In this document: piece after piece, positions 1 to 64,000 of the stretch
Numbering within the stretch: position 1 is the stretch's first letter
How the letters are laid out: each line of letters opens with the position of its first letter
Source: Bacteroidota bacterium
GTDB taxonomy: Bacteria; Bacteroidota; Ignavibacteria; UBA10030; UBA6906
Reading direction: 5' to 3'
Length of the DNA stretch: 64,000 nt
Assembly (NCBI GenBank): GCA_040756745.1
Contig: JBFLYO010000016.1
Coordinates: forward strand, 8,655-72,654
The notes under the pieces: generated by a model
Told to the model about the DNA's origin: nothing
Databases searched by the model: none
The model's input: the letters and a program-made list of their open reading frames with translations, nothing else
Program-made: the position numbers and the translations under genes

Positions 1-997
1 CCCCTTCTCTTGCCTTCTTTATCCAGTCGCGGAGGTGTTTGCAGCTTTCGCTCTCGAAGGTCATGTTGGAGAGCGCGAGCCGCTCGAGCGGATCTGGACG
101 GTTGACATCCTGCTCCCAGCCCCAGCAGCTGGTGCGGAACATCCCGACGTGTCCGCCGAGCTCCTCGAGCCGGCGCTGAACGATCTCTGCGTGACGCGCT
201 TCATCCCATGCCTGATGCGCCATGTCGACTTTCATCTGCCACGGGATATCGGGGCAGTCGGCGAGGATCCGCCCCATTCGTTCCACCGTGATAAACTCAC
301 TGTTCAGCAGATCATGTAGCAGATGCTGCTTTCCTTCCTGGGTGTCGAACGACCAGGTTTTTTCGGTGAACTCCTCCGGGTTCATGATGATATTCCAGCG
401 AGCATCGCGCACCGGCAGGGTGCTGTAGGGATGCGTCTTCCGAAAGGTGTAGGTGCCGCGCGGTTTGCCCTCGCCGAGAATCCCGCCGGCCTCATGCAGA
501 GCCGCAGCAAGCTCCGCCGCGATGGTCGTCCCTCCTGTCAATCGAGCGATGATCTTATTCGCCCATTCGCAGTGATCGTCCTCCTCATCTGCGATGTGTC
601 TCAGGATGTACGCCGTAGGCTCGTCAGCCGGGAGTTCCGCCCGTTCGATGTGCTGACGGTACGCATCAATCAGTGCCGGCTTCAGCACCTGAAAGAGGGC
701 CGCCAACCGGGGGAGATCCCCCTCAAGCTTCCATATCCGTTCGAGCAGTCGAACGACATCATCTCCCGGCGGGATTTCATGAAAATGGGCCGACCGTCCT
801 TTCAGTTCGGGGATCCGCTTCCCGATCAGATCGGCGTGGACCGCGTCCTGGTACATCTGCCGGCCGAAGCCGATCTTGATTTCCGGATCGACGATGGTAT
901 ACGCCCAGCTCCCCATCAACTCCATGAACTGAATCTCGAGATAGCGATACTTTCCCAGAAGCTCGAGATTCTGCCGCACGCTGAGTGTTGTCGCCAT
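1..997 (-). CDS. ferritin-like / DUF455-like domain protein (partial; C-terminus lies beyond window start)
   Basis: The minus-strand frame is open from the ATG at 995-997 to position 1 with no stop. A GGAGGA Shine-Dalgarno (revcomp of ~1003-1008) sits just upstream. The ORF is absent from the track only because it has no in-window stop. Translation MATTLSVRQNLELLGKYRYLEIQFMELMGSWAY...ADEEDDHCEWANKII...AHQAWDEARHAEIV is helix-rich with E/H-containing motifs like the ferritin-like superfamily. Plus-strand ORFs 35..1075 read as its antisense shadow. Confidence 0.45.
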   Translation of the reverse strand, partial: MATTLSVRQNLELLGKYRYLEIQFMELMGSWAYTIVDPEIKIGFGRQMYQDAVHADLIGKRIPELKGRSAHFHEIPPGDDVVRLLERIWKLEGDLPRLAALFQVLKPALIDAYRQHIERAELPADEPTAYILRHIADEEDDHCEWANKIIARLTGGTTIAAELAAALHEAGGILGEGKPRGTYTFRKTHPYSTLPVRDARWNIIMNPEEFTEKTWSFDTQEGKQHLLHDLLNSEFITVERMGRILADCPDIPWQMKVDMAHQAWDEARHAEIVQRRLEELGGHVGMFRTSCWGWEQDVNRPDPLERLALSNMTFESESCKHLRDWIKKAREG

Positions 998-1034
998 AAT
1001 CCTTCCTCCTCTTGTACGACTGCCGGCCGTCACC

Positions 1035-3728
1035 TCATTTGTGTCCGTCGGCCCATCGAATGCGGACCGTCATGATGCCGCACGCCGGGACGCGGAGCGG
1101 GATCGTTGTTCCGTCCTTCGTCTCCAGCACCCCGCGGGGCTCCTCGTTCAGCCCCGCGACCTCCGCCCGGGCGATGGGGTGGGCGAACCGGAGAATCCCT
1201 GCGACCTCGGCGGGTCCGGGATTATAGAGGCGAACGACCGCTCCCGCTCCCTCCTCAGGCTCTTTCAATGCGCTCAGAACGAGCAACCCTCCGCTCACGC
1301 TGCCGAACGAGAATTGCACCGGCTGTGCCGATGCGTGCTTCCGCCGAAAGGCCAGGAGCGGAAGATGGAAACGCTCACTCTCCCGGTGGATCAACTCTCC
1401 CCATGCCGGCGCATCGGGGGAATGTGGCAACACGGCGTACCGAAACGTGTACACGCCCTGGCATTGCGCCTCCGGCGTCTCGTTGTGCCACCCGGCTTTC
1501 CCGCCGGGACGCGTGATGAGATCGTCGCCTGCGAGCAGCCCGACGCACCGGAGCAGTGTGAGTGCGAGAGTCCCCTTTCTGTCCAACTTGAGTTCGTATT
1601 CGGGGAGTCCGTACGCAAAGAGCGTCAGCGCCCGCTGCGGCCCACGGACGGTGATAAACCGCTGCATGGGCGCCACTGCCGCGGGATGCTCGATCGTGAA
1701 CTTCCGGAGATCGTAGCTCTTCTGCTGTCTCTCAACGATACAGAACTGCGAATCGGCCTGCACGCGGTCCGTTTTCACTCCCACAGGGAAGAGCACACGC
1801 AGGCGATGGTCCTTCGCAGAATTCTCAACGGTAGTTGAGAACTCCACGGAGCGGGAGTATGGCGTGATCGACAACTCCGAAGTTATGTGGAGAAGGACCC
1901 GACGGGGGCTGCGGCTCTTCCGGTCGGGGGCCGCTGACGCCGGCACGCGCAGGGTCACCTCGACGCGCAGCGACGCACGCAGCGGGCCCTCCTCGATCCG
2001 CTGGATCTTCGCTTTTCCCACTTTCGAGAGCTGCGTCGAGTCCTGTTTGGGGTACGAATAGTTGTACTCATCCCCAACGTCCCCTGAATCCTCGAACACA
2101 TTGAGGCCGGAGTATTCTGTCCCTCTCAGTTTGTCGCGCACCGTCACTTCGCCGCGTCCGTTGACCTCCACGCGCAGAAACTCGTTCTCAAGGAAACGCG
2201 ATCCCGACGAGAGTCGCTGTGCGGGGTGGGCAAAACCTTTCTTTCGATCAATCCTCAGCCCCTTGAAACCAAGCGGAGGGATGTCGCGCGCATCGACCAG
2301 AAGCGTGAATGAGTCGGCCCAAGTCTGTTTCGGGTAGTTGAAGCGGTTGTAGGAGATGTCGTGTACCTCCTCCCGCCTCACGATCTGATACGGCACCTGG
2401 TTGCCGGCAGGATCGACGAGCGCAAAGCCAGCAGCACGCGGCAGCTTCGGCACGGTCTTTACGTCCGGGTTCAATCCTACGACGATGTCCTGCAAATAGA
2501 AGCGGGCCTCCGCTTCGGCGATCTCGGAGCGATGGAACGCCGACGGGTTATAGAAATAGAGGAATCGGTCATCCTTCGCCGCACGTTCGTCCTCGGGCAC
2601 CAACGCTCCCAGACTGAGATCGACCACCGAGTTCGCAATCTGATCCGACGCCGCGAATCGCGTCATCATCTCCCTGTGCACGGCGTCGATGCTGCAGCCG
2701 CAGATGCTGTCATGCGTGTGGTTCTGCATGAGCGTTCGCCAGGCCTTGCGGACGAGCGGGGCCTGGGACTTCAGTCCCATAGCCGTTGCCATCGCGCTCA
2801 GGGGCTCCGCGTAGCGCTGGAGAAGATTCTGCGATTTCCAGTTGGCCTGCTTGATATACATGCGGCTCGAATACACGCCGCCGAGCACAGCGAAGGCGTA
2901 ACGATAGCCGAAGCGCAGCTCGCCGTTGATTTCGGCCAGCCCGCTGGCCTCCCCTTTTACCGCATCGACGTACTGCTGGACGGAGCTGTGGAGGAAGCGT
3001 CCCTGGAAGTTCTTCCGGAGCAGCTCGAGGGTTTCGGGCAGTCGGGGATCGGGCCAGTGGTGGTCCCCGCCGTTCATCAGGAGCCGGTGGCTGGTCGTCG
3101 CGCGCGCGTCCAGCTCCGCCTTCAGTGCGTCGAACCGACGGACGATCTCCTCGTCGGGTTCATCGTGGAAATACCCGGCGCTGTAGCCGTTGCTATAGAG
3201 GTGCACCATCAGCACTCTAGACCCGTCGGGCGATCGCCACCAGTATTCCGATGTCTTCTGATCCGCCTCTCCACCGAAGCCGCGATAGACAAGCGCCGAA
3301 TCGATGCCGAACCCACGAAGGACTGCGGGCATCATTGCGATGTGCCCGAACGAATCGGGGATATACCCAACGGCCATTCCTCCGCCGAATGCACGGGCCA
3401 TCCGCGTACCGACGAGAAGGTTCCGGACGGTCGCTTCCGCGCTGACGAGGAACTCATCGGGGAGGATGTACCACGGCCCCGTCGCCAATCGCCCCGTAGC
3501 AATCAGCTTTCGCAATTCGTGCTCCCGCTCGGGACGGACCGCAAGATAATCCTCCAGCACGATCGTCTGCCCGTCGAGCGTGAAGCACCGGAAATTCTTC
3601 TCCCGCTGCAGCAGATCGAGGAGATCGTCCACCATGTTCACCAGCATGGCGCGGAACTGCTGGAAGCTCTTGTACCATTCCCGGTCCCAGTGGGAATGCG
3701 AGACAATATGATAGGTCGGCGGTGTCAT
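1035..3728 (-). CDS. glycoside hydrolase family 38 alpha-mannosidase
   Basis: ORF 1035..3959 trimmed to Met78 (MTPPTYHIVSHSHWDREW...). The HSHWDREW motif is the GH38 N-terminal metal/catalytic signature, and the rest of the ~900 aa is GH38-like (DSFGH, large central and C-terminal beta domains). ATG at 3726-3728 overlaps the upstream PfkB stop (ATGA). The upstream 77 aa of the ORF are Arg/Cys-rich and overlap the preceding gene. Confidence 0.85.
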   Translation of the reverse strand: MTPPTYHIVSHSHWDREWYKSFQQFRAMLVNMVDDLLDLLQREKNFRCFTLDGQTIVLEDYLAVRPEREHELRKLIATGRLATGPWYILPDEFLVSAEATVRNLLVGTRMARAFGGGMAVGYIPDSFGHIAMMPAVLRGFGIDSALVYRGFGGEADQKTSEYWWRSPDGSRVLMVHLYSNGYSAGYFHDEPDEEIVRRFDALKAELDARATTSHRLLMNGGDHHWPDPRLPETLELLRKNFQGRFLHSSVQQYVDAVKGEASGLAEINGELRFGYRYAFAVLGGVYSSRMYIKQANWKSQNLLQRYAEPLSAMATAMGLKSQAPLVRKAWRTLMQNHTHDSICGCSIDAVHREMMTRFAASDQIANSVVDLSLGALVPEDERAAKDDRFLYFYNPSAFHRSEIAEAEARFYLQDIVVGLNPDVKTVPKLPRAAGFALVDPAGNQVPYQIVRREEVHDISYNRFNYPKQTWADSFTLLVDARDIPPLGFKGLRIDRKKGFAHPAQRLSSGSRFLENEFLRVEVNGRGEVTVRDKLRGTEYSGLNVFEDSGDVGDEYNYSYPKQDSTQLSKVGKAKIQRIEEGPLRASLRVEVTLRVPASAAPDRKSRSPRRVLLHITSELSITPYSRSVEFSTTVENSAKDHRLRVLFPVGVKTDRVQADSQFCIVERQQKSYDLRKFTIEHPAAVAPMQRFITVRGPQRALTLFAYGLPEYELKLDRKGTLALTLLRCVGLLAGDDLITRPGGKAGWHNETPEAQCQGVYTFRYAVLPHSPDAPAWGELIHRESERFHLPLLAFRRKHASAQPVQFSFGSVSGGLLVLSALKEPEEGAGAVVRLYNPGPAEVAGILRFAHPIARAEVAGLNEEPRGVLETKDGTTIPLRVPACGIMTVRIRWADGHK

Positions 3729-4687
3729 GAGTGCAGATATGTATGCAGCGGCCGGACGGCAGTGGAAGCACCCACCGCGGTCAGACTCGAAGCGGCGACG
3801 GCGTTGCCGAGCCGGGCTGCCGCAAATGGATCCAGAGTATTCAACATTCCTGCGAGGAATCCGGCAATGAACGCATCCCCCGCACCGGTCGCATCGACCA
3901 CCCGGCGCACGCGGCGAACGGCGATCCGCTTCGTCTTCCCACTCACCGACACGATACAACCGTCTGCGCCAAGCTTCACGCCAACCACACCGGTAGCGCC
4001 TGCGGCACGGAAGGCCCGGATCATGTCCGCCGGCTCTTTCTTCCCCGTCATCGCTTTCGCCTCGTCATAGCTCGGGATGAAGAAATCCACGTGCGGGAGA
4101 AACGACGCAAGCGTTGCATCATCTTTCCGGGGATTGCCTGCAGTATCAAGAAGGATTGCCATTCCGGTCTTCTGCTTCACTGCACGGAAGAGACGGCCAA
4201 GATGCTCGTCGCACTCCGGAAGGAGGCCAAAGTATCCGAACGCCAGGATCCTCCCCCGCCGGACGATGTCCATCTGTTCCAGCACATCCTCGACGCGGAA
4301 GTTTTCCATGCATCCTCGGGCATGGAAAAAAGTCCGCTCGCCTGACCGGTCCACCGCGACTACCGTTGCAGAAGTCTGCTTCCTGTCGTCAACGACAAGC
4401 CCCCCGATCATGATGCCACTCATCTCCAGCCGGCTGCGGACAAATCCCCCGATGCTGTCGTTCCCCACCCGGCTTACCGCGCCGACCTTGAACCCGAGCT
4501 GGACGAGGTCGATGCCGACGTTGGGGACGTTCCCCCCTGTCGTCATGGTAATGGTCTCCACGGGCTCCAGTCCTCCGCGTTTCGGCGGACGGCGCAGGTT
4601 CAGGGGGCGCCCGATGATATCCACAACCGACAACCCCGCAACAATCACATCCAGGTCACGCAGCGGAGAAAGGGGAGGGATGTTCAT
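3725..4687 (-). CDS. PfkB-family carbohydrate kinase (ribokinase-like)
   Basis: 320 aa. N-terminal GG box (VIVAGLSVVDII) and C-terminal DATGAGDAF anion-hole motif are typical of the ribokinase/PfkB family. Confidence 0.85.
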   Translation of the reverse strand: MNIPPLSPLRDLDVIVAGLSVVDIIGRPLNLRRPPKRGGLEPVETITMTTGGNVPNVGIDLVQLGFKVGAVSRVGNDSIGGFVRSRLEMSGIMIGGLVVDDRKQTSATVVAVDRSGERTFFHARGCMENFRVEDVLEQMDIVRRGRILAFGYFGLLPECDEHLGRLFRAVKQKTGMAILLDTAGNPRKDDATLASFLPHVDFFIPSYDEAKAMTGKKEPADMIRAFRAAGATGVVGVKLGADGCIVSVSGKTKRIAVRRVRRVVDATGAGDAFIAGFLAGMLNTLDPFAAARLGNAVAASSLTAVGASTAVRPLHTYLHS

Positions 4688-4688
4688 A

Positions 4689-6512
4689 TCATTCGGTCAC
4701 CATGAGTGATTTGATATCCAGGATCCGTTTCGCGTTGCCGTGCCGCATTGTGAGCATCTGGCTCCCCACCTCCGCATTCAGGAACGGCCCGTCGAACAGC
4801 TTCGTCTTTGTGAGGTCGACCGGCCTGCCGTTCAGCCACCGGCCATCCGGGAATGAGAATTTCATCCGGTCCCCTCCCAGCGTTGTGTAGGTGACGCTCA
4901 CGGATCCCGGCTTCAGCACCGCAACCGGCGTCCGCTTTCGAAGTGCTGCGCAGAACGAGGTGAACGACCCGATTTCCTCTTTTGAGCGAACTTCGATCAC
5001 GTATCCGTTGTGTGGCTTGTAGCTGCGAAACCTCCAGTTGCCTTCCCGGGCACTGCGCGGAATGTCCGTCGGTCTGCCGATCGAGTTCTTCACCTGACCG
5101 GTGGCGATTCCCTCCTCGCTCCATTCTCCCGGCTGAAGCGGATACCATCCGACGTACGTATCGCCGGCTTTGCAGAGGATCCAGCCCGATGGGTCGAGGA
5201 TGCGCTCCTCCAGATTGCGCGGGAAGAATCCGTCGATATGCTCCGTCGTCGTCCCCGGCGGGATGTCATACAGCACCAGCAGCGTATTCTTGTGCTGGAA
5301 CGTCCGCTCGTACGGTGATCCGCCAGTCCACTTGTCCCGATTGTTGTATGTGCTCTTGGAGCCAACCACGTCGGCCATCAGCGGTTTGATCTCCTCCGGG
5401 AAAAACATCCCGAGCTCCAGGCTTGACCAGTACGGATGGAGGCCGAAGATCGTCGTGTAGGGCCGCCCGTAGGTGTACCGCACTCCCCACGTGTGCTGTT
5501 GGATCGGCTGGAGTATTCCTCCCTGCAATGATCCGATGCCGTAGTCCTTTGTGACGTATGTGTATTTGTACACAGGAGGGTTCTTATCCGTGCCGAACCT
5601 GATGACGTTTCTGACCCGCTTCCGTTCCCGGTGGACGTAGGGCCTCGAGCGGTCGGTCGCAATATCATAGATGATCTTCGGCATGCGGTACTCGCCAAGA
5701 GCCGGGAGAAGCGCCCAGACGGACTGCGACGGCTCCCCGGTTCCAAAGTAGAGGTAAGCGAACGCCGATGCGCCCGAAAGCAGCGGCTTGTACACCGCCG
5801 GCTGATAGATCCGGCTAAACCCTCCGAGGTACTGTCCATCAAGATGCTCTGCGGCGAAGTCAGCCAGCAGGTAATCCATCATCATGGTACCCCGCTGTTT
5901 CATTGCGGCATCCTGCGCGAAATCGGCTAGGAGCGACATCGAAACGACGTACTCGGGGAAGTAATCCGGCGAGTCGAACTCCCCCTGCCCGATCGTCGTC
6001 GTGATCGTGATCCAGTGGATCAGATATTCTTTTGCCTCCTCCCTATTCTCATCGGAGCTCTTGCCGTTATACCATTCGGATCCCGGCAGGCCGGGCCACT
6101 GTTCTGCCGCAAGATAGAGCGTGGAGTAATACATCGCCCAGTGGTTCTCGGTATCTCCGCGGTATGGGGCGTAGGTCTTCCACGCGTTGCGCACGACCGC
6201 TCGGGTCTCGGGGGACATCACGTCTTTGCCGTGCAGATACGCGCCGATGCATGGGAACATCCAAAACATGTCGCCCCGCGGCTCCCGCAGCATTGCGGAG
6301 AAGATACTGTCCGCCGTCCGGATGTCAGCGCGGTGGGCGTACCTGGCTGCGGCAGCATAATAGCCGCCGGTCAGCGACGTGTCGTATGCCGATGACAGGT
6401 AACGGACTCGCTGCGCGAATCCTTCAAGATACTTCTCGCGCTCACTCTGGCCGGCATTGAGACCGGAGGATACCGTGACGAGGGCAATTGCGACGGCGAG
6501 TGCGTTTCTCAT
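4689..6512 (-). CDS. secreted hypothetical protein, paralog A1 (possible polysaccharide-lyase-like fold)
   Basis: 607 aa with a signal peptide (MRNALAVAIALVTVSSGLNAG). It is clearly paralogous to ORF 7554..9341, sharing YRGDTENHW, GQGEFDSP, RVRNVIRFG, NPPVYKY and QGGILQPIQQHTW blocks. The helix-rich N-terminal half and the adjacent N-H-x-W motif loosely resemble PL15/PL17/heparinase-type lyases; this is speculative. Confidence 0.6.
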   Translation of the reverse strand: MRNALAVAIALVTVSSGLNAGQSEREKYLEGFAQRVRYLSSAYDTSLTGGYYAAAARYAHRADIRTADSIFSAMLREPRGDMFWMFPCIGAYLHGKDVMSPETRAVVRNAWKTYAPYRGDTENHWAMYYSTLYLAAEQWPGLPGSEWYNGKSSDENREEAKEYLIHWITITTTIGQGEFDSPDYFPEYVVSMSLLADFAQDAAMKQRGTMMMDYLLADFAAEHLDGQYLGGFSRIYQPAVYKPLLSGASAFAYLYFGTGEPSQSVWALLPALGEYRMPKIIYDIATDRSRPYVHRERKRVRNVIRFGTDKNPPVYKYTYVTKDYGIGSLQGGILQPIQQHTWGVRYTYGRPYTTIFGLHPYWSSLELGMFFPEEIKPLMADVVGSKSTYNNRDKWTGGSPYERTFQHKNTLLVLYDIPPGTTTEHIDGFFPRNLEERILDPSGWILCKAGDTYVGWYPLQPGEWSEEGIATGQVKNSIGRPTDIPRSAREGNWRFRSYKPHNGYVIEVRSKEEIGSFTSFCAALRKRTPVAVLKPGSVSVTYTTLGGDRMKFSFPDGRWLNGRPVDLTKTKLFDGPFLNAEVGSQMLTMRHGNAKRILDIKSLMVTE

Positions 6513-6522
6513 GTTCTTCCGA

Positions 6523-7557
6523 TCAAAAAGGTTGAATCACCATGCTCCAGACCTCCGACCCTTCGAGCCCGATGCAGCGCCATGGCTCCCCATCATAGGA
6601 TTCGAAAACGCCCCCCCACATCGTTCCGGCGAACACTCGCCTGCCGTCCGTGGGGTCGACCGCTATCGCGTGGATATTCAGTTGTGTGAGTCCGTCGTTT
6701 ATACGCATCCAGCTCCGCGCGCCATCCGTTGATCGGTACACGCCCGTGATATATCCCCCTGCGTACACGGTGTCCGGATGGTTCGGATCGAATGTCACTG
6801 CATAGAAGGTCGGGTGATCCATGCCCGCTTCGCTTCTGTCCCAGCTCTTCCCTCCGTTGCGCGACACGTAAACGCCGAATTCCTCGGTCCCGGCAATCAG
6901 GACTGATGGATTCGTCGGGTGTTGCGCGACAACGCGCACGCCGGGAACGCTGAGTGCCGAATGAGTCCAGCGGATCCCCCCGTTGCTGCTCTCATACAAT
7001 CCCCCTTCGGTGGCACAGTACACTCTCCCCCGCGTAAACCGGTCGGGGAGTACGCATGTCACAAACTTCTCCTGTAGCCCCGCATTCATCTCGTTCCACG
7101 TCGCGCAGCCATCCGTCGATTTGAACACGCCGTACGCGGTCGCGCAATAGACTGTCCGGAAGTCGTGCGGATCCGGAGCAACGCCGAGCACCTCGGTGAT
7201 GTTCCAGCCGGTGGTGATTTTCCAGGAGGAGCCGCCATCAGTGGACTTGTGGACCCCATTGCCGGATGCAACATAGATTGTCTTGCCTGAGTCGTTTGGC
7301 GGCACGGCGACTCCGAACGCGCGGATGTTGACCGCTCCCGTATGCTCCCAGGCGGAGTCCCCTGCGGTGTACCGGTAAAAGACGCCCGTCTGTGGGTTTG
7401 CAGCGCCGACGACGAAGAGCTTTGTCGCGACAACGGATACATACAGCGTGGAGCGCTGGGAGAGCAAGGGCGCAGAGAGGAACAGCGTCAGAGCAAGGAG
7501 GAGAGTGAGATTGAGATTAAGATTGCGATTGAGGAGCAAAGGTCTCATCACGATCAC
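6523..7557 (-). CDS. BNR/Asp-box repeat beta-propeller protein (Ycf48/sortilin-like), paralog B1
   Basis: 344 aa with about six S-x-D-x-G-x-x-W Asp-box repeats (STDGGSSW, STDGCATW, SSNGGIRW, SRNGGKSW, STDGARSW, SYDGEPW). Signal peptide present. ATG at 7557 overlaps the upstream stop (ATGA). Paralog of 9350..10348. Confidence 0.65.
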   Translation of the reverse strand: MIVMRPLLLNRNLNLNLTLLLALTLFLSAPLLSQRSTLYVSVVATKLFVVGAANPQTGVFYRYTAGDSAWEHTGAVNIRAFGVAVPPNDSGKTIYVASGNGVHKSTDGGSSWKITTGWNITEVLGVAPDPHDFRTVYCATAYGVFKSTDGCATWNEMNAGLQEKFVTCVLPDRFTRGRVYCATEGGLYESSNGGIRWTHSALSVPGVRVVAQHPTNPSVLIAGTEEFGVYVSRNGGKSWDRSEAGMDHPTFYAVTFDPNHPDTVYAGGYITGVYRSTDGARSWMRINDGLTQLNIHAIAVDPTDGRRVFAGTMWGGVFESYDGEPWRCIGLEGSEVWSMVIQPF

Positions 7558-9341
7558 TTCTCGTGAATTGTCACTGTGTTGAAGTCGAGCACACGGGTGA
7601 GCCCGCCGGCAGTGAGTGTGATGACGCCGCTCTTGAGCGTGCTGTTGATGAAGGGGCCCCGGTAAAACCCGTATGTGCTAAAGGAGATGGGATGGCCATT
7701 CAGCAGCCGGGCGCCGTCGAACTGGAATTCCATCCTGTCGCGATGGCGGGTCGTGTATAAGACTGCCGGCCGACCCCCGGTCAGTGAGAAGCTGGGGACA
7801 GATTTCTTCAGCTTCGCGCAAAATGTGGCAAACGAGGCATCTTCTGCCGCAGAGCCCGCTTCGAGCACGATGCCGTTCTTCAGTTCATGGCTGCGCCACC
7901 GCCAGTTGTCACCCTCCCTGATCCACTCGTATTTTTTCAGGGGGAAGAATCCCACGTACGTCTCGCCTGCACGGCAGAAGATCCAGCCCGACGGATCGGT
8001 CGTCCGTTCGTCGAGATTGCCCGGGAAGAAACCATCGATATGCTGCTGCAATGCCGCCGGCGCAATATTGTACAACACAATGATCGCGTTCCTGTGCTGA
8101 AACGTCTGTTCGTACGGCGAGCTCGAGTTCCATTTGTCCGGGCTTGTATACACCTTATGGTAGCGGTCCACTTCACCGGAGAGAAACTTGATCTCCTCCG
8201 GGAAGAACATCGCCAGCTCCCGTCCACTGTAGAACGGGTGGAGCGTGAAGATGGTATTGTTCGGTTTACCGGAGACAAAGGTGACGTCCCAGGTATGCTG
8301 CTGGATCGGCTGGAGGATCCCCCCCTGCAGTGACCCGAGCGCGTAGTTCGAGGTCATGTAGAGATATTTATAGACGGGAGGGTTGACTTGCTTTCCGAAC
8401 CGGATGATGTTCCGTACCCGTTTTGTTTCGTAGTGGACGTACGGCTTCGACCTGTCGAGCGCGATCCGCTCGATCACAGGGGGAAGCCGGTAGCTGCTGA
8501 GCGCGCCGAAGACTGACTCCCACGATCCGCGGTAACGGGGGCGGAAGCGCGCGTCGTCCCACCGCTCCTCTGCCGGTTCCCCGAAGTAGAGCCAGGTAAC
8601 GCGGGTCATCGGCGCACCGAGTGGGTTGATGATGTCCTCAGGATAGTCCCTGCTATGTCCCCCGCAGTAGTTGCCCATCAGGTGATCCACGGCCACGTCC
8701 GCGAAGAGGAGATCGAGGGTCATCTGTGCCCGACGTTTCATGACCGTGTCGGCAGCGAAGTCATACAGCACCAGCAACGGTGCGATGAAGACTGTCATGT
8801 AGGTGGGCGAATCGAATTCCCCCTGGCCGATCGTCGCCGTCGTCATCATCCACCGGGTGAGCCATTCTTCCGCCTCACGGAAATTCTCCGTCGAGCTCCG
8901 TCCATTGAACCACCGTGTGCCGTCCTCGCCCGGCCACGTCTGCGCCGCAAGGTAGATGCCGCTGTAATAGGTGACCCAATGGTTCTCCGTATCGCCGCGG
9001 TACATCGTCCGCAGCCGGTAGGCATCGCGTACCTTGCGGTGCAGCGAATCGGGAAGATGGCTCCGGGAATGGAGATAGGTCCCGATGAGGGTGTAGGAGT
9101 AGAAATTGCCGCCCACCGCCTTATCAATCGTCATAGAATCGAGCATCCGGTAGGCGGTGGCGGTGTCGCGACGCGTCGCCAGCTTTGCTGCAATGGAATA
9201 GAAGCTCCGCTCCTGTTCCCCGCTCACCACGTCGAGCAGCCGCCTGCACCGCGCCTCAGACCCGTCGGCGCCGACCGCGGTACCGGATGCGGCAGTAACG
9301 ATGAACAACACTAGGTATACAATTTTTAACTTACCATCCTT
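7554..9341 (-). CDS. secreted hypothetical protein, paralog A2
   Basis: ORF 7554..9410 trimmed to Met24 (MKDGKLKIVYLVLFIVTAASGTAVGA, a canonical signal peptide). Strong homology to 4689..6512 along the whole length. Confidence 0.6.
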   Translation of the reverse strand, partial: KDGKLKIVYLVLFIVTAASGTAVGADGSEARCRRLLDVVSGEQERSFYSIAAKLATRRDTATAYRMLDSMTIDKAVGGNFYSYTLIGTYLHSRSHLPDSLHRKVRDAYRLRTMYRGDTENHWVTYYSGIYLAAQTWPGEDGTRWFNGRSSTENFREAEEWLTRWMMTTATIGQGEFDSPTYMTVFIAPLLVLYDFAADTVMKRRAQMTLDLLFADVAVDHLMGNYCGGHSRDYPEDIINPLGAPMTRVTWLYFGEPAEERWDDARFRPRYRGSWESVFGALSSYRLPPVIERIALDRSKPYVHYETKRVRNIIRFGKQVNPPVYKYLYMTSNYALGSLQGGILQPIQQHTWDVTFVSGKPNNTIFTLHPFYSGRELAMFFPEEIKFLSGEVDRYHKVYTSPDKWNSSSPYEQTFQHRNAIIVLYNIAPAALQQHIDGFFPGNLDERTTDPSGWIFCRAGETYVGFFPLKKYEWIREGDNWRWRSHELKNGIVLEAGSAAEDASFATFCAKLKKSVPSFSLTGGRPAVLYTTRHRDRMEFQFDGARLLNGHPISFSTYGFYRGPFINSTLKSGVITLTAGGLTRVLDFNTVTIHEK

Positions 9342-9349
9342 CATTCGTA

Positions 9350-10348
9350 TCACTCCACCCTCACCGAGAGCCCCCATACCTGGGCGTCTTCCTGGCTGTT
9401 GAATTCCCAATGAGCACCGCCGTCACGACTCGCAAACAGCCCACCGTTCAGCGTGCCCGCGAAGACCACGGAAGGATTTGAGGGGAGAACAACGAGCGCA
9501 TGGACGTCCCGGTTCGTGAGCCCCTCGGAACATTGCTCCCAGTGCCCCCCTCCGTCCTTCGTCCGGTAGACCCCGCCAGCGAACGTTCCCGCGTAGACGG
9601 TGTGCGGGTCGGAAGGGTCGACCGCAAGCGCATAAACGGTCCTATCGTCCAGTCCTGCGGACCGTTGGCTCCAGTTCTTCCCACCATCCTTCGACAGAAA
9701 CACGCCGCTCTCCTCCGTCCCGGCCCAGATAATCCGCTCGTTCCGAGGGTCCTTCACAAGGACGCGGATCTCTTTTCCCCGAAGTCCGGATTGGCGCCAG
9801 GATATCCCGCCGTCCGCGCTCCGGAAGACGCCGGTCTCCGCCGCAGCAAGAAGTACATTACGCTCTCCGTCAACCCACACGACGTCCGAACAGAACCGGT
9901 GCTGCACCCCCGCCGACGTAGTCCTCCAGGTCTCGCCGCCGTCGCTCGTGACGATGGCGCCGTATGCCGTCGCAGCGGCCACAAGTCTGGGATCGCGAGG
10001 GTTGACCTTGACTTTCAGGACCTCCGTGACGTCCCACCCCGTGGTGATTCGCCAGGTCACCCCGCTGTCCGTAGAGCGCAGAACTCCGTTCCCGCACGCC
10101 GACCAGATCACGCCGTTCGATCCCGCTTCGGCGTAAAACGTGCGGATGTACTCCTCCCAGCCCCGATGGACCCACGTCGTCCCATGGTCGGAGCTGACGA
10201 AGAGCCCCACAGGAGGATTGTCGCTTGCTGCGAGGCGATGCTTCCGGGAGTTGAGGACCGACATGTAGAGAGTCTCCCGTTGCGCGAGGGCAAACTCGAA
10301 CGCCATTGCACAAGAGAGAAGCAGAGTGATGAGCCTAGAGGTCCACAT
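9350..10348 (-). CDS. BNR/Asp-box repeat beta-propeller protein, paralog B2
   Basis: ORF 9350..10414 trimmed to Met23 (MWTSRLITLLLSCAMAFEFALAQ signal peptide). Asp-box repeats STDSGVTW, TSDGGETW, SADGGISW, SKDGGKNW, TKDGGGHW, SRDGGAHW. Paralog of 6523..7557. Confidence 0.6.
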   Translation of the reverse strand: MWTSRLITLLLSCAMAFEFALAQRETLYMSVLNSRKHRLAASDNPPVGLFVSSDHGTTWVHRGWEEYIRTFYAEAGSNGVIWSACGNGVLRSTDSGVTWRITTGWDVTEVLKVKVNPRDPRLVAAATAYGAIVTSDGGETWRTTSAGVQHRFCSDVVWVDGERNVLLAAAETGVFRSADGGISWRQSGLRGKEIRVLVKDPRNERIIWAGTEESGVFLSKDGGKNWSQRSAGLDDRTVYALAVDPSDPHTVYAGTFAGGVYRTKDGGGHWEQCSEGLTNRDVHALVVLPSNPSVVFAGTLNGGLFASRDGGAHWEFNSQEDAQVWGLSVRVE

Positions 10349-12698
10349 CGATCCCCCGCGTGAGAGCAGTGCCGTCAAATCTTCCCAGCGATTTCCCGTT
10401 GACAACGACCGCATAGGTAATGTTGCCCGCGCCCCCGAATTTTACCTTCACCTTCCGTGAAACATTGACGTTGTCAAAAAGCGTGACACTGATCTTCTCA
10501 CCCGACACCGTGACGTTCGTAATCCTGCAGCCGTCTATTCCCGCACCCCAGCTGCCGTTCAGGTCGACGAAGGCGTCACCGTATTTGCCGGCAATCAGGT
10601 GAATGGAGACTACAGAGCTGCCGGTTCCCCAATGCAATCCCGTCACACCGGCGAGTTGATCATATGCGCCGTGGGCATAATTCTCTGCCGTCCTTGGCGA
10701 TTGCGGCGATTCAAACAGAGAAAACATCGACCGCAGCGCCGCCACGCTCCGTTCCAAGTATTCGCGCCGCCCTGTCAGTTCGTAATATTTCATCAGCGTC
10801 ATGGCGAAGTACCCCTGCCGTGAATCGCTCCACTCCCCGTCGGTGTTCTGCACCCCGAACCCGCCGAAGAGCTGACAGGAAAGCCATTGTGGGCTCCAGA
10901 CCTGCTGATAGAGGCAGAGATAGTCAAGGATGGCGCTGCCCGCTTCACGGTATCGTTCGTCCTTCGTCAGCTCGTACAGGCTCGCGCACGCCTCCGCAGC
11001 CATTTGCATTGAGAGGGTGTTTTGCGGCGGCTGATGCGTGACTGAATCGAAGAAGTCGACCGGTTTCTGCGAACAGGAGAAAAACGTTTCAAAGTCGTAC
11101 CAGCGCTGATGCGGCTCGATCTCCGTGAGGATGTATCTCATCGCTCGCTCTGCAGCGTCACGGTAGCGAGAATCACCGGTTGCGTTTGCAAGCTCAGAGA
11201 GCAGGAGGGCTGCACCGGCAGTTTCGCCGTTCTCGTCGCGCAACACAGGGGAGGGCTCCCCGGTTGCCGGATCGTACCAGGAGGGGATTACTCCGGTGGA
11301 GAGTTGGTGAGCTATGAGAAAGCCTCCAATCTCCTTCGCATAGTCGAGCAGTTCCTTGCCCCGTTGCGGCACCCGATCGCGCCATCGCAGGACCCAGTAC
11401 GCGGTCCACGCATTGTGGAACATCGGCAGCAGCCGGCCATTCTCGATCCCGCCCCAGCCATGGTCTGCCACCCAATGGCCGCCAGAGCTGTCGACATAGA
11501 AGATCGTCGGCCGAAGCCCCGTGCCTTTGGGCGCGAGGAGTGCGAGATTCAACACACGTTCTGCACGCTGGGCAAGGGCCGCATCCCCGTGTTCGCGTCC
11601 GTACAGATGCATTCCATACGCCGTGCGAAGAGCGTTGAACCAGACGTTGAACCAGCAGTCGTTGTCGGCCGCCTTCGGCAGGTTGTTGCTCCATGCCAGC
11701 CGCGCCTGGCGCAACAGAGTTACCGGCTTCCCCTCGTACACCGTGTCCAGCGCGACGGAGGGCATGAATTCATGCCAGGCCTTGTGGATGTAAGAGGCAA
11801 ATGGTTCGGCCTGAGGATTCACGGCCTTCTGGAAGTCGGGTTCGCCGTATTTCTCCCAGAGGAACCGGACGATCTCCCGATAGGCCTTTTTCTCCGGTGC
11901 GCCGGCAGTGAGGTAGACGAAGTAGCCGTACCCCATGCCTCCCGGTGCGATGTGCAGCGTCGCGGTATCGGCGAGCTCATAGTACACGTGCGCTTTCTTC
12001 CGTTTCCAGTGCATCAACCCGAACGAGATGAGCGGTCGCCGGAGTCCTTTCACCTGCAGGTCTGCCCCCGCCCGGATCGGACGTCCTTTCCCATCGATCG
12101 AGGAGAGATCCGGAACGATAGCCCCTGCAACGGTCCCGGTCTGGAGGATGAAGGCAGGGGAGCGGAACGAGTGATCGGCAATGACCTCATCCGCCTCCGG
12201 TCTCAGTGCCGGTGTGAACACAAACTCGGGAGTGCCGGACCGAGTCTGCGGAATAAAGGAATAGGTGGAAAGGAGCGAGGAAACGTCGCGCGACGTCTGA
12301 AACTTCATCGTTACAGCCACGCGTGCAAACCGTGAGCCCTCCTCGAGCCCGATCGTCTTGATAAGCGTGTCCCCTGCGACCGTCCCGCGAAGCTCCAGGC
12401 GCCTGTGCATGGGGGCTCCGAGCGCGGAGGCCTCGGTGAACCGGATCGCCTGCTTCCCGGCGGCCGATCCGATGGTTTGCGCCGCGCGAATCTCGTTCCC
12501 CCCTTCGAACACAAATACCCAATCGCCCCCGCGCCGTGCGTACCAGCGCTCGACGTACTCCCCTTCCTCGCGGACGAGGACAACACGGACAAGCCCATTG
12601 TCGAGCCAGATGTCGCTGTCTGCCTGACGTTGCGCATCCGCGCTCGCTGCACCATCCATGGCAATCAGGAGGATGCTCGTGTACCGGAACGCGATCAC
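10335..12698 (-). CDS. large secreted protein with probable (alpha/alpha)6 glycoside-hydrolase-like region
   Basis: ORF 10335..13094 (919 aa) has a 145-aa N-terminal extension overlapping the upstream gene. The proposed start is the GTG at 12696-12698, a GTGA overlap with the upstream stop, giving M-IAFRYTSILLIAMDGAASA/DAQ, a good signal peptide. An alternative start is the ATG at 12659. The C-terminal half contains helix-pair motifs typical of six-hairpin glycosidases (AGAALLLSELANATGDSRYRDAAERAMRYI, WYDFETFF). Confidence 0.45.
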   Translation of the reverse strand: MIAFRYTSILLIAMDGAASADAQRQADSDIWLDNGLVRVVLVREEGEYVERWYARRGGDWVFVFEGGNEIRAAQTIGSAAGKQAIRFTEASALGAPMHRRLELRGTVAGDTLIKTIGLEEGSRFARVAVTMKFQTSRDVSSLLSTYSFIPQTRSGTPEFVFTPALRPEADEVIADHSFRSPAFILQTGTVAGAIVPDLSSIDGKGRPIRAGADLQVKGLRRPLISFGLMHWKRKKAHVYYELADTATLHIAPGGMGYGYFVYLTAGAPEKKAYREIVRFLWEKYGEPDFQKAVNPQAEPFASYIHKAWHEFMPSVALDTVYEGKPVTLLRQARLAWSNNLPKAADNDCWFNVWFNALRTAYGMHLYGREHGDAALAQRAERVLNLALLAPKGTGLRPTIFYVDSSGGHWVADHGWGGIENGRLLPMFHNAWTAYWVLRWRDRVPQRGKELLDYAKEIGGFLIAHQLSTGVIPSWYDPATGEPSPVLRDENGETAGAALLLSELANATGDSRYRDAAERAMRYILTEIEPHQRWYDFETFFSCSQKPVDFFDSVTHQPPQNTLSMQMAAEACASLYELTKDERYREAGSAILDYLCLYQQVWSPQWLSCQLFGGFGVQNTDGEWSDSRQGYFAMTLMKYYELTGRREYLERSVAALRSMFSLFESPQSPRTAENYAHGAYDQLAGVTGLHWGTGSSVVSIHLIAGKYGDAFVDLNGSWGAGIDGCRITNVTVSGEKISVTLFDNVNVSRKVKVKFGGAGNITYAVVVNGKSLGRFDGTALTRGIDVDL

Positions 12699-14314
12699 CA
12701 CCGTACCCGCTTCAGGATCTTCGCCATATTGCGGCCGAACATGTCTTTCTTCTCTTCCGTCGTGCAATGCGTGTACGCCATCCATCCGAACTGCGGGATC
12801 GGGTCGCGCATCGGTTGATCGGTCCCGAACAGCACCCGCTGCGCCCCGACATGCTTCACCATGTATTCGATGACACCGAGCGTCACGGCCGTCAGCGTGA
12901 TCTCCAGGGCGATATTCGGAAACTTGAGCGCCGCCTCGATTCCCTGGCGCGCGGTGGCATATGACGAGCCGCAGTGGGCGATGATGAACATGATCTCCGG
13001 GTAGCGGGGTGCGATCTCGTTGATCTCCTGCGTGAAATTCGGGGAGGGATGCATGAGCGCATATGCCCTCATCCTGTTCCCGTATTCGAACCACAGGGCC
13101 CAGGCCGGATCATTGTAGGGGATGCCGGTGCGCGGATTGTACGGCTTGATCCCTCCCATCCGGTAGGTCTGGTGCACTTTCTTCAGTTCGCGCGGCCAGT
13201 CCTTCACGTATTGCGGCTGCAATGTCGCATATCCCTCATAGTAGCGGGGAAAATCCTTCATCGCCTTCCTGACGATCTCATTGCCGTCCTCGTAATCAGC
13301 CCAGACGCCGATCCATGCACTGATACACTGCTTATCGATGCCCATCGTGCGCGCCCGTTCCACCATGCTCGCCGCGTCCGAGTGCGGCTGATGCATGAAC
13401 CCCGTCCCGACCGCCCCATCGTGCGAAATGTGCGCATGCGCGTCGATCACCAGCATGTCGCGCAGCGGCCTTCCCTGCTTCGCGAGCGCGAGGATGGGCT
13501 CCTCCTTCTTGTGCGGATAGGGAGGCGGCAGCTTTTCGATCCGGAGCAGACGGGCGAGGTTTCCCCCGGCGATCATTGCCTTGTCGTCGTCGTTCAATGT
13601 GCAGTAATCGACGAACGCTTTTGCCGCCCCCGGGGATTTTTCGAGCGCCCCGGTCCCGAAGAGGATCCTGTCGGCGCCGAACCAGCCGGCAAACACCTCC
13701 ATCGCGCGGTTCCCCTGGTGGCTGGAGAGCTCCAGATACAGGTTCCGATGCTTCGTCATGAGCGTGTGCAGAAACCGGGTGGAATCCCAGCGCGAACCCT
13801 GGAGGAGGACGCGCAGGTCGGGGTGCCGTGTGAGGACGGCATCCAGATCCGAGAGGAGTACCTGGTTCACCGGCTCCATCACTTCGACGCCGTACATAAA
13901 CCCGCCGTCCACCAGCAGCAGGATCTCTTCCCGCTCGAGCTCGGAGAGCAGATCGCCGCAGGTGTCCTCGTTGAAGAAATAATGATGCGTCTTTGGATAC
14001 ATCTTGACGGCGCGGATCTGATGCGAACGCATTTCCTCAACGACCTCCCGGGGGGGCGGCATTTCGCCTGTATGGTGGGGCATGACTGACCAGACACCCA
14101 ACAGCCGCGGGCTCTTCTTCAGCTCATGAACGAGCTTCCGGTTGCCGTACGCCGGGTCGTACTCCTTGCCAAGCCCGTGAGTGATGAGCGCGCCCTGGAT
14201 CCCGCACCAGGCCATCTCATCGAGCAACACCTCGGTTTCCCAGGGTGTCTCGACATCCTTCGGCCCCCGGCGGCCCACCATTGCGTTGCAGTCGATGTAC
14301 ACTCTCTCGGGCAT
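12695..14314 (-). CDS. tandem amidohydrolase-2 (metal-dependent TIM-barrel hydrolase) domain protein
   Basis: ORF 12695..14473 trimmed to Met54 (MPERVYIDCNAMVG), 4 nt after the upstream stop. The second half carries the VIDAHAHIS amidohydrolase_2 metal-binding motif. The first half has the analogous IDCNAMVG start, so it is an internally duplicated domain. Confidence 0.6.
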   Translation of the reverse strand: MPERVYIDCNAMVGRRGPKDVETPWETEVLLDEMAWCGIQGALITHGLGKEYDPAYGNRKLVHELKKSPRLLGVWSVMPHHTGEMPPPREVVEEMRSHQIRAVKMYPKTHHYFFNEDTCGDLLSELEREEILLLVDGGFMYGVEVMEPVNQVLLSDLDAVLTRHPDLRVLLQGSRWDSTRFLHTLMTKHRNLYLELSSHQGNRAMEVFAGWFGADRILFGTGALEKSPGAAKAFVDYCTLNDDDKAMIAGGNLARLLRIEKLPPPYPHKKEEPILALAKQGRPLRDMLVIDAHAHISHDGAVGTGFMHQPHSDAASMVERARTMGIDKQCISAWIGVWADYEDGNEIVRKAMKDFPRYYEGYATLQPQYVKDWPRELKKVHQTYRMGGIKPYNPRTGIPYNDPAWALWFEYGNRMRAYALMHPSPNFTQEINEIAPRYPEIMFIIAHCGSSYATARQGIEAALKFPNIALEITLTAVTLGVIEYMVKHVGAQRVLFGTDQPMRDPIPQFGWMAYTHCTTEEKKDMFGRNMAKILKRVRW

Positions 14315-14318
14315 GAGC

Positions 14319-15575
14319 TCACCACCAGAATGGTTTGACCGAGTCGCGCTCTTTCGGTTCAGCTTCGAGGGCACGCTGCAATGCCCTGCGGGATTTTTCG
14401 AGGGCTTCGTCGATGTCGGCCGGTTTGTGCGAATAGGAAATGAACCAGCGCGGGTTGGCAAATATGCCCTCACGATACAGCTCGCGGTGCCAGAGAAACT
14501 CCAGGCGTGCGTGGTAGTCGGGATCGCGGTGAACGAACTTCAGAAACGGGGCAGCAGGGAGTCCCGCGGCGTGTCCCTCGACGCCCAGATCCTTCACCAT
14601 CATGTCGAACCCCGCCATCAATCGCTCCCCCATGGCCCGCAGATGGTCGTGCACGTTCTCACGCATCATGATATCGAGCGTGGCCGCCGCGGCAGCAAGT
14701 GATAGGGTCTCCCCCGCATATGTTGTGGTCATCCTGAACGAGTTAAGCGTCTCCATCAACTGACGCTTCCCGCAATAGGCGGAGAGAGGGAACCCGTTGG
14801 CCAGTGCCTTGGCGTAGCTGACGAGATCGGCATCGACGCCGAAGAACTCCTGTGCCCCGCCCCGTGCAAGCCGGAAGCCCGTCAGCACTTCGTCAAGAAT
14901 AAGAACGATGCCCTCTTTCTGTGTGAGGGCGCGAAGAGTCCTGATGTACGTACCGCTCGTGTCCTCATTGAAATCGTACGGGACGGAAATGACGCAGGCA
15001 AGACGGTCGGCGTATTGCTTGATGAGACGTTCCGCGGCGTCGCAGTCTCCCCACGGAATGGATTTCACGTAGTCGCGCAGGACTTCGGGCACGCCGTTGC
15101 CGGGACTCCCCTCCGCCGAAAACCAGTCGGGATAGCCGTGGTACCCGCTGATCAGCATCATGTCACGCTTCGACCATGCGCGCGCGATTCTCACGTTGCA
15201 CATGTTTGCATCTTCGCCCGTCTTCATGAACCGGACCATCTCCGCGTTGGGGACGATCCGGTTGATCCGCTTTGCAACCTCCAGCTCGATCGGGCTTGCC
15301 ATGCTGAAGAGCACCCCCTTTGCAAGCTGCTCACGCACCGCGTTGTCCACTTCGTCGTAGCAGTAGCCCAGTGTCACCGGCCCGAGGGCCAGGCGGAAAT
15401 CGACGTACTCCTTCCCTTCCATGTCCCAGAGCCGGCACCCCTTCCCGCGGACGATGAACTTCGGCATCGTCTCCTGGAAGAACGGGTACGGACGTTTGGC
15501 GTTGGTCTGAGTTCCCCACGGGATCAGGCGGAGCGCTTCCTCAAAGTGGCGGTCGGACGGCTTCATGGTCTTCAA
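14319..15575 (-). CDS. class III (glutamate-1-semialdehyde aminomutase-like) PLP-dependent aminotransferase
   Basis: 418 aa. LILDEVLTGFRLARGGAQEFFGV and the surrounding fold are typical of the HemL/class-III aminotransferase family. ATG overlaps the upstream stop (ATGA). Confidence 0.8.
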   Translation of the reverse strand: MKTMKPSDRHFEEALRLIPWGTQTNAKRPYPFFQETMPKFIVRGKGCRLWDMEGKEYVDFRLALGPVTLGYCYDEVDNAVREQLAKGVLFSMASPIELEVAKRINRIVPNAEMVRFMKTGEDANMCNVRIARAWSKRDMMLISGYHGYPDWFSAEGSPGNGVPEVLRDYVKSIPWGDCDAAERLIKQYADRLACVISVPYDFNEDTSGTYIRTLRALTQKEGIVLILDEVLTGFRLARGGAQEFFGVDADLVSYAKALANGFPLSAYCGKRQLMETLNSFRMTTTYAGETLSLAAAAATLDIMMRENVHDHLRAMGERLMAGFDMMVKDLGVEGHAAGLPAAPFLKFVHRDPDYHARLEFLWHRELYREGIFANPRWFISYSHKPADIDEALEKSRRALQRALEAEPKERDSVKPFWW

Positions 15576-17590
15576 CCGATGACGATCTTCGGAACAGGTG
15601 TCCGGGGATCAATTGAGACGTCGATCTGCCGACCGTTATGGCTCCCCTTCACATTCCATGTCTCCTTCTCCCGCGTCACGGAAAGGGTTCCATGCTCGCC
15701 TCCCGTCTTCTGCGCGGTGCACACCGTGAGGATCATGTGCTCATTTGCCGGAGCGGATTCCGCTTCGGCATAGGGATGAATCCCCTTGTCGGGCGGCAGG
15801 TTATGCGAGGCCGTGCGAACCGTGACGGCCTGCGATCCCGAGATTGCCGCCTGGAGATTTGCAAGGGGGCGTTGAACCCCGAACGAAGCCCCCTCGGCGT
15901 TCACCGTTCCTTTGCCGTCTGAATTGTCAACCTGGAACCGGAGCTGGACCGGCAGCGGGTCTCCCTGTAGCTGCACACGGTCGAAGAGGAGCAGCACATC
16001 GGGCTTCAGGAACACGAGAGTTCTCTGAACCAGCGCGATGTTGTTGTTGACCAGACGATACGCGTCGGTGGCATCGCTCGTTACCGTCATCGCCTTCGTC
16101 GAATGCGAATAGTCCAGAATGCGCGCCTCGGCCCACGATGCGTTGGTCCCTTCGTGGCCGTTGTGATACTGGTGTCCTTTGCCATCGATGAGTACCGCCG
16201 TATGCGCCGACGTGAGCCGGAGGATCCAGTGTGGGTCGGTATACGCGTACGCAGCCCTGTACGGGTCGTGGAACAGCCGTTCGCCGTATGCCTTGAAGAT
16301 GATGCTGTTCCGATCGGCATGTTCGTGGTTCGCGGGTCCGCCGCTGCGCAGCGCGACGAGGCCGTCGGTGGGCTTCCAGCCGCTGCGGGAGACCACCCAG
16401 TCATCGGAGAATCGCACGTCCAACTGATCGGGGCCGGGCTTGCGCACCGGGAGGTCCGGGTCGAGCCAGATAATAGAGAAGTGGCTGGTGAGCTGACCGA
16501 CCTCCGTCGCGACGTACTGGGCGATGGAGTCTTTGAACCGCCTGGCGACCCATGCCGCAACTGCGACATCCCCCATGTTCCAGGCATCACCGAAGTTCAC
16601 GCAATCGTTTGGACGATCCGGCAGCGGCATGGCCATGCTGAGGCCGTACCGGACGGTGCCGGGATAATTGATGATGGTGCTCAGATCGGTCCTCTGCGTG
16701 CGCCGCACGGCTTCGACCAGCAGCGTGAGGTGCGACGCGGTATATCCCCAGTACCCCACCCCTTCGTCATAGGCACCATCCGGACCGAACATCGGCGCGA
16801 ACGCCTTCGCGCTCTGGACTGCCATATCGATCCATCGCTCGGCCTGGGGGTGCTTGCCACGGAGGAGACAGCCGGCCAGTCCGAGGCCGGCAATCGGAAT
16901 GACCTTGAGGTTGGTTGCATTCAGGATGAACGGCCACCGGCTCAGGTCGAAGCGGTACGGATAATCATCTTCCGGGTCAAACCCCCATCCGCGCACCCTG
17001 TCGGGATATTTCATGCCATACAGGGTGCGGTAGCAGGCCGGGGCTCCTTTCTCTGCGATCTGCTTCTCGATCTCGGCGGCGGTCTCTGTGTTCAGGAGCG
17101 GGCCGAGCCATTCGCGGGCGCATGACATGGCGATCGTCGCCTCGGGTGCGCGCTGAAGCCCGATCACCTCCTCTCCCCCCTCAAGGAAGTAGTCCCACTT
17201 GGGATATTCGAGAATCTTGTTGGCGGCTGCGAGCGCGACCTCTCCCTGCTTCCGGTCTCCCGTCACCGCAAAGACGAACGATGTGCGTTCCAGGATCTGG
17301 CGCACCTGAAGCATGTCCTTGACGTGATTATTGAACCGGACGCTCTCGCGCAGGAACTTTGCATCGGCATCGAGGTTGGCGTTGACCAGGGACTGCCAGT
17401 AGGGGACGACGCGAGGATGCCTGACCGCCCTGCGAATCCTCGGGAGGTCCGAGGCATCGAAGAGCAGGCCCTTGACGCGGGGCGAGGGGTCTTCAGTCGG
17501 GATCAGCGCAGCACGTGCCCCGGAGGGGATGAGTGAGACGCCCGCAGCGATCCCGGTGGCGCGGAGGAATTCTCGTCTGGAAGGGGGCAT
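15572..17590 (-). CDS. heparinase II/III-like polysaccharide lyase family protein (Tat-exported)
   Basis: 672 aa. Twin-arginine signal MPPSRREFLRATGIAAGVSLIPSGARA. Helix-rich N-terminal toroid-like half. C-terminal half has the H-x-H-x-D motif (ANHEHADRNSIIF) typical of the Hepar_II_III domain. Confidence 0.6.
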   Translation of the reverse strand: MPPSRREFLRATGIAAGVSLIPSGARAALIPTEDPSPRVKGLLFDASDLPRIRRAVRHPRVVPYWQSLVNANLDADAKFLRESVRFNNHVKDMLQVRQILERTSFVFAVTGDRKQGEVALAAANKILEYPKWDYFLEGGEEVIGLQRAPEATIAMSCAREWLGPLLNTETAAEIEKQIAEKGAPACYRTLYGMKYPDRVRGWGFDPEDDYPYRFDLSRWPFILNATNLKVIPIAGLGLAGCLLRGKHPQAERWIDMAVQSAKAFAPMFGPDGAYDEGVGYWGYTASHLTLLVEAVRRTQRTDLSTIINYPGTVRYGLSMAMPLPDRPNDCVNFGDAWNMGDVAVAAWVARRFKDSIAQYVATEVGQLTSHFSIIWLDPDLPVRKPGPDQLDVRFSDDWVVSRSGWKPTDGLVALRSGGPANHEHADRNSIIFKAYGERLFHDPYRAAYAYTDPHWILRLTSAHTAVLIDGKGHQYHNGHEGTNASWAEARILDYSHSTKAMTVTSDATDAYRLVNNNIALVQRTLVFLKPDVLLLFDRVQLQGDPLPVQLRFQVDNSDGKGTVNAEGASFGVQRPLANLQAAISGSQAVTVRTASHNLPPDKGIHPYAEAESAPANEHMILTVCTAQKTGGEHGTLSVTREKETWNVKGSHNGRQIDVSIDPRTPVPKIVIG

Positions 17591-17591
17591 G

Positions 17592-18602
17592 TTAATTGAG
17601 AAGCGATTGAACGTCGATGACGGCCGCGCGTGCGACCGATTGCGTCATGGCTTCGATGACGGCCAGGGCACGGAGGCCTTCTTCTCCCCCCGTTTCGGGC
17701 GCGCGGCCGGTCAGCACACACTCTCCGAACTCGCGCATTTGCAGGATATAGCTCTCCGCCCCCTCCGTGCTGAAATCTTCGTCCGTCGTTCCGGTCGTAA
17801 CGCCTCCTTCGACCCGTTCGAGCCGGAGCGACGTTGGGCCACAGTGCAGAAGTCCCCGGGTGCCGTAGATCCTGAGGAAGTAGGCATCCGGCGACACATA
17901 GTACGAGGAGAGCACCACGGGGATGCCTGAGTCGAGCATCAACAGGGCGGCAGTCGCATCAAACACACCGCCGGGCATGGCAACATTCGAGGCAAGACAA
18001 CTCACGCGCCGGACCGGTGAAAGCAGATAGGCGATTGTGTCGACAAAGTGAATCCCCAGCTGCATCATGGGAAGCAACGGACATCGAGCCGGATCAGCCT
18101 TCCAGGTCGGGAGTCCCGGCAGGATGCCGGCAGGGCGGGAGACGTTCGCCTCCACACCAACATATGTGCCGAGCGTACCCTGATCAAGGAGTTCCTTTGC
18201 GCGGCGGAACACTTTGCGCCGCCGGGTGTTGTGGCCCACCATCAGGGTCATCCTGGCCTCATGCATCGCCGCGATCATCGCACGCCCTTCAGCTATGGTG
18301 TTGCCGATCGGCTTTTCCACGAACACATGCTTCCCCACGCGCGCCGCAGCGATGACTTCGTCGCAGTGAAGGTGATTCGGCGTCACCAGCGCCACAGCAT
18401 CAATCCCCGGGTCATTGACGAGATCATCGAACCCTGTGGCAATCCGAGCACCTGTGGCGTTTGCTGCGGCCGAACATGCCGCAGCGTCGGTATCGAAGAG
18501 TGAGACCAGGCTGAGGTTCCCCGCGGCCTGTATGGCATTGAGGATGGTCGCCCCGTGATTGGCGACCCCCACCTGGCCGATGCGGACGCGAGTTGCAGTC
18601 AT
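17592..18602 (-). CDS. Gfo/Idh/MocA family NAD(P)-dependent oxidoreductase
   Basis: 336 aa. N-terminal Rossmann IGQVGVANHG and the EKP motif (VFVEKPIG) are diagnostic of the family. Confidence 0.85.
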   Translation of the reverse strand: MTATRVRIGQVGVANHGATILNAIQAAGNLSLVSLFDTDAAACSAAANATGARIATGFDDLVNDPGIDAVALVTPNHLHCDEVIAAARVGKHVFVEKPIGNTIAEGRAMIAAMHEARMTLMVGHNTRRRKVFRRAKELLDQGTLGTYVGVEANVSRPAGILPGLPTWKADPARCPLLPMMQLGIHFVDTIAYLLSPVRRVSCLASNVAMPGGVFDATAALLMLDSGIPVVLSSYYVSPDAYFLRIYGTRGLLHCGPTSLRLERVEGGVTTGTTDEDFSTEGAESYILQMREFGECVLTGRAPETGGEEGLRALAVIEAMTQSVARAAVIDVQSLLN

Positions 18603-19669
18603 CGGAGGGCATTCCGCGTGCTGAATTCACTAATCTGCGCTTCGCCGTCGAGCACGCCAATCTGCACGTGGAAATCAGTCTGCTCCGCCGGCTCAATGTA
18701 CCGGAGCGTCCCCGCGGCGCGCTCATCGGCCCGTCCCTTCACGCCACAGTTTGCCGGCTCCACGCCGACGACGTATGTTCCCTCACCCATCATCTTCCAT
18801 TCAACGAGGCGCGGGAGCTCCTTCATACGGAACCGGACGGCGAGGGCCAGTTTCAGTACCGGATTACGAAGGAGCACTGTCCCGTACCCGTCCCTACCCG
18901 GGTCAAGATCGTGGTAAAACACCTGCTCACGGTACCCGGCGACGGGGCCGGAAAACCTCCGCGCATCCGCCAGTCCGCGACGCGCATCATCGTCGCGCGG
19001 GACAGTCCTCCCTGCCGGCAGCAGGAGGTCCGTACCTTCGTCAACAAGCGGCCAACCGGCGTTGATGTGATACAACATCATGAGCGGCGTTCGGGCGGTG
19101 CCTTCGTTGATCACTTCATCCCGAAGATCGATCCACGATTCTCCGAGCCGCGTCGTGATCGTTCGGCGGAGGAGGAGGTTTTCACCGAACGTCGTCGCCT
19201 CCCGCATGGATCCGTTCAGCGCCATAACGCAGTCGTCCCCTTCCCAGGTCTCCGACGAACCGACCGCGAACGCGGGGAGATGGGAGAGTCGCCCGTGAAG
19301 TCCCAGTTCCGTCCCTTCGTCGACGCACGGTGCCCCGAGGTATGTCATGCCGCAGCCGGTCATCAGTCCGCCGGGGAATGTCCGCAGCCACGCGCCCCCG
19401 CGTGGGTCAAAATACGATGGATGCACGTCCCCTGCCGCTGACCGCCATGCGAGCGGCACACCGCAGTACTCCGCGGCGCTTATATCCATCCCTCTGTCGA
19501 CCGACACCTGGAATCTCAATCCCGAGCCTGTCCGCACGTCGGCGATGCGCACTCCTGCCTCAGCGCCGTCGGCGAGCGTCATCATGCGGATCCCGGCAAT
19601 CTGTGAGACGCCGCCAATGCGACTCATCAGGTCCCGCCGGCTCATCGTTCTGCCAAACATCGTCGTCAT
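18599..19669 (-). CDS. DUF4432-like / galactose-mutarotase-like protein
   Basis: ORF 18599..19840 trimmed to Met58 (MTTMFGRTMSRRDL), giving an ATGA overlap with the upstream stop. 356 aa, beta-rich. The family assignment is from memory of DUF4432 proteins in sugar loci and is low confidence. Confidence 0.35.
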   Translation of the reverse strand: MTTMFGRTMSRRDLMSRIGGVSQIAGIRMMTLADGAEAGVRIADVRTGSGLRFQVSVDRGMDISAAEYCGVPLAWRSAAGDVHPSYFDPRGGAWLRTFPGGLMTGCGMTYLGAPCVDEGTELGLHGRLSHLPAFAVGSSETWEGDDCVMALNGSMREATTFGENLLLRRTITTRLGESWIDLRDEVINEGTARTPLMMLYHINAGWPLVDEGTDLLLPAGRTVPRDDDARRGLADARRFSGPVAGYREQVFYHDLDPGRDGYGTVLLRNPVLKLALAVRFRMKELPRLVEWKMMGEGTYVVGVEPANCGVKGRADERAAGTLRYIEPAEQTDFHVQIGVLDGEAQISEFSTRNALR

Positions 19670-20493
19670 GGCACGTACTCCCGTTCCATCAGGAGTCGGA
19701 GCGTGCGCACATTGCGCTCGGATTGTTCCACGAGTGGAAGGCAGTGTGTTTCGATCGTGATATGGGGAACAATGCGATCCTTGAGCAGCGCGCGCACCTG
19801 CCCCGCCCAGTCGATGATCCCCTCGCCGATCGGGACGCACTTGATCAGCGCCCCTTCCTTCGTGTCTTTTGCGTGCACGTTGACGATCACGGGCTTGATC
19901 GCTTCGTACCCTTCGGGATAGGGCCGTTCATCCGTGCCGGTCGCGTTGCATGGATCCCAGTTCGCCCCCAGCGCGGGGGAACCCACTTCTTCGATCAACC
20001 GCCGGGTATTCACTCCTGTGTCCGCGTGGAACCCCGGCTCGTTCTCGACGGCAATCTTCATCCCTGCCCGCTGTGCCGTGGCGGCGGCTCTCCGCAGGAG
20101 GTCAACCGCCTCCGAGCGTCGCTCGGGCGGTTCCCCTTCCTCCCGGCGGAAGCCGAACACGATGATCAACTTCGCCCCGCACGACGTTGCCAGGTTGACC
20201 GTGCGCGAAAGTGTGTCGGTGACCTCGTGTTCCAGTTCATCCCGCTTCCCCAGCGGGTGTTTGAAGATGCCCGGTGAGAGCGCGGTGATCGAGACCCCCT
20301 CGGCAGCGGTGGTGCGTACCACGGCTTCCCACTCTTCCGTGTCAACGTCGGGGACTCTTCCCGATGTCAGGCACCGGATTTCGTACCGGCGGATCCCCCA
20401 GTCCAGCCCGTGGCGAAGGGCCGTGCGAAAATCCTGATCGATCTCATCGCTCACGATCCCCAGCGGAAGCGGTCGAGGTCCTCCGCTGCTCAT
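19666..20493 (-). CDS. sugar phosphate isomerase/epimerase (xylose-isomerase-like TIM barrel) family protein
   Basis: 275 aa. Conserved metal-ligand pattern of the AP-endonuclease-2/xylose-isomerase-like TIM barrel family (IAVENEPG, HAKD, ETH). Confidence 0.7.
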   Translation of the reverse strand: MSSGGPRPLPLGIVSDEIDQDFRTALRHGLDWGIRRYEIRCLTSGRVPDVDTEEWEAVVRTTAAEGVSITALSPGIFKHPLGKRDELEHEVTDTLSRTVNLATSCGAKLIIVFGFRREEGEPPERRSEAVDLLRRAAATAQRAGMKIAVENEPGFHADTGVNTRRLIEEVGSPALGANWDPCNATGTDERPYPEGYEAIKPVIVNVHAKDTKEGALIKCVPIGEGIIDWAGQVRALLKDRIVPHITIETHCLPLVEQSERNVRTLRLLMEREYVP

Positions 20494-21269
20494 GATGCCG
20501 CTTCCAGGTAGCCGATGGCATGGGAAATTACCGCGGCTTCCTTCTTCAGGATATCGATCAGCCGGCTGATGACCTCGGCCTTCCGTTTCCGTTCGGACTG
20601 GATTGCAGTCATCAATGCGGCGGCCACCTTCCCCCGGTGGTCGCGGATCGGAACGGAGACCGCACAGAGGTCGGGCTTGTATTCGGCGTCGGCGATCGCG
20701 TAGCCTTGGCGGTTCACCTCCTTCAACCGCTTTTTCAGCCGTAAAACACTCGTGATGGTCTTCGGGGTAAACTTCTTCAGGCCGCTCCGCTCGATGATGC
20801 GATCGAGCTGCTCGGGGGGCACATCGGCGATCAGCACCTGCCCGGATGCCGTCGCGTGAACGGGCGAGCGCTGCCCGAGGCGGGCGACCATCGACCAGAT
20901 CTCCGGCGTGTCGGCACGGTCGATGATAATGACCTCTGAGCTGTCCAGGATGGCAAGGTAATAGCTCTCGCGCGTTTCATGGGCCATGCGCACCAGGTGC
21001 GGATGAACCACGGTTTTCAGATCGATCTTCTCCAGCGCCGCATTCCCCCAGTCGAGCAGCTTCATTCCCAGTCGGAAGATCTTCCTGTCGTGGTCCTGGA
21101 TGACGATCGCATGCTGTTCCAGTGCGGCGAGGATGCGGAACAGGGAGCTCTTGGGGATGGCAGTCTGCCGGGAGATCTCGGCCAGCGAAAAGCCGGTGTG
21201 CGAGGCGGCGAGAATCTCGATCACCTGCACCGTTCGGTGAATGGCGGGGACGGAGTATTCTCTGTGCAT
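20490..21269 (-). CDS. IclR-family transcriptional regulator
   Basis: 259 aa. N-terminal wHTH (SLAEISRQTAIPKSSLFRILAALE) and a C-terminal IclR effector-binding domain. Its stop overlaps the next gene's ATG (ATGA), so it appears to head the 21-kb operon. Confidence 0.85.
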   Translation of the reverse strand: MHREYSVPAIHRTVQVIEILAASHTGFSLAEISRQTAIPKSSLFRILAALEQHAIVIQDHDRKIFRLGMKLLDWGNAALEKIDLKTVVHPHLVRMAHETRESYYLAILDSSEVIIIDRADTPEIWSMVARLGQRSPVHATASGQVLIADVPPEQLDRIIERSGLKKFTPKTITSVLRLKKRLKEVNRQGYAIADAEYKPDLCAVSVPIRDHRGKVAAALMTAIQSERKRKAEVISRLIDILKKEAAVISHAIGYLEAAS

Positions 21270-21282
21270 GTGGTTGTTGTGC

Positions 21283-21307
21283 GACTAATAAAACATTGTT
21301 TTATTAG
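21283..21307. promoter_or_regulatory. AT-rich perfect inverted repeat ACTAATAAAACA-t-TGTTTTATTAGT immediately upstream of the IclR gene start
   Basis: A 12-bp perfect palindrome arm seen directly in the 124-bp spacer between rhaI and the IclR gene. It is strongly AT-rich in a 65% GC context. Candidate operator or promoter element. Confidence 0.4.
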
Positions 21308-21393
21308 TGATGAATGAGTATACGAAAAAAGTGCTCCCCCCACAAGAGGCGTGCAGATGATTCTGTCCCCGTAACATATATGATTATAGCACG

Positions 21394-22674
21394 TTACGGC
21401 TGTGCCCGCTCTCTGGCCTTCTGCATGCGATACCCGCTGGCCCGAAAGGCCGCCACCGGGTCTGCCGCCCCCCCCGCGCGCATCCGCACTGTCGCGAGGA
21501 TCGGTGCGACGTCGGTGGTGAACGCCGCCTTCAGCGTCCGAAGCGCCATGATGGCATCATTCGATTCCTGGTACGCGTCCAGCGCCTTCCGGTCGACAAG
21601 CAGGGCCTGCACATAGGCACGCTGGATCTCTTCCGCGCTGCTGATCAATGATTCCACCGGATCCGTCACGTTATGGCTCTGGTCGATCATGTACGCCGGC
21701 GCCGGGTTCTTGCCCAGCCCCCGCCATGCGCCGTTCACAAGCTCGTGGAAGATGAGAAAGAGCTGGAACGGCTTCATGCTGCCGGCATCCAGGTCGTCAT
21801 CCCCATACTTGCTGTCGTTGAAATGAAACCCACCCAGCTTCTCGAGCTGGAGCAGGCGGGCAACGATCATTTCAATGTTGACGTTCGGCGCATGGTGGCC
21901 GAGGTCCACGAGGCAAAGACAGCGCGGACCCACCCTCGCCGCCACGTAGTACGCCGTCCCCCAGTCGTTCAACACCGTCGAGTAGAACGCCGGCTCGTAC
22001 AGTTTGTACTCCACATAGAGCAACCAGTCGCCCGGCATCTCTGCGTATATCGTTTCAATGCTCGCGATGTACCGCTCCAGACTTTTGCGGAAATCGACCT
22101 GACCCGGAAAATTCCCGCCGTCGCCGACCCAGATCGAGAGCGCCCGCGAGCCCAGGGCTTTGCCGATCTCAACGCATTCCAGGTTGTGCGCAATGGCCTG
22201 CTCTCTGACGTCGCGCGAGGTGTGCGACAGACTGCCGAACTTGTAGCTCCGTTTCTGCCCTTTCTGGTCTTCGAATGTATTCGAGTTCATCGCGTCGAAA
22301 CCCAGGCCGAGCGCAGCGGCATGTTCTGCGAGCGCCCGCGGATCATCGGGCTTGTCCCAGGGAATATGGAGGGCGACCCGGGGGCTGATGCGGGTGAGCG
22401 TGTGGATCGCTGCGCAGTCGGCGATCTTCTCGTACACATCGCGCGGTTCCCCCGGACCGGGGAACCTGCCGAACCGGGTCCCCCCGGTTCCGACGGCCCA
22501 TGACGGCAGGGCCACGGCAAGTTGCTGAGCGTCGGCGGTCACCCGATCGATGTCGATGCCGCGACGCTGGAGGCGCTCTCCAAGCTGCTGATAGTCCCGG
22601 TCCAGCTCAGCGCTCATTCCCTTGTTGTGCGAGGCAACGAACGCTTCGTCAATCCTGAATCCCGTCGTTTTCAT
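21394..22674 (-). CDS. rhaI: L-rhamnose isomerase (Pseudomonas stutzeri RhaI-type, xylose-isomerase-like fold)
   Basis: ORF 21394..22944 trimmed to Met91 (MKTTGFRIDE), giving an ATGA overlap with the upstream kinase stop. Blocks VALPSWAVGTGGTRF, LHIPWDK, GLGFDAMNSNTF, YKFGSLSHT, VDLGHHAPNVNIEMIVARL, GGFHFNDSKYGDDDLDAG and MIDQSHNVTDPVESL match the RhaI-type L-rhamnose isomerase family. Confidence 0.75.
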   Translation of the reverse strand: MKTTGFRIDEAFVASHNKGMSAELDRDYQQLGERLQRRGIDIDRVTADAQQLAVALPSWAVGTGGTRFGRFPGPGEPRDVYEKIADCAAIHTLTRISPRVALHIPWDKPDDPRALAEHAAALGLGFDAMNSNTFEDQKGQKRSYKFGSLSHTSRDVREQAIAHNLECVEIGKALGSRALSIWVGDGGNFPGQVDFRKSLERYIASIETIYAEMPGDWLLYVEYKLYEPAFYSTVLNDWGTAYYVAARVGPRCLCLVDLGHHAPNVNIEMIVARLLQLEKLGGFHFNDSKYGDDDLDAGSMKPFQLFLIFHELVNGAWRGLGKNPAPAYMIDQSHNVTDPVESLISSAEEIQRAYVQALLVDRKALDAYQESNDAIMALRTLKAAFTTDVAPILATVRMRAGGAADPVAAFRASGYRMQKARERAQP

Positions 22675-24155
22675 GGCTCGGTGTGCGCAAGCTGGTGAAG
22701 GATGTTCTGCATTGCCGGGAAGAGTTCCCGGTACCGAAGGAAGAGTCGATCGTATCGCCGGACGCGGGAGGGACGCGGACGGAAGGTGCGCGCCGTGCGC
22801 ACCGTGGCCCGCACCGCCTCTTCGGCGGAGCGGTAGATCCCTGTCCCGACTCCTGCCATAATCGCCGCCCCCAGGCAAGCGGCCTCCGTCACTTCCGGCA
22901 CGACCACGGGACGGTTCATGATGTCCGCCTTGATCTGCATCCAACGTGGTGATTTGGCGCCTCCTCCGATTGCGCGGAATCGGCGAATGCGTATCCCGCC
23001 CGCGGCGAGCAACTCGACGTTCAGCCGCATCTCCATGGTGACCCCTTCCAGGAGTGCTGCGGTAATCTCGCCGCGGGCCGTGGAAAGCTGAAGCCCTGCA
23101 ATCACGCCGCCGGACCGGGTATCAAAGTACGGCGTTCCGGTCATCGTGAAATGCGGCAGTACCAGAAGACGCGACGGAACATCGCCGGAGGCGCTGACCA
23201 GCCCGTCATAGCTTCCGCCGAATGTGTCGCGGTACCACCGCAACAGCGAACCGCCCGTGAAGTTGAATGCGAGCGAAACGTACTTCCCCGGAACGATGTG
23301 GGGATAGACACAGAGGTTGTTCCGCATGAGCCCGGCTGAGGTCAGAGGTCTGGTGAATGTCGGCACTATGCACTCCACCGTCCCCGTGGCGTACATCGCC
23401 TCGTCATGCCCCGTAACCCCTGCACCAAGCGCACCGCACGGCTGATCATGGCCCCCGGCGACCACGCGAACACCCCTTGACAGCCCCAGCGCCGCCGCCG
23501 CGCGCGAATCAAGCTCGCCGATCACTGTGCCTGAGGGAACCGGCCTTGCCAGCAGTGCCTGGTCGAGCCCGGCCGTGTGCAGTATTCGGTCCGACCACAT
23601 CAGGCGGGAAACGTCGAACCCCATGGTGCGTGCAGCGAGCGAGAAGTCGATGCAGGGTTCCACACCGGCACGGAGGGCAAAGAAGTCCTGAAAGCAGAGA
23701 TAGCGTGCAGTCCGGCGGGTCAGGCCGGGCTTGAACTTCCGGAGCCACTGGATTTTGGGGAGCGTCGCCATCGCGCTCAGCGGGATGCCGGTAATCGCGA
23801 AGATCCGCCTGCGGCCCATCCGCCGATCCCACCACGACACCAGCGGCTCGGCCCGTCCATCGAACGTCACGATGCTGTTGTGCAATACGCGGCCAGTCCG
23901 GTCCACCGGCATGAAGGCTTCTCCCTGCGCGGAAACTGCGAGCGCTGTTACAGGATCACGCCGCGTTGCCTCAGCGACTGAGCGAACCGCACGGACTGTT
24001 TTCTTCCAGACCTCCTCGGGATCCAATTCGATCCAGCCGGCCCGGGGAAATAGTAAAGGGTATTCCGTCGATGACGACGCGATCTGCTTCCCTTCGCGAT
24101 CAAAAGCGACCGCCTTGCATCCAGTGGTCCCGATGTCGATGCCGAGAAGACTCAC
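22671..24155 (-). CDS. FGGY-family carbohydrate kinase (probable rhamnulokinase)
   Basis: 494 aa. N-terminal LGIDIGTTGCKAV and the FGGY C-terminal domain (GGGAKSPRWMQIKADI). Lies between rhaI and the rhamnulose-1-P aldolase fusion. Confidence 0.7.
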   Translation of the reverse strand: MSLLGIDIGTTGCKAVAFDREGKQIASSSTEYPLLFPRAGWIELDPEEVWKKTVRAVRSVAEATRRDPVTALAVSAQGEAFMPVDRTGRVLHNSIVTFDGRAEPLVSWWDRRMGRRRIFAITGIPLSAMATLPKIQWLRKFKPGLTRRTARYLCFQDFFALRAGVEPCIDFSLAARTMGFDVSRLMWSDRILHTAGLDQALLARPVPSGTVIGELDSRAAAALGLSRGVRVVAGGHDQPCGALGAGVTGHDEAMYATGTVECIVPTFTRPLTSAGLMRNNLCVYPHIVPGKYVSLAFNFTGGSLLRWYRDTFGGSYDGLVSASGDVPSRLLVLPHFTMTGTPYFDTRSGGVIAGLQLSTARGEITAALLEGVTMEMRLNVELLAAGGIRIRRFRAIGGGAKSPRWMQIKADIMNRPVVVPEVTEAACLGAAIMAGVGTGIYRSAEEAVRATVRTARTFRPRPSRVRRYDRLFLRYRELFPAMQNILHQLAHTEP

Positions 24156-24167
24156 GCATGCACCTCC

Positions 24168-26228
24168 TCAACGCACGAACGCCGCAGAGACTCCGCCGTC
24201 CACGGTGAGCACCCCGCCCGTCGTCTTCAGTGATCGGTCGGAGGCAAAGAAGAGAGTGGCCTCAGCGATGTCTTCGGGGAGGATGCTCTCGCCGAGCAGC
24301 GTCCGTTTGCGATAGAACTCCTCCAGTTGATCGGGGGAGATCCCGTAAGCCGCCGCACGTTCTTTCCGCCATGACCCGCTCCAGATCGACGACCCCTGCA
24401 GGACAGCGTCGGGACAGACCGTGTTCACGCGTATCTTCCTGCTCCCCCCCTCTTCGGCGAGGCACCGGGCGAGATGCAGCTCCGCTGCTTTGGCGGCGCT
24501 GTACGCGGTCGCATTCTTCCCGCTGGCAAGTGCATTCTTGGAGGCGATGAAGATAATCGATCCGCCGATCCCCTGCCGCGCCATGACGCGGAACCCTTCG
24601 CGGGCGACCAGGAAGTACCCCTTGCCGAGGATGTCCATCTGCTTCTGCCACTGCTCGACGGTCGTCTCTTCGATCGGGTTGGCGGACGAAATGCCTGCGT
24701 TGGACACGACGATATCCAGGCCGCCGAATGTCGCGACAGCCGCGTCGACCGCTGCCTCCACGTCCGACTCCTTTGCCACATCCATCCCGCACGCAATGGC
24801 GCGTCCCGGGCCTTGCGCGGCCGTGATTTCGGCGGCAACGGCTTTCGCCCCCGCCTCATTGATGTCCCCGATCGCGACGTGACACCCCTCGGCTGCGAAC
24901 CGTTTGGCGATCGCACGTCCGATGCCGCTCGCTCCCCCGGTCACGAACGCCGCACGGCGCGCGAGCGATTTCTCGGGAGGCGCGAGCGAGAGTTTGTAAA
25001 TCTCGAGGGGCCAGTATTCCACACTGAAGGCCTCCGGCGGCGTCATCGAGACATACGTGCTCACGGTGGATGCGTTCCGGATCACGGAGATCGTCCGGTG
25101 GTAGATGTCGCGCGTGATGTCCGCCGTCCCCTTATCTTTGCCCGTCGTGACCATCCCCATGCCGGGGATCAGGATGACGCGCGGAGAGGGATCGTACATC
25201 CTGTCCCCTCTGGACCGGTGCTTCGAAAAGTATTTCTCATAGACGCGGACATATTGCTCCAGCGCATCTTCAAACCGCTCGCCGAAGGAGGCGGCGGCTG
25301 ACGGTTTGAACCCCGCAATGACGAGGGGATAGAGTTTTGTGCTCACGAGGTGATCGGGACACGCCGCACCCTTTCCTGCAAGCGCAGCGAGTTTCCTGCT
25401 GTTGACGAACTCCAGCACCTCTGGCGAATCGTCAAAGGTAAGTATCATGCGGGTGCGCTTGCTTACAGCGCCGCGGATGATCGGGAGAGAGCGCAGCGCG
25501 AACTCCTTCCGGACTCGTTCGGGCGCCGCATGCACCTTCGCGCCGCCAAAGACCTTCTTTCCCGCCAGACGGCGAGCGAAAAAGTCCTGCGCCTCGGCGA
25601 TGACGGTGATCGTGTTGTCATAAGACTCTTTTGCCGTCGCCCCCCACGTGATCAATCCATGCTTCCCGAGCAAGACTGCACGGAGCCGGTCATTGCCGTT
25701 GATCAACGCGCCACACTGTTTCGCCAGGGCGAACCCCGGCCGGAGCCATGGCAGCCACGCCGCCCTGTCGCCGCAAATTTCCTTCATGAGTCGGGGACCA
25801 TCCTTTGAAGTACAGAGGGCGATGATCGCATCCGGATGCATGTGATCGATATGCGTGTGGTCGATGAACGCGTGGATGAGCGCGTCGATCGAGGGACGCC
25901 GCGCGTTCAGGTCCACCAGGCAGTGCGCCAGATACTCCACCATCTCCTCGTCGCTCATGGAGGCACGGCTCCGGAGCTCCAGGACGGGGTCCAGGGCGAC
26001 GCCGGGGAAGCCGGCCCGGGTGCTTGTGCGCAGGTCACCCCCGCTCCCTTTCACCCGCATCACGCGGATCGGCTCCCCCCGGAAGTCCTTCTCCATGATC
26101 TTTGCCGAGGTGTTGCCTCCCGCCCAGTTGGTCACCGAGGGGTCTTCCCCCAGGATGTTGGAACGGTAGACCAGCAGGTCGAATTCGTTCAGGCCTTTCG
26201 CCTTCTTCTCATCCCAGTAATTCTTCAT
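24168..26228 (-). CDS. bifunctional rhamnulose-1-phosphate aldolase / short-chain dehydrogenase
   Basis: 686 aa. N-terminal class II aldolase domain (LLVYRSNILGEDPSVTNWAGGNTSAKI) fused to a C-terminal SDR domain (TGGASGIGRAIA ... YSAAKAA), as in the YuxG/RhaEW-type fusion. Confidence 0.8.
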   Translation of the reverse strand: MKNYWDEKKAKGLNEFDLLVYRSNILGEDPSVTNWAGGNTSAKIMEKDFRGEPIRVMRVKGSGGDLRTSTRAGFPGVALDPVLELRSRASMSDEEMVEYLAHCLVDLNARRPSIDALIHAFIDHTHIDHMHPDAIIALCTSKDGPRLMKEICGDRAAWLPWLRPGFALAKQCGALINGNDRLRAVLLGKHGLITWGATAKESYDNTITVIAEAQDFFARRLAGKKVFGGAKVHAAPERVRKEFALRSLPIIRGAVSKRTRMILTFDDSPEVLEFVNSRKLAALAGKGAACPDHLVSTKLYPLVIAGFKPSAAASFGERFEDALEQYVRVYEKYFSKHRSRGDRMYDPSPRVILIPGMGMVTTGKDKGTADITRDIYHRTISVIRNASTVSTYVSMTPPEAFSVEYWPLEIYKLSLAPPEKSLARRAAFVTGGASGIGRAIAKRFAAEGCHVAIGDINEAGAKAVAAEITAAQGPGRAIACGMDVAKESDVEAAVDAAVATFGGLDIVVSNAGISSANPIEETTVEQWQKQMDILGKGYFLVAREGFRVMARQGIGGSIIFIASKNALASGKNATAYSAAKAAELHLARCLAEEGGSRKIRVNTVCPDAVLQGSSIWSGSWRKERAAAYGISPDQLEEFYRKRTLLGESILPEDIAEATLFFASDRSLKTTGGVLTVDGGVSAAFVR

Positions 26229-26278
26229 TGTTGCGTCCTTGCGTTGTCACGCAAAAAAGATGCCGCAGAACAGCCGTG

Positions 26279-28180
26279 TCACTGGTTCTCGTATTCTGCG
26301 GCGGTTTTGATTTCCGACTTCTTTCCGAAGTACCACATGAGGGCGCCGAAGATGACCATGATCGCAACCAGTGCTCCCATGATCCACGCTTCGCCGGGGT
26401 CGATGTCGGAGAACAGGATGAGACTCATCAGGAGCCCCATGACGATCGTGGTCCCGCCGACGAGTGGGAATGTCGAGACCTGTTTCTTCCCGGCGCCGAA
26501 GACCTCCCTGGCCACGTTCACCGGCGTGTCGAGCTTGCGGAAGAACTCCTCGATGATCCTCCGCTCCTCCTCCGTCTCCGATGCAAAGAGCCGTGCGAAG
26601 CCGTACAGACTCACGGCGAGCACGACGGCACTCACGACCGCCAGGATCTTCTGCCATTCCTGCGCACCGGACGGGAGGGTGCCGTTGAACAGCAGGAACG
26701 TCGCGAGCGCGACCATTATCGCGGCGACGACGAGCAGGCCTTTCTTCCCCCTGTACCATTGCCCGAGGCGGTGCGATCCCACAAAGATCCCGAAAGACAT
26801 CACGAACGCAAGATAGACCTGAGGGCCAATGTCCCAGCCGAGCGCATACCTCGTCGTCGCTCCGACCACAAGCCCCCAGACGATCGAAGCAACCGCCGAC
26901 CATTTGGGGACCCGCCGGAAGAGAAGACCGAAGGCGGTCGGAACCACGACGGGAATATTCAGAAGCGTGAAAAATGCCTGCATGAGGTTGAAGATGCCGA
27001 ACTGGCTCGTTACAAAGATCACGGCCAGCGTCGTCACGATGAGTCCGAGTGCGACGGAAAATGATCGTCCCACCTTCAGCAGCCCCGTGTCCGTCACTTC
27101 GGGTCTGACCCAGCCCTGGTAGATGTCGCGCGACAGGATCGATGATACCATATTATAGACGGAGCTGAGCGTGCTCATCGTCGCTGCGAGCATCGCCGCC
27201 AGGAACACCCCGATCAGTCCGTTGGGGAGCAACTTGAGGCAGAGCGCGATGAAGACGAGATCCTGCGGATTGCTCCCCACGTAGGGCTTGAAAAAATCCA
27301 CCTGGGAGAGATCGGGCCAGATGACGCGCGCGACGAGCGGCGGAACGCCGAAGACGAACGGCACAGTGAGGAAGAGGCCGCCCGCGAGCTTCCCCACCCG
27401 TTTTGCGTCCCGTTCGTCCTTCACGCTGTAGAACCGCTGTGCCGCGCCGGCCGCCGTGCCGAGACACATAATGATGAATATGGAGATGAGCCAGTGCTCC
27501 GTATAGTGCACGCCGTTGTACGTATGATCCAGCGAGAGGGGGGGGAGTGCGCTGATGAGGTTCGCCGGTCCGCCGACCAATCCGAGTGCGAGAGGCATCA
27601 CGAGGAACGTGATGCTGAGGAGAATCGCCCCCTGCACGACGTCCGTGATCGACACCGCCCAGAGCCCACCCATAAACGTATAGACGAGGATGACGACGCC
27701 GGTGACCACCGTGACCATGGTGATGTCCAGCCCCATCACGGGGGCCAGCAGCTTGCATGTCGCGGCGAGCTGGACGCCTGCGGAAAGTGTGAAGTTCAGC
27801 GAGATGACCAGGCTGAGGAACTGCTGCGTGGTGAAATTAAACCGCGTATAGGTGTATTCGACGGGGGAGATCGAGCGGGTGCGGCGCCAGCGTGAGGCGG
27901 TGAGCTGGGATCCGGTGTAGTACGAGACCGACCAGGTCCCGAAGTAGAGGATCGCGAACCACCCCGTCGCGTACGCAAACCCCGCCGCGCCGGTGAACGT
28001 CCACGCGCTGAAGTTCGCCATGTAGAGCGTCATCCCGGATACCCACCAGGGGATCATGCTGCCGCCGGCAAAATACTCCTTCGCCCCCTTGTTGATCTTC
28101 ATGAAGTACAGCCCGATGCCGAGCATGAAGAGAAAATAACCGGCGATGACGATGTAGTCGTAGACGTTTACCGCTTTCAT
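26279..28180 (-). CDS. sodium:solute symporter (SSS) family transporter, paralog 1
   Basis: 633 aa and highly hydrophobic. N-terminus YDYIVIAGYFLFMLGIGLYF...YFAGGSMIPWWVSGMTLYMANFSAWTFTGAAGFAY is typical of the SSS family. 4-nt overlap with the upstream paralog. Confidence 0.85.
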   Translation of the reverse strand: MKAVNVYDYIVIAGYFLFMLGIGLYFMKINKGAKEYFAGGSMIPWWVSGMTLYMANFSAWTFTGAAGFAYATGWFAILYFGTWSVSYYTGSQLTASRWRRTRSISPVEYTYTRFNFTTQQFLSLVISLNFTLSAGVQLAATCKLLAPVMGLDITMVTVVTGVVILVYTFMGGLWAVSITDVVQGAILLSITFLVMPLALGLVGGPANLISALPPLSLDHTYNGVHYTEHWLISIFIIMCLGTAAGAAQRFYSVKDERDAKRVGKLAGGLFLTVPFVFGVPPLVARVIWPDLSQVDFFKPYVGSNPQDLVFIALCLKLLPNGLIGVFLAAMLAATMSTLSSVYNMVSSILSRDIYQGWVRPEVTDTGLLKVGRSFSVALGLIVTTLAVIFVTSQFGIFNLMQAFFTLLNIPVVVPTAFGLLFRRVPKWSAVASIVWGLVVGATTRYALGWDIGPQVYLAFVMSFGIFVGSHRLGQWYRGKKGLLVVAAIMVALATFLLFNGTLPSGAQEWQKILAVVSAVVLAVSLYGFARLFASETEEERRIIEEFFRKLDTPVNVAREVFGAGKKQVSTFPLVGGTTIVMGLLMSLILFSDIDPGEAWIMGALVAIMVIFGALMWYFGKKSEIKTAAEYENQ

Positions 28181-30117
28181 TTGGCCTCCGTTGCGGATTG
28201 CGCCCGCCTGCCTCCCTGAATTCTATGAGGCGGGCAGGGATCGCGGATTTCGGAACGCCGCCCGAAAAACCAGAGCGATGCACCAAAGACCGCCATCATC
28301 GCGATCAACGCGGCAACGACAGTCCGCTCGGTGTCGGTGAGATCGGTCAGGAACACCAGGCAGAGAAGCCCCGCCATGATGAGCATCGTGATGCCGACCA
28401 GCGGAAAAATCGATATCTGCTTCTTCCCTGCACCGAACACCTCCCGCGCGACGTCGACGGGGGTGTCCAGCTTGCTGAAGAATTCCCTGACGGTCGCGCG
28501 GTCCTCGTCGGTCTCGCGGGTGAACAGCCCGGCGAAGAAATAGAGACTTATGCCAAACCCCGCCGCCGAGAGCCAGGCCAGCGGCACGACCGCGTCAACC
28601 AGAGGATTTACGATGGCGTTGGTGAAGAGCAGACCGACAGCAACGGTGACGATCGCGGCGATCATGAGGAGCATGGGCTTGCGCTTCACATAGAGCTGGG
28701 CCGTCCACCGGGAGGTTGCAAAGATCGCCATCGTCAGGACGATCGCGAGGTAGACCTGCGGGCCGATGTCCCATCCGAGCAGGTAGCGCGCAGTGACGCC
28801 TGCGAGAAGCCCCCACGTGACCGCAGCGACCGCCGACCATTTCGGCACCCTGCGGAAAATCAGCCCGAACGCCATGGGAACAGCAACCGGGATATTGAAG
28901 AGCGTGAAGAAGGCCTGCATGAGGTTAAAGATGCCGAACGTGCTGGTCACGAACACGACTGCGAGTCCGATCACGATGATCCCGATTCCCAGAGAGGCCC
29001 TCCTGCCTACGCGCAGCATCTCCGCATCATCCAGCCGCCTGCGCGCGATCGCCCCGTACATGTCGCGCGCGACGATCGACGAGACCATGTTGTACACCGC
29101 GCTGAGGGTGCTCATGGTCGCCGCCAGCATTGCCGCAATGAAGACGCCAATAAGCCCGTTCGGCAGAAACAGCAGGCAGATGCCGATATACACGAGATCC
29201 TGCGGATTGCTCCCGGCATACGGTTTGAAGAAATCCACCTGCGCCAGGTCCGGCCAGAAGACCTTCGCCACCAGCGGAGGCACGCCGAAGATCACCGGGC
29301 CGAGGAGAGAGAGAACACCGGCAAATATCCCCACCTTCAGCGCCGACTTCTCGTCCTTCACCGAGTAGAACCGCTGGCCGCCACCCGACGCAAACCCGAT
29401 CGTGGTAATCACGAACATGGCGATGAGCCAGTGTTCATTGTATCTGACACCGTTGTAGACATGATCGAGCGAAAGAGGGGGAAGCGCCTCAAGCAGCTTC
29501 ACCGGTCCTCCCACCAGATGGAGACTTAGCGGGACCACGATAAACGTCGTGCACAGAAGAATCACTCCCTGCACCACATCGGTCACCGATACGGCCCACA
29601 CGCCGCCGAGGAACGTGTAGAGGAGGATGACGATCCCGGTCACCAGCGTCACGGTCACGATGTCGGCCCCCATCACCGGTGCGAGAAGCTTGCATGTGGA
29701 CGCGAGCTGGACGCCTGCCGAAAGCGTGAAGTTCACAGAAATCACCCAGCTCACAAACTGTTGCGTGGGAACGTTGTACCGGGCGTACGTGTATTCGACC
29801 GGCGAGATGGAACGGGTCCTTCTCCAGCGCTTCGCTGTCATGAGCGAGCCGAGGAAATAGGCGAACCCTCCCGTCCCCCACGAGAGCAACATGAAGAGCC
29901 CAGTGGTGTAGGCGAACCCTGCCGCACCGGTGAATGTCCAGGCGCTGAAGTTGGCCATGTACAGGGTCATGCCGGAGACCCACCAGGGGATCATGTTTCC
30001 GCCGGCGAAATACTCTCGCGCCCCTTTGTTGACGCGGATGAAGTAGAAGCCAATCCCGAGCATGAACAAGAAATAGCCCGCGACCACCAGGTAATCCAGA
30101 ATGTTGACGGACTTCAT
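28177..30117 (-). CDS. sodium:solute symporter (SSS) family transporter, paralog 2
   Basis: 646 aa. Co-linear homolog of 26279..28180 (tandem duplication). Start overlaps the upstream aminotransferase stop (ATGA). Confidence 0.85.
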   Translation of the reverse strand: MKSVNILDYLVVAGYFLFMLGIGFYFIRVNKGAREYFAGGNMIPWWVSGMTLYMANFSAWTFTGAAGFAYTTGLFMLLSWGTGGFAYFLGSLMTAKRWRRTRSISPVEYTYARYNVPTQQFVSWVISVNFTLSAGVQLASTCKLLAPVMGADIVTVTLVTGIVILLYTFLGGVWAVSVTDVVQGVILLCTTFIVVPLSLHLVGGPVKLLEALPPLSLDHVYNGVRYNEHWLIAMFVITTIGFASGGGQRFYSVKDEKSALKVGIFAGVLSLLGPVIFGVPPLVAKVFWPDLAQVDFFKPYAGSNPQDLVYIGICLLFLPNGLIGVFIAAMLAATMSTLSAVYNMVSSIVARDMYGAIARRRLDDAEMLRVGRRASLGIGIIVIGLAVVFVTSTFGIFNLMQAFFTLFNIPVAVPMAFGLIFRRVPKWSAVAAVTWGLLAGVTARYLLGWDIGPQVYLAIVLTMAIFATSRWTAQLYVKRKPMLLMIAAIVTVAVGLLFTNAIVNPLVDAVVPLAWLSAAGFGISLYFFAGLFTRETDEDRATVREFFSKLDTPVDVAREVFGAGKKQISIFPLVGITMLIMAGLLCLVFLTDLTDTERTVVAALIAMMAVFGASLWFFGRRSEIRDPCPPHRIQGGRRAQSATEAK

Positions 30118-31400
30118 CTTTGTGTTCGCGTTGTGGCAGTTTTCACCCCCTCGAGGACACGATCGACTTCGTCCGGCATATTGTAAATGTGCGTCGAGAC
30201 GCGCAGCGCCGCCATCCCCCCCTCACCGACAGGTCGCGTGCGCAAGTTGTAGGTGGTCAGGTGATTCTGGAGCTCCAGGTGAGGGAGCGCCTCATGCGAA
30301 AACGTGATCATCGCGCTTCGCATGTCATCGGCTTCGGGCGAATGCACCCTGACGCCGGGGATTTCCCGCAGCCCGCGATAGAGCCGCGTGGAAAGCATCC
30401 TGTCGCGCTCCCACACCTGCCGGATGCCGATACGCCGGATAAACCTGACCGCCTCCCACAGTCCAACCCGCAGTGGGACGTTCACGGTCCCGTACTCGTA
30501 CCTCTGGGCCGAAGGGTGGAAGGCGAGCGTCCCCTTGAGGAAATCAAAGCCACCATCGGAATACGCGCCCACCGAGGTCGCCCTCACGGTGTCGAGCATT
30601 GCGCGGCGCACATACAGTACCCCCGTTTCCTTGGGACCCATCAACCACTTGTGTCCGCTGGTGGCGTATGCGTCACATCCGATCTCATGCAGGCTGAACG
30701 GGAACATGCCTGCCGTCTGGGCGCCATCAACGAAGAACCAGATGTTCCTGGCCCTCGCCATCGTTGCGATGTCGCGTACCGGGAGAATGAGCCCTGTTGT
30801 CGTCACGGCATGGGGGACGGAAATCAGCCGGGTCCTCTTAGAGAACAATGCGGCGATCCGGTCGAGATTCTCCTGCTGCGACTGGATCGATGGTTCAAAC
30901 AGTCTCAGCACCACCCCGGTCCGTCTGGCAAGAGCAAGCCATGGGAGTGCATTGCCCACATGTTCATGGGTGGTCAGGATGACCTCGTCGCCCGATCTGA
31001 GAGGCAGCCCGTTGGCGACGATGTTGATTCCTTCAGTGGTGTTCCGGGTGAACGCGACCTCATCGTCGCCGCAGCCGAGGAGGGACGCGATGTCTGTCTT
31101 GATCTCCTTCCAGAGCTGCTCGTCGCGGCCGGTTTCGGAGATTCTCTCGAGCTCCCGCATCTTTGTCGTCACCGCGTCGATCACGGCATAGGGAGACGCA
31201 CCGAGTCCGCCGGTATTCAGATAGGCCCGGTCACGTTCCAGAGGGAACTGTTCGCGGAGGAACTCCCAGAACGACTCATCGGCCGGGTCGCCGGACGGCC
31301 AGGGGGGAGGAGACGCGGCGGCAGTGCCGGCCGCGAAGGGGGGCATGAGCATTGCGCCTGCAGCTGCGGCACCGATCCGCACGAATGTTTTCCTGTTCAT
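30114..31400 (-). CDS. class V PLP-dependent aminotransferase-fold enzyme with N-terminal export signal
   Basis: 428 aa. Signal-like N-terminus MNRKTFVRIGAAAAGAMLMPPFAAGTAAA. Class V aminotransferase / cysteine-desulfurase fold with the PLP lysine motif SGHKWLMGP. Confidence 0.7.
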   Translation of the reverse strand: MNRKTFVRIGAAAAGAMLMPPFAAGTAAASPPPWPSGDPADESFWEFLREQFPLERDRAYLNTGGLGASPYAVIDAVTTKMRELERISETGRDEQLWKEIKTDIASLLGCGDDEVAFTRNTTEGINIVANGLPLRSGDEVILTTHEHVGNALPWLALARRTGVVLRLFEPSIQSQQENLDRIAALFSKRTRLISVPHAVTTTGLILPVRDIATMARARNIWFFVDGAQTAGMFPFSLHEIGCDAYATSGHKWLMGPKETGVLYVRRAMLDTVRATSVGAYSDGGFDFLKGTLAFHPSAQRYEYGTVNVPLRVGLWEAVRFIRRIGIRQVWERDRMLSTRLYRGLREIPGVRVHSPEADDMRSAMITFSHEALPHLELQNHLTTYNLRTRPVGEGGMAALRVSTHIYNMPDEVDRVLEGVKTATTRTQR

Positions 31401-31517
31401 AGCTCGATCTCCATTGCTACCGTTGATCCTCTCCGCGGATAAGGAATCAGCAGCGTCAGGGCCGGTGTCTTGATAAAGTCGCGGCGGTTCATGAGTTTGC
31501 TATCGATTCGGAATTAA

Positions 31518-31536
31518 TGGTTCGCCGTTAATCGGA
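31518..31536. repeat. 19-nt motif GGTTCGCCGTTAATCGGAT (copy 1 of a direct repeat)
   Basis: An identical motif with one substitution occurs at 33892..33910. This copy also has an imperfect inverted partner ATCCGATTACTTGTGAACCG at ~31576..31595. Confidence 0.5.
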
Positions 31537-31620
31537 TAGCCGGGTTAACAGATAACTGTTGACTGTTAAGATCGATCCGATTACTTGTGAACCGCGATAG
31601 ATGAATACAAGATGGCAACA

Positions 31621-33852
31621 TCAGAGATTCGCTACCACTCTGACCCTCCTCCCCTTCCCCGGATACGCCATCTCTATCCTCCCATCCTTCATTGCCACCG
31701 GCCTGCCATCGACGGTCGCGCCGGGAGGTCCGCCATTTCGCCTGACCTCGAGCTCAATCGTCGCACCGCGAACATTCTGCGTCGTGTGCAGCGCCGCAAT
31801 CGCTTTGAGCGGCTTCGGGCGGATGACAAGCCGGTCGATTTCTGGCCTTATCCCCGCGAAGTGACTGACAAAAAGGAGGACAAACTCCGCCCAGGTCCAG
31901 CCGACCACGCAGACCGGTGGGGCCGGCGGCGTAATGCTCGGCCCGTAGCGCTCGAACCAGGCGCCTGCCTTTCCGCCATGCATATCGTTGAGCCAATGGA
32001 GCGCACGCCACACTTTTTCATCGTTCCCCGTCTCAGCATAGGCGCGCGCCACGAAGAGCGTCGCAAAAGGCCAGGGGGCGGGGGGATCGGGCTCGCTCGT
32101 GGTGTTGTAGCGCGAATATCCGCCATGCGTCCAACTCTGATTCCAGAGCGATTCCATTGATTCGAGCGTCGCCGCGGCAAGGGGGCTCTTCGGATCGACC
32201 ATCCCGAAGACCACCGGCAGGACGCACGACGTGTCGGGGTCACATTCTGGTTTCTCAATGGTCGCAAGCGGCGACCCGGGGGGCATTGCGCTCCGGTTGG
32301 CGGGGATCGTGTGGCGCTGCCATCGACTGTCGCGTGTTCGTCGCTTGATGAGCGCACCGTTCTCGATCATGCGGAACTTCGGGTGCTCAAGCATCCCGTA
32401 GCGGATCTTTGCGGCCGCAGCAGTCCACCGTCGCGCAACAGCCCGATCCCCCAGCACGGAGGCCAGCGCCGCCCCCTTCTCGAGCCCGATCGCCACCCAG
32501 AACTGGTAGCTCAGCTCGAAACCGTCTTCAATGCCGAACATCTCTCCTCCCCGCTCCCAGAATTCACGCTTGTTCCTCATGAGACCCGACTCGGGATCCC
32601 AGAACACGGGCAGAAGCGGGTAATCGCCGGCGCGCACAAGTGTCTTCCAGTGTTTCCGTATCAGGGCTTCATTCCCCGTCCAGCAAAAATACGACCAGGC
32701 GCCATAGAGCAGCGCACCGTTCTGATCCAGCTCCGTCAGGTCGTACCCCGACCAGCGGCTCGACTCGACCATGCAACCGTCGGGCGCGACGGAGCGTTCG
32801 AGCGTCTTGACGAGCATTGTCCTCGCTTCGTCCGGGAAGCCGGCATGGAGAAGTCCGAGCATCACCATCATGTCGTCGCGGACCCACTCCATGTTATACA
32901 TCCAGATCCCGCTGTCCCGTTTGCCGGTGCGGCTGATCATGCCCTTCAGGCAGGTGCGGGATGCGGCGAACTGGTGGTCGAGTACCTGATCACCCGAAAC
33001 AAACGTGTTCCGGCTCGCCCAGTACGCCGACGTTGTGGCGGAGAGCGAGTCGTGCTTCTTCTTGGTGATTGCCCGCTTACCGGCATCGAGCTGATAGACG
33101 AGGATGACATTACGCATCGCCCCCGGATGCACGGGGCCCGGCGTGATGGTCAGATCATACCGGCCGGAGGTCTTGACGTTCTCTTCGAGCGCGTACAGTT
33201 TCATCGAGGCGAACCCGCGCGCCTCCACGGATTGGTCCTGCGAATTGACACCGATGTCGTCGAAGAGCGCAAAGCTGGGGACGAGCGCGACGCCGATGGT
33301 CGGTTCGACGGGGAGATCGGACGTGTTGGAGAGCGCAAGCGCTCTGAAAAGGAATCTCCCCTCACTCGGGACCCAGAGATACTCCCGGACAGCGCACGCA
33401 CCCGCCTTCCACGCCACGATCACCGTGGGAATATCGCCGGGGTAGCTCCAACCAACAGACTCGACGGTTTCCGGCGACGGCGCGTGTCCCTTCCCCTCGA
33501 TCCACACGGATGCCATGCTTCGATCTAAGCCCCGCTCCGGGTGGAAGAGGAACGTGCTCCACTTGCGGGCGAACCGTTCCGCGTCCATGATGGTGAGCCC
33601 GAGAAACGTCATCGGGCGCTCACCGGAGCGGTCGGGCATATACTGCAGTACCACCTGGATCTCGCCGTTGCCAAGCATGAAGTACTCGATGCCCGGCGCA
33701 TAGGTTTCGAAATCCTGATGGAGGCGCTGTCGATGCTGTTGCCAGTTCGCCTGCGAAGGAGCAGTCGTGTCTCCGTCCATGGCAAGATGCCCGAAGGAGC
33801 GCGGCAAGAGAGCCGCGAGGGCGGGGGCTGCAAAGAATTCGCGTCGTTTCAT
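31621..33852 (-). CDS. Tat-exported six-hairpin glycoside hydrolase, GH15/GH63-like (glucoamylase/trehalase type)
   Basis: 743 aa. Twin-arginine signal MKRREFFAAPALAAL. N-terminal beta-rich region followed by (alpha/alpha)6-like helices with a W-x-RD motif (IWMYNMEWVRDDMMVMLGL) and FWERGGE, resembling GH15-type enzymes. Family call is tentative. Confidence 0.45.
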   Translation of the reverse strand: MKRREFFAAPALAALLPRSFGHLAMDGDTTAPSQANWQQHRQRLHQDFETYAPGIEYFMLGNGEIQVVLQYMPDRSGERPMTFLGLTIMDAERFARKWSTFLFHPERGLDRSMASVWIEGKGHAPSPETVESVGWSYPGDIPTVIVAWKAGACAVREYLWVPSEGRFLFRALALSNTSDLPVEPTIGVALVPSFALFDDIGVNSQDQSVEARGFASMKLYALEENVKTSGRYDLTITPGPVHPGAMRNVILVYQLDAGKRAITKKKHDSLSATTSAYWASRNTFVSGDQVLDHQFAASRTCLKGMISRTGKRDSGIWMYNMEWVRDDMMVMLGLLHAGFPDEARTMLVKTLERSVAPDGCMVESSRWSGYDLTELDQNGALLYGAWSYFCWTGNEALIRKHWKTLVRAGDYPLLPVFWDPESGLMRNKREFWERGGEMFGIEDGFELSYQFWVAIGLEKGAALASVLGDRAVARRWTAAAAKIRYGMLEHPKFRMIENGALIKRRTRDSRWQRHTIPANRSAMPPGSPLATIEKPECDPDTSCVLPVVFGMVDPKSPLAAATLESMESLWNQSWTHGGYSRYNTTSEPDPPAPWPFATLFVARAYAETGNDEKVWRALHWLNDMHGGKAGAWFERYGPSITPPAPPVCVVGWTWAEFVLLFVSHFAGIRPEIDRLVIRPKPLKAIAALHTTQNVRGATIELEVRRNGGPPGATVDGRPVAMKDGRIEMAYPGKGRRVRVVANL

Positions 33853-33891
33853 GGGATTATGCAGCTGTAATACAGTGAGTTCTCAGTTAGT

Positions 33892-33910
33892 GGTTCACCG
33901 TTAATCGGAT
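33892..33910. repeat. 19-nt motif GGTTCACCGTTAATCGGAT (copy 2 of the direct repeat)
   Basis: 18/19 identical to 31518..31536. The two copies bracket gene 31621..33852. Confidence 0.5.
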
Positions 33911-34008
33911 CGGTCGGTCACGACCACTTCGTTGACCTTCTTCCCGCACGTTCCCCCCTGACCGCTACGATAAGGCTCTCTCCCGCTTCAACCGGAACCC
34001 ACCCCTGT

Positions 34009-34076
34009 CCCCTCCCTTGAAAAGGGAGGGGAGTCGCTGATGCCTTGTTCACCCTTCCCCTTTTCAAGGGGAAGGG
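34009..34076. terminator. two tandem GC-rich hairpins (CCCCTCCCTT-gaa-AAGGGAGGGG and CCCTTCCCCTT-ttc-AAGGGGAAGGG) at the 3' end of the 40567..34124 operon
   Basis: Two perfect 10- and 11-bp stems with 3-nt loops, 20 nt apart, 48-115 nt downstream of the stop of gene 34124..35701. No U-tract follows, so this is either a U-less terminator or a REP-like element. Confidence 0.35.
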
Positions 34077-34123
34077 GCGGGGTTAGGGTTACATGAGAGA
34101 GCAAAAAGATGTGCGAGGCGACG

Positions 34124-35701
34124 CTAATAGCTCACCACCACCTCAGCCCTCCCCTTCATCCGAATCTCCGCATCCGCATACCTGCTCTGCTCTACTCGAA
34201 TCGTCCTGAAGCGCACCGACTTTCCGTTCGCGGTCACCTTCGACGGCAGCCCGCCCTCCGGCAACAACAGGTGAAGATGAACGACTGCGGGGCCCGTGAT
34301 CGTCATCGCAATCTGCCGCGTCGATGGATCGTGTTCATATGTGTACGAAACCGCCGCACCAGACGCTGCATACCCAACGGTGACCTCGGCATTGCGCGAG
34401 CCCGCTGCCGGCCATCGCGGCGCCAGCGAAATTTCCCTCAGGAGCGATCCGCGATCCACTACACCGGCAAGCCCTTCCATCAGTGCCCACAGCATCGCAG
34501 ACGATCCCCACCCGTCGGTGGGGGAGGCCTCAGGGCTCGTGCTTGTCTCCACCGTGGACGGGCGCCCGTCGGGGAAATACCAGAGGTACGTTTCATTGTT
34601 CCGCGTGAGCTCTTCGTACTTCAGGAGCTGCTTTACCCCGTACTCTTCGAACCCATGTTCGAACGCAGCGCGCGCGAGCTCCCCGCCAACGAGCGGCATA
34701 ATGCCGCCGTTGCAGTAGGCCCCGGGGACGAGTTTCGCTTCTCCGAAGGCCCCGGCGGGGAACGGGGGATCGATGCTGAACCAGGGGGCGAACGCGCCGG
34801 TGGTCCGGCCGCGTGACTCGTACTCCCGGATGATCGATACCGCTATGGCATGTGTCGACATTCCCCGGTTGATCCCCATCGGGTTGCTGAGACTGAGCTG
34901 CGCTGTCTCGTCGACCCCGGGCACCGTGCGCGGCGTGAGCGGGACATGGTGAGTATAGAATCTTCCGTTGAAGCACACCCGGTTCGCGCGCGTGCGTAAC
35001 GCCGCCGCCTCGTCCAGCCAGTATCGGGCCCGCTTCCTGTTCTTCAAGACTTCATGGCACCGCGCCATCAGCAGGAACGCTTCGTACGTACCGGAATTGT
35101 CGCCGTGCATGATCCCCCAGAACGTCTGATCGTCGATCTGAAAGTTCAGCCAATGGTGCCTCCCGGCGGTGTAGTCAAAGTCCCACGTGTCGATGGTCAA
35201 TGCTCGCTTAACCAGCCGCGTCTTCCGGTCCCACCGCCAGGGGTCGCTCACCGAGTACGCAAGACCCTTCTCCATGTGCGGCATCATCCGTCGCAGCCAG
35301 CGATCGTCGCCGGTCGCCTGCCACGTCAGGTAGACCGCCTTGACGAAGCGAAATTCGACGTCGGCCTCAACGGGGACGCGGATGTACCGGGCCCAGTTCT
35401 CTCGCTCCGCAGGGGGCTTTTCGGGGAGCGTCCCAAAATTGTCGAAGAGCCACCCCTGCGCCGACTGTGTCTCGGCGAAGTGGTCGATGGCCCCGTTCAG
35501 CTCCTTCTCCCAGTACCGACCAGCCCTGACGATATCCGAATGGTCCCGCAACCAGATGCTCGGGGAATCCGGGGAGCGGAAGCCCCTCAGGCGCTTTCCC
35601 AGCATGGTGTACTCGACGACATCGGCCGCAAGAAAGTCGCGGATGCGCGGCACGAGCGAGTCGAGGCGAGGGGCATCGCTGCGTAAGGTCGTTTCGCTCA
35701 C
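34124..35701 (-). CDS. cytoplasmic hypothetical protein, possible (alpha/alpha)6 glycoside hydrolase (GH63/GH125/GDE-like)
   Basis: 525 aa, no signal peptide. W-x-RD motif (SIWLRDHSDIV) and helix-pair composition suggest a six-hairpin glycosidase. Weak call. Confidence 0.3.
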   Translation of the reverse strand: MSETTLRSDAPRLDSLVPRIRDFLAADVVEYTMLGKRLRGFRSPDSPSIWLRDHSDIVRAGRYWEKELNGAIDHFAETQSAQGWLFDNFGTLPEKPPAERENWARYIRVPVEADVEFRFVKAVYLTWQATGDDRWLRRMMPHMEKGLAYSVSDPWRWDRKTRLVKRALTIDTWDFDYTAGRHHWLNFQIDDQTFWGIMHGDNSGTYEAFLLMARCHEVLKNRKRARYWLDEAAALRTRANRVCFNGRFYTHHVPLTPRTVPGVDETAQLSLSNPMGINRGMSTHAIAVSIIREYESRGRTTGAFAPWFSIDPPFPAGAFGEAKLVPGAYCNGGIMPLVGGELARAAFEHGFEEYGVKQLLKYEELTRNNETYLWYFPDGRPSTVETSTSPEASPTDGWGSSAMLWALMEGLAGVVDRGSLLREISLAPRWPAAGSRNAEVTVGYAASGAAVSYTYEHDPSTRQIAMTITGPAVVHLHLLLPEGGLPSKVTANGKSVRFRTIRVEQSRYADAEIRMKGRAEVVVSY

Positions 35702-35722
35702 TTGAGGCTCCTGGGATCACAG

Positions 35723-35811
35723 GGAGTAGTCAGTAGTCAGAATTCAGAAATCAGAAAGATGGTGTATAATCTTCTGCTCTCTGACTTCTGACTACTGACT
35801 TCTGACTACTC
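35723..35811. repeat. heptamer-repeat palindromic element (AGTAGTCAGTAGTCAGAATTCAGAAATCAGAAAG / inverted copy)
   Basis: Left arm 35723..35757 and right arm 35777..35811 are near-perfect reverse complements. Each arm is built of 7-nt units (GTCAGTA/GTCAGAA/TTCAGAA), separated by an 18-nt centre. Lies in the 134-bp spacer between two operon genes. Confidence 0.6.
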
Positions 35812-35835
35812 TTTGCATTCTCGTACGACCTTGAT

Positions 35836-36579
35836 TCATATGCCGCTGACTGGCATCACTGCCTGTACGTCAGCCCGGAAGACCCACGTGCCGGGCGCGA
35901 CGAAATGTGTTGCAAATGCCCGCCGTACCCGATCCTTCGACCGGTTAGCATACGAGCCATGGATGGTCAGGCCTGAAAAAAACACTCCTCCCCCCTTCGG
36001 GACGGCGAGGAATTTCATGGCCGACCGGTCCACACCGTCGATCTCGAACGAGTAAAAGACCTGCTTCCATTCCCTGCCGTCGCGATCGCGCATGAGGTGC
36101 TCCGACTGCCACACCTGGTGGTCTTTCATGGAGGTCGCTTTGTGCGTATCGTACAGTCCTTTCGCGTGGCTTCCCGGCAGAACGCAGAGCCCGCCGTTCT
36201 CCTCGTCCGTGTCGCTCATCGCAAGCCAGCACGCCATGAGCGTGTTGGGCTCGTTGGGAAGGTAATGCGTATCCTGATGCAGGGCCGTCCCCTTCGCTTC
36301 TTCGCCGGGAAATTTCTCCAGGTACATGGTCTGGACAATGGAAGGTGTGCCTCCGAGCATCTGCTCTGCGACTCCGGCGATATTCTGATGGGTCGCAATG
36401 GCCCGCCAGCGCGCGTCCCGCTTGTGGTTGTCGAGCCGCGATCGCCACTCCTTCGACTGCGCCGCCTCGTACGCCACGTACTCGTCCACCTCGCTGGGCG
36501 TGAGGAGGCCCACAACAACGATAAAGCCCTCGTCCCGGTACCGCGAGTGCTCTGCCGCGGAGAACATTCGTCCGCTCAT
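35836..36579 (-). CDS. phytanoyl-CoA dioxygenase (PhyH) family Fe(II)/2-oxoglutarate oxygenase
   Basis: 247 aa. HQDTHY (H-x-D facial triad) and a distal His in LTIHGSYAN are typical of the PhyH family. Confidence 0.75.
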   Translation of the reverse strand: MSGRMFSAAEHSRYRDEGFIVVVGLLTPSEVDEYVAYEAAQSKEWRSRLDNHKRDARWRAIATHQNIAGVAEQMLGGTPSIVQTMYLEKFPGEEAKGTALHQDTHYLPNEPNTLMACWLAMSDTDEENGGLCVLPGSHAKGLYDTHKATSMKDHQVWQSEHLMRDRDGREWKQVFYSFEIDGVDRSAMKFLAVPKGGGVFFSGLTIHGSYANRSKDRVRRAFATHFVAPGTWVFRADVQAVMPVSGI

Positions 36580-36583
36580 GGCT

Positions 36584-37372
36584 TCACTCCTTCGCCACGA
36601 TGGGGAAGAGAGGTCCGTGGAACTCCTCGCCTGGCTTCAGATTGGCACGATCGCCCACGATATGCGGGAGCTTTTTATATGTCGTCCCGGCTGGCATAAA
36701 GATGGTGACCATGGCGCGACGAGCGGTGGAGGTGACGTTGGGACCGGCGTAGTGGAACGTCAGGCCGTTATGGAATGTACAGCTCCCGGGTTTCAGCTCA
36801 ACGGCCACCGGCTTCACGCCGCGGTACGACGGCGGCAGGAGCGCCAGGGGGCCGTCAGCCGTCGTGTTCCCCAGATCGACGGGGTCAAGCGGACCCACCT
36901 TATGCGATCCCGGCACGAACCACATGCACCCCCGCTCCACCGTCACATCATCGAGTGCCATCCAGCAAGAGAGCCCCCCTGGTTCGTTCATCGGCCAGTA
37001 CACGGTGTCCTGATGCCAGGCCGTGGGCTTGCTGTCCTCCGGATACTTAATAAGAGCCTGGTCATGCCAGAGACGAACATGACGCGAACGGGTCAGACGT
37101 CGCGCGATCTCCGCGACGCGCGGGTGACGGGCATACTCCTCCAGCACCGGGTATCGCTCCCACAGGTTGACCATCTGCAGGAACACTTTGGTGTATCCCT
37201 CGTCGGTCCGGGGCCCAAGGTTCAACTGGAATTTGTTCTTGTCTTCGACCGCCCGGTCGAGCGCTGCGCGCAGGATCTCGACCTCCTCCATCGTGAGAAC
37301 GTCGTCAAGCCGGACGTAGCCGTTCTCCTCGTAGAAGCGGACCTCTTCTTCACTGATCGGGTACGCGTTCAT
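36584..37372 (-). CDS. phytanoyl-CoA dioxygenase (PhyH) family Fe(II)/2-oxoglutarate oxygenase, second copy
   Basis: 262 aa. WHQDTVYWP (H-x-D) and a distal His (TFHNG). Only distantly related to its neighbour, so not a recent duplicate. Confidence 0.75.
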   Translation of the reverse strand: MNAYPISEEEVRFYEENGYVRLDDVLTMEEVEILRAALDRAVEDKNKFQLNLGPRTDEGYTKVFLQMVNLWERYPVLEEYARHPRVAEIARRLTRSRHVRLWHDQALIKYPEDSKPTAWHQDTVYWPMNEPGGLSCWMALDDVTVERGCMWFVPGSHKVGPLDPVDLGNTTADGPLALLPPSYRGVKPVAVELKPGSCTFHNGLTFHYAGPNVTSTARRAMVTIFMPAGTTYKKLPHIVGDRANLKPGEEFHGPLFPIVAKE

Positions 37373-39518
37373 GCATCCTCCACATGTACTGGGGGTCGAT
37401 GTGTGGTTCGTCCTTTCCGTGCTTTTCCATTAAGGCGATCTTGCGGGAGAGCAGGTCGCCGAAATTCTCTCCGTAGCAGTGGAGCGTCTCGCCGATCGTC
37501 GAAACGGGCATGAAGTCCGTACGGCTCGACCGCCAGAGGTCGAGAAGATCCCGCGCATTGGCCAGCTCGTCCTCCACCATCGCGTCACAGAGCGATCTGA
37601 AGTGCGTCCTGTCCTTGGGATCGGTCGCGCCGCAGTATCCGTGGACCGACTCGATCCAGGCAACCATGTTGCGCAGCGTCCTGTAAAACGCGCGCGCAGC
37701 CCTCAGTCGGTCATGCAGGTCGGCAAATACGGGGGGTGTGCTGTTCTTCGAGCTCAGTGTGTCGACGCACTGTTCGATGGCCGACGTGAGCGGTGCGAGA
37801 ACTTTTCTATCAATCGTGCGCCGCTTTTCTCCCGCCTCCTCGACCGTAAGGAAATTCCACATCATGTCATTGTTCAGGTCGACACGGGCCGGGTTGTTGA
37901 ACGTCGCAAGGAGATACTCTTCATAATAGCGGCGATCCTGTTCAGGAATTGCGTCAATGTCGGGCACGAAGGGTCTGACCCAGAGCCGGAACCACGGGAA
38001 ACCGAATGTGCTCATGGGAACGCCTGACGGGAATCCTCGGACGGCGCTGTCTGATCGGTTCCAGAGGTCGAGCAGTTCCGCAGCGCCTGAAACGCCTCCC
38101 CAACGTTCCGACCATATGCGGAGGACGTCGTCGATCGACCGCTCCGGCGTCAACTGGAACGCCCGGACCACTTCTCTATTGATATCGAACGGCGCCAATG
38201 ATGCCGGTGTACCTCCTGTGAGCACGAAGTCACCGCCCCGCGCACGGAGAGCGCCCAGTCGTTCATGGACCAGCCGCGGGTACGGGACGCCGAGAACGTT
38301 GTTGTCGCCGACCTCAGTTTTGGCATGGGTTTCCGCCCCGGCCCTCCGCAGCATATCGTTCTCCTGATCCAACCCGCCTCCTTCGAAATAGCCGAAGTCG
38401 CCTGCGTCGATCCCGTCCCCCATCCCCCGAATGATCTCCGGTCGTTCGTCCCGGAACGAGCCGAGGTCGCAGACCAGGCGGAACGCCGGGTTGGCCCGGC
38501 GGCCCTCGTCGCGCAGGAGGCGGAAATACTTGAGAACGTTGCCGGCCGCGGCGCGTGCGATCTCCGCATGGCTCTTCCATTCGCGGATCAGGTAGGGACC
38601 ACCATTTCTCCCCGCATACAGCGCACTCACGAACTCGAAGCCCGACCCGCTGTCGTTCGTCCAGAGATAGATGAACCCGATCTCGGGAATCTCTGCCATG
38701 ATCGCTCGGACCAGTTCCCGGTAATGCTCCTGCACCGCCGGATGGGCCATCGCGAGCGTGTAGCGGGGACGGAGCGTTTCCCGCGGATGGTCCACCCGTG
38801 CCCCACGCAGGTATCCGTACTCCTCCCAGAATTCCTCCGGCATTGAGCGCGGAGAGTTGATGTGCAGACCGGGAACGAGTCCGTACCGGAGAGCGCTCTG
38901 TGCCGTCTCTTTCAGGAATTTGAGATTCGCAGCAAGATACCCGGATGGGTAATACCCGCGGAGGAGGGTGCTATCGACGAACTGATCGAGGTCGGGGCTG
39001 TAGTCGTAGAACCAGTGATAGACATCCCCCGGTGGACTCGACTCGAACGGACGGGCAACGCCCAGTCCGTTCACGGTCATGTGCGTGAATCCCTGCGCGG
39101 CAAGCTGCCGGCAATACCCTTGCCGGTCGAAATGCCGCGCATGCCGCAAACTCCCGACCAGAAAGTCACTCAGATTCCTGAGCCAGCGAAACGACGCCGG
39201 TCGTCTCTTCTCCTCGCCGAACTCCTCCGCGCTCCGTTCTCCCCACTCCTCCGTAGCCAGGCGCATCGCAGCGTAGAGCAGCGCGCCTTGCGACGCCCCA
39301 ATCGCAATGCCCCCGTTGTGTGAGACGGTAAACGAATACCAGGGGGCCTCTTCCCCTTCGAGCCGGAGCGTCAGGACAGGGGCCTCCCCCGCCGTGCTGA
39401 CGCGGGCGCGGGGGCAGCAGGTACGAAGGAGCTCCTCAGCGACTGTTTGCTCTGCAATGGTGGCGCCCTGGCGGAGACGGATGGCGCGGATCTCCCTCAG
39501 GATCTCTCGTACGGTCAT
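37350..39518 (-). CDS. hypothetical protein (722 aa, cytoplasmic)
   Basis: Long ORF with sensible codon usage and operon context, 14 nt after the MetE-like gene. No recognisable motif and no signal peptide. Confidence 0.5.
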   Translation of the reverse strand: MTVREILREIRAIRLRQGATIAEQTVAEELLRTCCPRARVSTAGEAPVLTLRLEGEEAPWYSFTVSHNGGIAIGASQGALLYAAMRLATEEWGERSAEEFGEEKRRPASFRWLRNLSDFLVGSLRHARHFDRQGYCRQLAAQGFTHMTVNGLGVARPFESSPPGDVYHWFYDYSPDLDQFVDSTLLRGYYPSGYLAANLKFLKETAQSALRYGLVPGLHINSPRSMPEEFWEEYGYLRGARVDHPRETLRPRYTLAMAHPAVQEHYRELVRAIMAEIPEIGFIYLWTNDSGSGFEFVSALYAGRNGGPYLIREWKSHAEIARAAAGNVLKYFRLLRDEGRRANPAFRLVCDLGSFRDERPEIIRGMGDGIDAGDFGYFEGGGLDQENDMLRRAGAETHAKTEVGDNNVLGVPYPRLVHERLGALRARGGDFVLTGGTPASLAPFDINREVVRAFQLTPERSIDDVLRIWSERWGGVSGAAELLDLWNRSDSAVRGFPSGVPMSTFGFPWFRLWVRPFVPDIDAIPEQDRRYYEEYLLATFNNPARVDLNNDMMWNFLTVEEAGEKRRTIDRKVLAPLTSAIEQCVDTLSSKNSTPPVFADLHDRLRAARAFYRTLRNMVAWIESVHGYCGATDPKDRTHFRSLCDAMVEDELANARDLLDLWRSSRTDFMPVSTIGETLHCYGENFGDLLSRKIALMEKHGKDEPHIDPQYMWRMHERVPDQ

Positions 39519-39532
39519 GGAACCGGTCCGCG

Positions 39533-40567
39533 TCAGTCCCCTTTCCCTCCCAGCTCGTTCCGGACGATCCGGGTTCCTTCCACCATGGCCTTCAGTTTGG
39601 CGAACGCCCTCGCTCGCGGCATGAACTTCATGCCGCAGTCGGGACTGATGTACATTTTTTCGGCAGGGATGTGCTCCAGTGCCTGCCGGATGCGGCGCAT
39701 AACGACGTCCGGAGTTTCCACCGCTTCGTCTTTCACATCGATGACACCGACGACGATTTCCTTGTCGGTAGGGTACTTTGTGAAAAGCTCCAGTCCGACC
39801 CCGTCCGACACGGCGAACTCCATGCTGAGCTGGTGCGACCGGGTTTCGAGAATCGCCGGAAAGAGCTCGTCATACTGTCCTTTGAAGAGGCGCTTGAGCT
39901 GGTAGTTGCCGTAGCAGACGTGCAATGCGATCTTCGCTTTTACGCCGTCCACGAGGCGGTTGAAGGACTCCACGAGCCACGGCATGTCCTGCGGATACCC
40001 GACCCAGACCGGCTCATCGATCTGGATGAAATCGCACCCCGCTGCGACGAGGCCCCGTAACTCGGCATTGAGGATTGCGGCCAGATCGAACACCAGTTCC
40101 TTGTCCGACGGATAGTACTCGTTTGTCGCGCGTTTCGCCAGCATCTGGGGACCGGTCACGCACACCTTCGTCCACGCCGTGGCATGCGCCTTCAGGAAGC
40201 TGAAGTGCTTGTCCATCCCCAGCGACCCCTTCGACCGCACCTTGTCGCCGACTATGGGGTCGAGCATCTGGATGCTTGGATCCAGGTTGCCGATCGGCTT
40301 CATCTTCCCTGCCATGTCGAACCCGTGGATTCGCATGGAGAAGAAGTTCACCATTGTCTCGCGCCGGAGTTCGCCATCGGTGATGATGTCAACGCCCGCC
40401 CGCTCCTGGTCAAGGATGGCCGACCTTACGGCGTTGTCGTGCGCTTCTTCCACCTGCGAGGGGGTCAGGACTCCATTCACTCCGAGCGTGCGGACCTGTT
40501 CAAGCCACGCGGGGAGGGAGTAGCTACCGATGACGGTGGTGGGGAGGAGAGGGAAAGAATCGGCCAT
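39533..40567 (-). CDS. cobalamin-independent methionine synthase (MetE) C-terminal-domain-like / UROD-MetE fold methyltransferase family protein
   Basis: 344 aa. N-terminal TTVIGSYSLPAWL and the His/Cys/Glu zinc-ligand pattern (HVCYGN...SPDCGMK) typical of the stand-alone MetE C-terminal domain family. Confidence 0.7.
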   Translation of the reverse strand: MADSFPLLPTTVIGSYSLPAWLEQVRTLGVNGVLTPSQVEEAHDNAVRSAILDQERAGVDIITDGELRRETMVNFFSMRIHGFDMAGKMKPIGNLDPSIQMLDPIVGDKVRSKGSLGMDKHFSFLKAHATAWTKVCVTGPQMLAKRATNEYYPSDKELVFDLAAILNAELRGLVAAGCDFIQIDEPVWVGYPQDMPWLVESFNRLVDGVKAKIALHVCYGNYQLKRLFKGQYDELFPAILETRSHQLSMEFAVSDGVGLELFTKYPTDKEIVVGVIDVKDEAVETPDVVMRRIRQALEHIPAEKMYISPDCGMKFMPRARAFAKLKAMVEGTRIVRNELGGKGD

Positions 40568-40626
40568 TGCGTTCTCAACGTGAATTGCGTCCGGCGGAAT
40601 TCAGATATCTGATATCAGAATTCGAA

Positions 40627-40671
40627 GGGGGGTAACCACCTTCGACAACCCACGCAAGGCGATTACCCCCC
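40627..40671. terminator. stem-loop GGGGGGTAA ... TTACCCCCC between the PorV-like and MetE-like genes
   Basis: 9-bp GC-rich stem enclosing a 27-nt loop. It is followed by TTT on the plus strand and by a U-containing tract (UUCGAAUUCUG) on the minus strand. Adjacent is a TCAGAT/ATCTGA repeat palindrome at 40597..40623. Confidence 0.3.
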
Positions 40672-40706
40672 TTTGCTGTTGGTCGGGACAGCAGTACGGC
40701 AGGTCG

Positions 40707-41732
40707 CTACTTCATGCCGAGCGAGAGGGTGATTCTGTGGACCGAATCAACAAGATCCATCTTCGTGAAGGCGTAGTCAACACGGATCGAGTAGTCGGAC
40801 AACTTCGTCATGAACCCCGCCCCCGCCGTGAAGCTCTCGACGGTCGTTTTGATTGCCGGCGAGAAACTGTTGCCGCCGTCGTCGACCCCCGAGTAGTTGA
40901 ACTTGTAGCCGCCGCGGACGGAGATCATCTCCATGAAGGTGTACTCGCCTCCCACGAAGTAGTACTGTAGGCCGTCCTGTGGCTTTACCGCGTCAACGGT
41001 GACCATCAAGGAATTCATGTCATCCGTGAGCGGTGTCATCGATGTACCGATGCTGAACGTCAGCGGGATGGGAGCGGCAAAATCGTAGAACTTCATGTCG
41101 CTCCCGAGGTTGCTGAGTCGCGCACCGATGTTCCACCCCAGAATGCCGATGCTGTACACCGATCCGAAGTCGAACGCAACTGCCGTGGCCGTCTTATCAT
41201 CGATCTTCTCGCTGATGTACTTTGCCGAGAGGCCGAGCGAGAGCTGGTCGGTGATGGCACGCGCATAGCTGACCTGGAGGACCATGTCGCGGTAGTCATA
41301 CGTGTCGCTCGTCACCTTGTCGATCTCGAGTGCCCGCAGTTCAGCGCTTCCGCCGGGATACACATCGCGGTCTGCGGGAATCCCCGAGAGGCCGAACGTC
41401 ATGAAGCCGAGACCGATCGTCCCGACATCCTCGAGGTTGTAAGATATCGAGGCCGCCTGCTGATTCAGATCGGCAAACCACTTGTTGTACGTGAACGCCG
41501 CCTGCGCGCGCTGGTCGGTGGCCAGCGTAATGCCGGCGGGATTCCAGTACATATTTGTCACGTCTCCCGTCAGTGAGGTGACAGCCGAGCCGAGGCCAAC
41601 CTGCCGCGCACCGACGCCGATCTTCAGGAACGCGGCCGAATTGATGCCGGCCTTCCTGTTCTGGGCGTCGGACGTGCCAGCCACCAGCGTCACCATCAGG
41701 AGGATCGCCGTCAGAACATACATTCGTTTCAT
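40707..41732 (-). CDS. PorV/PorQ-family outer-membrane beta-barrel protein (type IX secretion associated)
   Basis: ORF 40707..41750 trimmed to Met7 (MKRMYVLTAILLMVTLVAGTSDAQ signal). The N-terminal motif AAFLKIGVGARQVGLGSA matches the PorV/PorQ family signature. Beta-barrel-like alternating pattern, C-terminal aromatic-rich end. Confidence 0.6.
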   Translation of the reverse strand: MKRMYVLTAILLMVTLVAGTSDAQNRKAGINSAAFLKIGVGARQVGLGSAVTSLTGDVTNMYWNPAGITLATDQRAQAAFTYNKWFADLNQQAASISYNLEDVGTIGLGFMTFGLSGIPADRDVYPGGSAELRALEIDKVTSDTYDYRDMVLQVSYARAITDQLSLGLSAKYISEKIDDKTATAVAFDFGSVYSIGILGWNIGARLSNLGSDMKFYDFAAPIPLTFSIGTSMTPLTDDMNSLMVTVDAVKPQDGLQYYFVGGEYTFMEMISVRGGYKFNYSGVDDGGNSFSPAIKTTVESFTAGAGFMTKLSDYSIRVDYAFTKMDLVDSVHRITLSLGMK

Positions 41733-41760
41733 AGGACTGTCCTCTATCATAGATGGTCAG

Positions 41761-44289
41761 TTATCGGAGAATGGAGAAGTAGCCGGTCTTCTTGCCGCCG
41801 GTGGGGGATTCCACCACGTAGATATAGAGACCGCTGGCGACTTCGATTCCGTCCTTCGAGAACATATCCCAGAACGTCGCACCCAGGCTCGGGTCGCTCG
41901 ACGAGAAATCAAACTGGTCGATGATCTGGCCTGAAACGTCCAGGATCGTGATTTTGCACTGCGGTGGCAGGTTATAGAAGAGCAGCTTGTGATCGTACAC
42001 ATTGGAGAAGTTGTCGTGCAACGCCGCCCGCTTATAGGGGTTCGGCCGCACACCGACATTCGCAACGTCCCCCGCTGCGGCCAGCGCCGAATAGACAACC
42101 TGCACGGCGCCGATGTCCTTCTTTCCGGCCGCCGTCTTGGGGTAGTTCGGATTGTTGGGTGCGAACGGGAAGGTTTTCTGCCACAGACCGTTGGCGCCGT
42201 CCCGGTTGGTTGAATGCGTCTCCATCCGGGCCGTGGTCTCGCCGGCGGGGCCTGTATATGTCCCCTCCTTGTACGCAGAGACGTAGTACCAGTACGAGAA
42301 CCCGAGAACGACATCCTTGTCCTCATAGAGATACTTGTATCCGGGTGTCGTCGTCTTCGGGAACGTCGCCAGATCCGCTTTCGGAACCACCTTCACAAGT
42401 TCCCACGTTCCCCACGTATCGGGTTGATAGAGTCCCTTCAACGAAGTCCCTGCGACCTCGGCAAAAGCGTCGAATTTCGGATTCACGGGCTTCTTCAACG
42501 AGGTGATGTCCGCACCCACCGTCATCTGCTCCTGATACCGGTCGGCGAGGCGCATCCCTTCGTCGAGCCACGCCTTCTTCTTGAAGTTCGACGATTTCCA
42601 GATCTTGTACCCCTGGAACTCGGGATCGGCTTCGGCGCGGTCATCCCACTCAACCCTCACGGACTTCGTCAGTGTATTGGAGACCTTCATATCGGGCAAC
42701 GCAGGCAGGACCGGGACGCTCGCCGAGCCGTTGGCATATACGTACCGCGCAGCGCGGACGGCCTTCTGGACCCCCTCCAGCCGATAGCCGCCGACGATTG
42801 CCAGGACGAATGTCACCGAGGAATCCTTCTCAATGCGGACCGGGCCGATGCCGCTATACAGGTCGCCGTTGAAGTCATGCGCGAAGTTGTACCCGGTCGT
42901 CCATTTGCCCCAGCCCGTAGGATAGCCGGTACCGTCTTCCAGCGGCGTCTGGTCAAACGTGTTCAGCGTCTTCTGGTCTCCGTTCGGCTGACCGGGAGAG
43001 GCGAGGGGCACCCAGGTTGTGACGTCGCCCGTCGTTCCGGATGCAAAGAACGCGGGGTTCGGGCTCAGGTCGAGCTGGGCAAGCGTGCGCGATGATCCGC
43101 CGTTCCTCGCAAACTCGCCGATGCCGACGGTGAACATCTCCTTCGGGTCGGTGAAGCGCCCGGCAAGCGAACCTCCGGAACCTGCGGACAGGTACCAGCC
43201 CTGTTGCCCTCCTGTGCCGACGGGATGCGTTCCGAAGATCGTGTTCCGCGTTGGCAGCGCGTTTGTGAGCTGTGTCGGATCAGTGGGGAGCCCGCCCGAT
43301 TTCGCACCGAGCCAGTCCCACCCGATCCAAATGTCGGTATAGGCGCGCTTCGTCACGCCGTTGTACCCCATATTGAAGTTGCCAGCCGTTGGCGACTGGG
43401 TGCGGGCGCCCGCGTAGTAGGCAACGAACCCCCACGGGTTGCCGCTCGGATCGGGATCGCCGACCCATCCACCCATGCGGGTGAATTTCTCGCCGATCAG
43501 GTTCTCATTCCGGCCGCCGCCGAGATAGCTGCTGACAGACATGAAGATCTCGCCCGACATGACCAGGCTGATGGCCTGGATCGCTGGATCCGCGAGGGCT
43601 GCATCGGCTGCACCGTCCAGGTTCATGTCGCGCTGGCCGGTGTTCTTGAATTCGATCTCGAGGATCACGAAGTCGTTGAAGTTGTTCCAGTTCGGCCCTG
43701 TCCAGGCGTGCGCTCTGATCTTCACGTCGCACCCGGTGTTCGTGGGCCAACCCGCTTCATACACCGCATGCTGTCGCCGGGTCCCGTCCACAAAGTAGGG
43801 TTCGACGCTGTACTTCCGCGGCGCTCCGTCGCCGAGGACACCCGGCTTGTAGGTCACCTGACCCCAGTTGCCGGTGGCAGGTGCCGCGACGCCCTGCTTG
43901 GTTGGGTTAAAGTTAGAGTCCGCATGGAACACTTGTGCGTGCATATAGTGGGACCAGAAGATGGTCCAATGGAATGCCGCGGGCCAGTGGGCGTTTGGCG
44001 TCGACCATCCGCGGTCGAAGTTGCCGAACCGGATGAACTGCCGCGCACCCTGTGTGGGATACGTCGCTCCCTCACCGTAATACGGCCCGAATGCTTGCGG
44101 GAGGAATGAATCCCAGAGGTCCCCCGCCTGCAGGACGCCTGCGCCGGGGAAACCAATCACCGAATTCGCGGGCGTGCCGGGTTGTGCGAGCGCTGCGCAC
44201 GGCAACAGGAGGACGAGAGCGACCGCCAGTGCCGCCGCGAGCGTCGTAATGTTGGATCGGTTCATATCATTGCTCCTTGTTTTCAACAT
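41761..44289 (-). CDS. large secreted protein with type IX secretion (Por_Secre_tail-like) C-terminal domain
   Basis: 842 aa with a signal peptide (…MNRSNITTLAAALAVALVLLLPCAALAQ) and a Gly/Thr/Asn-rich, beta-rich body. The C-terminal ~80 aa end in GLYIYVVESPTGGKKTGYFSILR, resembling T9SS sorting domains. Confidence 0.55.
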   Translation of the reverse strand: MLKTRSNDMNRSNITTLAAALAVALVLLLPCAALAQPGTPANSVIGFPGAGVLQAGDLWDSFLPQAFGPYYGEGATYPTQGARQFIRFGNFDRGWSTPNAHWPAAFHWTIFWSHYMHAQVFHADSNFNPTKQGVAAPATGNWGQVTYKPGVLGDGAPRKYSVEPYFVDGTRRQHAVYEAGWPTNTGCDVKIRAHAWTGPNWNNFNDFVILEIEFKNTGQRDMNLDGAADAALADPAIQAISLVMSGEIFMSVSSYLGGGRNENLIGEKFTRMGGWVGDPDPSGNPWGFVAYYAGARTQSPTAGNFNMGYNGVTKRAYTDIWIGWDWLGAKSGGLPTDPTQLTNALPTRNTIFGTHPVGTGGQQGWYLSAGSGGSLAGRFTDPKEMFTVGIGEFARNGGSSRTLAQLDLSPNPAFFASGTTGDVTTWVPLASPGQPNGDQKTLNTFDQTPLEDGTGYPTGWGKWTTGYNFAHDFNGDLYSGIGPVRIEKDSSVTFVLAIVGGYRLEGVQKAVRAARYVYANGSASVPVLPALPDMKVSNTLTKSVRVEWDDRAEADPEFQGYKIWKSSNFKKKAWLDEGMRLADRYQEQMTVGADITSLKKPVNPKFDAFAEVAGTSLKGLYQPDTWGTWELVKVVPKADLATFPKTTTPGYKYLYEDKDVVLGFSYWYYVSAYKEGTYTGPAGETTARMETHSTNRDGANGLWQKTFPFAPNNPNYPKTAAGKKDIGAVQVVYSALAAAGDVANVGVRPNPYKRAALHDNFSNVYDHKLLFYNLPPQCKITILDVSGQIIDQFDFSSSDPSLGATFWDMFSKDGIEVASGLYIYVVESPTGGKKTGYFSILR

Positions 44290-44299
44290 TCGATCGGCA

Positions 44300-47200
44300 T
44301 TAGAAGGTCAGCCGTGCGCCAAAATAGAATTCACGCGGGAAGCCGTAGAAATAGCTGCCGTCTGCACCCACCGGCCGGACGTACGGGCCTGTCGGGTTGG
44401 GTGAGCCCGCAGCATTCGACTTCTCCCAGAGGAACTGCGTGTCAAGATTGTCGTACCCGATGATGTTCGTCCAATTAAAGGCGTTGATCACCTCGGCAAA
44501 CACCGAGAGCCGGACTCCCTCGAATTCGAACCCCTTCTCCAGCCTGAGATCCACCTGCTGGTTCCAGGGTCCTTCCGCAAACTCGCGGCCGATCGTGCGC
44601 GCATCGGCGGTTGTGTATTTCGGATAGAAGAAGCCGCTCTGGAATGTCCCGATGGATGACAGGACGATGTCTTCGGGGAATCCCAGTATGAGCTGGTACG
44701 TGATCCGGTGCGTACGGTCATATCCACCGGTCAGCGTGCTTGCGCCGCCGACGACATCGGTCTGGATCTTGTTGTAGAAGTTGATGTCATCAATCGGGAG
44801 GCCCCCCGCCAAACGTGCGCTATCGCCATTTGCGGTGGAGAAGGAGGTCTGCATCTTCGGATCCAGTCCTGCGAACGCCGATGCCTTGATATAGCTGTAC
44901 GTGTACGTGGCGCGCCCCGAGACCGTCAGGATGCCGTCAAAGAAGCTCTGCCGTTGCCCCTCCAGCGTCACTTCCACGCCTCGGGAATCCGCATATCCGG
45001 CCGAGAAGCCGACGTAGTAGTTCGTTCCATACGGCCCGCTGCGCGGGATCACGTTGTACGAATAGTAGCCGTAATCCTCGATGTCGCGCAGGTACGCGTT
45101 GAAGTTCAATGCAAACTTCGGCACGAACTCCCACTGGATCCCGAGTTCGTAGTTGTTCGACTTGTAAGGCTTCTGGAGCACACTCGGGTTGTTCGGGAGC
45201 GATGTGTTCCCGAAGTTGTTGTAGTTAGCATAGACCCGTGAGTAGGGCGGGGGGAGCGAATTCCGCGAGTACGAGAAGTACATCGCTGCAACGTCGGAGA
45301 TCGGGTGGGAAACGCCGATCCTCGGCGATAAGAAGACGTAGGTATCAACCTTTTTGCTCCTCTGCGTCTGCCGCTGGGTGACCGTGATCGGCACACCGGT
45401 CAGGGTGTCGACTGATACCTGGACGTCTCGATACGGCGCAAAATAATTGGTGAACTCGAGCGCATCAGGATTCCAGGTGTCCACACGCGCGCCCAGGTTG
45501 ATGATGAGCCCCGCGTATTCCATCCGGTCCTGGATGTACCCGCCGAATTCTGTCGGCTTGGGGTTCCACTGCTCGATATAGTACTGTTGCTTCGCATCTA
45601 CCGCTCCGAGGAACGACGCTCGGCGCAGCATGTCCACGTTGTGGAACCTCGCCTGTCCCCCAACCTGCAACCGGTGGTTTGCTGTGAGCTGATTTGTGTA
45701 ATCCCCCTTAACGGTGAAGACCGAGTACAGCAGGTTCTCGTAAAAGAATCCGGGTCGCGCAAGCCTGGCAGTGGTTCCGCCTGCATTGAACGGTGTGCTC
45801 GTCGAGCTCGCTTGCTCATCCTGATTGCGGAAGAATTTGGTCAGGTCAGTATTGTTGATGTACTTATTAGCCTGAGCGAGGGTTTCCAGCGTGATGAAGT
45901 CGCCGTCCTCGTCCAGCGCGCAGAATCCGTCGCCGTTGTCGTCGCTATAGCCCGTGCGCGTTTGATTTGACGTTATGCTGGCCTGTACTTCGTAGAAGGA
46001 CGAAGGGTCAAGGATGTGCGTGAGCTTGAGGCTGCCAATGATGTCCGCACCGTCGTTCTTTGGCACCCCCTCCAGGTAGAATCGGGCGCTCTCCTGATAC
46101 CCCCTGTTCTTCCATCCGAAAAACCGCCCGCGATCGGTAAGTATGCCAAGACCCGTGACTTTGATGTCGCCGGTGATGTTGTACTGGGTCTTCAGGGTCA
46201 GGCCGATTTCACGTGCGAATTCGTTCGGCAGCCGGCCGTACGAGTTGAAGTACTTCCCCGTAAAGAAGAAGCCCCAGTCCTGCATGATATCACCGCTCAA
46301 CGATCCCTCGAACTCCACGGTTGGCTTCTCGTTGAGATACTTCCCATTAGCGTATGTATATCGCCCCAGCCGGGCGCTGTCCGCAGGGAGCGTCGTGCCA
46401 AAGGGGAGGCCCGCAGCCCTTCGTGCCCTCAACGAGTCCACGCGGTATTGCAGGTCTGACTTCTCTTTGAAGTAAAGGAAGTCGTTCCAGTAGACGTCTG
46501 GACCATTATAGCGGAGCCCTTTGAACTGGCTGACCCGGCCTGTAATGCTGCCGGTCAGCGGCCCGCGCCCTTCTCGCAGGGCATAGTTCACGAGGCCCGC
46601 CGTGGCCGACGAATACTCGGCTCCCACAGCGCCCGTATTCACGCTTACCTGCTCCACAGAGTTGAAGCTGAAATCGCCGATCTTGCTCAGCTCGCTTCCG
46701 TGGAAGCGGGGTACGCTGTTGTATACCAGATACGGCGTATGGGCCATATCTCCGGCATATGTATAGAACTGGTCGCTGACGTCAACACCGTCCACGATGG
46801 TCTTGGTCTCATTGATGCGGCCGCCGCGGATGAAGCCGTTGTACGCGCTCGCCGACGTTGCGATCAGTCCTACGGATGTGCGGATAGGGAGCGAGGAGAT
46901 GTCGTCCGAGGTTATTGTGGACTTGGATGCCGTGAGGCTTCTATCCACAAGGGGTCGTTCTGCCTGAATGACGATTTCCGCCAGACCAACCGCTTCCGAC
47001 TGGAGCGTGAAATCCAAGGTCAGGATCTGGTCAGATTCGATCAGCACGCCGACGACAACCTGCGGCGCGTACCCGACCGCCGAGGCGCGCACACGATACG
47101 TCCCCGGCGGGACATTCAGAATGAAATAGTTTCCGGAAGGATCCGTTGCCGCACCGAGCGTCGTGCCGACAACCACGACGTTCACCCCCGGAACAGCAGC

Positions 47201-47317
47201 CCCGTCGGAGCTCTTGACCGCCCCCGTGATCTTTCCGTTGCCGGCCACTGCAACCTGCGTCAGCGCAGCGGAGGCCAACAGAACGATCGCCAGGAATCTG
47301 TAGCAGCGTTGGGTCAT
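44300..47317 (-). CDS. TonB-dependent outer-membrane receptor, SusC/RagA-like with CarboxypepD_reg N-terminal domain
   Basis: ORF 44300..47581 trimmed to Met89 (MTQRCYRFLAIVLLASAALTQVAVAG signal). AAGGAGG Shine-Dalgarno sits 5 nt upstream. CarboxypepD_reg domain (GKITGAV...GNYFILNVPPGTYRVRASAVGYAP), plug region, long beta-barrel, C-terminal ...YFGARLTF. Confidence 0.8.
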   Translation of the reverse strand: MTQRCYRFLAIVLLASAALTQVAVAGNGKITGAVKSSDGAAVPGVNVVVVGTTLGAATDPSGNYFILNVPPGTYRVRASAVGYAPQVVVGVLIESDQILTLDFTLQSEAVGLAEIVIQAERPLVDRSLTASKSTITSDDISSLPIRTSVGLIATSASAYNGFIRGGRINETKTIVDGVDVSDQFYTYAGDMAHTPYLVYNSVPRFHGSELSKIGDFSFNSVEQVSVNTGAVGAEYSSATAGLVNYALREGRGPLTGSITGRVSQFKGLRYNGPDVYWNDFLYFKEKSDLQYRVDSLRARRAAGLPFGTTLPADSARLGRYTYANGKYLNEKPTVEFEGSLSGDIMQDWGFFFTGKYFNSYGRLPNEFAREIGLTLKTQYNITGDIKVTGLGILTDRGRFFGWKNRGYQESARFYLEGVPKNDGADIIGSLKLTHILDPSSFYEVQASITSNQTRTGYSDDNGDGFCALDEDGDFITLETLAQANKYINNTDLTKFFRNQDEQASSTSTPFNAGGTTARLARPGFFYENLLYSVFTVKGDYTNQLTANHRLQVGGQARFHNVDMLRRASFLGAVDAKQQYYIEQWNPKPTEFGGYIQDRMEYAGLIINLGARVDTWNPDALEFTNYFAPYRDVQVSVDTLTGVPITVTQRQTQRSKKVDTYVFLSPRIGVSHPISDVAAMYFSYSRNSLPPPYSRVYANYNNFGNTSLPNNPSVLQKPYKSNNYELGIQWEFVPKFALNFNAYLRDIEDYGYYSYNVIPRSGPYGTNYYVGFSAGYADSRGVEVTLEGQRQSFFDGILTVSGRATYTYSYIKASAFAGLDPKMQTSFSTANGDSARLAGGLPIDDINFYNKIQTDVVGGASTLTGGYDRTHRITYQLILGFPEDIVLSSIGTFQSGFFYPKYTTADARTIGREFAEGPWNQQVDLRLEKGFEFEGVRLSVFAEVINAFNWTNIIGYDNLDTQFLWEKSNAAGSPNPTGPYVRPVGADGSYFYGFPREFYFGARLTF

Positions 47318-47683
47318 ATCGTTCCTCCTTCGATCATGAATTGAGTAGGGTGGGTGGATGGATTGACGTGATGTAACGGATGCATCGTACACTCGTGCGG
47401 TCAGCGCGGCATGGCTTCCCGTCGGGGGAGACCGCATGCTGCGGTGACGGAATGCGAACAGGAATGAGAACTGAGTCTGGAACCTGTGCGAACGCCCGGG
47501 CAGGAGATATTCACCCGGCGTTCCACTAATAGAATGGTGTTTTATCACCGGAAAAATAGCACATTGCCGATGTTTTGTCAAGCGCTTTCTTTCCCCGGAG
47601 CGTTGCGGATGAACCGGGCATTCTCTACTTTACTCCCGACGCGCTGTGAAACCCGATTCCACTATTGAAATGAGTGAGGCAGG

Positions 47684-48499
47684 ATGCGCATTCTCGTCGC
47701 GCGCTCGAAATGGGAGTTCGACACACTCCCCCTCGATGACTTTCTACGGAAGATATCGGGCGCCGGTTTCGACGCGTCCGACATCCACCTCCCTTCACTG
47801 AAGGAGTCCCCGGAAGAAACCGCCGCCCTGCACCACCGCTACCGCCTTTCTCTTATGGCCCTGATTACCAGCGAGGGGAAAACGCCAGAGGAGCATTGCC
47901 GTTCGCTCGAGGAACGGCTCGCCCTGGCCGCCCGGTGCAGCGCGGGGCATGTGAACTGCCATACGGGAAGGGACATTTTTACACCAGAGGAGAATATCAC
48001 AATTTTCAGGGCCGCCGCAGATCTTGCTCGCCGTTACGGGCTGCCCATTTCACACGAAACTCACCGCGGACGCGCCCTGTTTAGCCTTCCGGCAACACGC
48101 GATCTTTTGCGGACACTCCCGGAACTCAGGATAACCGCAGATTTTTCACACTGGTGCTGTGTGCATGAATCGCTACTCCAGGACCAGGAAGACGCTCTGG
48201 CACTCGCCATCGAGCGCTCTGATTACATCCACGCCCGGATCGGCCACGCGGAAGGACCCCAGGTCAATGACCCCCGTGCCCCTGAATGGGACACAGAGCG
48301 CAATATCCACCTGGAGTGGTGGAAGCGGATCGCGCGGGAGCACGTAAAACGCGGCTCGGAACGCCTGTTCGTCTGTCCCGAATTCGGCCCCGCTCCCTAC
48401 ATGCCGCAACTGCCGCATACGCGGCAGCCGGTCACGGATCTGTGGGAAGTCACGCTGTATATGAAAGACCTTCTTCGTAAAGCACTGGAGGAGAATTAA
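47684..48499 (+). CDS. sugar phosphate isomerase/epimerase (xylose-isomerase-like TIM barrel) family protein
   Basis: 271 aa. TIM-barrel family pattern with His/Glu/Asp metal ligands (ISHETH, HARIGH). Confidence 0.65.
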   Translation: MRILVARSKWEFDTLPLDDFLRKISGAGFDASDIHLPSLKESPEETAALHHRYRLSLMALITSEGKTPEEHCRSLEERLALAARCSAGHVNCHTGRDIFTPEENITIFRAAADLARRYGLPISHETHRGRALFSLPATRDLLRTLPELRITADFSHWCCVHESLLQDQEDALALAIERSDYIHARIGHAEGPQVNDPRAPEWDTERNIHLEWWKRIAREHVKRGSERLFVCPEFGPAPYMPQLPHTRQPVTDLWEVTLYMKDLLRKALEEN

Positions 48500-48517
48500 C
48501 CACAGAGGCACAGAGAA

Positions 48518-48646
48518 GATTGAGATCGAGATTGAGATTAAGGAAAAGGGGTGGAGCAGGTTAAGGTCAAGGGGGCCTTCGCCCGCCCTCAACCTTAACC
48601 TTGGCCTTGACCTCAATCTTGATCTCAATCTTGATCTCTATTGAGG
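48518..48646. repeat. hexamer-repeat palindromic intergenic element (GATTGAGATCGAGATTGAGATTAAGG ... CCTCAATCTTGATCTCAATCTTGATCTC)
   Basis: Left arm (GAGATT/GAGATC units) and right arm (AATCTC/GATCTC units) are reverse complements. The inner part holds nested GGTTAAGG/CCTTAACC and GGTCAAGG/CCTTGACC pairs. Fills the spacer between the TIM-barrel and cupin genes. Confidence 0.6.
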
Positions 48647-48650
48647 TTCT

Positions 48651-49100
48651 ATGATTATTGCCGATCTTGCAACGATTTCGGGACGCACGTACCCCGCGAG
48701 GAGGAGGACCCAGAACCTCGTAGGAGGAGCATCCCCGATCCAGGCAAATAATTTCTCCATGGGGATGGTCACGCTCGAGGCGCACGGCGGACAGGTGCCG
48801 TGGCACAATCAGGAACAGGAAGAGGTGTATCTGATCCTGAACGGCACCGGCGAAATGTGCCTTGGAGAGGAGCGGTTCACCGTAAGGTCTGGTCAGGCGG
48901 TGTTTATTCCGCCAAAGGTATTTCACCAGCTCACGAACACCGGACCGACTCCCATGACCATGCTCTATTGTTACGGGCCGGCGGGTGATGTCGCCCACTG
49001 GCGGCAGGAGCTGGAAGGGACGCTGCCACGGGCCGGCATCGAGGCGCCGCCTCTCCCCTACGGCGCAGCGCCACAATGCACCGATGCGCCCGCTCGGTAG
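48651..49100 (+). CDS. cupin-domain protein
   Basis: 149 aa. Two-motif cupin signature (G-x5-PWHNQEQEEVYLILNG ... G-x5-FIPPKVFHQLTN). Confidence 0.7.
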   Translation: MIIADLATISGRTYPARRRTQNLVGGASPIQANNFSMGMVTLEAHGGQVPWHNQEQEEVYLILNGTGEMCLGEERFTVRSGQAVFIPPKVFHQLTNTGPTPMTMLYCYGPAGDVAHWRQELEGTLPRAGIEAPPLPYGAAPQCTDAPAR

Positions 49101-49171
49101 TTTTCCTTGCGGCGGTTCCATGAATCGTCGTTTCCCGTGTTCACCCAGAACCGACCACCGGAGATGTATTC

Positions 49172-50341
49172 ATGCATACAATGAAGACCCATACCGTCGG
49201 CATTATCATGAACGGCGTGACCGGCCGTATGGGAATGAACCAACACCTGCTTCGGTCAGTCGCTGCGATTATCGCACAGGGGGGAGTCAGGGTCGGCGAT
49301 ACAGAGCGCATCATGCCCGACCCCATCCTTGTGGGACGCAATGCCGAGAAACTGGAAGACCTCGCAGCCCGCGCCGGAATCTCCCGCTGGACCACGGATC
49401 TGCGCGCCGTGCTGAACGACCCCAACACCAGCGTCTACTTCGATGCACAGACAACGAGCCTCCGCGCGCCGGCAGTTCGCGCCGCCATCGACGCGGGAAA
49501 GCACATCTACTGTGAAAAGCCCACCGCGCTCACAACCGCCGATGCGCTGGAACTCTACACCAGGGCAAAGACCCGCGGCGTGAAGCATGGCGTGGTGCAG
49601 GACAAGCTCTGGCTCCCCGGGCTCATCAAGCTCAAGACGCTGATCGATACGGGGTTCTTTGGCCGCATTCTCTCCGTCCGCGGTGAGTTCGGCTACTGGG
49701 TCTTCGAGGGGAGCCCCATCCCCTCCCAGCGCCCCTCCTGGAACTACCGCAAGGAGGACGGCGGCGGCGTTATCTTCGACATGCTCTGTCACTGGCGCTA
49801 CGTGCTGGACAACCTGTTCGGCAGGGTGACCGCGGTGTCGTGTCTCGGCGCAACCCATATCCCCACACGATGGGACGAAGCGGGAAAGCCCTACAGCTGC
49901 ACTGCCGACGACGCCGCCTATGCGACATTTACCCTTGAAAACGGGGTCGTCGCACAGTTCAACTCATCCTGGACCGTCCGGGTACGTCGCGACGACCTGC
50001 TGACCCTGCAGGTCGACGGCACGCGCGGTTCCGCGGTCGCGGGGCTCCGCGACTGCCTCATCCAGCCCTACGAATCGACCCCGCGCCCCATCTGGAATCC
50101 CGACATCCCGAACCCGATCAACTTCTATTCCGACTGGGTACAGGTGCAGGCACAACAGGAATATGAGAACGCGTTCAAAGTACAGTGGGAGCTCTTCCTT
50201 CGCCATGTGGTGAAGGACGAGAAGTTTCAATGGGACTTGCTTGAAGGCGCCAAGGGAGTCCAGCTCGCCGAGAAGGGGATGGAGTCATGGGAAAAGCGCG
50301 CCTGGGTGGATGTCCCCGACCTGATCTGTACCAATTCCTGA
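49172..50341 (+). CDS. Gfo/Idh/MocA family oxidoreductase
   Basis: 389 aa. N-terminal Rossmann [13 protein letters not shown] and the EKP motif (IYCEKPTAL). Confidence 0.85.
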
Positions 50342-50392
50342 CAACTCCACGATACCGGCACGCCTCACATCTATGCACTTCTGAGAAGCCTG

Positions 50393-51157
50393 ATGAGTCA
50401 ACAGCCGACACAACTGGCACACGCACCTTTCGCCCGCCTCCGCGAGGCACGCTACGAAGTCGCGCTGCTGCCCTGGGGAGCGACCGAGCCGCATAACCTC
50501 CACCTCCCGTACGGGACCGACCTCATTGAAACTGAGCGGATCGCTGCCGAGGCGGTACGAAAGGCGTCAGAACGCGGCGCGCGGGTAATTGTCCTCCCTA
50601 TCGTTCCCTTCGGCGTCAATACCGGACAGCTCGACCTCCCGCTCACGATCAACATGAACCCCAGCACGCAGCTGGCACTGCTCGACGACGTGGCGGAATC
50701 TCTGGAACGCCAGGGGGTCCCAAAGCTCGCGATCCTGAACGGCCATGGCGGGAATGACTTCCGGCAGTTGATCCGTGAGTTACGCCCGCGCCGAGACCTG
50801 TTTCTCTGCACGTTGAACTGGTACACGGCAGTGGAGAAGCGGAAGTTCTTCGACGCCGGGGGTGATCACGCGGATGAGATGGAGACCAGCCTGATGCTCC
50901 ACCTCGCGCCCGAGCTCGTCCTCCCCCTCTCCGAAGCCGGAGACGGCAAGACCCTCTCGCCGCGGATCCAGGCGTTCCGTGAAGGATGGGCCTGGATGCC
51001 CCGTCCCTGGAGCACGGTTTCCGCAGATACCGGGTCGGGGGACCCGCGGAAGGCAACCGCGGAGAAAGGGCGAAGGTACTTCGAGGCCGTCACGGAAGCC
51101 GTTGCGGGATTCCTGGTCGAGCTGTCGGCAGCCGATCCCGGAGACATGTACGTCTGA
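50393..51157 (+). CDS. creatininase-family amidohydrolase
   Basis: 254 aa. LLPWGATEPHNLHLPYGTD and downstream His/Asp/Glu metal-ligand pattern typical of the creatinine amidohydrolase family. Confidence 0.7.
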   Translation: MSQQPTQLAHAPFARLREARYEVALLPWGATEPHNLHLPYGTDLIETERIAAEAVRKASERGARVIVLPIVPFGVNTGQLDLPLTINMNPSTQLALLDDVAESLERQGVPKLAILNGHGGNDFRQLIRELRPRRDLFLCTLNWYTAVEKRKFFDAGGDHADEMETSLMLHLAPELVLPLSEAGDGKTLSPRIQAFREGWAWMPRPWSTVSADTGSGDPRKATAEKGRRYFEAVTEAVAGFLVELSAADPGDMYV

Positions 51158-51254
51158 TGCTATACTGATCGTCACCATCCTCGCAGCCCTGCAGCATGTC
51201 ACTGCTGTCCCTGGTTTCACGCACTGCATCGTTCATTTCCCATCTCACATCCCG

Positions 51255-53861
51255 ATGAGCTCAAAAACCTTCCGCTGGCCAGTCGGTGTCCTTCTTGCCG
51301 CACTTGCATCGTTCCAGGCGCCGTCAGCCGCACAGTCACTGCATGTCGATTACGGCTACGCTCCTGCGAGCCACTTCACCGCGATCTGTTTTCCCTCCGA
51401 CTGGCAGAAGACCATCGTAACGGAGCGTGGAACGCTGGGATACGATTTCGGGCCAGGACCGTATGCGCGGCCCCTGACGGAGGTTTCCGTCGGAATTCAG
51501 GAAACCACGGTGACCATCCAGCGACTCGCCATCAACGACCCGCGCGTCCCGATTGTTGTGGCTGAGTTCAGTTCCCCCGGCGGCACAATCCGACAGGAGG
51601 CGTTCGCGCTTCCCGGTCCCGCCGCCGGTCGTCAGCGCACAACCTTCGCCAACGGCGCAGTGCGCCGCATCGGGGGACTCAATGGCGTCGCGGGCTGGGC
51701 GAATCCGCCTGCCGGCACTGACCCCGCCTTCCGCAACGTCGCTTGGGGAACGAACCGCCCCATCCTCTATCGTGTCCGCGTGCCGCGCGGAGCGGCGCGG
51801 CTTGTTGCAATGGGAATCTGCGAGCCCTACAAACCGATCACCGGTCAGCGTGTGCTGGAACTCAGCGCTGAGGGGTCCGCGGTCCGGACCGTCGAAGCGT
51901 TGAAAGACACGCAGCGAAACCGCCCGTATGTCTATTTCTTCGACGCGCACGACGCCAACAACGACGGGGAACTCGCGCTCGAAGTCCACGCCTCGCAGCA
52001 GGGAATCGACCCGAACGTCACCCTCAATGCATTCTGGATCTTTCCACAAGGGACGCGCATCACGGAAGAGGAAGTCATCCACGGTGAAGGCACCCGACGT
52101 GCGGAATTTTCCTGGTCGTGCGGACTCGAGAACGAGCTCGGCGCTCCGTCCGCACGCGTTGACGGCATTCTTGCCGAGTTCACCGGGGCCGGGGTGACAC
52201 CGGTCGTGAACATCAAGACTTCTCGAACCTGCGTCTACGAGACGTCTGCACACGCTCTGCTCACCCGAGGGCGTCCATTTGTCATGACAAGGCCAGCGCC
52301 GGCCCACGCGATGCAGACATCGGGGGGATGGCAGCTTCTCCTTCCGCACGGGACACGCGATGTCCAGGTCTACGTGATCAACGGCGCTTCGGGCAACGCA
52401 TTCGATCCACCCGATCTCCACGCGGCGCGGAGGCACGCGGAGAAATACTGGAAGGAGCAGAGTGTCATCCCCTTCGGCAGTATCTCAGTTCCGGATCCCG
52501 GCATTCAGTACCTGCTCGACGCAAGCACGAGAAATCTGTATCAGATCAGCGAGTGGGTCGACGACCAATTCCAGTTCCAGCCGGGACCGAGCGTCTACCG
52601 CGGGCTCTGGATTCATGACCAGGCCTGGCATGTTTCCGCAGCCCTGTACCTTGGAGACACGGCAGCTGCACGGCGTTCGATTGAAACGATGATGCAGTTC
52701 CAGCGGCCGGATGGTAAAGTTGTCCTGAGCGAGCCGTTCCCGATGCAGCGCGAGACCCCCCTGCTCATCTTCGCGATCGTCCGGTACGCCGAGTTCGCAG
52801 GAGACAGGCGCTGGCTGGCAGAACACTGGGGGAAGATCGTGAACGGTGTGTCATGGATCAGGAGCGCGCGGAATTCCACCCTCTCCGATCCTTCTTCTTC
52901 GTTCTATGGTTTGTTCCCACCCGGATTTGCCGACGGGGGGCTGGGAGGCATCGAGGCAGAGTACGGGACAACATACTGGGGCGTGATCGGCCTCCATGCG
53001 GCGGCACGCGCTGCGGGACTCTTGGACGAACGGGACAGTTCACGGTCGTGGGACGCACTGGCGGGGGAAATCATGGCCTCGTTCCGCAGGGCCGCCGCAC
53101 GCGACACGCGCATCGATGCCGCGGGAAACCGGTATCTCCCAATGAAGGTCGGCGATACCGCCTCCACACTCCTTCCTCAGCAGGCAAACTGGGGAATCCT
53201 CGACGCGCAGGGATTGGGACATCTCTTTCCTTACGACGATCCGACCGTAAAGGGGACGCTCGCCATGCTCGATGCAGCGTCAAAGGAAGGACTTCCACAC
53301 AGCGTCGGCTGGTTGAAGAACGGCATCTGGAGTTTCTTCGGCGCACTGCTGGGGATCTCGCATGCATGGCAGAGGAACCTTGAGCGGGCTCAGGACATAC
53401 TCTATGCCTATGCAAACCACGCATCGCCGCTGGGCACCTGGGTCGAAGAGCAGCTCCCGCGCGGGGAGGGAACGCGGACCACAGGCGACGCCTCAAATGC
53501 CACCGCAAGCTCGCTCTACATCAAGCTCCTTCGTCGGCTTCTTGTCATTGAACGCAGGGACACGCTCGAGATTCTCGCCGGCATGCCCGCGGAGTGGTGC
53601 CGGCCAGGCGCCCGGCTCTCCCTGAAGAACGCCGGCACGCAGTTCGGACCTCTCACGCTCGATCTCCGTGTGACCCCCGATGGACGGAAGGCCGAGATAT
53701 CAATAGCGCCGCTCGCGCGTGGCGGCGAGTGCGTCGTGCGGCTCGATCTCGATGCACTCCGCGCCGCGGGCTTCGTCCCATCCGACCCGGTTGAAGTGCC
53801 GCTGCTGCGCCTGAGAGCCGGCGATCCCACGGCAACGTTCGCCTTTGACAGACGTCCCTGA
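51255..53861 (+). CDS. large secreted protein, probable (alpha/alpha)6 glycoside hydrolase-like
   Basis: ORF 50979..53861 trimmed to Met93 (MSSKTFRWPVGVLLAALASFQAPSAAQS signal peptide). The 92 aa upstream are Arg/Pro-rich and overlap the preceding gene's end region. The C-terminal half has helix-pair motifs (LWIHDQAWHVSAALYLGD, RYAEFAGD). Confidence 0.45.
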   Translation: MSSKTFRWPVGVLLAALASFQAPSAAQSLHVDYGYAPASHFTAICFPSDWQKTIVTERGTLGYDFGPGPYARPLTEVSVGIQETTVTIQRLAINDPRVPIVVAEFSSPGGTIRQEAFALPGPAAGRQRTTFANGAVRRIGGLNGVAGWANPPAGTDPAFRNVAWGTNRPILYRVRVPRGAARLVAMGICEPYKPITGQRVLELSAEGSAVRTVEALKDTQRNRPYVYFFDAHDANNDGELALEVHASQQGIDPNVTLNAFWIFPQGTRITEEEVIHGEGTRRAEFSWSCGLENELGAPSARVDGILAEFTGAGVTPVVNIKTSRTCVYETSAHALLTRGRPFVMTRPAPAHAMQTSGGWQLLLPHGTRDVQVYVINGASGNAFDPPDLHAARRHAEKYWKEQSVIPFGSISVPDPGIQYLLDASTRNLYQISEWVDDQFQFQPGPSVYRGLWIHDQAWHVSAALYLGDTAAARRSIETMMQFQRPDGKVVLSEPFPMQRETPLLIFAIVRYAEFAGDRRWLAEHWGKIVNGVSWIRSARNSTLSDPSSSFYGLFPPGFADGGLGGIEAEYGTTYWGVIGLHAAARAAGLLDERDSSRSWDALAGEIMASFRRAAARDTRIDAAGNRYLPMKVGDTASTLLPQQANWGILDAQGLGHLFPYDDPTVKGTLAMLDAASKEGLPHSVGWLKNGIWSFFGALLGISHAWQRNLERAQDILYAYANHASPLGTWVEEQLPRGEGTRTTGDASNATASSLYIKLLRRLLVIERRDTLEILAGMPAEWCRPGARLSLKNAGTQFGPLTLDLRVTPDGRKAEISIAPLARGGECVVRLDLDALRAAGFVPSDPVEVPLLRLRAGDPTATFAFDRRP

Positions 53862-53937
53862 GGAGACCGCGCACCGGATATTGTTTTCACCGCCGCACAT
53901 AGTTATGTTGACATCACCACACACTTCACCGCCGATC

Positions 53938-55278
53938 ATGCGCGTACCCCCCTGCACCCTCTTCGTACTATTGTTCGCTCTTCCTACGTCCGCACAGCCC
54001 CTGGACCCGCAGCACCTTGCCGAAACAGTGAAGCGGGAGTTTCTTCATGCATGGAACGGATACAAGAAGTACGCGTGGGGACATGACGGCTACCGCCCCC
54101 TCAGCAAGACCCCGTATGACTGGTATGCCGAGACGTTTTATTTGACCCCCCTTGAGGCCCTGGACACGATGACGCTGATGGACCTCACGGAGGAAGCCGA
54201 CAGCACGCGAGAGTTCATCGCAACGCATCTCTCGTTCGACAAGGATGTGGAGGTGGGCGTGTTTGAGTTCACGATCAGGATTCTGGGAAGCCTGATCGCG
54301 AACTTCCAATCGTCGGGAGATGCCCGGCTGCTGGCGCTTGCCGACTCACTGGCAACGCGCATGACGCCGGCGTTCATCAGCGGCACGGGCATGCCGTACC
54401 GATTCGTAAACCTCAGAACCGGCGCGGTCAGGGGCGAGGTAAGCAACCCGGGCGAGATCGGAACGCTTCTGGTCGAATGGGGCTCGTTGTCGGCGCTGAC
54501 GAGGAAACCCGCGTTCTACAACTATGCCAAGAACGCCCTCCTGCGGGTCTATGAACACCGCTCGCCGCTCGGCCTCGTGGGGGATGCGATCGACGTCAAC
54601 ACCGGAGCATGGAAGGGGACAGACAGTCACCTGAGCGCGTGCATTGATTCCTATTATGAATACCTCGTCAAATCCGCGTTGCTGTTCGACGACGATGATT
54701 GCCGGCTCATGTGGCGCACGTCCTATGCTGCAATCAACGCATATCTGCTGGACTCGAGCGCATCGGGGTTCTGGTACGGCCATGCGGACATGAATACAGG
54801 AAAGCGGACGAGAACCTGGTTCGGCGCCCTGGATGCGTTCTTCCCCGCGGTGCAAGTGCTCGCGGGCGACGTTCCGCGCGCAGAGCGTCTCATGAAGTCC
54901 TGCTACAGGATGTGGACCGCATACGGCATCGAGCCGGAGCAGTTCAACTATGCCACTGGGGCCGTGGAAAAACCTAAGTACTTCCTCAACCCGGAGATTA
55001 TAGAATCCGCCTACTATCTTTACATGGCAACGGGCGATACGCTATACCAGAAGATGGGGGAAGCCTTTCTGAGCGATCTCATGGCATGGTGCCGCACTGA
55101 TGAAGGGTATGCGGAGCTCAAGAATGTCGTCACAAAGGAAAAGATGGATCGGATGGAGCCCTACTTCATGGCAGAGACGATGAAGTATCTCTACCTTTTG
55201 TTCGCGCCGCCTGATACGCTTCCATTTGACCGAGTGATATTTACAACAGAAGCCCATCCGATCCGGAGAAGCTGGTAA
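53938..55278 (+). CDS. glycoside hydrolase family 47 (class I alpha-1,2-mannosidase)
   Basis: ORF 53845..55278 trimmed to Met32 (MRVPPCTLFVLLFALPTSAQP signal). GH47 blocks FEFTIRILGSLI, DSYYEYLVKS and the overall (alpha/alpha)7 pattern. Confidence 0.8.
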   Translation: MRVPPCTLFVLLFALPTSAQPLDPQHLAETVKREFLHAWNGYKKYAWGHDGYRPLSKTPYDWYAETFYLTPLEALDTMTLMDLTEEADSTREFIATHLSFDKDVEVGVFEFTIRILGSLIANFQSSGDARLLALADSLATRMTPAFISGTGMPYRFVNLRTGAVRGEVSNPGEIGTLLVEWGSLSALTRKPAFYNYAKNALLRVYEHRSPLGLVGDAIDVNTGAWKGTDSHLSACIDSYYEYLVKSALLFDDDDCRLMWRTSYAAINAYLLDSSASGFWYGHADMNTGKRTRTWFGALDAFFPAVQVLAGDVPRAERLMKSCYRMWTAYGIEPEQFNYATGAVEKPKYFLNPEIIESAYYLYMATGDTLYQKMGEAFLSDLMAWCRTDEGYAELKNVVTKEKMDRMEPYFMAETMKYLYLLFAPPDTLPFDRVIFTTEAHPIRRSW

Positions 55279-55321
55279 CGACGGGCGGTTCCCATTTTCG
55301 CCATTTAGGCAGCAGTCACGT

Positions 55322-58201
55322 ATGACCTCGATGAAACGCGCAGTTGTTATTATCACCGTCGCACTGGGCGCACACGTCGGCGCATCCGCCATATTCGCTC
55401 AGGACCGGCCAAAGAAGCTCCTCACGCATGATGTATATGATTCGTGGAAGCGGGCCACCGGAGAGGCGGTCTCTCCCGACGGGGCCTGGATTCTGTACAC
55501 CCTTGAGCCGCAGGAGGGGGATGCCCGGCTTGTCGTTGCGGACGCACGAAGCGGCCGAACTGATACCATTGCCCGCGGTGTCAACGGTTCGTTCACGTTC
55601 AATTCCGACTACGCGGTGTTTACAGTGAAGGCGCTGTATGCCGACGTGAAAAAGGGGAAGATCGCGAAGAAGAAGGGGGATGACCTGCCAAAGGACTCAC
55701 TCGGCATCCTCGCGCTTGGTTCATCTTCGTTGGCGAAAATCCCGCGCGTGAAGTCGTTCAAGCTCCCCGAACGAGGGTCGGGGTGGGTCGCGTATCAGCG
55801 CGAGAAGGACCTTGCGCCGGGAGATTCCGTGAAGCGACAGAAGCCGCGTGGAGGCGGGGACGACGCCGATGAACAGTCTGACGACGCCAAAAAGGAACGT
55901 GGGACTACAGTCGTCGTGCGGGAACTCTCAAGCGGAAAGGAGTACCAGTTCCCATTCGCGCGAGACTTCGAGTTCACAAAGGACGGCTCAAAGCTGATCG
56001 TGACGACAACAGGGAACGATTCCACCGCTCTTCCCGGGGTCTTCGTATTCTCCACTGCCGCGCACGCGATTGATACCATTGCCAGCGGGAAGGGCTCGTT
56101 CCGACAGCCGGCCTGGGACGAAGAGGGAACGCAAGCAGCGTTTGTCGCAGACCGCGACACATCGAAGGCCAGGCAGCGGTACTTCTCCCTCTACTTGTGG
56201 AGAGCCGGCAAGGATTCCGCGACATTGGTGGCGGACACGACAACTCCGGGCATGTATCCCCATTGGCTGGTGAGCGAGAACGGCCGTTTGAAGTTCTCCA
56301 AAGACGGATCAAGGCTCTTTGTTGGAACCGCGCCGGTCCCGCTGCCCGACGACACAACAATGAACGATGAGGAAACCGCCAAACTCGACATCTGGAGCTG
56401 GCAGGACCATTTCATCCAACCCCAGCAGCTCAAGATGCTTGATGAAGAGAAGAAACGGTCCCACCAGGCCGTCGTGCACCTCGCCGACCGGGGATTCGTT
56501 CAATTGGGCGACACCTCGCTTCCGGCCATCGACATCGGCGATGAAGGAAACGCAGAACTTGGACTCGGGACGTCAGATCTGTCGTACCGTCGCAGCCGAT
56601 CATGGGAGGGATACTCGCGCTATGATCTCTTTGCCGTCGATCTCCGATCCGGCGCGAGGCGGCGCCTTGTCGCAGGCGTGCGCGGGCCGGTGCATCTCTC
56701 TCCGGGCGGCAGGTATGCGGTCTGGTATGACACCGGGAAACGGCATTGGTTTGCCGTTCCGCTCGCTGGAGGAAAACCGGTGAACCTCACCGCGAATGTC
56801 AGTGTCCCCCTGTACAATGAACTGAACGACGTGCCGGACCACGCGGCCCCTCACGGATTGCTCGGCTGGATCGGGCGGGACAGTCTCTTCCTCGTGTACG
56901 ACCGGTATGACATCTGGGTCACCGATCCGACAGGGACACGCCCTGCGTGGTGCATGACCCGGGGCGCGGGGCGGAAGGGGAACCTGCGCTACCGCTACGT
57001 GCGGCTTGATCCCGAGGAGCGATTCATTACGGCTGGATCGCGCATGCTCCTCAGGACATTCGACGACATGGACAAGCGAGCCGGTTTTGCGGCGACTGAG
57101 GCAGGCACCGCGGCGACGCCGCGTTTGCTTGTGCTCACCCCGCATGACTACGGGACACCGCAGAAAGCGAAGCAGGCAGGGACGCTGATCTTCACCCGGA
57201 GCACTTTCAGGGAATGCCCGGATCTTTACACGAGCTCCATGGAGTTTTCCGAACCGAAACGGCTGAGCGACGCCAATCCTCAACAAGACAACTACCTCTG
57301 GGGTTCGGTTGAACTGGTGCATTGGAAACCGCCAAAGGGGAAAGAGCTTGACGGGCTTCTCTACACTCCGGAGGGCTTTGACGTCAGGAAGAAATATCCG
57401 ATGATCGTGTACTACTATGAAAGAAACTCCGATTTCCTCCATCGCTACTTTGCACCTGCGCCGAGCGCATCCACGGTCAATATCCCGCTCTATGTCAGCA
57501 GAGGATATATCGTTTTCGTCCCGGATATTCGGTATCGCGTAGGGCATCCCGGCGGGAGCGCACTGGAGTGCATCGTTTCGGGGGTGAAGGCATTGATCGC
57601 TCGGGGGTTCGTCGATCCGGACCGGATCGGATTGCAGGGACAGAGCTGGGGAGGATATCAGACAGCATTCCTGGTCACCCGCACCCACATGTTCCGTGCA
57701 GCGATGGCAGGTGCCGTGGTGTCCAACATGACCAGCGCCTACGGGGGTATCCGCTGGGGGACGGGTTTCGTGCGCATGTTCCAGTATGAGAAATCCCAGA
57801 GCCGGATCGGCCGGACGCTCTGGGAACGTCCCGACCTGTATATTGAGAACTCCCCCCTCTTTCGGGCCGACAGCATACGGACGCCGCTCCTTTTGATGCA
57901 CAATGACGCCGACGGCGCCGTGCCGTGGTACCAGGGGATTGAGATGTTCAACGCTCTCCGGCGGCTCAACAGGCCGGTCTGGATGCTCACCTACAACGGC
58001 GAAGAGCACAACCTCGTCCAGCGGAAGAACCGGAAGGATCTCTCCGTCCGCATGCTGCAGTTCTTCGATCATTACCTGATGGAGAAGCCGGCGCCACGAT
58101 GGATGACGGAGGGACTGCCCGCCATTGAAAAAGGGAAAACGCTGAAATACGAACTCAGCGGATCGCCGGCACTTCCCCGGGGGAACCATGACGCGCCGTG
58201 A
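55322..58201 (+). CDS. S9-family serine peptidase (prolyl oligopeptidase / DPP-like) with N-terminal beta-propeller
   Basis: 959 aa with a signal peptide. C-terminal alpha/beta-hydrolase domain with nucleophile elbow GQSWGG, acid MHNDADGAV and His in EEHNL. Confidence 0.8.
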   Translation: MTSMKRAVVIITVALGAHVGASAIFAQDRPKKLLTHDVYDSWKRATGEAVSPDGAWILYTLEPQEGDARLVVADARSGRTDTIARGVNGSFTFNSDYAVFTVKALYADVKKGKIAKKKGDDLPKDSLGILALGSSSLAKIPRVKSFKLPERGSGWVAYQREKDLAPGDSVKRQKPRGGGDDADEQSDDAKKERGTTVVVRELSSGKEYQFPFARDFEFTKDGSKLIVTTTGNDSTALPGVFVFSTAAHAIDTIASGKGSFRQPAWDEEGTQAAFVADRDTSKARQRYFSLYLWRAGKDSATLVADTTTPGMYPHWLVSENGRLKFSKDGSRLFVGTAPVPLPDDTTMNDEETAKLDIWSWQDHFIQPQQLKMLDEEKKRSHQAVVHLADRGFVQLGDTSLPAIDIGDEGNAELGLGTSDLSYRRSRSWEGYSRYDLFAVDLRSGARRRLVAGVRGPVHLSPGGRYAVWYDTGKRHWFAVPLAGGKPVNLTANVSVPLYNELNDVPDHAAPHGLLGWIGRDSLFLVYDRYDIWVTDPTGTRPAWCMTRGAGRKGNLRYRYVRLDPEERFITAGSRMLLRTFDDMDKRAGFAATEAGTAATPRLLVLTPHDYGTPQKAKQAGTLIFTRSTFRECPDLYTSSMEFSEPKRLSDANPQQDNYLWGSVELVHWKPPKGKELDGLLYTPEGFDVRKKYPMIVYYYERNSDFLHRYFAPAPSASTVNIPLYVSRGYIVFVPDIRYRVGHPGGSALECIVSGVKALIARGFVDPDRIGLQGQSWGGYQTAFLVTRTHMFRAAMAGAVVSNMTSAYGGIRWGTGFVRMFQYEKSQSRIGRTLWERPDLYIENSPLFRADSIRTPLLLMHNDADGAVPWYQGIEMFNALRRLNRPVWMLTYNGEEHNLVQRKNRKDLSVRMLQFFDHYLMEKPAPRWMTEGLPAIEKGKTLKYELSGSPALPRGNHDAP

Positions 58202-59174
58202 GCTGGTGATACGAACCATTCGGTTCCAGGGAGCGGAACGGATCCCATACGATCTCCCCGAACCCTACGGGTCGGATTTCTACTCAATTGAACTCGACCC
58301 TTCCCCCGATGCCCGGCCGGCCAGCGGGCGCGACGAGTGGGGAGCGCTCTGGGTGAACAAGGGGGGAATGCAGCTCGGCCAGGTGAAGGAGGTCCCGCTG
58401 GCTTCGTGGGATGATTTCAATTCGCTGGCCATACCGGACGTCAACGACCCGTCGCGATGGGCAGCCGTCCGCGGCGTCAGGCAGCGGGCCGGCGACGCAT
58501 TTGTCCTTGCCAAGGGGATCTCCCTCTACGAACGTATCCACTTCCTGAGAGGACTGGAGAACACCTGGGCCGATATCTACGATGAAACGGAGCGTTTGAA
58601 GTCTCTCATCGAAATCCTTCTGCAAATGAATTTCCGCGCGATCGAGCGCTACGCTGCCGAAGGGGCGGACGGATACCTCATCCCCGACGATTGGGGGCTG
58701 CAGGACACGCTGATGATCTCCCCTTCATCGTGGCGCGCGATCTGGAAGCCGTATTACGCGCGCCTCTTCAATGCCGTGCATGATGCCGGGATGCTGATGT
58801 TCCTCCACTCCTGCGGCTACATTGTGGACATTCTGGACGACCTGATCGGCATCGGACTGGACGTTGTGCACATGGATCAGCAGGAAAACATGGGTCTCGA
58901 GTTGCTCGGCCGCCGGTTCGGCGGACGGCTGACATTCTTTTCTCCCGTCGACATCCAGAAGACAATGGTCAACGGAACGATGGACGACATCCGCGCCTAT
59001 TGCCGTGCAATGGCGCATCATCTCGGCCGTCCGGAAGGAGGGTTCATTCCGCGATGGTACTCCGACCCCGCGGGTGCAGGCCACACGTCGGAGGCGCTGA
59101 AGACGATGTGCGAGGAGTTCCTCGCCATCAGCAGGTCACACAAACCCGTTTACCCCGATCGGATCTCCGCATGA
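58188..59174 (+). CDS. uroporphyrinogen-decarboxylase (URO-D)-like / MtaA-type methyltransferase-fold protein
   Basis: 328 aa. TIM-barrel URO-D family pattern (FLHSCGYIVDILDDLIGIGLDVVHMD). Confidence 0.6.
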   Translation: MTRRELVIRTIRFQGAERIPYDLPEPYGSDFYSIELDPSPDARPASGRDEWGALWVNKGGMQLGQVKEVPLASWDDFNSLAIPDVNDPSRWAAVRGVRQRAGDAFVLAKGISLYERIHFLRGLENTWADIYDETERLKSLIEILLQMNFRAIERYAAEGADGYLIPDDWGLQDTLMISPSSWRAIWKPYYARLFNAVHDAGMLMFLHSCGYIVDILDDLIGIGLDVVHMDQQENMGLELLGRRFGGRLTFFSPVDIQKTMVNGTMDDIRAYCRAMAHHLGRPEGGFIPRWYSDPAGAGHTSEALKTMCEEFLAISRSHKPVYPDRISA

Positions 59175-59272
59175 CCGCACGCCGGGATCTCGCAGAGTAA
59201 ACGGCCAGGCGTCTTCTTGACAGTTCTATCCCTTTTGCGGACATTCTGCACACCACGATACGGGACACTCTC

Positions 59273-60871
59273 ATGCACCCCATATTCCTCATTGCAAGCG
59301 GGGACCTTCGCCCGGCGGCCAACCGCAACTGCGAGCCGGCACAGGCCGCCATGGAACGCCAGATCGTCGACGCAGTGACGCGGCTCGGCGGCACGGTACG
59401 GCGCGCACATCCGTTCGATCCGCTCAAGCAACACAGCTTCATCGACAGCCAGCGCTACGGCATGGAGGTGTTTCGGTCGATCCCGCCTGCCGCTCCGTTG
59501 ATCGTTGCGGAAGCGGTGTGGCAGTACAGCCACCACGTGCTTGCAGGGCTCACAACGCACAGGGGGCCGATTCTAACGGTGGCCAACTGGAGCGGTACCT
59601 GGCCGGGGCTGGTCGGGCTCTTAAACCTGAACGCGTCGCTCATCAAAGCTGGGGTTCGGTACAGCTCCCTCTGGAGCGAGGATTTTACTGATCCCTTTTT
59701 TGTCAAGGGCTTGGCGAAGTGGATCAAGACCGGGAAGATCGTCCATAACACCTCGCAGGTCATCCCCTATGCCGCTGCCCGGGTTCCCGCGGCCGCTGCG
59801 GCGGCAGGCAAGAAATTCGCACAGGAGATGCGGGCCCAGAAGGCGATCCTCGGCGTGTTCGACGAAGGTTGCATGGGGATGTACAATGCGATCATCCCCG
59901 ATGAGCTTCTCCACGCTACGGGCGTATTCAAGGAACGATTGAGCCAGTCGGCCCTCTACGCGAGGATGCTCACGGTCAGTGAGGCCGACGCATGGAATGT
60001 CTACCGCTGGCTTGTGGATCGTGGTATGAGGTTCAACCTGGGTGCCAACGAAGAAACGGATCTTACCGAGTCGCAGGTGCTGCAGCAGTGCCGCATGTAC
60101 ATTGCCGCGGTACGCATCGCCGCAGAGTTCGGCTGTGATGCGATCGGCATCCAGTACCAGCAGGGCCTCAAGGATCTTGCCCCCGCCTCCGATCTTGCCG
60201 AAGGAATCCTGAACAACGTCGAACGTCCTCCAGTCTACGACGAACAGACGGGGAACGAACTTTTCCCCGGCGAAGCGGTGCCACATTTCAATGAGGTGGA
60301 TGAATGCGCGGGGCTCGACGCACTCGTGACGTACCGGCTCTGGCGCCGCCTCGGCATTCCCCCCGAGAACACACTTCATGACCTCCGATGGGGACGCTAC
60401 TATCGCGGGAACGGGATCGACGATTTCGTCTGGGTATTCGAAATCTCCGGCGCCGTCCCCCCTGCTCACTTTGAGAACGGTTATCGGGGTGCCACGGGTG
60501 AGCGACAGCCCCCGATGTACTTTCGGCTCGGCGGAAGCTCGATCAAGGGAGTGAGCAAACCGGGTCACGTGGTCTGGAGCCGTGTCTTTGTGGCAGAAGG
60601 TCGGCTCAACTTCGACACCGGCCTGGCGCGTGCCGTCGCGCTTCCTGCGGAGGAAACCGAAGAGCGGTGGCGTCTGACCACGCCGCAATGGCCGATCATG
60701 CACGCCGTGCTGGAAGGAGTGACGAGAGACCAGATGATGGCGCGACACAAGTCGAATCACATTCAGGTAGCATACGCACCAGATCGCTCCACGGCCCGAA
60801 AGGCAATGTTTATCAAGGCTGCCGCAATGAAGGAACTCGGGTTGCGAGTGAGCTTCTGTGGTGTGAGATAG
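59273..60871 (+). CDS. L-fucose isomerase-like family protein (putative aldose-ketose isomerase)
   Basis: 532 aa. N-terminal IFLIASGDLR resembles the FucI N-terminal PxIDGRR-type segment. Operon context is with sugar ABC transporter and FGGY kinase genes. Tentative. Confidence 0.4.
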   Translation: MHPIFLIASGDLRPAANRNCEPAQAAMERQIVDAVTRLGGTVRRAHPFDPLKQHSFIDSQRYGMEVFRSIPPAAPLIVAEAVWQYSHHVLAGLTTHRGPILTVANWSGTWPGLVGLLNLNASLIKAGVRYSSLWSEDFTDPFFVKGLAKWIKTGKIVHNTSQVIPYAAARVPAAAAAAGKKFAQEMRAQKAILGVFDEGCMGMYNAIIPDELLHATGVFKERLSQSALYARMLTVSEADAWNVYRWLVDRGMRFNLGANEETDLTESQVLQQCRMYIAAVRIAAEFGCDAIGIQYQQGLKDLAPASDLAEGILNNVERPPVYDEQTGNELFPGEAVPHFNEVDECAGLDALVTYRLWRRLGIPPENTLHDLRWGRYYRGNGIDDFVWVFEISGAVPPAHFENGYRGATGERQPPMYFRLGGSSIKGVSKPGHVVWSRVFVAEGRLNFDTGLARAVALPAEETEERWRLTTPQWPIMHAVLEGVTRDQMMARHKSNHIQVAYAPDRSTARKAMFIKAAAMKELGLRVSFCGVR

Positions 60872-61049
60872 GTTAAGGTTAAGGTTGAGGGTAAGGGTAA
60901 GGATCAGTAAGGGATGAAGGGAAATCTTGCGATGCCAAGGTTTCTCACATGAATTCCTCCCCAAATCCTTGCGAATCGTACTTCTCAACCTCACACTGTT
61001 GTTCCTGAAGCCGTTTCCCCTTAACCTTAACCTCATCTTTTCCTTAACC
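60872..61049. repeat. hexamer-repeat inverted-repeat element (GGTTAAGGTTAAGGTTGAGGGTAAGGGTAAGG ... CCCCTTAACCTTAACCTCATCTTTTCCTTAACC)
   Basis: Arms of GGTTAA/GGGTAA units (60872..60902) and their reverse complement (61017..61049). They flank a ~110-bp centre that itself has TCTTGCGA direct repeats. Fills the spacer between the isomerase-like gene and the ABC permease. Confidence 0.6.
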
Positions 61050-61050
61050 T

Positions 61051-62019
61051 TTGTCTGACTCTCCCTTGCATCGCCTTCGCCCCTTTCTCTCGCTCGTTCT
61101 GGTGTTCCTCGTCGGCTGTGTCTTCAACGCCGACGGCACGTTCTTCCAGTGGGACACCCATCGCGACATGCTGCGGCAGGTATCGGTGATCGGCCTGCTC
61201 GCCTGCGGGATGTCGGTGGTCATCATTGCGGGGGGGATTGACCTCGCCGTCGGAAGCATTCTTGGCCTCTGCGCGGTGCTCTTTTCGCTCTGCACGATGC
61301 ACGGAGGATGGCACCCCGCGGCGGCAATCGGTATCACGCTGGCCGCAGGGGCGGCATGCGGGGCAATGTCCGGAGGGCTGATTGCCCGGTTTAGAATTCA
61401 ACCGTTTGTCGCCACCCTGGCGATGATGGTCTTCGCCCGCGGGATCTCAAAGCTGATATCCGGCGGACAGAAGATTTCGACTGCGGTGCAAGTTCCCGAC
61501 GGATCGTATCAGTACGTCGCCGTCCCCCCTGTGTTCGACGTGCTGGGGGCTCGCATTGCGGGGGACAACCTTGCGGTCGTCACGCTTATCCTGGTTGCCT
61601 GCCTTGGTCTGTGCGCGCTCTTTCTTTCCCGCTTCCGCTGGGGGCGACACATGTATGCGATCGGCGGCAACGAGGAAGCAGCCCGCTACGCCGGCATCCC
61701 CGTTCGCGCCACCACGGTCATGGCGTACGCGATCTGCGGCCTGCTCTCTGCGGTCGCCGGGATCTGCCAGGCCGCTCAGGAACAGCAAGGGGATCCCGAA
61801 GCCGGGCTCACATACGAACTATCGGCAATCGCCATGGTCGTCATCGGCGGCACGAGTCTGCGCGGAGGGAGCGGTTCGATCCCCCTCACCGCTCTCGGCA
61901 TCCTCATCATCGGATACATGGAAAAGATCCTCAGCATCAACGCCGTCGGCGAAGAAACAAGGCTTATCCTGACCGGGCTGATCATCGTCGTCGCGGTGCT
62001 GTTTCAGAAGAACCAATGA
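61051..62019 (+). CDS. monosaccharide ABC transporter permease (RbsC/XylH-like)
   Basis: 322 aa. Multiple TM helices and the conserved IIAGGIDLAVGS and EAARYAGIPV blocks of the ribose/xylose-type permease family. Confidence 0.8.
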   Translation: MSDSPLHRLRPFLSLVLVFLVGCVFNADGTFFQWDTHRDMLRQVSVIGLLACGMSVVIIAGGIDLAVGSILGLCAVLFSLCTMHGGWHPAAAIGITLAAGAACGAMSGGLIARFRIQPFVATLAMMVFARGISKLISGGQKISTAVQVPDGSYQYVAVPPVFDVLGARIAGDNLAVVTLILVACLGLCALFLSRFRWGRHMYAIGGNEEAARYAGIPVRATTVMAYAICGLLSAVAGICQAAQEQQGDPEAGLTYELSAIAMVVIGGTSLRGGSGSIPLTALGILIIGYMEKILSINAVGEETRLILTGLIIVVAVLFQKNQ

Positions 62020-62042
62020 CCCACCGATTCAGGAGCGAGACC

Positions 62043-62960
62043 ATGAAGAGAATATCCCCCTGGGTGTTTCTGACTCTGTTCCCCGCGTCGCTCTTTTGTC
62101 AGTCCCCCCGATGGACGATCGGCATGAGCCAATGCAACCTCGGCGAGCCATGGCGCGTGCAGATGAACGCCGACGTCAAGAAGGCGGCTGAGGCGTACGC
62201 GGAGCTGAAGGTCATTTATAAAGATGCGCAAAACGACAATCTCCGCCAGGCCGCGCACGTCGACGAACTGATTCGTGCAGGGGTCAATCTGATCATCATC
62301 TCGCCGAAAGAGGCCGCGCCGCTGACCAAACCCGTGGCCGACGCCTACCGCGCCGGGATTCCCGTGATCGTACTGGATCGTCGGGTTCTGGGAGACCAGT
62401 TTACCTGTTTCATCGGCGCCGACAACAAGAAGATCGGGAAGGCAGCCGGACGCTGGATTGTCAAGCAGCTCGGAGGCAAAGGAAAGGTCGTTGAGCTCAA
62501 AGGACTGATGACCTCAACCCCCGGGCAGGACAGAAACTCCGGCTTCCGGGAAGGCATCGCAGGTTCGGGGATCGAGATTGTGTTCGAGGCGGACATGAAG
62601 TGGCTGGAGCCCAACGCGCGGAAGGAGATGGAGTCGGCCCTCGCCCGGTACCCTGTAATCGACCTGGTGTACGCGCACAACGATCCCGCAGCTCATGGTG
62701 CCTATCTTGCGGCCAGAGCAGCGGGGCGTGAACGGTCCGTCGTCTTTGTGGGGATCGACGGGCTTCCGCATGAGGGACAGATGTACGTGAGACAGGGGAT
62801 CCTCGCGGCAAGCTTCGAGTACCCGACCGGCGGCCGAGAGTCAATTGAGAATGCCCTCTTGATCCTGAACGGCAAGCAGGTACCGAAAGAGGTCACTCTT
62901 CCATCCCGTGTCTTCACCAAGGCCACCGTGGACAAAGGTGGGGAGTGGCTCCCTGAATGA
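62043..62960 (+). CDS. sugar ABC transporter periplasmic substrate-binding protein (RbsB-like, PBP type 1)
   Basis: ORF 61611..62960 trimmed to the second ATG (62043), which has an AGGAG Shine-Dalgarno 7 nt upstream and the signal MKRISPWVFLTLFPASLFC. An earlier ATG at 62016 overlaps the permease stop. Fold pattern GIPVIVLDR and HNDPAAHGA is typical of the ribose-binding protein family. Confidence 0.75.
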   Translation: MKRISPWVFLTLFPASLFCQSPRWTIGMSQCNLGEPWRVQMNADVKKAAEAYAELKVIYKDAQNDNLRQAAHVDELIRAGVNLIIISPKEAAPLTKPVADAYRAGIPVIVLDRRVLGDQFTCFIGADNKKIGKAAGRWIVKQLGGKGKVVELKGLMTSTPGQDRNSGFREGIAGSGIEIVFEADMKWLEPNARKEMESALARYPVIDLVYAHNDPAAHGAYLAARAAGRERSVVFVGIDGLPHEGQMYVRQGILAASFEYPTGGRESIENALLILNGKQVPKEVTLPSRVFTKATVDKGGEWLPE

Positions 62961-64000
62961 ACGGACCGTTTGTCATCGGCATCGATGCAGGAACCGGGAG
63001 CGTTCGTGCCGCACTGTTCGACAGGTCAGGTCGGATGGCGGGGTACGGTGCGCGGGACATTACCCTCTGGCGTCCCACAGAACACTATGTTGAGCAGTCA
63101 TCCGACGAGATCTGGGGGGCGGCATGTGGCGCAACCCGCGATGCGCTCGCGGCTGCGCAGGTGTCGCCGGACGACGTCGCCGGCATCTCCTTCGACGCCA
63201 CCTGCTCGCTTGTTGCGCTCGATCGAAACGACCGACCGCTGACCGTCTCACCTACAGGCAATGCCGCTCAAAACGTCATTGTCTGGATGGATCACCGCGC
63301 CATTGCCGAAGCGGAGCACATCACCGCATCGCGTCACCGCCTGCTCCGGTATGTGGGTGGGAGAATCTCCCCAGAGATGGAGCCCCCAAAACTCCTCTGG
63401 CTGCGTAAGCACATTCCCTCCACATGGAAGGAGGCGGGGAAGTTCCTTGATCTAGCCGACTTCCTGACGTACCGTGCGACGGGAGTCGACGCTCGGAGTC
63501 TGTGCACCACGACCTGCAAGTGGGCGTACGACGGACCGCGAGGGATGTGGGACGAATCGTTCTATGCGTCCTTCGGAATGGGTGCTCTCATCCGGGACAA
63601 CAAAATCGGCTCGCGCATAGTCCCGATGGGGACGCTCCTGGGCACGCTGACGCAGGAGGCGGCCGACGGGCTCGGGCTGCGGATGGGAACGAAGGTCGCG
63701 GCGGGCATCATCGATGCCCACGCAGGAGGGATCGGGGTGATGGGGATGGGGTTCCGTTCGGCGCCGACGCCCGCTCAACTCGAGGGGGTGCTCGCCCTCA
63801 TCGGCGGGACTTCGTCCTGTCACATGGCAGTGTCCCGAATGCCGAAATTCATCGGCGGCATCTGGGGGCCTTACAAGAGCGCCATGATCCCCGGACTCTG
63901 GCTCACCGAAGGAGGACAGAGCGCGACGGGATCGTTGCTCGATCACATGATCAGCAACAACGGCCGGTACGGCGAAATTCGCACGGAAGCGGAGCGGCAA
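62957..64000 (+). CDS. FGGY-family pentulose/sugar kinase (partial; continues beyond window end)
   Basis: ATG at 62957 overlaps the SBP stop (ATGA). MNGPFVIGIDAGTGSVRAALFD and the following FGGY N-domain blocks. No stop before 64000, so it is absent from the ORF track. Confidence 0.75.
   Translation, partial: MNGPFVIGIDAGTGSVRAALFDRSGRMAGYGARDITLWRPTEHYVEQSSDEIWGAACGATRDALAAAQVSPDDVAGISFDATCSLVALDRNDRPLTVSPTGNAAQNVIVWMDHRAIAEAEHITASRHRLLRYVGGRISPEMEPPKLLWLRKHIPSTWKEAGKFLDLADFLTYRATGVDARSLCTTTCKWAYDGPRGMWDESFYASFGMGALIRDNKIGSRIVPMGTLLGTLTQEAADGLGLRMGTKVAAGIIDAHAGGIGVMGMGFRSAPTPAQLEGVLALIGGTSSCHMAVSRMPKFIGGIWGPYKSAMIPGLWLTEGGQSATGSLLDHMISNNGRYGEIRTEAERQ

What the first reader, a model, noticed from the sequence alone, without database searches (positions are those of the whole stretch)
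12695..21269. IclR-led, translationally coupled mega-operon combining lyase, aminotransferase, amidohydrolase, oxidoreductase and mannosidase functions
From the IclR gene (21269) down to the GH38/ferritin-like genes (about position 1), 15 minus-strand genes are packed with ATGA/GTGA start-stop overlaps or gaps under 15 nt. This applies to 10 of 14 junctions. The regulator itself overlaps the first enzyme gene, implying an autoregulated single transcript of about 21 kb. The enzyme mix is unusual for a glycan locus. It has a class III (HemL-like) aminotransferase, an internally duplicated amidohydrolase-2 and a Gfo/Idh/MocA dehydrogenase. It also has a xylose-isomerase-like TIM barrel, a heparinase II/III-like lyase and a PfkB kinase. 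This suggests catabolism of an aminated or oxidised sugar released by the lyase or mannosidase, a route that is not one of the textbook pathways.
Basis: partly seen in the sequence, partly recalled or inferred. Interest (0 to 1): 0.55.

Follow-up and report, generated by a model that had tools for sequence, protein, structure and literature searches.

The report
Conserved KdgR-type uronate-glycan breakdown operon
This is a real, tightly packed operon of at least 15 genes, led by its own repressor gene and conserved across several uncultured bacterial phyla. It most likely breaks down an acidic (uronic-acid) glycan, and it contains an aminotransferase + double-amidohydrolase pair whose chemistry nobody has described.

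Summary
From the IclR gene (21269) to the window start, 15 minus-strand genes have no gap above 37 nt. Eight junctions can be 4-nt start/stop overlaps.

New evidence supports an IclR-led, self-regulated unit:
- A conserved promoter (TTGTGG-17-TATACT) and a perfect 25-bp palindrome lie 15-39 nt upstream of iclR.
- Both recur upstream of about 19 IclR homologues. The palindrome resembles the KdgR box.
- A second box lies at the TonB-receptor promoter at 47.5 kb.

Gene order is conserved. In 81 related loci, the aminotransferase sits directly upstream of the amidohydrolase in 54 of 73 testable cases. Most other junctions are conserved in more than 80% of loci.

The heparinase-like protein keeps the Asn/Tyr/His lyase triad in all 41 homologues. 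The two unannotated paralogues fold like polysaccharide lyases.

The substrate is therefore most likely a uronate-containing glycan. Rhamnose genes and mannosidases lie alongside.

The amidohydrolase is only distantly related (about 15% identity) to decarboxylases, hydratases and lactonases. The aminotransferase is HemL-like.

Verdict: a new variant of a known kind (KdgR-type uronate catabolon) with an uncharacterised core module. Interest is moderate.

The parts
21317..21345 (-). Candidate sigma-70-type promoter of the operon: -35 TTGTGG (21345-21340), 17-nt spacer, -10 TATACT (21322-21317)
   Evidence: Sequence read. The CTTG(ACA) and (G)TATACT blocks are conserved at the same position upstream of IclR homologues in about 19 loci. 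The generic scan missed it because the -35 matches only 3 of 6 bases.
21284..21308 (.). Operator candidate O1: perfect 25-bp palindrome ACTAATAAAACA-N-TGTTTTATTAGT, 15-39 nt upstream of the iclR ATG
   Evidence: 0.02 matches expected by chance. Conserved as TAAT.AAAC....TT..ATT.G in relatives. Resembles the KdgR box AAATGAAACAnTGTTTCATTT (PMC5559549) and the IclR group-2 motif (PMC8222616).
20490..21269 (-). IclR-family regulator, KdgR-like in its operator type
   Evidence: HTH_IclR + IclR_C. KdgR model scores 142.6 bits against a cutoff of 275.
19666..20493 (-). Xylose-isomerase-like TIM-barrel protein (sugar or keto-sugar isomerase/epimerase type), cytoplasmic. ATGA overlap with iclR.
   Evidence: AP_endonuc_2, 8.4e-31. 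Only a remote UlaE match in the PDB. Adjacent to IclR in 20 of 20 loci.
18599..19669 (-). DUF4432, aldose-1-epimerase-like protein, cytoplasmic
   Evidence: PF14486, 1.2e-103. PDB 3TY1 'hypothetical aldose 1-epimerase', 1e-25.
17592..18602 (-). Gfo/Idh/MocA NAD(P) oxidoreductase, cytoplasmic
   Evidence: nearest models IolG and xylose 1-dehydrogenase, all below cutoff.
15572..17590 (-). Exported heparinase II/III-like polysaccharide lyase (twin-arginine-type signal MPPSRREFLRATG...)
   Evidence: Hepar_II_III_C. PDB matches to PL35 and PL15 lyases. N227/Y280/H422 align with the catalytic Asn/Tyr/His and are invariant in 41 homologues.
14319..15575 (-). Class-III (HemL-like) PLP aminotransferase, cytoplasmic
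   Evidence: Aminotran_3. Nearest NCBIfam models are PRK06209, GntE and HemL, all below cutoff. K256, D228 and R28 are invariant in 62 homologues; K256 aligns with the GK lysine and R28 with the arginine of the SPVR motif of GSA aminomutase 2E7U.
12695..14314 (-). Two-barrel Amidohydro_2 protein. The C-terminal barrel has D291-x-H293-x-H295 and D499 invariant (H447 invariant in the 30-sequence alignment). The N-terminal barrel lacks the HxH motif.
   Evidence: (AF2 pLDDT 89). Only generic fold relatives at about 15% identity. At least 330 clusters of 63-81% identity.
10335..12698 (-). Exported 787-aa protein with an (alpha/alpha)6-like C-terminal half; weak GH76/GH47/GH88 similarity
   Evidence: all below thresholds. 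Follows the amidohydrolase in 37 of 37 loci.
9350..10348 (-). Exported BNR/Sortilin-type beta-propeller (module 1)
   Evidence: NCBIfam F510_1955 'glycosylhydrolase' family, 139 bits against a cutoff of 175.
7554..9353 (-). Exported unannotated protein, paralogue of 4689-6512 (44% identity); lyase-like fold inferred from that paralogue
   Evidence: Follows the BNR gene in 29 of 29 loci.
6523..7557 (-). Exported BNR/Sortilin-type beta-propeller (module 2)
4689..6512 (-). Exported unannotated 607-aa protein, helical N-domain plus beta-sandwich. The best fold matches are all polysaccharide lyases (PL12, PL35, PL33, PL15, PL8, PL17).
   Evidence: No Pfam or PDB sequence match. More than 2000 clusters, all 'hypothetical'. 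AF2 pLDDT 79.5. Foldseek E 3e-4 to 1e-3, TM 0.30-0.38. Invariant N123-H124, Y184 and H340.
3725..4687 (-). PfkB-family sugar or keto-deoxy-sugar-acid kinase, cytoplasmic
   Evidence: IolC, ribokinase and KdgK models, all below cutoff.
1035..3728 (-). GH38 alpha-mannosidase, no signal peptide
   Evidence: Nearest NCBIfam model is mannosylglycerate hydrolase, 556 bits against a cutoff of 1138.
1..997 (-). DUF455/ferritin-like protein, cut by the window edge. The operon may continue beyond it.
47526..47581 (-). Second promoter (TTGACA-17-TATTTT, 47581-47553) with operator-like box O2 (TGATAAAACACCATTCTATTAG, 47547-47526). It lies upstream of the TonB-dependent receptor gene and within the divergent intergenic region.

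Best explanation
The block is the main catabolic operon of a large PUL-like locus in an uncultured Bacteroidota/Ignavibacteriota-type bacterium. The locus spans essentially the whole window. The operon is led and probably repressed by its own KdgR-like IclR regulator.

Shown by sequence:
- A conserved promoter with a palindromic KdgR-type box over the likely transcription start site. A second box lies at the TonB-receptor promoter.
- An uninterrupted run of 15 genes.
- Conserved gene order across phyla.
- A lyase with an intact catalytic triad.

Inferred mechanism:
1. An acidic, uronate-containing glycan is taken up through the TonB-dependent receptor. The neighbouring genes suggest it also carries rhamnose and mannose.
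2. It is depolymerised outside the cytoplasm by beta-elimination. The enzymes are the heparinase-like lyase and probably the two lyase-fold paralogues, each paired with a BNR propeller, plus the (alpha/alpha)6-like protein.
3. Small unsaturated products enter through the two Na+/solute symporters.
4. In the cytoplasm, the DUF4432, TIM-barrel and Gfo proteins open, isomerise and oxidise or reduce the 4-deoxy-5-keto-uronate. PfkB phosphorylates the resulting keto-deoxy acid or hexose. GH38 removes mannose.
5. A keto-deoxy sugar acid relieves IclR repression.

The aminotransferase-amidohydrolase pair acts on the imported lyase product. I think the most likely scheme is that the metal-dependent C-terminal barrel of the amidohydrolase carries out a hydration, hydrolysis or decarboxylation on the unsaturated or oxo-acid part. 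The HemL-like enzyme would then exchange an amino and an oxo group on a carboxylate-bearing aldehyde or amine. The exact substrates are not determined.
For: - Tight junctions.
- Promoter and operator. KdgR-box resemblance.
- Synteny in 81 loci from Ignavibacteriota/Bacteroidota, KSB1, Acidobacteriota and Rhodothermales MAGs. An independent gene caller gives the same order in a relative. Spacing is conserved.
- Lyase triad conserved.
- Lyase-like fold of the 607-aa paralogue.
- The amidohydrolase is accompanied by a heparinase- or alginate-lyase-like protein and a transporter even in the simplest loci checked, including L001, L064 and L020 and L032. In 6 of 81 loci tblastn found no other window homologue; for L032 and its four sister loci (ORF-listed) the neighbouring large exported protein was shown for L032 to carry lyase domains, and the sixth (L046) was not examined.
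- Catalytic residues of the aminotransferase and the C-terminal amidohydrolase barrel are invariant.
- Sugar-acid enzymes accompany the pair in relatives: LarA and OYE-type reductase, DHDPS and enolase-superfamily proteins, FAH-family protein.
- Rhamnose genes pass curated cutoffs. GH38, GH47 and a rhamnosidase-like protein lie in the same window.
Against: - There are no expression data. Internal promoters cannot be excluded, because the consensus scans used would also have missed the true promoter.
- The regulator scores well below the KdgR equivalog cutoff, and its effector is unknown.
- No canonical kduI, kduD or eda gene was seen among the ORFs scanned.
- The lyase-fold match of the 607-aa protein is weak (TM 0.30-0.38).
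- No characterised enzyme is close to the amidohydrolase (about 15% identity). The roles given to it, to DUF4432, to the TIM-barrel protein and to Gfo are inferences from fold and context.
- About 19% of loci with enough flank lack a detectable aminotransferase.
Confidence: 0.62

Rival explanations
1. The lyase acts on a glycosaminoglycan-like hexosamine-uronate polymer. The amidohydrolase removes an N-acyl group or cleaves the unsaturated uronyl residue. The HemL-like enzyme then removes the amino group from the free 2-amino sugar (an alpha-amino aldehyde, like HemL's own substrate). Gfo, the TIM-barrel protein and PfkB channel the resulting keto-sugar into glycolysis.
For: - The lyase's closest solved relatives are GAG lyases (PL35) and PL15 exolyases.
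- HemL-type enzymes handle alpha-amino aldehydes.
- Other nitrogen-related enzymes sit in the same super-locus or beside the pair elsewhere: creatininase-family amidase, PvdN-like periplasmic PLP enzyme, S9 peptidases, CN-hydrolase.
Against: - Amidohydro_2 relatives found here are decarboxylases, a hydratase and lactonases, not deacetylases.
- No nagA/nagB-type genes or clear hexosaminidase in the window.
- The conserved R28 suggests a carboxylated substrate.
- Nothing shows that the glycan contains an amino sugar.
Confidence: 0.22
2. An oxidative, transaminating end to uronate catabolism. The 4-deoxy-5-keto-uronate from the lyases is oxidised at C1 by Gfo to 5-keto-4-deoxy-glucarate. The amidohydrolase dehydrates and decarboxylates it to 2,5-dioxopentanoate (alpha-ketoglutarate semialdehyde). 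The HemL-like enzyme converts that to a glutamate semialdehyde or 5-amino-2-oxopentanoate. It would replace the usual aldehyde dehydrogenase.
For: - HemL-like fold with the HemL-aligned arginine invariant; from general knowledge that arginine binds the substrate carboxylate in HemL. The proposed substrate is a C5 oxo-acid isosteric with HemL's.
- Amidohydro_2 relatives are decarboxylases and hydratases of unsaturated or oxo di-acids.
- In distant loci the pair sits next to families known (from general knowledge of the oxidative uronate and pentose pathways) to make 2,5-dioxopentanoate: DHDPS-family plus enolase-superfamily in L074 and FAH-family in L020.
- A KdgR-type box implies a keto-deoxy-acid effector.
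Against: - No precedent that I know of or found in the literature.
- Gfo is absent from several minimal loci.
- No sequence-level link between the amidohydrolase and KdgD-type activity.
- Entirely inferential.
Confidence: 0.13
3. The run is not one functional operon. It is a string of co-directional but independently transcribed units: regulator plus cytoplasmic enzymes, then exported enzymes, then kinase plus mannosidase. They would be packed tightly only because the genome is compact.
For: - No RNA data.
- In relatives, extra genes are inserted between the TIM-barrel gene and DUF4432 with gaps of 144 nt or more. The DUF4432-Gfo pair is absent in some, which shows modularity.
- The promoter scan is insensitive.
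Against: - No gap above 37 nt in the window.
- Up to eight 4-nt overlaps.
- Junction tightness is conserved at 50-75% protein identity.
- Adjacency is conserved in more than 80% of loci for most pairs.
- A conserved promoter and operator were found only upstream of iclR and the TonB-receptor gene within the window.
Confidence: 0.15

Closest known systems
KdgR regulon of pectin/uronate catabolism (Dickeya, Yersinia and other gamma-proteobacteria)
   Same: An IclR-family repressor and an AT-rich palindromic box with the same half-site architecture: 8 of 10 bases per half-site, 1-nt centre (some relatives have a perfect AATGAAACA half-site). It controls exported uronate lyases, transport and a PfkB-type kinase.
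   Different: - The regulator is far below the KdgR equivalog score (142.6 vs 275 bits).
- It leads and overlaps its own operon.
- The host is from a different phylum.
- No kduI, kduD, kdgA or kdgF was recognised.
- The operon carries a HemL-like aminotransferase, a double amidohydrolase, DUF4432 and Gfo instead.
Bacteroidota polysaccharide utilization loci (SusC/SusD-type PULs) for glycosaminoglycans or alginate
   Same: A TonB-dependent receptor with a CarboxypepD_reg domain, many exported glycan-cleaving enzymes on one strand, cytoplasmic finishing enzymes, and a local regulator.
   Different: - No SusD-family hit for the gene next to the receptor (842 aa, no Pfam).
- Regulation is by IclR rather than a hybrid two-component or SusR/ECF system.
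- Inner-membrane uptake is by paired Na+/solute symporters.
PL35 / PL15 / PL12 / PL17 (alpha/alpha)-toroid plus beta-sandwich polysaccharide lyases
   Same: The heparinase-like protein shares the Hepar_II_III_C domain and the Asn/Tyr/His triad. The 607-aa and 599-aa paralogues share the overall fold in the model of the 607-aa one.
   Different: Sequence identity is very low. Matches cover about 200 residues at E 1e-14 to 1e-7 for the lyase, and none at sequence level for the paralogues. The CAZy family and the substrate are unknown.
Glutamate-1-semialdehyde 2,1-aminomutase (HemL) and HemL-like aldehyde/amine transaminases (PRK06209, GntE, FumI)
   Same: Fold, PLP lysine, aspartate and the N-terminal arginine. 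Full-length alignment at E 1e-55 to 1e-87.
   Different: Below every curated cutoff. The HemL 'GGVxSPVR' motif reads 'WGTQTNAKR'. The context is a glycan catabolic operon rather than tetrapyrrole synthesis.
Amidohydro_2 (COG2159) enzymes: gamma-resorcylate/LigW decarboxylases, LigJ hydratase, LigI-type lactonases
   Same: TIM-barrel fold. The C-terminal barrel keeps the DxHxH ... H ... D metal and catalytic pattern.
   Different: - Tandem two-barrel architecture with a degenerate N-terminal barrel.
- About 15% identity to any solved member.
- Always paired with a class-III aminotransferase and/or a uronate-lyase-like gene.

Membership tests
IclR family / KdgR-type repressor | HTH_IclR plus IclR_C effector domain | tested here: met
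   PF09339 at 1e-10, PF01614 at 3.6e-40.
IclR family / KdgR-type repressor | AT-rich palindromic 'group 2' box (TGRAACA-N1-2-TGTTYCA; KdgR box AAATGAAACAnTGTTTCATTT) at the promoters it controls | tested here: met
   25-bp perfect palindrome at 21284-21308 and a second site at 47526-47547. Conserved in relatives. Motifs taken from PMC5559549 and PMC8222616. 8 of 10 bases match per half-site.
IclR family / KdgR-type repressor | Sequence membership in the KdgR equivalog | tested here: not met
   NF011671 scores 142.6 bits against a cutoff of 275. The PcaR/PobR subfamily model scores higher, 180 bits against a cutoff of 285.
IclR family / KdgR-type repressor | Release from DNA by KDG or a related keto-deoxy acid | not testable with these tools
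   Needs EMSA or a thermal-shift assay.
Heparinase II/III-like polysaccharide lyases (PL12/15/17/21/35 fold) | Hepar_II_III_C domain | tested here: met
   PF07940, 6.8e-11.
Heparinase II/III-like polysaccharide lyases (PL12/15/17/21/35 fold) | Catalytic Asn neutraliser, Tyr and His | tested here: met
   Y280 and H422 align in the printed alignments to Tyr241 and His397 of 8KHW and to Y365 and H531 of 3A0O; N227 corresponds to Asn187 by extending the 8KHW alignment three residues upstream of its printed start (my own offset count). Residues taken from PMC12088678. Invariant in 41 of 41 homologues.
Heparinase II/III-like polysaccharide lyases (PL12/15/17/21/35 fold) | Beta-elimination activity on a uronate-containing polymer; CAZy family assignment | not testable with these tools
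   No dbCAN/CAZy library is available, and the activity needs an assay.
New lyase-fold family (607-aa and 599-aa paralogues) | (alpha/alpha)-toroid plus antiparallel beta-sandwich fold | tested here: inconclusive
   AF2 pLDDT 79.5. The four matches at E <= 1e-3 and 20 of the top 22 are polysaccharide lyases, but E is only 3e-4 to 2e-2 and TM 0.30-0.38. Candidate N123-H124, Y184 and H340 are invariant, but they were not structurally superposed.
Class-III aminotransferase / HemL | Aminotran_3 fold with PLP lysine and aspartate | tested here: met
   K256 and D228 align with the GK lysine and DE aspartate of 2E7U (that these are the PLP ligands is from general knowledge of HemL) and are invariant in 62 homologues.
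Class-III aminotransferase / HemL | Equivalog-level score to HemL (true GSA aminomutase) | tested here: not met
   TIGR00713 scores 236 bits against a cutoff of 527. PRK06209 scores 293 against 486.
Amidohydro_2 | TIM barrel with HxH (strand 1), His and Asp (strand 8) | tested here: met
   Met for the C-terminal barrel only: D291, H293, H295, H447 and D499 are invariant in the 30-sequence alignment, and D291, H293 and H295 also in 82 homologues. The N-terminal barrel lacks HxH.
Amidohydro_2 | Assignment to a characterised activity (decarboxylase, hydratase, lactonase or amidase) | tested here: inconclusive
   Profile-vs-PDB E >= 1.9e-5. Foldseek hits at 13-17% identity spread over all these activities.
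Canonical SusC/SusD PUL | SusD-family lipoprotein next to the SusC-like receptor | tested here: not met
   The receptor at 44300-47581 has TonB_dep_Rec_b-barrel and CarboxypepD_reg domains. The neighbouring 842-aa protein has no Pfam hit.
L-rhamnose catabolism (rhizobial type), neighbouring genes | RhaI and RhaD-ADH equivalog scores | tested here: met
   TIGR02629 scores 668 bits against a cutoff of 647. TIGR02632 scores 881 against 568.

The most novel reading that the evidence does not exclude
The HemL-like aminotransferase and the two-barrel amidohydrolase form a previously unrecognised cytoplasmic route for the products of uronate lyases. It is conserved across at least four phyla. One possibility is a decarboxylating, transaminating end of uronate catabolism via 2,5-dioxopentanoate. 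The other is a non-glycoside-hydrolase way of cleaving and deaminating unsaturated uronyl-hexosamine units. In addition, the 607-aa and 599-aa paralogues, each paired with a BNR propeller, would found a new polysaccharide-lyase family with more than 2000 known sequence clusters.
Probability: 0.3. Interest if true: 0.75.

Novelty: new variant of a known kind. Interest (0 to 1): 0.5.

Why it matters
The cluster is widespread in uncultured Ignavibacteriota/Bacteroidota, KSB1, Acidobacteriota and Rhodothermales from peat, fen, groundwater, soil and sediment. The amidohydrolase family has at least 330 sequence clusters and the unannotated lyase-fold family more than 2000. It is therefore likely to be a common but unstudied route for turning over an acidic glycan in these carbon-rich habitats.

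It gives several concrete, testable handles:
- a predicted operator and repressor pair
- a lyase with an intact active site
- two candidate new lyase-fold proteins
- a conserved two-enzyme module whose chemistry is not explained by textbook uronate or amino-sugar pathways

If the module defines a new metabolic link between uronates and amino compounds, annotation of thousands of metagenomic genes would change.

Tried and rejected
- Exact-sequence look-ups of three window proteins found nothing. The source contig could not be retrieved. Only the NCBI names 'MAG... [Bacteroidota bacterium]' came.
- Generic promoter and terminator scans were at chance level and missed the real promoter.
- My first operator pattern used the wrong spacer and found nothing. 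It was corrected.
- Sequence and profile searches of the amidohydrolase against the PDB, and a Foldseek search of a good model, gave no specific function.
- The 607-aa protein has no PDB match at sequence level.
- Literature searches for DUF4432, for the enzyme combination, for Ignavibacteria loci of this kind and for aminotransferases linked to unsaturated uronates found nothing relevant.
- Rfam and tRNA scans of the window were empty.
- All-against-all clustering of locus ORFs was polluted by antisense shadow ORFs. I used only families of 300 aa or more.
- I considered and set aside a true HemL (tetrapyrrole) role for the aminotransferase: it scores below cutoff and the context is catabolic.
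- I set aside inositol catabolism as the main theme: the IolG and IolC models are only the nearest of many sub-threshold hits.
- I set aside a glycosyl-inositol-phosphoceramide or GPI substrate. It was prompted by one ceramidase-like neighbour in L064, but it rests on a single locus.

Full report
**Observation.** The ORF listing and a start-codon survey show 15 consecutive minus-strand genes from 21269 to the window start. Pfam and NCBIfam identify them as:
- IclR regulator
- xylose-isomerase-like TIM barrel (XI)
- DUF4432 (aldose-epimerase-like; PDB 3TY1)
- Gfo/Idh/MocA oxidoreductase
- heparinase II/III-like protein
- class-III aminotransferase
- a protein with two Amidohydro_2 barrels
- a 787-aa (alpha/alpha)6-like protein
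- a BNR propeller
- an unannotated 599-aa protein
- a second BNR propeller
- an unannotated 607-aa protein
- PfkB kinase
- GH38 mannosidase
- a DUF455/ferritin-like protein, cut by the window edge

Junctions are -4, -4, -4, +1, -4/+5, +4, -4/+35, -14/+28, -4/+5, -4/+5, +10, +1, -4 and +37 nt. The ATGA overlap of iclR with the next gene is real. By contrast, the next 15 junctions upstream on the same strand include five gaps of 124-271 nt. One of them is the 124-nt gap just upstream of iclR.

**Regulatory anatomy.** That 124-nt gap contains four elements:
- a weak terminator-like hairpin after the rhamnose isomerase gene
- a -35 TTGTGG, a 17-nt spacer and a -10 TATACT
- eight bases further on, a perfect 25-bp palindrome ACTAATAAAACA-N-TGTTTTATTAGT (21284-21308)
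- the palindrome ends 15 nt before the iclR ATG

Upstream regions of about 19 IclR homologues (53-87% identity) align with conserved CTTG(ACA), (G)TATACT and TAAT.AAAC....TT..ATT.G blocks at the same positions. Many of them have a textbook TTGACA-17-TATACT.

A degenerate form of the box matches only two places in the 64-kb window, where 0.02 are expected by chance. One is this site. The other is 47526-47547, six bases downstream of a TTGACA-17-TATTTT promoter that faces the TonB-dependent receptor gene.

The box has the architecture of the Dickeya KdgR box AAATGAAACAnTGTTTCATTT (PMC5559549) and of the IclR 'group 2' motif (PMC8222616). It matches 8 of 10 bases per half-site, and some relatives carry a perfect AATGAAACA half-site. 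The protein itself is below the KdgR equivalog cutoff. It works like KdgR but is not shown to be KdgR. Self-regulation and co-regulation of the receptor operon are sequence-level inferences.

**Conservation.** The amidohydrolase has a 100% identical NCBI entry from a 'Bacteroidota bacterium' MAG and at least 330 related clusters at 63-81% identity. A scan of one genome per species returned 80 loci. They come from Ignavibacteriota/Bacteroidota, KSB1 (some labelled 'Deferribacteres'), Acidobacteriota and Rhodothermales MAGs.

tblastn of the window proteins against these loci shows the order IclR-XI-(743-aa protein)-DUF4432-Gfo-lyase-aminotransferase-amidohydrolase-(alpha/alpha)6-BNR-599aa-BNR-607aa-PfkB-GH38 recurring at 50-75% protein identity. 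Adjacency counts are:

| Gene pair | Adjacent / loci with both |
|---|---|
| IclR-XI | 20/20 |
| DUF4432-Gfo | 14/14 |
| Gfo-lyase | 19/23 |
| lyase-aminotransferase | 36/42 |
| aminotransferase-amidohydrolase | 60/62 |
| amidohydrolase-(alpha/alpha)6 | 37/37 |
| BNR-599aa | 29/29 |
| BNR-607aa | 25/25 |

The aminotransferase lies directly upstream of the amidohydrolase in 54 of 73 loci with enough flank. Tight spacing is also conserved: the median IclR-XI and DUF4432-Gfo distance is -4. An independent gene call on a 1.9-Mb contig gives SSF-SSF-LarA-IclR-XI-lyase-aminotransferase-amidohydrolase-793aa-BNR with -4, -4, +2 and 0 junctions.

In distant lineages (42-52% identity) the recurring set shrinks. 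It becomes a heparinase- or alginate-lyase-like protein, a transporter (SSF or MFS), the amidohydrolase, usually the aminotransferase, and often Gfo or the TIM-barrel protein.

**The proteins.**
- *Lyase.* It has a twin-arginine-type signal. N227, Y280 and H422 correspond to the catalytic Asn/Tyr/His of PL35 GAGase VII and of PL15 Atu3025 (the Asn by extending the printed alignment three residues). They are invariant in 41 homologues down to 36% identity.
- *Unannotated paralogues.* The 607-aa and 599-aa proteins are 44% identical and exported. They have no Pfam or PDB sequence match. They belong to a family of more than 2000 clusters, all called hypothetical. An AlphaFold model (pLDDT 79.5) has a helical N-domain and a beta-sandwich. 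Its four best PDB fold matches, and 20 of the top 22, are polysaccharide lyases of families PL12, PL35, PL33, PL15, PL8 and PL17. The scores are weak, however (E 3e-4 to 2e-2, TM 0.30-0.38). Invariant N123-H124, Y184 and H340 are candidate catalytic residues but remain untested.
- *Aminotransferase.* It is HemL-like, full length, at E 1e-55 to 1e-87 against HemL, PRK06209 and GntE models, but below every cutoff. The PLP lysine, the aspartate and the arginine at HemL's substrate-carboxylate position are invariant in 62 homologues.
- *Amidohydrolase.* The model (pLDDT 89) is two TIM-barrel-like domains. Only the C-terminal one keeps DxHxH...H...D. Its nearest solved relatives are gamma-resorcylate and LigW decarboxylases, LigJ hydratase, LigI-like lactonases and uncharacterised structural-genomics proteins, all at about 15% identity. 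'Amidohydrolase' therefore says nothing about amide cleavage here.
- *Location.* From N-terminal sequences read, the lyase, the (alpha/alpha)6-like protein, both BNR propellers and both lyase-fold paralogues are exported. XI, DUF4432, Gfo, the aminotransferase, the amidohydrolase, PfkB and GH38 are cytoplasmic.

**Wider locus.** The same strand upstream carries:
- genuine L-rhamnose catabolic genes; RhaI and RhaD-ADH pass curated cutoffs
- two Na+/solute symporters
- a signal-bearing PvdN-like class-V PLP enzyme
- three unannotated proteins (525-743 aa, no Pfam hit)
- two PhyH dioxygenases
- a MetE-like protein
- a PorV/FadL-like protein, an 842-aa protein and the TonB-dependent receptor

The divergent plus-strand side encodes another TIM-barrel protein, another Gfo, a creatininase-family amidase, a rhamnosidase-like protein, GH47, an S9 peptidase and a URO-D-like protein.

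Many of these families reappear beside the aminotransferase-amidohydrolase pair in distant genomes. Relatives add LarA, an OYE-type flavoprotein, DHDPS-family, enolase-superfamily and FAH-family enzymes. These are families typical of sugar-acid metabolism. The finding is therefore one operon of a locus that fills essentially the whole window.

**Mechanism.**
- *Shown by sequence:* the operon layout, the conserved promoter and operator, the conserved synteny, an intact lyase active site, and intact aminotransferase and C-terminal-barrel active sites.
- *Inferred:* an acidic uronate-containing glycan, probably also carrying rhamnose and mannose, is cleaved outside the cytoplasm by beta-elimination. 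Small unsaturated products are imported by the symporters. DUF4432, XI and Gfo convert the 4-deoxy-5-keto-uronate. PfkB phosphorylates the product. A keto-deoxy acid releases the repressor.
- *The aminotransferase-amidohydrolase pair:* it acts on the lyase product. Two explicit chemistries remain open. The other is conversion of 5-keto-4-deoxy-glucarate via 2,5-dioxopentanoate into an amino acid semialdehyde. Neither can be tested here.

**Comparison and novelty.** The system works like a KdgR-controlled uronate catabolon and like a Bacteroidota PUL, but it fails membership tests for both. It is below the KdgR cutoff, and no SusD-family protein was detected. It replaces the textbook KduI/KduD steps with families not assigned to this role. 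Four literature searches found no description of the cluster. I rate it a new variant of a known kind. It has a genuinely uncharacterised conserved core and a candidate new lyase-fold family.

**Limits.**
- There are no expression or biochemical data.
- Gene calls in related loci are tblastn-based.
- The fold match of the 607-aa protein is weak.
- The source genome outside the window was not available, so the absence of canonical uronate genes is unknown.

Noticed in passing
window 47526-47581 (minus strand): A second KdgR-like box (TGATAAAACACCATTCTATTAG) lies six bases downstream of a TTGACA-17-TATTTT promoter. It sits in the divergent region between the TonB-dependent receptor gene (ATG about 47316) and a plus-strand TIM-barrel/Gfo/creatininase/GH47/S9-peptidase gene string. 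This suggests one regulon spanning the window.
   Followed up: partly
window 21394-30117 (minus strand): A complete rhizobial-type L-rhamnose catabolic set lies directly upstream of iclR, behind two paralogous Na+/solute symporters. It comprises RhaI and the bifunctional aldolase/dehydrogenase (both above curated cutoffs) and an FGGY kinase. Only a few related loci carry the rhamnose genes at this position; most have the symporters, with or without LarA.
   Followed up: partly
window 30114-31400 (minus strand): A class-V PLP enzyme with an N-terminal signal-like sequence. It aligns full-length to the periplasmic pyoverdine-tailoring enzyme PvdN (4.7e-29, below cutoff). Homologues sit next to the aminotransferase-amidohydrolase pair in KSB1-type loci. 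A periplasmic PLP enzyme in a glycan locus is unusual.
   Followed up: partly
window 4689-6512 and 7554-9353; alignment A2: The two unannotated paralogues belong to a family of more than 2000 sequence clusters with no Pfam domain. The predicted fold is lyase-like, and each gene is always preceded by a BNR beta-propeller gene. They may form a two-protein enzyme and a new lyase family.
   Followed up: partly
window 31621-33852, 34124-35701, 37350-39518, 41761-44289: Four sizeable proteins (525-842 aa) have no Pfam hit. The 743-aa one has a twin-arginine-type signal and, in most relatives, sits between the TIM-barrel gene and DUF4432. The 722-aa one recurs next to the pair in Rhodothermales and KSB1-type loci. 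By eye, the 842-aa one next to the receptor ends in a sequence that looks like a type IX secretion sorting domain.
   Followed up: no
window 35836-37372 and 39533-40567: Two tandem PhyH-family dioxygenases and a short MetE-like (Meth_synt_2) protein lie in the same strand run. PhyH-like and MetE-like genes also follow the pair in loci L068 and L078. This hints at oxidative or methyl-group chemistry on the substrate.
   Followed up: no
L032, L034, L041, L052, L061 (about 6000-13100 in each): In these Ignavibacteriota-type loci the amidohydrolase (66% identity) lacks the aminotransferase. Instead it lies between a divergent exported protein of about 1240-1340 aa and an MFS transporter. In L032, the one scanned with Pfam, that protein has Alginate_lyase, Hepar_II_III_C and CBM9 domains. 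An SSF symporter is nearby in L032, L034 and L052, and an enolase-superfamily protein in L032.
   Followed up: partly
L064:20340-21602; L080:7439-9958; L001:11824-12291: Amide-bond enzymes turn up beside the amidohydrolase in distant lineages. These are a neutral-ceramidase-like protein (L064), an S9 peptidase inserted between the aminotransferase and the amidohydrolase (L080), and a creatininase-family protein (L001, and also window 50393-51157).
   Followed up: no
L024, L028, L029, L035, L038, L047, L049, L054-L056 (about 3000-5600); L010, L014, L017, L018, L036, L039, L082: Relatives carry an OYE-type flavin oxidoreductase between the 743-aa-protein gene and Gfo, and a LarA-type 2-hydroxyacid racemase/epimerase just upstream of iclR. 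Neither was found among the window ORFs scanned or by clustering over window 1-48000.
   Followed up: partly

Follow-up and report, generated by a model that had tools for sequence, protein, structure and literature searches.

The locus analysed here can be compared with several described systems. In Agrobacterium tumefaciens one operon encodes GlycDH, the eliminase AtOGE, AtHYD and Gfo, and DgpBC and CarBC are known as C-glycoside eliminases (PMC10628242; PMC8563793); the site of AtOGE comprises H132/H134, D163, H189 and E233, and CGE has Glu/His143 (PMC10628242). The levoglucosan pathway (LgdA, LgdB1, LgdB2 and LgdC) is cytoplasmic and redox-neutral, proceeding by oxidation, elimination, hydration and reduction (PMC7676230). 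The AL1-AL4 system of Bacteroides and Alistipes (BT2156-BT2160) is a broad-specificity 3-keto-glycoside pathway, which is periplasmic, carries Sec, lipoprotein or TAT signals and needs a DUF1080 protein, and for which distant variants with other architectures are expected (bioRxiv 10.1101/2024.03.25.586180). YcjQ, YcjR and YcjS of E. coli have been described as epimerising 3-keto-glycosides (Mabanglo et al. 2020, as cited in PMC11543891). Because a Gfo/Idh/MocA oxidoreductase (GFO) together with a TIM barrel is a hallmark of this last system and also of inositol catabolism, the pairing by itself is not diagnostic of 3-keto-glycoside beta-elimination.

The window, a stretch of 64,000 nucleotides from an uncultured member of the Bacteroidota/Ignavibacteriota, contains two such pairs, both within glycan-utilisation loci: TIM1 and GFO1 with a DUF4432 protein between them (cassette 1, minus strand), and TIM2 and GFO2 with a cupin between them (cassette 2, plus strand). 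A first-pass annotation had recognised these pairs of Gfo/Idh/MocA and AP_endonuc_2 proteins, and Pfam bore out all of its domain calls and coordinates. It had also described one arrangement occurring twice; two pairs are indeed present, but the low hhalign probability for TIM1 versus TIM2 (7%) and the 24% identity between GFO1 and GFO2 argue that, as judged from sequence, the cassettes are unrelated and not copies of one duplication. Both pairings recur beyond chance in other genomes. Similarities to characterised enzymes are all in the range of approximately 12-25% identity, and in profile searches none of the cassette proteins reached the curated cut-offs for BT2158/2159, levoglucosan dehydrogenase, IolG, UlaE, IolN or any characterised family. 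A search for signal peptides in GFO1, GFO2, TIM1 and TIM2 found none in any of the four. The general chemistry, NAD-dependent oxidation to a keto-sugar followed by metal-assisted enolisation in the TIM barrel, fits both cassettes, and each of them probably remodels or splits unusual sugars via a keto intermediate. Only cassette 2, however, looks like the oxidise-then-eliminate glycoside cleaver that had been proposed for both, and overall the earlier reading is partly supported.

In cassette 1, the genes for an IclR-family regulator (20490..21269), TIM1 (19666..20493; AP_endonuc_2, 108 bits), DUF4432 (18599..19669; 346 bits) and GFO1 (17592..18602; GFO_IDH_MocA N-terminal domain, 78 bits, plus C-terminal domains) are joined by ATGA start/stop overlaps, and the gene for a heparinase II/III-like protein (15572..17590; Hepar_II_III_C, 42.6 bits) begins one base past the GFO1 stop, all on the minus strand. 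By the overlaps and the one-base spacing, these five genes form a single operon, the regulator being the first gene and DUF4432, which starts with the ATG at 19669, being translationally coupled to both TIM1 and GFO1. TIM1 is a metal-dependent TIM barrel (AlphaFold model, pLDDT 95.6) that in both sequence and fold is most like the sugar-phosphate epimerase UlaE (best Foldseek match, TM 0.81; NCBIfam UlaE-type score 50.7 bits, cut-off 317) and ketose 3-epimerases, while no eliminase was found among its top 50 fold matches; none of 910 TIM1 homologs bears a specific functional name. In the profile alignment with UlaE, 'LAME' and 'VHVKDTK' match (VHAKDTK in TIM1 stands opposite VHVKDTK, with the HxKDT motif common to both), and E150 aligns with the metal Glu of UlaE. 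We propose a metal site consisting of E150, D180, H207 and E248, with E152 at beta5+2. Glu152 thereby occupies the position of the catalytic His in the eliminases AtOGE and CGE and could itself serve as base; the distinction between E-x-H and E-x-E rests on a handful of characterised enzymes and is not a validated discriminator.

GFO1, a cytoplasmic NAD(P) sugar oxidoreductase of the Gfo/Idh/MocA family, showed its best PDB matches to 3db2, aldose-aldose oxidoreductase, 1,5-anhydrofructose reductase (AFR) and IolG. DgpA, levoglucosan dehydrogenase (LGDH) and 8tdf scored below the C1/C2-acting aldose and anhydrofructose enzymes, and every NCBIfam match was far under its cut-off. The first-pass annotation had held that clustering with epimerases and with unrelated oxidoreductases would speak against its reading, and for cassette 1 this is nominally what was found, at low similarity: epimerases for TIM1, and aldose-aldose oxidoreductase, AFR and IolG for GFO1. 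The DUF4432 protein is mutarotase-like (aldose 1-epimerase fold) and matches PDB entry 3ty1, a 'hypothetical aldose 1-epimerase', with 93 bits. With 356 amino acids it is not the small intervening protein it had been taken for. Neither it nor the cupin of cassette 2 (149 amino acids) is related to DUF1080, DgpB or CarC, the partners known from described systems, and the proposal that they are accessory subunits is not supported.

Conservation of cassette 1 was surveyed at 40 genome loci with a TIM1 relative and at least 9 kb of downstream sequence, with co-occurrence statistics that ignore phylogenetic relatedness among the MAGs. A GFO1 relative lies on the same strand as the TIM1 relative at 27 of these loci and is missing from 13. 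The most constant partners of TIM1 are the IclR regulator, adjoining it in 32/40, and a class-III aminotransferase (GSA-aminomutase/GntE-like, AT3; 14319..15566, minus strand; NCBIfam 293 bits, cut-off 486), likewise present in 32/40. Also among the most constant partners is an Amidohydro_2 protein of about 539 amino acids (12695..14314, minus strand), which occurs at 28 loci, all of them with AT3 (p=6e-6), and thus tracks the aminotransferase and not GFO1. GFO1 itself tracks DUF4432 (odds ratio 6.7), an OYE-like reductase (16/16) and rhamnose isomerase (RhaI is found at 8 of the 40 loci, GFO1 at all 8). The heparinase II/III-like gene is a facultative neighbour (22/40) without association with GFO1; the N-terminus of its product, MPPSRREFLRATG, is a twin-arginine (TAT) signal, so that the protein is periplasmic. 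Directly upstream of cassette 1, on the same strand, lies a complete L-rhamnose catabolic pathway (21394..26228) comprising RhaI (21394-22674), the FGGY kinase RhaB (22671-24155) and RhaEW (24168-26228), with TIGR02629 (667 bits) and TIGR02632 (881 bits) both above cut-off. Two SSF transporters, a class-V PLP protein and a six-hairpin glycosidase-like protein, the latter two with TAT signals (26279..33852, minus strand; Pfam, NCBIfam), make up the conserved upstream part of the module, and a six-hairpin homolog is present in 27/40 loci.

Triads of GFO, TIM and DUF4432 also occur in Proteobacteria, at 6 of 10 sampled plasmid loci, with a non-orthologous GFO and a remotely related TIM barrel. 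After them come an SDR and either a lactonase or a CoA-transferase, a context that points to the processing of free sugars.

Cassette 2 consists, on the plus strand, of TIM2 (47684..48499), a single-domain cupin (48651..49100; Cupin_2, 58 bits), GFO2 (49172..50341; Pfam GFO domains) and, as a facultative fourth gene, a creatininase-family metal hydrolase (50393..51157; Pfam, 198 bits). TIM2 is a divergent AP_endonuc_2 protein (38.4 bits, cut-off 31.1) modelled by AlphaFold as a TIM barrel (pLDDT 92.4), in which the invariant residues E125-T-H127, D153, H183 and E233 lie where strands beta5 to beta8 end. For this model we propose a metal site of E125, D153, H183 and E233 with H127 at beta5+2, an E-x-H motif that TIM2 has in common with AsbF ('LETH'), AtOGE and the C-deglycosidases. 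Its best Foldseek match is Art22, and the C-deglycosidases CGD, CarB and DgpBC appear at ranks 16-46. GFO2, also cytoplasmic, is an ortholog of the unannotated PDB entry 3oqb (553 bits); among characterised enzymes it is closest to levoglucosan dehydrogenase, which oxidises C3 (6a3f, 84.7 bits in PDB), and its top NCBIfam match is LevoglcsnDh (82.7 bits, cut-off 650). A cupin and a GFO2 ortholog follow TIM2 orthologs of at least 57% identity at 10/10 loci, the cupin being 74-79% identical across all orthologous loci and always located between the two; after TIM2 homologs below 56% identity they were never found, the neighbours there being unrelated. GFO2 orthologs in three other taxa always adjoin some AP_endonuc_2 TIM barrel. 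The creatininase-like gene is confined to the closer orthologous loci. Together, the E-x-H motif of TIM2 and the kinship of GFO2 with levoglucosan dehydrogenase make beta-elimination by cassette 2 plausible. The 3-keto-glycoside beta-elimination suggested earlier is therefore compatible with this cassette, also in view of the C-deglycosidase fold matches, but less likely for cassette 1 with its UlaE-like TIM1 and Glu152.

We tentatively favour, with somewhat less than even confidence, two independent conserved cytoplasmic cassettes which oxidise and then enolise their substrates, cassette 1 epimerising or isomerising and cassette 2 beta-eliminating. Both would belong to a large locus dedicated to the use of rhamnose- and mannose-containing glycans. 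To judge from family membership, the GFO would act on a sugar or small glycoside taken up by the cell and turn one of its secondary alcohols into a ketone, and the divalent-metal site of the TIM barrel would stabilise the enolate after removal of the alpha-proton; a third sugar-binding protein, the mutarotase-like DUF4432 or the cupin, might handle the product, and the ketone might be re-reduced by the oxidoreductase or NADH. For cassette 1, the likeliest reaction appears to be epimerisation or isomerisation at a carbon adjoining the carbonyl, by analogy with E. coli YcjQRS, because TIM1 is UlaE-like and does not have the eliminase His. The substrate would be an unusual sugar, probably 6-deoxy and possibly amino-sugar-derived, whose product would be anomerised by DUF4432 and consumed by the adjacent RhaI-RhaB-RhaEW pathway; substrates of this family would also be those of the aminotransferase and amidohydrolase. 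For cassette 2, beta-elimination from a 3-keto intermediate appears likeliest and would remove an aglycone, an intramolecular ether or water; hydration or tautomerisation might then be aided by the cupin, and re-reduction would yield a hexose for the kinase and isomerase genes that neighbour related cassette-2 loci. The constancy of the aminotransferase and amidohydrolase beside TIM1 is only loosely explained by this model, and the absence of GFO1 from a third of the TIM1 loci also speaks against it.

It is unlikely that both cassettes perform oxidative deglycosylation, in which the GFO would oxidise C3 of a rhamnoside, mannoside or glucoside, the TIM barrel would eliminate the aglycone and leave a 2-hydroxy-3-keto-glycal, DUF4432 or the cupin would act as hydratase or accessory protein and the GFO would re-reduce the 3-keto sugar. 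Known systems share the two families and the four-step logic (PMC10628242; PMC7676230; bioRxiv 10.1101/2024.03.25.586180), and the glycan-utilisation setting of both cassettes, the E-x-H site of TIM2 and the LGDH-like GFO2 agree with it. The OYE-like ene-reductase accompanying GFO1 at other loci would fit an enone product and hints at an enone intermediate, which would make elimination or dehydration more likely than epimerisation for cassette 1. In Croceibacterium, moreover, a GH78 rhamnosidase precedes DUF4432-SDR-CoA-transferase in the slot filled by GFO-TIM in six other Proteobacteria, the pattern that non-orthologous replacement of a glycosidase would leave, although this swap is a single observation. 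Against this reading stand the epimerase-like TIM1 with Glu at the catalytic His position and the proximity of GFO1 to C1/C2-acting enzymes. The BT_2158, BT_2159 and LevoglcsnDh models gave 46-85 bits against cut-offs of 650-750 (50 bits versus 750 for BT_2158 and 46 versus 650 for BT_2159), each cassette has one TIM barrel where the AtOGE and Lgd operons have eliminase and hydratase, DUF1080 and a DgpB/CarC-like subunit are absent, and the four proteins do not carry the signal peptides of the periplasmic AL/BT system.

Equally doubtful is ring catabolism, in which the substrate oxidised by the GFO would be a free aldose, a cyclitol or a compound derived from a uronate, the TIM barrel would be a dehydratase or isomerase of the IolE/AsbF/IolO type, and hydrolases (Amidohydro_2 as lactonase, the creatininase-like protein as IolN-type diketone hydrolase) would open the ring for a PfkB kinase and an aldolase. 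GFO1 matches aldose-aldose oxidoreductase, D-xylose 1-dehydrogenase Gfo6 (107 bits) and IolG (115 bits), scyllo-inositol dehydrogenase is among the next-best matches of GFO2, and both TIM1 and TIM2 have AsbF and IolE among their fold matches. The Amidohydro_2 fold family, frequent at TIM1 loci, includes several sugar lactonases, Pararhizobium shows a DUF4432-SDR-lactonase arrangement, and a PfkB kinase with a weak IolC/KdgK-like match lies in the same strand run. GFO2 orthologs are found in operons with enolase-superfamily and DHDPS-family proteins in Alphaproteobacteria and beside GH88 in Chondrinema. The scores, however, are far under the cut-offs (IolG 115 and 65 bits in the two cassettes versus 355; the creatininase-like protein 35.5 bits versus 245 for IolN), Amidohydro_2 follows the aminotransferase, half of the loci orthologous to cassette 2 do not have the creatininase-like gene, and neither cassette has an IolD, IolB, IolC or aldolase set in its vicinity. 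That GFO and TIM genes, abundant in sugar loci, are neighbours by chance and without functional coupling is very improbable: both families are very large, GFO1 is missing from some TIM1 loci and distant TIM2 homologs have unrelated neighbours, but start and stop codons overlap in cassette 1, dozens of MAGs keep its strand and gene order, the TIM2-cupin-GFO2 triad does not vary, and in Proteobacteria GFO, TIM and DUF4432 are again found side by side, with members that are not orthologous.

Compared with the known systems, the cassettes share with the Agrobacterium operon a Gfo-family oxidoreductase beside a Mn-dependent AP_endonuc_2 TIM barrel, and TIM2 reproduces the beta5-beta8 ligand layout of AtOGE and CGE including the His two residues past the beta5 ligand, which is Glu in TIM1. 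TIM2 has fold matches to CGD, CarB and DgpBC, but the cassette proteins show no detectable sequence similarity to AtOGE, DgpBC or CarBC, each cassette has one TIM barrel in place of eliminase and hydratase, and a small beta-subunit is absent. The levoglucosan pathway resembles cassette 2 in its cytoplasmic, redox-neutral course, as proposed here for the cassette, and in that LGDH is the nearest characterised relative of GFO2; it has several TIM barrels, whereas cassette 2 has one divergent TIM barrel and a cupin. With AL1-AL4 the cassettes have in common the phylum-level setting inside glycan-utilisation loci and the pairing of a GFO with a lyase whose annotation reads 'sugar phosphate isomerase', but their proteins are without signals and DUF1080 was not found. 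Inositol catabolism (IolG with IolE/IolI; Thermotoga IolG/IolN/IolO) likewise combines a GFO with an AP_endonuc_2 TIM barrel, and the Thermotoga system has, like cassette 2, a creatininase-family hydrolase, but the remaining iol genes are absent here. UlaE/SgbU, the L-xylulose-5-phosphate 3-epimerase, is the best profile and fold match of TIM1, with the same Glu-Asp-His-Glu spacing and the VH(A/V)KDTK motif; identity of TIM1 to UlaE/SgbU and ketose 3-epimerases is only about 20%, and its genomic context contains no ascorbate or pentose-phosphate genes. The E. coli YcjQRS cluster differs in that it is not known to contain DUF4432, an aminotransferase or an amidohydrolase. Its GFO dehydrogenase and TIM-barrel epimerase are described as acting on a 3-keto-glycoside without cleavage, and YcjQRS would be the closest parallel to an epimerase-like TIM1 next to GFO1.

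Pfam and NCBIfam scans, which covered 38 ORFs of the window (G+C content ~61%), bore out all domain calls of the first-pass annotation. GFO1 (17592-18602, minus strand) and GFO2 (49172-50341, plus strand) contain domains of the GFO_IDH_MocA oxidoreductase type (78/68/50 and 90/54/44 bits, respectively, above the Pfam gathering score), TIM1 (19666-20493, minus strand) and TIM2 (47684-48499, plus strand) are AP_endonuc_2 TIM barrels (108 bits, and 38.4 bits against a cut-off of 31.1), and the proteins encoded between them match DUF4432 (346 bits) and Cupin_2 (48651-49100, plus strand; 58 bits), both above the gathering score. A GFO-TIM pair is therefore present twice, as had been claimed, but the two are not copies of one another: GFO1 and GFO2 are 24% identical over 229 residues, and the TIM1 and TIM2 families align with an hhalign probability of 7%. 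The first pair (cassette 1) lies in a long minus-strand run of glycan-use genes, which encodes, in order, a GH38 mannosidase, a PfkB kinase, two copies of a pair consisting of a ~610-aa unknown protein and a BNR propeller, Amidohydro_2, a class-III aminotransferase, a Hepar II/III-like protein, GFO1, DUF4432, TIM1, IclR, RhaI, RhaB, RhaEW, two SSF transporters, a class-V PLP protein, a six-hairpin protein, two PhyH dioxygenases, a MetE-like protein, a PorV-like protein and a TonB-dependent receptor. The divergent plus-strand run consists of cassette 2 (TIM2, cupin and GFO2), a creatininase-like protein, a rhamnosidase-like six-hairpin protein, GH47 and an S9 peptidase. The repeated pair (4689-10414, minus strand) is a tandem duplicate of a two-gene unit, in which the ~610-aa protein is secreted, lacks a Pfam domain and shows a GDTENHW motif in both copies (44% identical), and the second gene encodes a ~350-aa BNR/sortilin-type beta-propeller (copies 41% identical). 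The two PhyH-family dioxygenases, the MetE-like (Meth_synt_2) protein and a URO-D-like protein are encoded at 35836-37372 and 39533-40567 (minus strand) and at 58188-59174 (plus strand); PhyH, MtaB and URO-D genes also occur near TIM2 homologs on other contigs (L005, L167 and a JGI contig), and the PhyH/MetE-like/URO-D set may remove O-methyl groups from sugars or cyclitols.

From one gene to the next through IclR, TIM1, DUF4432 and GFO1, stop and start codons overlap as ATGA, and the Hepar II/III-like gene starts one base past the GFO1 stop, so these five genes form one operon. The DUF4432 gene starts with an ATG at 19669 and encodes a protein of 356 aa, the same length as its homologs. Directly upstream of this operon, on the same strand, lies a complete phosphorylated L-rhamnose pathway (21394-26228), with RhaI (TIGR02629, 667 bits) and the bifunctional rhamnulose-1-phosphate aldolase/dehydrogenase RhaEW (TIGR02632, 881 bits) both above cut-off, an FGGY kinase gene between the RhaI and RhaEW genes, and the RhaI start at 22674 overlapping the RhaB stop.

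The first-pass annotation had interpreted both pairs as candidate modules for 3-keto-glycoside oxidation and beta-elimination. In profile comparison with characterised 3-keto-glycoside families, the cut-offs of BT_2158/BT_2159 and of levoglucosan dehydrogenase (LGDH) were not reached. No cassette protein attained any NCBIfam equivalog cut-off, and at E values up to 10 no additional weak matches to lyase families appeared. GFO1 scored 114.9 bits against IolG (TIGR04380; cut-off 355), 107 bits against Gfo6 xylose dehydrogenase (cut-off 350), 85.0 bits against LevoglcsnDh (NF052479; cut-off 650) and 50.1 and 46.2 bits against BT_2158 and BT_2159 (cut-offs 750 and 650), the last two of which did not match GFO2. 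Among structures in the PDB, GFO1 is nearest to 3db2, aldose-aldose oxidoreductase, 1,5-anhydrofructose reductase and IolG (80-103 bits), with LGDH (70 bits), DgpA (60-63 bits) and 8tdf (35 bits) further down. TIM1 matched PRK13209, PRK13210 and TIGR00542, the UlaE-type models of L-ribulose/xylulose-5-phosphate 3-epimerase, with 50.7, 46.6 and 34.8 bits (cut-offs 317, 200 and 272); TIM2 matched no NCBIfam model, those of the UlaE type included, and neither did the DUF4432 protein.

The two TIM barrels also differ in predicted structure. AlphaFold models of both are confident (pLDDT 95.6 for TIM1 and 92.4 for TIM2). UlaE ranks first among the Foldseek matches of TIM1 (TM 0.81), Art22, AsbF and many ketose 3-epimerases come next, and there are no glycoside eliminases among its best 50 fold matches. 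The fold matches of TIM2 are all poor (TM at most 0.70); Art22, SCO6571, AsbF and UlaE head the list, and CGD, CarB2 and DgpBC, which are C-deglycosidases, come lower down, at ranks 16-46 (TM 0.56-0.65). Neither TIM1 nor TIM2 matches eliminases at the sequence level, and proven eliminases are not the nearest fold or sequence kin of either. In AtOGE and the C-glycoside eliminases (CGEs), Mn2+ is coordinated by a beta5 residue (His132 of AtOGE, Glu of the CGEs), an Asp on beta6, a His on beta7 and a Glu on beta8, and a His at position +2 from the beta5 ligand (H134 in AtOGE, H143 in PuCGE) serves as the essential base (PMC10628242). When invariant residues were placed onto the modelled strands, E125-T-H127, D153, H183 and E233 of TIM2 fell at predicted strand ends in the layout seen in eliminases. 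This E-x-H was absent at the same position from all 7 other AP_endonuc_2 sequences compared. It is identical in form to the 'LETH' of AsbF, a dehydratase, and the motif is thus not specific for glycoside cleavage. In the model of TIM1 the corresponding residues are E150-N-E152, D180, H207 and E248, with Glu at the position of the eliminase His; E150 aligns with the metal-binding Glu of UlaE, and 'VHAKDTK' with UlaE 'VHVKDTK'. The Glu-Asp-His-Glu metal site together with the overall fold of the UlaE/SgbU type was found in TIM1 only. Judged from sequence and model against few characterised examples, TIM1 looks like an epimerase-type site, because it combines the UlaE-aligned metal Glu and an HxKDT motif with the lack of a His base, and TIM2, with equally few examples for comparison, looks like an eliminase- or dehydratase-type site.

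A shared class of chemistry is well supported for both cassettes, namely that a sugar hydroxyl is oxidised with NAD(P) and the product is then enolised in the TIM barrel with the help of a metal. The fate of the enolate, which may lose an aglycone or ether, lose water, or be reprotonated to an epimer or isomer, is not readable from sequence. Beta-elimination as claimed for both pairs is plausible for cassette 2, with its E-x-H site and with LGDH as the nearest characterised relative of GFO2, and less likely for cassette 1, whose TIM1 site is UlaE-like and lacks the His. The first-pass reading thus has partial support.

TIM2 orthologs of at least 57% identity are followed directly by the cupin (74-79% identity) and GFO2 (72-82% identity) at ten related genome loci (L004, L086, L088, L091/L092, L094, L095, L097, L119, L166 and L167; L091 and L092 gave identical matches and were counted once, and L088 stops short of the GFO2 position), and no TIM2 homolog below 56% identity has cupin and GFO2 neighbours. 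The creatininase-like gene is confined to the closer relatives of cassette 2. The usual surroundings include a TonB-dependent receptor set, GH78, GH47, PhyH, an MFS sugar transporter, an AGE-like epimerase, a BadF-type kinase and a cupin-type glucose-6-phosphate isomerase. At 40707-47581 (minus strand), a TonB-dependent receptor of the CarboxypepD_reg type, a ~840-aa secreted protein without Pfam domain and a PorV/UPF0164-like protein are encoded; this trio is conserved, all close relatives (L004, L166, L167) have it in divergent orientation to cassette 2, and it may represent an uptake unit like SusC/D in which no SusD can be recognised. GFO2 is an ortholog of the unannotated structural-genomics PDB entry 3oqb (553 bits), with LGDH second at 85 bits, and LevoglcsnDh is also its top NCBIfam match (NF052479; 82.7 bits, cut-off 650). 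For cassette 2, the reading we prefer is a beta-elimination that starts from a keto intermediate, as in the LGDH/Lgd or AtOGE systems. The main alternative is a route like that of IolG/IolE/IolN, by which a cyclitol is used or a ring opened; of the myo-inositol catabolism models, IolG (TIGR04380) scored 64.7 bits with GFO2 (cut-off 355), below LevoglcsnDh, and IolN of the Thermotoga variant (NF041098) 35.5 bits with the creatininase-like protein (cut-off 245).

For cassette 1, we searched 80 genome loci with TIM1 relatives (48-69% identity), almost all from MAGs of Ignavibacteriota, Bacteroidota, Kryptoniota and KSB1, with all proteins of the window, and counted same-strand neighbours at the 40 loci that extend at least 9 kb downstream of TIM1. 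IclR and the class-III aminotransferase each accompany TIM1 at 32 of the 40 loci, Amidohydro_2 at 28 (all 28 together with the aminotransferase), GFO1 and the TAT-signal six-hairpin protein (the homolog of 31621-33852) at 27 each, the Hepar II/III-like protein at 22, DUF4432 at 21, an OYE-like (Old Yellow Enzyme) FMN oxidoreductase that is absent from the window at 16, and RhaI at 8. Relatives of TIM1 are essentially lacking on plasmids. An initial view from three related loci, that GFO1 is not conserved beside TIM1, was overturned by this survey. Across the 40 loci GFO1 co-varies with DUF4432 (odds ratio 6.7, p=0.017) and is present at all 16 loci with the OYE-like gene (Fisher p=3e-4) and all 8 with RhaI (p=0.04), values that are descriptive only as the shared ancestry of the MAGs is ignored; it does not co-vary with the heparinase-like gene or the aminotransferase. 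A functional tie between GFO1 and the heparinase-like 'lyase' is not supported (odds ratio 0.67), the latter being TAT-exported and GFO1 cytoplasmic. We favour epimerisation or isomerisation feeding L-rhamnose catabolism as the role of cassette 1, because the TIM1 site is UlaE-like, GFO1 resembles enzymes of free sugars, and GFO1 tracks RhaI and DUF4432, a protein of mutarotase fold that precedes an SDR and a lactonase in Pararhizobium. YcjQRS is a 3-keto-glycoside epimerase system according to its citation in PMC11543891. The OYE-like gene sits between TIM1 and GFO1 at all 16 loci that have it, among them L022, L024 (13004-14464), L035, L037, L043 and L048, and its presence would fit an intermediate with an alpha,beta-unsaturated carbonyl.

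Beyond this lineage, DUF4432 homologs of ~35% identity are found on proteobacterial plasmids in clusters with the order GFO, TIM barrel, DUF4432 and SDR, followed by CoA-transferase and enoyl-CoA hydratase or by a lactonase. The GFO-TIM-DUF4432 cluster was present at six of ten sampled loci (L171, L173, L177, L180, L182 and L183, from Variovorax, two Sinorhizobium, Pseudosulfitobacter, Pararhizobium and Rhizobium), with sugar ABC transporters alongside and sometimes a FAH-family protein, and is apparently uncharacterised. Its GFO and TIM are not orthologs of GFO1 and TIM1; the TIM is remote kin of TIM1 (hhalign probability 62%), with DPxN and HAKD motifs in common. The SDR and lactonase that follow DUF4432 in Proteobacteria, as in Pararhizobium, point to handling of free sugars. 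Bacteroidota and Alphaproteobacteria contain GFO2 orthologs of 63-70% identity, as do, by organism tally, Arthrobacter and Haloferax. In Chondrinema, Paroceanicella and Chelatococcus the orthologs lie beside AP_endonuc_2 TIM barrels of other subfamilies, none of them a TIM2 ortholog, and adjoin GH88, or enolase-superfamily and DHDPS-family genes (three loci). PDB searches with the Chondrinema TIM and the TIM of the Sinorhizobium triad matched only uncharacterised 'sugar isomerase' structures, and we found no relevant literature on DUF4432, 3OQB, 3TY1 or Art22. The association of GFO with TIM barrels is robust at the family level, because it recurs beside DUF4432 in Proteobacteria and beside GFO2 orthologs with non-orthologous members, and for cassette 1 it extends to DUF4432. 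In Croceibacterium (L178) a GH78 rhamnosidase takes the place of the GFO-TIM pair, a single observation; together with the OYE link, it leads us to keep elimination as an option for cassette 1 beside the favoured epimerisation or isomerisation. It is improbable that GFO, a UlaE-like TIM and DUF4432, often with an OYE-type ene-reductase, make up an unrecognised cytoplasmic system of oxidative deglycosylation, found from Ignavibacteriota to Alphaproteobacteria, that functionally replaces a GH78 rhamnosidase, with DUF4432 or the ene-reductase acting on the enone (glycal) as DUF1080 or a second TIM does elsewhere, and TIM2-cupin-GFO2 as a second, independent solution.

Both cassettes are kept in dozens of soil and sediment genomes of Ignavibacteriota and Bacteroidota, yet their subfamilies are named by no curated model, and DUF4432, the cupin and the OYE-like reductase have no assigned role. 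That sugars can be cleaved or remodelled via keto intermediates, as an alternative to the action of classical glycosidases, has been recognised recently, and to our knowledge only a handful of such systems have been characterised. Assigning the chemistry would give a function to DUF4432 and to the PDB orphan 3oqb, yield wider sequence rules for telling epimerase- from eliminase-type TIM barrels, and make for better annotation of the loci with which uncultured bacteria use glycans. If the cassettes encode plain epimerases or isomerases, this would be a useful annotation but no surprise.

Compared with known systems, the cassettes differ in location and in partner proteins. The Alistipes/Bacteroides 3-keto-glycoside pathway (BT2156-2160) is periplasmic and requires a DUF1080 protein as lyase/hydratase partner (bioRxiv 10.1101/2024.03.25.586180). 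Its enzymes carry TAT, Sec or lipoprotein signals, whereas the N-termini of GFO1, GFO2, TIM1 and TIM2 show no signal peptides, and DUF1080 was absent from the 38 Pfam-scanned ORFs, which comprised all cassette neighbours and, elsewhere, ORFs of at least 200 aa. TAT-type signals are found on the heparinase II/III-like protein (15572-17590), the class-V PLP protein (SufS/PvdN-like, 30114-31400) and the 743-aa six-hairpin glycosidase-like protein (31621-33852), all on the minus strand, and depolymerisation is therefore probably periplasmic. The three proteins recur in related loci, and a periplasmic PLP enzyme is unusual in a glycan locus. The cassettes would act on imported small molecules, entering through SSF transporters here and MFS transporters in relatives. 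In the C-glycoside deglycosidases DgpBC/CarBC, a TIM subunit is paired with a small partner, whereas here DUF4432 or Cupin_2 adjoins the TIM gene and there is no space for a further ORF beside either one. The suggestion that these two could be small accessory subunits found no support, as DUF4432 has 356 aa and a mutarotase fold and both are unrelated to the known partner subunits of C-deglycosidases. Nothing that we have seen demands a new mechanism, and the two cassettes represent uncharacterised subfamilies and new combinations of partners within a known kind of system.

What the first reader, a model, noticed from the sequence alone, without database searches (positions are those of the whole stretch)
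30114..31400. Class V PLP aminotransferase-fold enzyme with an export signal, first gene of the rhamnose operon
The protein has the PLP-lysine motif SGHKWLMGP and the class V aminotransferase / cysteine desulfurase fold. It starts with a hydrophobic, Tat-like leader (MNRKTFVRIGAAAAGAMLMPPFAAGTAAA). Its stop overlaps the start of the first sodium:solute symporter (ATGA). Exported PLP enzymes are uncommon, and nothing in canonical L-rhamnose catabolism needs one. It may act in the periplasm on an amino-sugar or on the glycan before uptake.
Basis: partly seen in the sequence, partly recalled or inferred. Interest (0 to 1): 0.55.

Follow-up and report, generated by a model that had tools for sequence, protein, structure and literature searches.

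The report
Exported PLP enzyme in glycan-utilisation locus
This gene encodes a vitamin-B6 (PLP) enzyme with an export leader, from a large uncharacterised family that bacteria keep inside a conserved sugar-polymer-utilisation gene cluster; it is tied to that cluster, not to rhamnose breakdown, and its chemistry is still unknown.

Summary
A 428-aa class V (SufS-like) PLP enzyme is encoded on the minus strand at 30114..31400. It has the lysine motif SGHKW, a conserved N-terminal leader, and an ATGA overlap with the next gene, a sodium:solute symporter.

- It is not a cysteine desulfurase. The catalytic Cys loop is deleted, while all PLP-binding and alpha-carboxylate-binding residues are kept.
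- The leader is Tat-like in hydrophobicity and ancestry: distant family members carry R-R-x-F. Here, and in most close relatives, the second arginine is lost (R-K).
- Exported class V enzymes are not rare in sequence space. Of the best 150 library representatives, 89 have a twin-arginine leader. Only PvdN is characterised.
- The gene is not specific to rhamnose. In 49 related loci RhaD occurs 5 times. The constant partners are a Tat-exported GH94/GH15-like protein, a cytoplasmic relative of it, symporters, a heparinase II/III-like protein, a second aminotransferase and amidohydrolases.
- A 31-codon relic of a deleted upstream gene overlaps its start codon.

Best reading: a periplasmic PLP enzyme that acts on an amino-acid-like group of an imported glycoconjugate. 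The exact reaction is unknown.

The parts
30114..31400 (-). Gene for the 428-aa class V-fold PLP enzyme (called AT5 in this report).
   Evidence: ORF and translation. Pfam Aminotran_5 E 1.8e-63. Predicted fold has TM 0.80 to SufS structures. More than 1400 homologs.
31314..31400 (-). Export leader, residues 1-29. The n-region is M-N-R-K-T-F-V-R, the h-region is rich in Ala and Gly, and the likely signal-peptidase site is A-A-A|S.
   Evidence: R3 and F6 are invariant in the family. Distant members carry R-R-x-F. The h-region hydropathy of 1.56 equals that of the Tat-type neighbours and is far below the Sec-type leaders of the window, 2.4-3.0. pLDDT is <50 over residues 1-30. The TIGR01409 profile is not matched.
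30648..30650 (-). Codon of K251, the PLP Schiff-base lysine in the motif S-G-H-K-W.
   Evidence: Aligns with E. coli SufS K226. Invariant in the family and in the wider exported clade.
30201..30242 (-). Active-site loop L386-R-T-R-P-V-G-E-G-G-M-A-A-L399, followed by R400. It replaces the Cys364 loop of SufS: R389 = SufS R359, G394 = SufS C364, there is a 9-residue deletion, and R400 = SufS R379.
   Evidence: MAFFT alignment with E. coli SufS. The signature RxRxVxE...R is conserved across the wider exported clade.
31397..31492 (-). 31-codon mini-ORF MNRRDFIKTPALTLLIPYPRRGSTVAMEIEL*. It is an in-frame deletion relic of a second U743-type gene, and its TGA stop overlaps the ATG of the PLP enzyme gene.
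   Evidence: Sequence. Its N-terminus matches the U743 family leader and its C-terminus matches the last 14 residues of the intact paralog in L006, L025, L041 and L049. In L006 that paralog's stop overlaps the AT5 start.
31493..31620 (-). Non-coding gap of 128 bp at 42% G+C. It holds a 24-nt block at 31514-31537, repeated upstream of U743 at 33887-33910, and a perfect palindrome TTAACAG-N11-CTGTTAA at 31545-31569. This is a candidate promoter/operator.
   Evidence: No consensus promoter or terminator was found above chance.
31621..33852 (-). U743: a 743-aa protein with a canonical Tat leader (MKRREFF). Its architecture is beta-sandwich + (alpha/alpha)6 barrel + beta-sandwich, like GH94, GH15 and GH65 enzymes. 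It is the commonest gene immediately upstream of AT5.
   Evidence: No Pfam hit. Structure model pLDDT 84, and Foldseek TM 0.66 to cellobiose phosphorylases, E 1e-26. Immediately upstream in 31 of 66 loci.
28177..30117 (-). Sodium:solute symporter a. Its start overlaps the stop of the PLP enzyme gene.
   Evidence: Pfam SSF. Closest solved relatives are the sialic-acid symporter SiaT (5nv9) and then the SGLTs. An SSS gene lies immediately downstream of AT5 in 25 of 63 loci.
26279..28180 (-). Sodium:solute symporter b, with an ATGA overlap with symporter a.
21394..26228 (-). Accessory L-rhamnose cassette: RhaD aldolase/dehydrogenase (24168-26228), FGGY kinase (22671-24155) and RhaI isomerase (21394-22674).
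   Evidence: NCBIfam TIGR02632 scores 881 bits and TIGR02629 scores 668 bits, both above cut-off. Present in only 4-5 of 49 related loci.
34124..35701 (-). U525: a cytoplasmic 525-aa protein and the most constant partner of AT5. It is distantly related to the catalytic part of U743.
   Evidence: Found in 38 of 51 loci with upstream sequence. hhalign probability 52%, E 1.5e-4, over 395 columns. No Pfam or PDB hit.
12695..20493 (-). Downstream conserved partners: AP_endonuc_2 (19666-20493), DUF4432, GFO/IDH/MocA, a heparinase II/III-like protein with a canonical Tat leader (15572-17590), a class III aminotransferase (14319-15575), and Amidohydro_2.
   Evidence: Pfam. Co-occurrence. TIGR01409 passes for the heparinase-like leader.
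35836..47581 (-). Upstream conserved partners: two PhyH dioxygenases, U722, a MetE-like protein, a PorV-like outer-membrane protein, the 842-aa protein U842, and a TonB-dependent receptor.
   Evidence: Pfam. Co-occurrence.

Best explanation
The gene encodes an exported, PLP-dependent enzyme of the SufS / C-DES / PvdN branch of the class V fold. It has lost the persulfide-forming cysteine.

Shown:
- It keeps the complete PLP site and both arginines that anchor the alpha-carboxylate of an amino-acid substrate.
- It carries a conserved leader of Tat character.
- It is a core gene of a locus conserved across Ignavibacteriota/Bacteroidota, KSB1, Latescibacterota and others. That locus combines a TonB-dependent receptor, Tat-exported GH-like and heparinase-like proteins, sodium:solute symporters, and cytoplasmic sugar-, amine- and amide-processing enzymes.

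Inferred:
- The protein binds PLP in the cytoplasm and is exported folded, as PvdN is.
- In the periplasm it acts on a free alpha-amino-acid-like group carried by the imported glycoconjugate or its fragments.
- The most likely reaction needs no co-substrate, for example a beta/gamma-elimination or a PvdN-type decarboxylation.
- The product enters the cell through the translationally coupled SiaT/SGLT-like symporters.

The rhamnose genes are a lineage-specific add-on to this locus and are not the reason the enzyme is there.
For: Fold and cofactor site:
- Pfam 215 bits, and TM 0.80 to SufS structures.
- Alignment with E. coli SufS keeps H123, D200, Q203, H225, K226, R359 and R379. C364 becomes Gly next to a 9-residue deletion, and H124 becomes Val.

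Leader:
- Conserved at protein level.
- 16 of 19 distant members have R-R-x-F.
- Hydropathy equals that of the canonical Tat leaders in the same locus and is far below the Sec-type leaders.
- 89 of the best 150 library representatives have twin-arginine leaders and share the GHKW and RxRxVxE..R signatures.
- Precedent: PvdN and PtaA are Tat-exported with bound PLP (PMC6206403).

Context:
- Gene order is conserved, with counts: U525 in 38/51, AP_endonuc_2 in 28/49, SSS in 26/49, RhaD in 5/49.
- U743 is GH94/GH15-like.
- In KSB1 the gene lies next to SSS, class III aminotransferase, Amidohydro_2, creatininase-like, PhyH and heparinase-like genes in a different arrangement.
- ATGA overlaps join AT5, SSSa and SSSb.
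- All characterised neighbours in this branch act on L-alpha-amino acids whose side chain carries the group of interest: SufS, CsdA, C-DES, EgtE, PvdN (established knowledge).
Against: - No substrate is identified.
- U743, U525 and U722 belong to uncharacterised families, so the polymer is unknown.
- The query's own leader has R-K, and many close relatives have R-S, R-N or R-E. TIGR01409 does not match. Tat export is therefore not proven, and Sec export or a membrane anchor is possible.
- The reaction type (lyase, transaminase, decarboxylase or epimerase) cannot be read from the sequence.
- The wider exported clade has heterogeneous neighbourhoods, so context-based inference holds only for this subfamily.
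- SufS is as close as PvdN or closer, so the analogy with PvdN is functional, not phylogenetic.
Confidence: 0.55

Rival explanations
1. Periplasmic transaminase or deaminase acting on an amino sugar or on an amine of the glycan before uptake.
For: Class V contains true aminotransferases (PhnW, SerC). There is a weak partial DegT_DnrJ_EryC1 hit of 22 bits. The locus holds another aminotransferase and amidohydrolases, which suggests a nitrogen-bearing substrate. PtaA shows that periplasmic transamination exists. The nearest solved symporter carries an acidic amino sugar.
Against: Both carboxylate-anchoring arginines of SufS are kept. The nearest characterised relatives are lyases or desulfurases, not transaminases. 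A transaminase needs a keto-acid partner in the periplasm. The DegT hit covers only residues 111-231, so it reflects fold-level similarity only.
Confidence: 0.15
2. A general periplasmic amino-acid-degrading enzyme, for example a cystine or other C-S/C-O lyase on free amino acids or peptide N-termini. It would be linked to the locus only for nitrogen or sulfur scavenging and would not process glycans.
For: C-DES cystine lyase is among the closest solved relatives (122 bits; 242 bits to the clade profile). A Polaribacter member of the wider clade sits next to an M28 peptidase. The window also encodes an S9 peptidase.
Against: In this subfamily the gene is embedded between GH-like genes and symporters, often with overlapping stop and start codons, across several phyla. 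That is not expected for a housekeeping scavenger.
Confidence: 0.15
3. The leader is a Sec signal or an uncleaved membrane anchor, not a Tat signal. PLP would then be acquired after export, or the enzyme would remain tethered to the membrane.
For: The twin arginine is degenerate in the query (R-K) and in 34 of 41 scorable close relatives (2 more had no motif call). TIGR01409 does not match. U743 in the same genomes keeps R-R, so the loss is specific to this protein.
Against: The h-region hydropathy of 1.56 is typical of Tat leaders in this locus and well below the window's Sec leaders at 2.4-3.0. R3 and F6 are invariant. The ancestral state is R-R. Single R-to-K changes are tolerated by Tat in E. 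coli (own knowledge, not checked here).
Confidence: 0.2
4. A cytoplasmic cysteine desulfurase or selenocysteine lyase, as JGI labels the homologs.
For: Best NCBIfam and PDB scores are to SufS-type enzymes. JGI names are given.
Against: The catalytic Cys is absent and its loop is shortened by 9 residues. The TIGR01979 score of 188 is below the 475 cut-off. The leader is conserved. None of the genes scanned between 1 kb and 63 kb is a SufE/SufU/SufBCD gene.
Confidence: 0.02

Closest known systems
PvdN (Pseudomonas pyoverdine-tailoring periplasmic PLP enzyme; PDB 5i90/5hh9; NCBIfam NF051467)
   Same: Class V fold, no catalytic cysteine, and an N-terminal export leader that aligns from residue 2-3. 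It acts in the periplasm on an L-amino-acid moiety with a free alpha-NH2 and alpha-COOH attached to a larger molecule. It is exported by Tat with PLP already bound (PMC6206403).
   Different: The score is only 101 bits against a cut-off of 650. PvdN is no closer than SufS or C-DES. There is no pyoverdine context. The leader here has R-K instead of R-R. The neighbourhood is a glycan-utilisation locus.
SufS / CsdA type II cysteine desulfurases (E. coli SufS)
   Same: Best sequence and fold match: 26-29% identity, TM 0.80. All PLP-binding residues and R359/R379 are kept.
   Different: C364 is absent, with a 9-residue deletion in its loop. H124 is replaced by Val. The protein has an export leader. 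No SufE/SufU partner is present. The score is below the family cut-offs.
C-DES L-cystine C-S lyase (Synechocystis; PDB 1elq)
   Same: A cysteine-less member of the same branch that performs a co-substrate-free beta-elimination. It scores 122 bits to the query and 242 bits to the clade profile.
   Different: It is cytoplasmic and has no leader. It stands alone and has no glycan-locus context.
PtaA, periplasmic transaminase A of Pseudomonas
   Same: A Tat-exported PLP enzyme that works in the periplasm on a conjugated glutamate (PMC6206403).
   Different: Its sequence relation to this protein was not tested here because no PtaA sequence or paper was available. It is described as an ordinary transaminase.
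'Isopenicillin N epimerase' label on Bacteroidota homologs (e.g. Polaribacter huanghezhanensis P0435)
   Same: Member of the same wider exported class V clade.
   Different: The label is an automatic annotation. No beta-lactam genes are in the neighbourhood, and epimerase activity is untested.

Membership tests
Class V-fold (Aminotran_5) PLP enzymes | Pfam PF00266 match above the gathering score. | tested here: met
   215.2 bits against 21.5, residues 94-415.
Class V-fold (Aminotran_5) PLP enzymes | Schiff-base lysine in S-x-H-K, plus the Asp and Gln that bind the pyridine ring and the His that stacks on it. | tested here: met
   K251, H250, S248, D225, Q228 and H147 align with E. coli SufS K226, H225, S223, D200, Q203 and H123. 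They are invariant in the family.
Class V-fold (Aminotran_5) PLP enzymes | Fold type I two-domain structure. | tested here: met
   AlphaFold model pLDDT 82.7. Foldseek TM 0.78-0.80 to SufS structures.
Cysteine desulfurase SufS/CsdA (type II) | Catalytic cysteine in the C-terminal active-site loop (E. coli C364). | tested here: not met
   The aligned position is G394 and the loop is 9 residues shorter. HMMER alignments place R387 there instead. In neither alignment is it Cys.
Cysteine desulfurase SufS/CsdA (type II) | NCBIfam family score above cut-off. | tested here: not met
   TIGR01979 188 against 475; NF006791 140 against 661; CsdA 122 against 607.
Cysteine desulfurase SufS/CsdA (type II) | Adjacent sulfur acceptor (SufE/SufU/CsdE) and cytoplasmic location. 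| tested here: not met
   No such gene among the Pfam-scanned genes between 1 kb and 63 kb. The protein has an export leader.
PvdN | NCBIfam NF051467 score above cut-off. | tested here: not met
   101 bits against 650, although the alignment covers residues 2-419.
PvdN | Located in a pyoverdine (pvdMNO) cluster. | tested here: not met
   The neighbours are GH-like, SSS and rhamnose genes.
Tat (twin-arginine) export substrates | S/T-R-R-x-F-L-K motif in the n-region. | tested here: inconclusive
   The query has N-R-K-T-F-V-R: the first Arg and the Phe are kept, the second Arg is Lys. Close relatives have RK 15, RS 9, RR 7, RN 5, RE 3, RM 1 and RT 1. Distant relatives have RR in 16 of 19.
Tat (twin-arginine) export substrates | Match to the TIGR01409 TAT_signal_seq profile. 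| tested here: not met
   No hit for the query. Relatives score 10-13 bits, below the 16.7 cut-off. The neighbouring heparinase-like leader passes at 19.7.
Tat (twin-arginine) export substrates | Weakly hydrophobic h-region and an A-x-A cleavage site. | tested here: met
   The maximum 12-residue Kyte-Doolittle mean is 1.56, with a family mean of 1.64. Tat-type neighbours give 1.54-1.9 and Sec-type leaders in the window give 2.4-3.0. The site is A-A-A|S at residues 27-30.
Tat (twin-arginine) export substrates | Export depends on TatABC. | not testable with these tools
   Needs a reporter fusion in tat+ and tat- hosts. SignalP and TatP were not available.
L-rhamnose catabolic operon | Conserved co-occurrence with RhaI, RhaD and the kinase in relatives. 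| tested here: not met
   RhaD in 5 of 49 and RhaI in 4 of 49 loci with more than 6 kb downstream. SSS in 26 of 49 and AP_endonuc_2 in 28 of 49.
L-rhamnose catabolic operon | Same-strand, closely spaced arrangement in this genome. | tested here: met
   AT5/SSSa and SSSa/SSSb overlap by ATGA, there is a 50-bp gap to RhaD, and FGGY/RhaI overlap by ATGA. A weak terminator-like hairpin at 26262-26274 is not above chance.
Sugar aminotransferases (DegT/DnrJ/EryC1) | Full-length Pfam PF01041 match. | tested here: not met
   22 bits over residues 111-231 only.

The most novel reading that the evidence does not exclude
The enzyme is a periplasmic PLP-dependent 'glyco-amino-acid lyase'. After peptidases and glycosidases have trimmed an imported glycopeptide or glycoconjugate, it would bind the remaining amino-acid stub, with its free alpha-NH2 and alpha-COOH, and release the glycan by beta-elimination. 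This would be an enzymatic counterpart of the chemical beta-elimination used to release O-glycans. It would yield a free sugar for the coupled symporter plus pyruvate or 2-oxobutyrate and ammonia. That would be a non-hydrolytic way of deglycosylation not described so far.

Indirect hints:
- The cysteine-less C-S-lyase-type active site with both carboxylate-binding arginines.
- GH38 and GH47 mannosidases, a rhamnosidase-like protein and an S9 peptidase in the window.
- GH38 next to the gene in KSB1-type loci.
- An M28 peptidase next to a clade member in Polaribacter.
Probability: 0.12. Interest if true: 0.85.

Novelty: new variant of a known kind. Interest (0 to 1): 0.5.

Why it matters
Enzymes that need PLP were long thought to be essentially cytoplasmic. 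PvdN and PtaA are the only periplasmic, Tat-exported examples that have been studied, and both serve siderophore tailoring.

This protein belongs to a very large clade of class V enzymes that carry an export leader and have never been studied. The library search found 1433 representatives at E <= 1e-30, and most of the best 150 have twin-arginine leaders.

The subfamily found here is built into a conserved glycan- or glycoconjugate-utilisation locus of abundant uncultured soil and sediment bacteria (Ignavibacteriota, KSB1, Latescibacterota). Several of its neighbours also have no known family.

Finding its substrate would add a cofactor-dependent step to periplasmic glycan processing. It would also help to identify the polymer these lineages feed on.

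The decay of the twin arginine in one lineage, while the neighbouring Tat substrate keeps it, is a natural experiment on how Tat recognises its signals.

Tried and rejected
- Searching the PDB with the N-terminal 97 residues, to align the leader with PvdN, gave only noise.
- U722 has no PDB or profile relative. U525 has no significant PDB hit.
- Scans for sigma-70 promoters, intrinsic terminators and the Bacteroidota TAnnTTTG motif were at or below chance. Operon boundaries therefore rest on spacing and comparative data only.
- The 24-nt upstream block is absent from all 86 fetched loci, so it cannot be validated by conservation.
- The primary PvdN and PtaA papers were not held. A literature search for class V enzymes in polysaccharide-utilisation loci returned nothing relevant.
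- The plus-strand cluster (GH47, S9 peptidase and others) is not within 10 kb of the gene in other loci, except for the creatininase-like gene in two KSB1-type loci. Its link to the enzyme is therefore weak.
- Contexts of three members of the wider exported clade were heterogeneous, so no clade-wide function can be inferred.
- The cysteine desulfurase / selenocysteine lyase annotation was rejected.
- A downstream alternative start was rejected, because the leader is conserved.


Full report
**Observation**

The finding's coordinates correspond to a minus-strand ORF, 30114..31400, of 428 codons. It matches Pfam Aminotran_5 at 215 bits, E 1.8e-63. It contains SGHKWLMGP, with the lysine codon at 30648-30650. 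It starts with MNRKTFVRIGAAAAGAMLMPPFAAGTAAA.

Its stop overlaps the ATG of a sodium:solute symporter (ATGA, 30114-30117). That symporter overlaps a second one in the same way. The plus-strand ORF over the same bases is an antisense artefact of a 61% G+C genome.

The start codon is sound:
- In 32 homologs of 63-75% identity the leader aligns, with R3 and F6 invariant.
- The first Met after the leader is M81. Starting there would delete the invariant NTGGLGASPY block.
- AlphaFold gives pLDDT below 50 for residues 1-30 and a confident domain from about residue 40 onward.

**What the protein is**

The best sequence and fold matches are type II cysteine desulfurases (SufS): 26-29% identity and TM 0.80. 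No NCBIfam family cut-off is reached: SufS 188 against 475, CsdA 122 against 607, PvdN 101 against 650.

An alignment with E. coli SufS shows what is kept and what is lost:
- The PLP site is intact: H147, D225, Q228, S248, H250, K251.
- Both arginines that hold the substrate alpha-carboxylate are kept: R389 = R359 and R400 = R379.
- The catalytic C364 is replaced by glycine within a loop shortened by nine residues.
- H124 is replaced by valine.

It therefore cannot form a persulfide, and the database labels 'cysteine desulfurase / selenocysteine lyase' are wrong. The retained arginines point to a substrate with a free alpha-amino and alpha-carboxyl group. This is true of every characterised member of this branch: SufS, CsdA, C-DES, EgtE and PvdN.

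**The leader**

The query has R-K where Tat substrates have R-R, and the TIGR01409 profile does not match it. The same profile passes for the heparinase-like neighbour, MPPSRREFLRATG.

Three results still favour a Tat-type signal:
- Among 60 genome-derived family members with a scorable start, those below 58% identity (KSB1, Latescibacterota, Verrucomicrobia and others) have R-R-x-F in 16 of 19 cases. The close, Ignavibacteria-like members have RK 15, RS 9, RR 7, RN 5, RE 3, RM 1 and RT 1, and two had no motif call. R-R is thus the ancestral state, and the first Arg and the Phe never change.
- The most hydrophobic 12-residue stretch of the leader scores 1.56, with a family mean of 1.64. The canonical Tat leaders of the locus score 1.54 and 1.9. 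Five Sec-type leaders in the same window score 2.4-3.0.
- The passenger is a cofactor enzyme. The characterised analogue PvdN needs PLP binding in the cytoplasm to be transported by Tat (PMC6206403).

Tat export remains an inference. Sec export or a membrane anchor is kept as a rival.

**How common the kind is**

A search of 1.84 billion cluster representatives gave 28,718 hits at E <= 0.001 and 1433 at E <= 1e-30. Of the best 150, at 32-64% identity (mostly 33-45%), 89 have an RR-x-[FLIVMGA]-[LIVMFA] leader.

Thirty of these share GHKW and RxRxVxE...R with the query. Against solved structures the clade profile scores SufS 255, C-DES 242 and PvdN 214 bits. PvdN is therefore an analogue, not the nearest relative.

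Exported class V enzymes form a large uncharacterised clade. Neighbourhoods of three wider-clade members differ: next to an M28 peptidase in Polaribacter, next to a MatE transporter in a metagenome contig (L089), and nothing telling in Algoriphagus. Context arguments thus apply only to the subfamily in this window.

**Context**

The window's minus strand carries a run of about 30 co-directional genes. In order these are:
- a TonB-dependent receptor, the 842-aa protein U842, and a PorV-like protein;
- a MetE-like protein, U722, two PhyH dioxygenases, and U525;
- U743, the PLP enzyme, and two symporters;
- RhaD, an FGGY kinase, and RhaI;
- IclR, AP_endonuc_2, DUF4432, GFO/IDH, and a heparinase II/III-like protein with a Tat leader;
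- a class III aminotransferase, Amidohydro_2, an (alpha/alpha)6-like protein, BNR propellers, PfkB, and GH38.

Eighty genome loci and five metagenome loci encoding relatives were fetched and mapped with the window's proteins.
- Upstream, in 51 loci with more than 6 kb: U525 38, U722 29, MetE-like 28, U743 21.
- Downstream, in 49 loci: AP_endonuc_2 28, SSS 26, IclR 21, class III aminotransferase 14, heparinase-like 12, RhaD 5, RhaI 4.
- The gene immediately upstream is U743 in 31 of 66 loci.
- The gene immediately downstream is an SSS in 25 of 63, a different FGGY kinase in 11 of 63, and AP_endonuc_2 in 9 of 63.

In a KSB1 locus the same partners appear in a different, divergent arrangement: SSS, class III aminotransferase, Amidohydro_2, creatininase-like, PhyH, GFO and heparinase-like. 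In Latescibacterota the gene sits beside the receptor/U842/PorV-like trio.

The rhamnose cassette is genuine: TIGR02632 scores 881 bits and TIGR02629 scores 668 bits, both above cut-off. It is nevertheless an insertion between the symporters and IclR that only a few close relatives share.

**Neighbours**

- U743 has no Pfam hit and is 'hypothetical' in all sources. Its model (pLDDT 84) is a beta-sandwich + (alpha/alpha)6 + beta-sandwich, like GH94 phosphorylases and GH15/GH65 enzymes (TM 0.66, E 1e-26). It has a canonical MKRREFF leader.
- U525, the most constant partner, is cytoplasmic. It is distantly related to the catalytic part of U743 (hhalign 52%, E 1.5e-4).
- U722 has no detectable relative.
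- The first symporter's nearest solved relatives are the sialic-acid symporter SiaT and then the SGLTs.
- The divergent plus-strand cluster encodes AP_endonuc_2, GFO/IDH, a creatininase-like protein, a rhamnosidase-like protein, GH47, an S9 peptidase and a URO-D-like protein. It is not near the gene in other loci, except for the creatininase-like gene in two KSB1-type loci.

**Is it the first gene?**

In L004 and L006 the stop of the upstream U743-type gene overlaps the start of the PLP enzyme gene. In the window, a 31-codon ORF at 31492..31397 reads MNRRDFIKTPALTLLIPYPRRGSTVAMEIEL*.
- Its first 17 residues are the U743-family leader.
- Its last 14 residues match the C-terminus of the second U743 paralog that is intact in L006, L025, L041 and L049.
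- Its TGA overlaps the ATG of the PLP enzyme gene.

It is an in-frame deletion relic of that paralog.

Upstream of it lies a 128-bp gap of 42% G+C. The gap holds a 24-nt block that recurs only upstream of U743 and a perfect palindrome. A local promoter is therefore plausible, but consensus scans are at chance level.

Within this genome, the relic, the PLP enzyme gene and the two symporters form the tightly coupled unit. The rhamnose genes follow after 50 bp.

**Mechanism**

Shown:
- an intact PLP enzyme without the desulfurase cysteine;
- a conserved leader of Tat character;
- core membership of a conserved locus that has outer-membrane import, Tat-exported GH-like and lyase-like proteins, symporters, and cytoplasmic sugar, amine and amide enzymes.

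Inferred:
- the enzyme is exported folded with PLP;
- it acts in the periplasm on an alpha-amino-acid-like group of the imported glycoconjugate or its fragments;
- the product enters through the coupled symporter.

The reaction type is not determined. A co-substrate-free elimination or decarboxylation fits the periplasm and the nearest relatives best. Transamination, as in PtaA, is the main alternative.

The most novel reading that is not excluded is a lyase that releases glycans from amino-acid stubs by beta-elimination (probability about 0.12).

**Verdict**

The framing needs correcting on four points:
- it belongs to a large unexplored clade of exported class V enzymes, with PvdN as precedent;
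- it is tied to a conserved glycoconjugate locus, not to rhamnose;
- its twin arginine is degenerate;
- it is not a desulfurase.

It is a new variant of a known kind, with interest about 0.5.

Noticed in passing
window 31397-31492 (minus strand): A 31-codon ORF that is an exact in-frame fusion of the first 17 and last 14 codons of a U743-type gene. It looks like a deletion relic at an 'IP/YP' junction. It still encodes a canonical Tat leader, and its stop overlaps the start of the PLP enzyme gene. It could be a real deletion or an assembly artefact.
   Followed up: partly
window 31514-31537 and 33887-33910 (minus strand); palindrome 31545-31569: A 24-nt block ATCCGATTAACGGYGAACCAYTAA occurs exactly twice in 64 kb (0 expected), each time 20-35 nt upstream of a U743-type start codon. 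Next to the first copy is a perfect TTAACAG-N11-CTGTTAA palindrome. The block is not found in the 86 fetched loci. It is a candidate operator or promoter.
   Followed up: partly
window 31621-33852, 34124-35701, 37350-39518 (minus strand): Three strongly conserved proteins without a Pfam family. U743 is a Tat-exported GH94/GH15-like (alpha/alpha)6 enzyme. U525 is a cytoplasmic distant relative with 72% mean column identity. U722 has no detectable relative at all. They are probably new glycoside hydrolase or phosphorylase families.
   Followed up: partly
family-wide (loci L001-L085); window 31389-31400: In the Ignavibacteria-like lineage the second arginine of the PLP enzyme's leader has decayed to K, S, N, E, M or T. 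The U743 protein of the same loci keeps R-R at 90% or more. This is a protein-specific relaxation of the Tat motif.
   Followed up: partly
window 40707-47581 (minus strand); L080-L085: The trio of a TonB-dependent receptor, the 842-aa protein U842 and a PorV/FadL-like barrel is conserved next to the PLP enzyme gene even in Latescibacterota. It looks like an alternative to SusC/SusD. By eye the C-terminus of U842 resembles a type IX secretion sorting domain; this was not tested.
   Followed up: no
window 47684-60871 (plus strand): A divergent cluster encodes AP_endonuc_2, GFO/IDH, a creatininase-like protein, a rhamnosidase-like 6-hairpin protein, GH47 alpha-mannosidase, a 959-aa S9 peptidase, a URO-D-like protein and a fucose-isomerase-like protein. 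Together with GH38 at 1035-3959 it hints at a mannose- and rhamnose-containing glycoprotein substrate.
   Followed up: partly
L050 3685-9748; L051; window 12695-15575 and 50393-51157: A module of a class III aminotransferase, Amidohydro_2 and a creatininase-like protein recurs near the PLP enzyme gene in different arrangements. This suggests a cytoplasmic amine/amide-processing branch of the same pathway.
   Followed up: partly
L070 8888-9682: An Fpg/Nei-type (H2TH) DNA-glycosylase-like gene sits directly upstream of the PLP enzyme gene in a KSB1-type locus. That is an odd place for a DNA repair enzyme. The family works through a Schiff base with a sugar aldehyde and beta-elimination.
   Followed up: no
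window 26262-26274 (minus strand): A weak terminator-like hairpin followed by TTTTTT lies in the 50-bp gap between the second symporter and RhaD, at the junction where the rhamnose cassette is inserted. The number of such sites in the region is not above chance.
   Followed up: no
L087 16113-16760: In Polaribacter huanghezhanensis a pyridoxamine-5'-phosphate oxidase gene lies 5 kb from the exported class V homolog, and an M28 peptidase gene lies directly downstream of that homolog. This may be coincidence.
   Followed up: no
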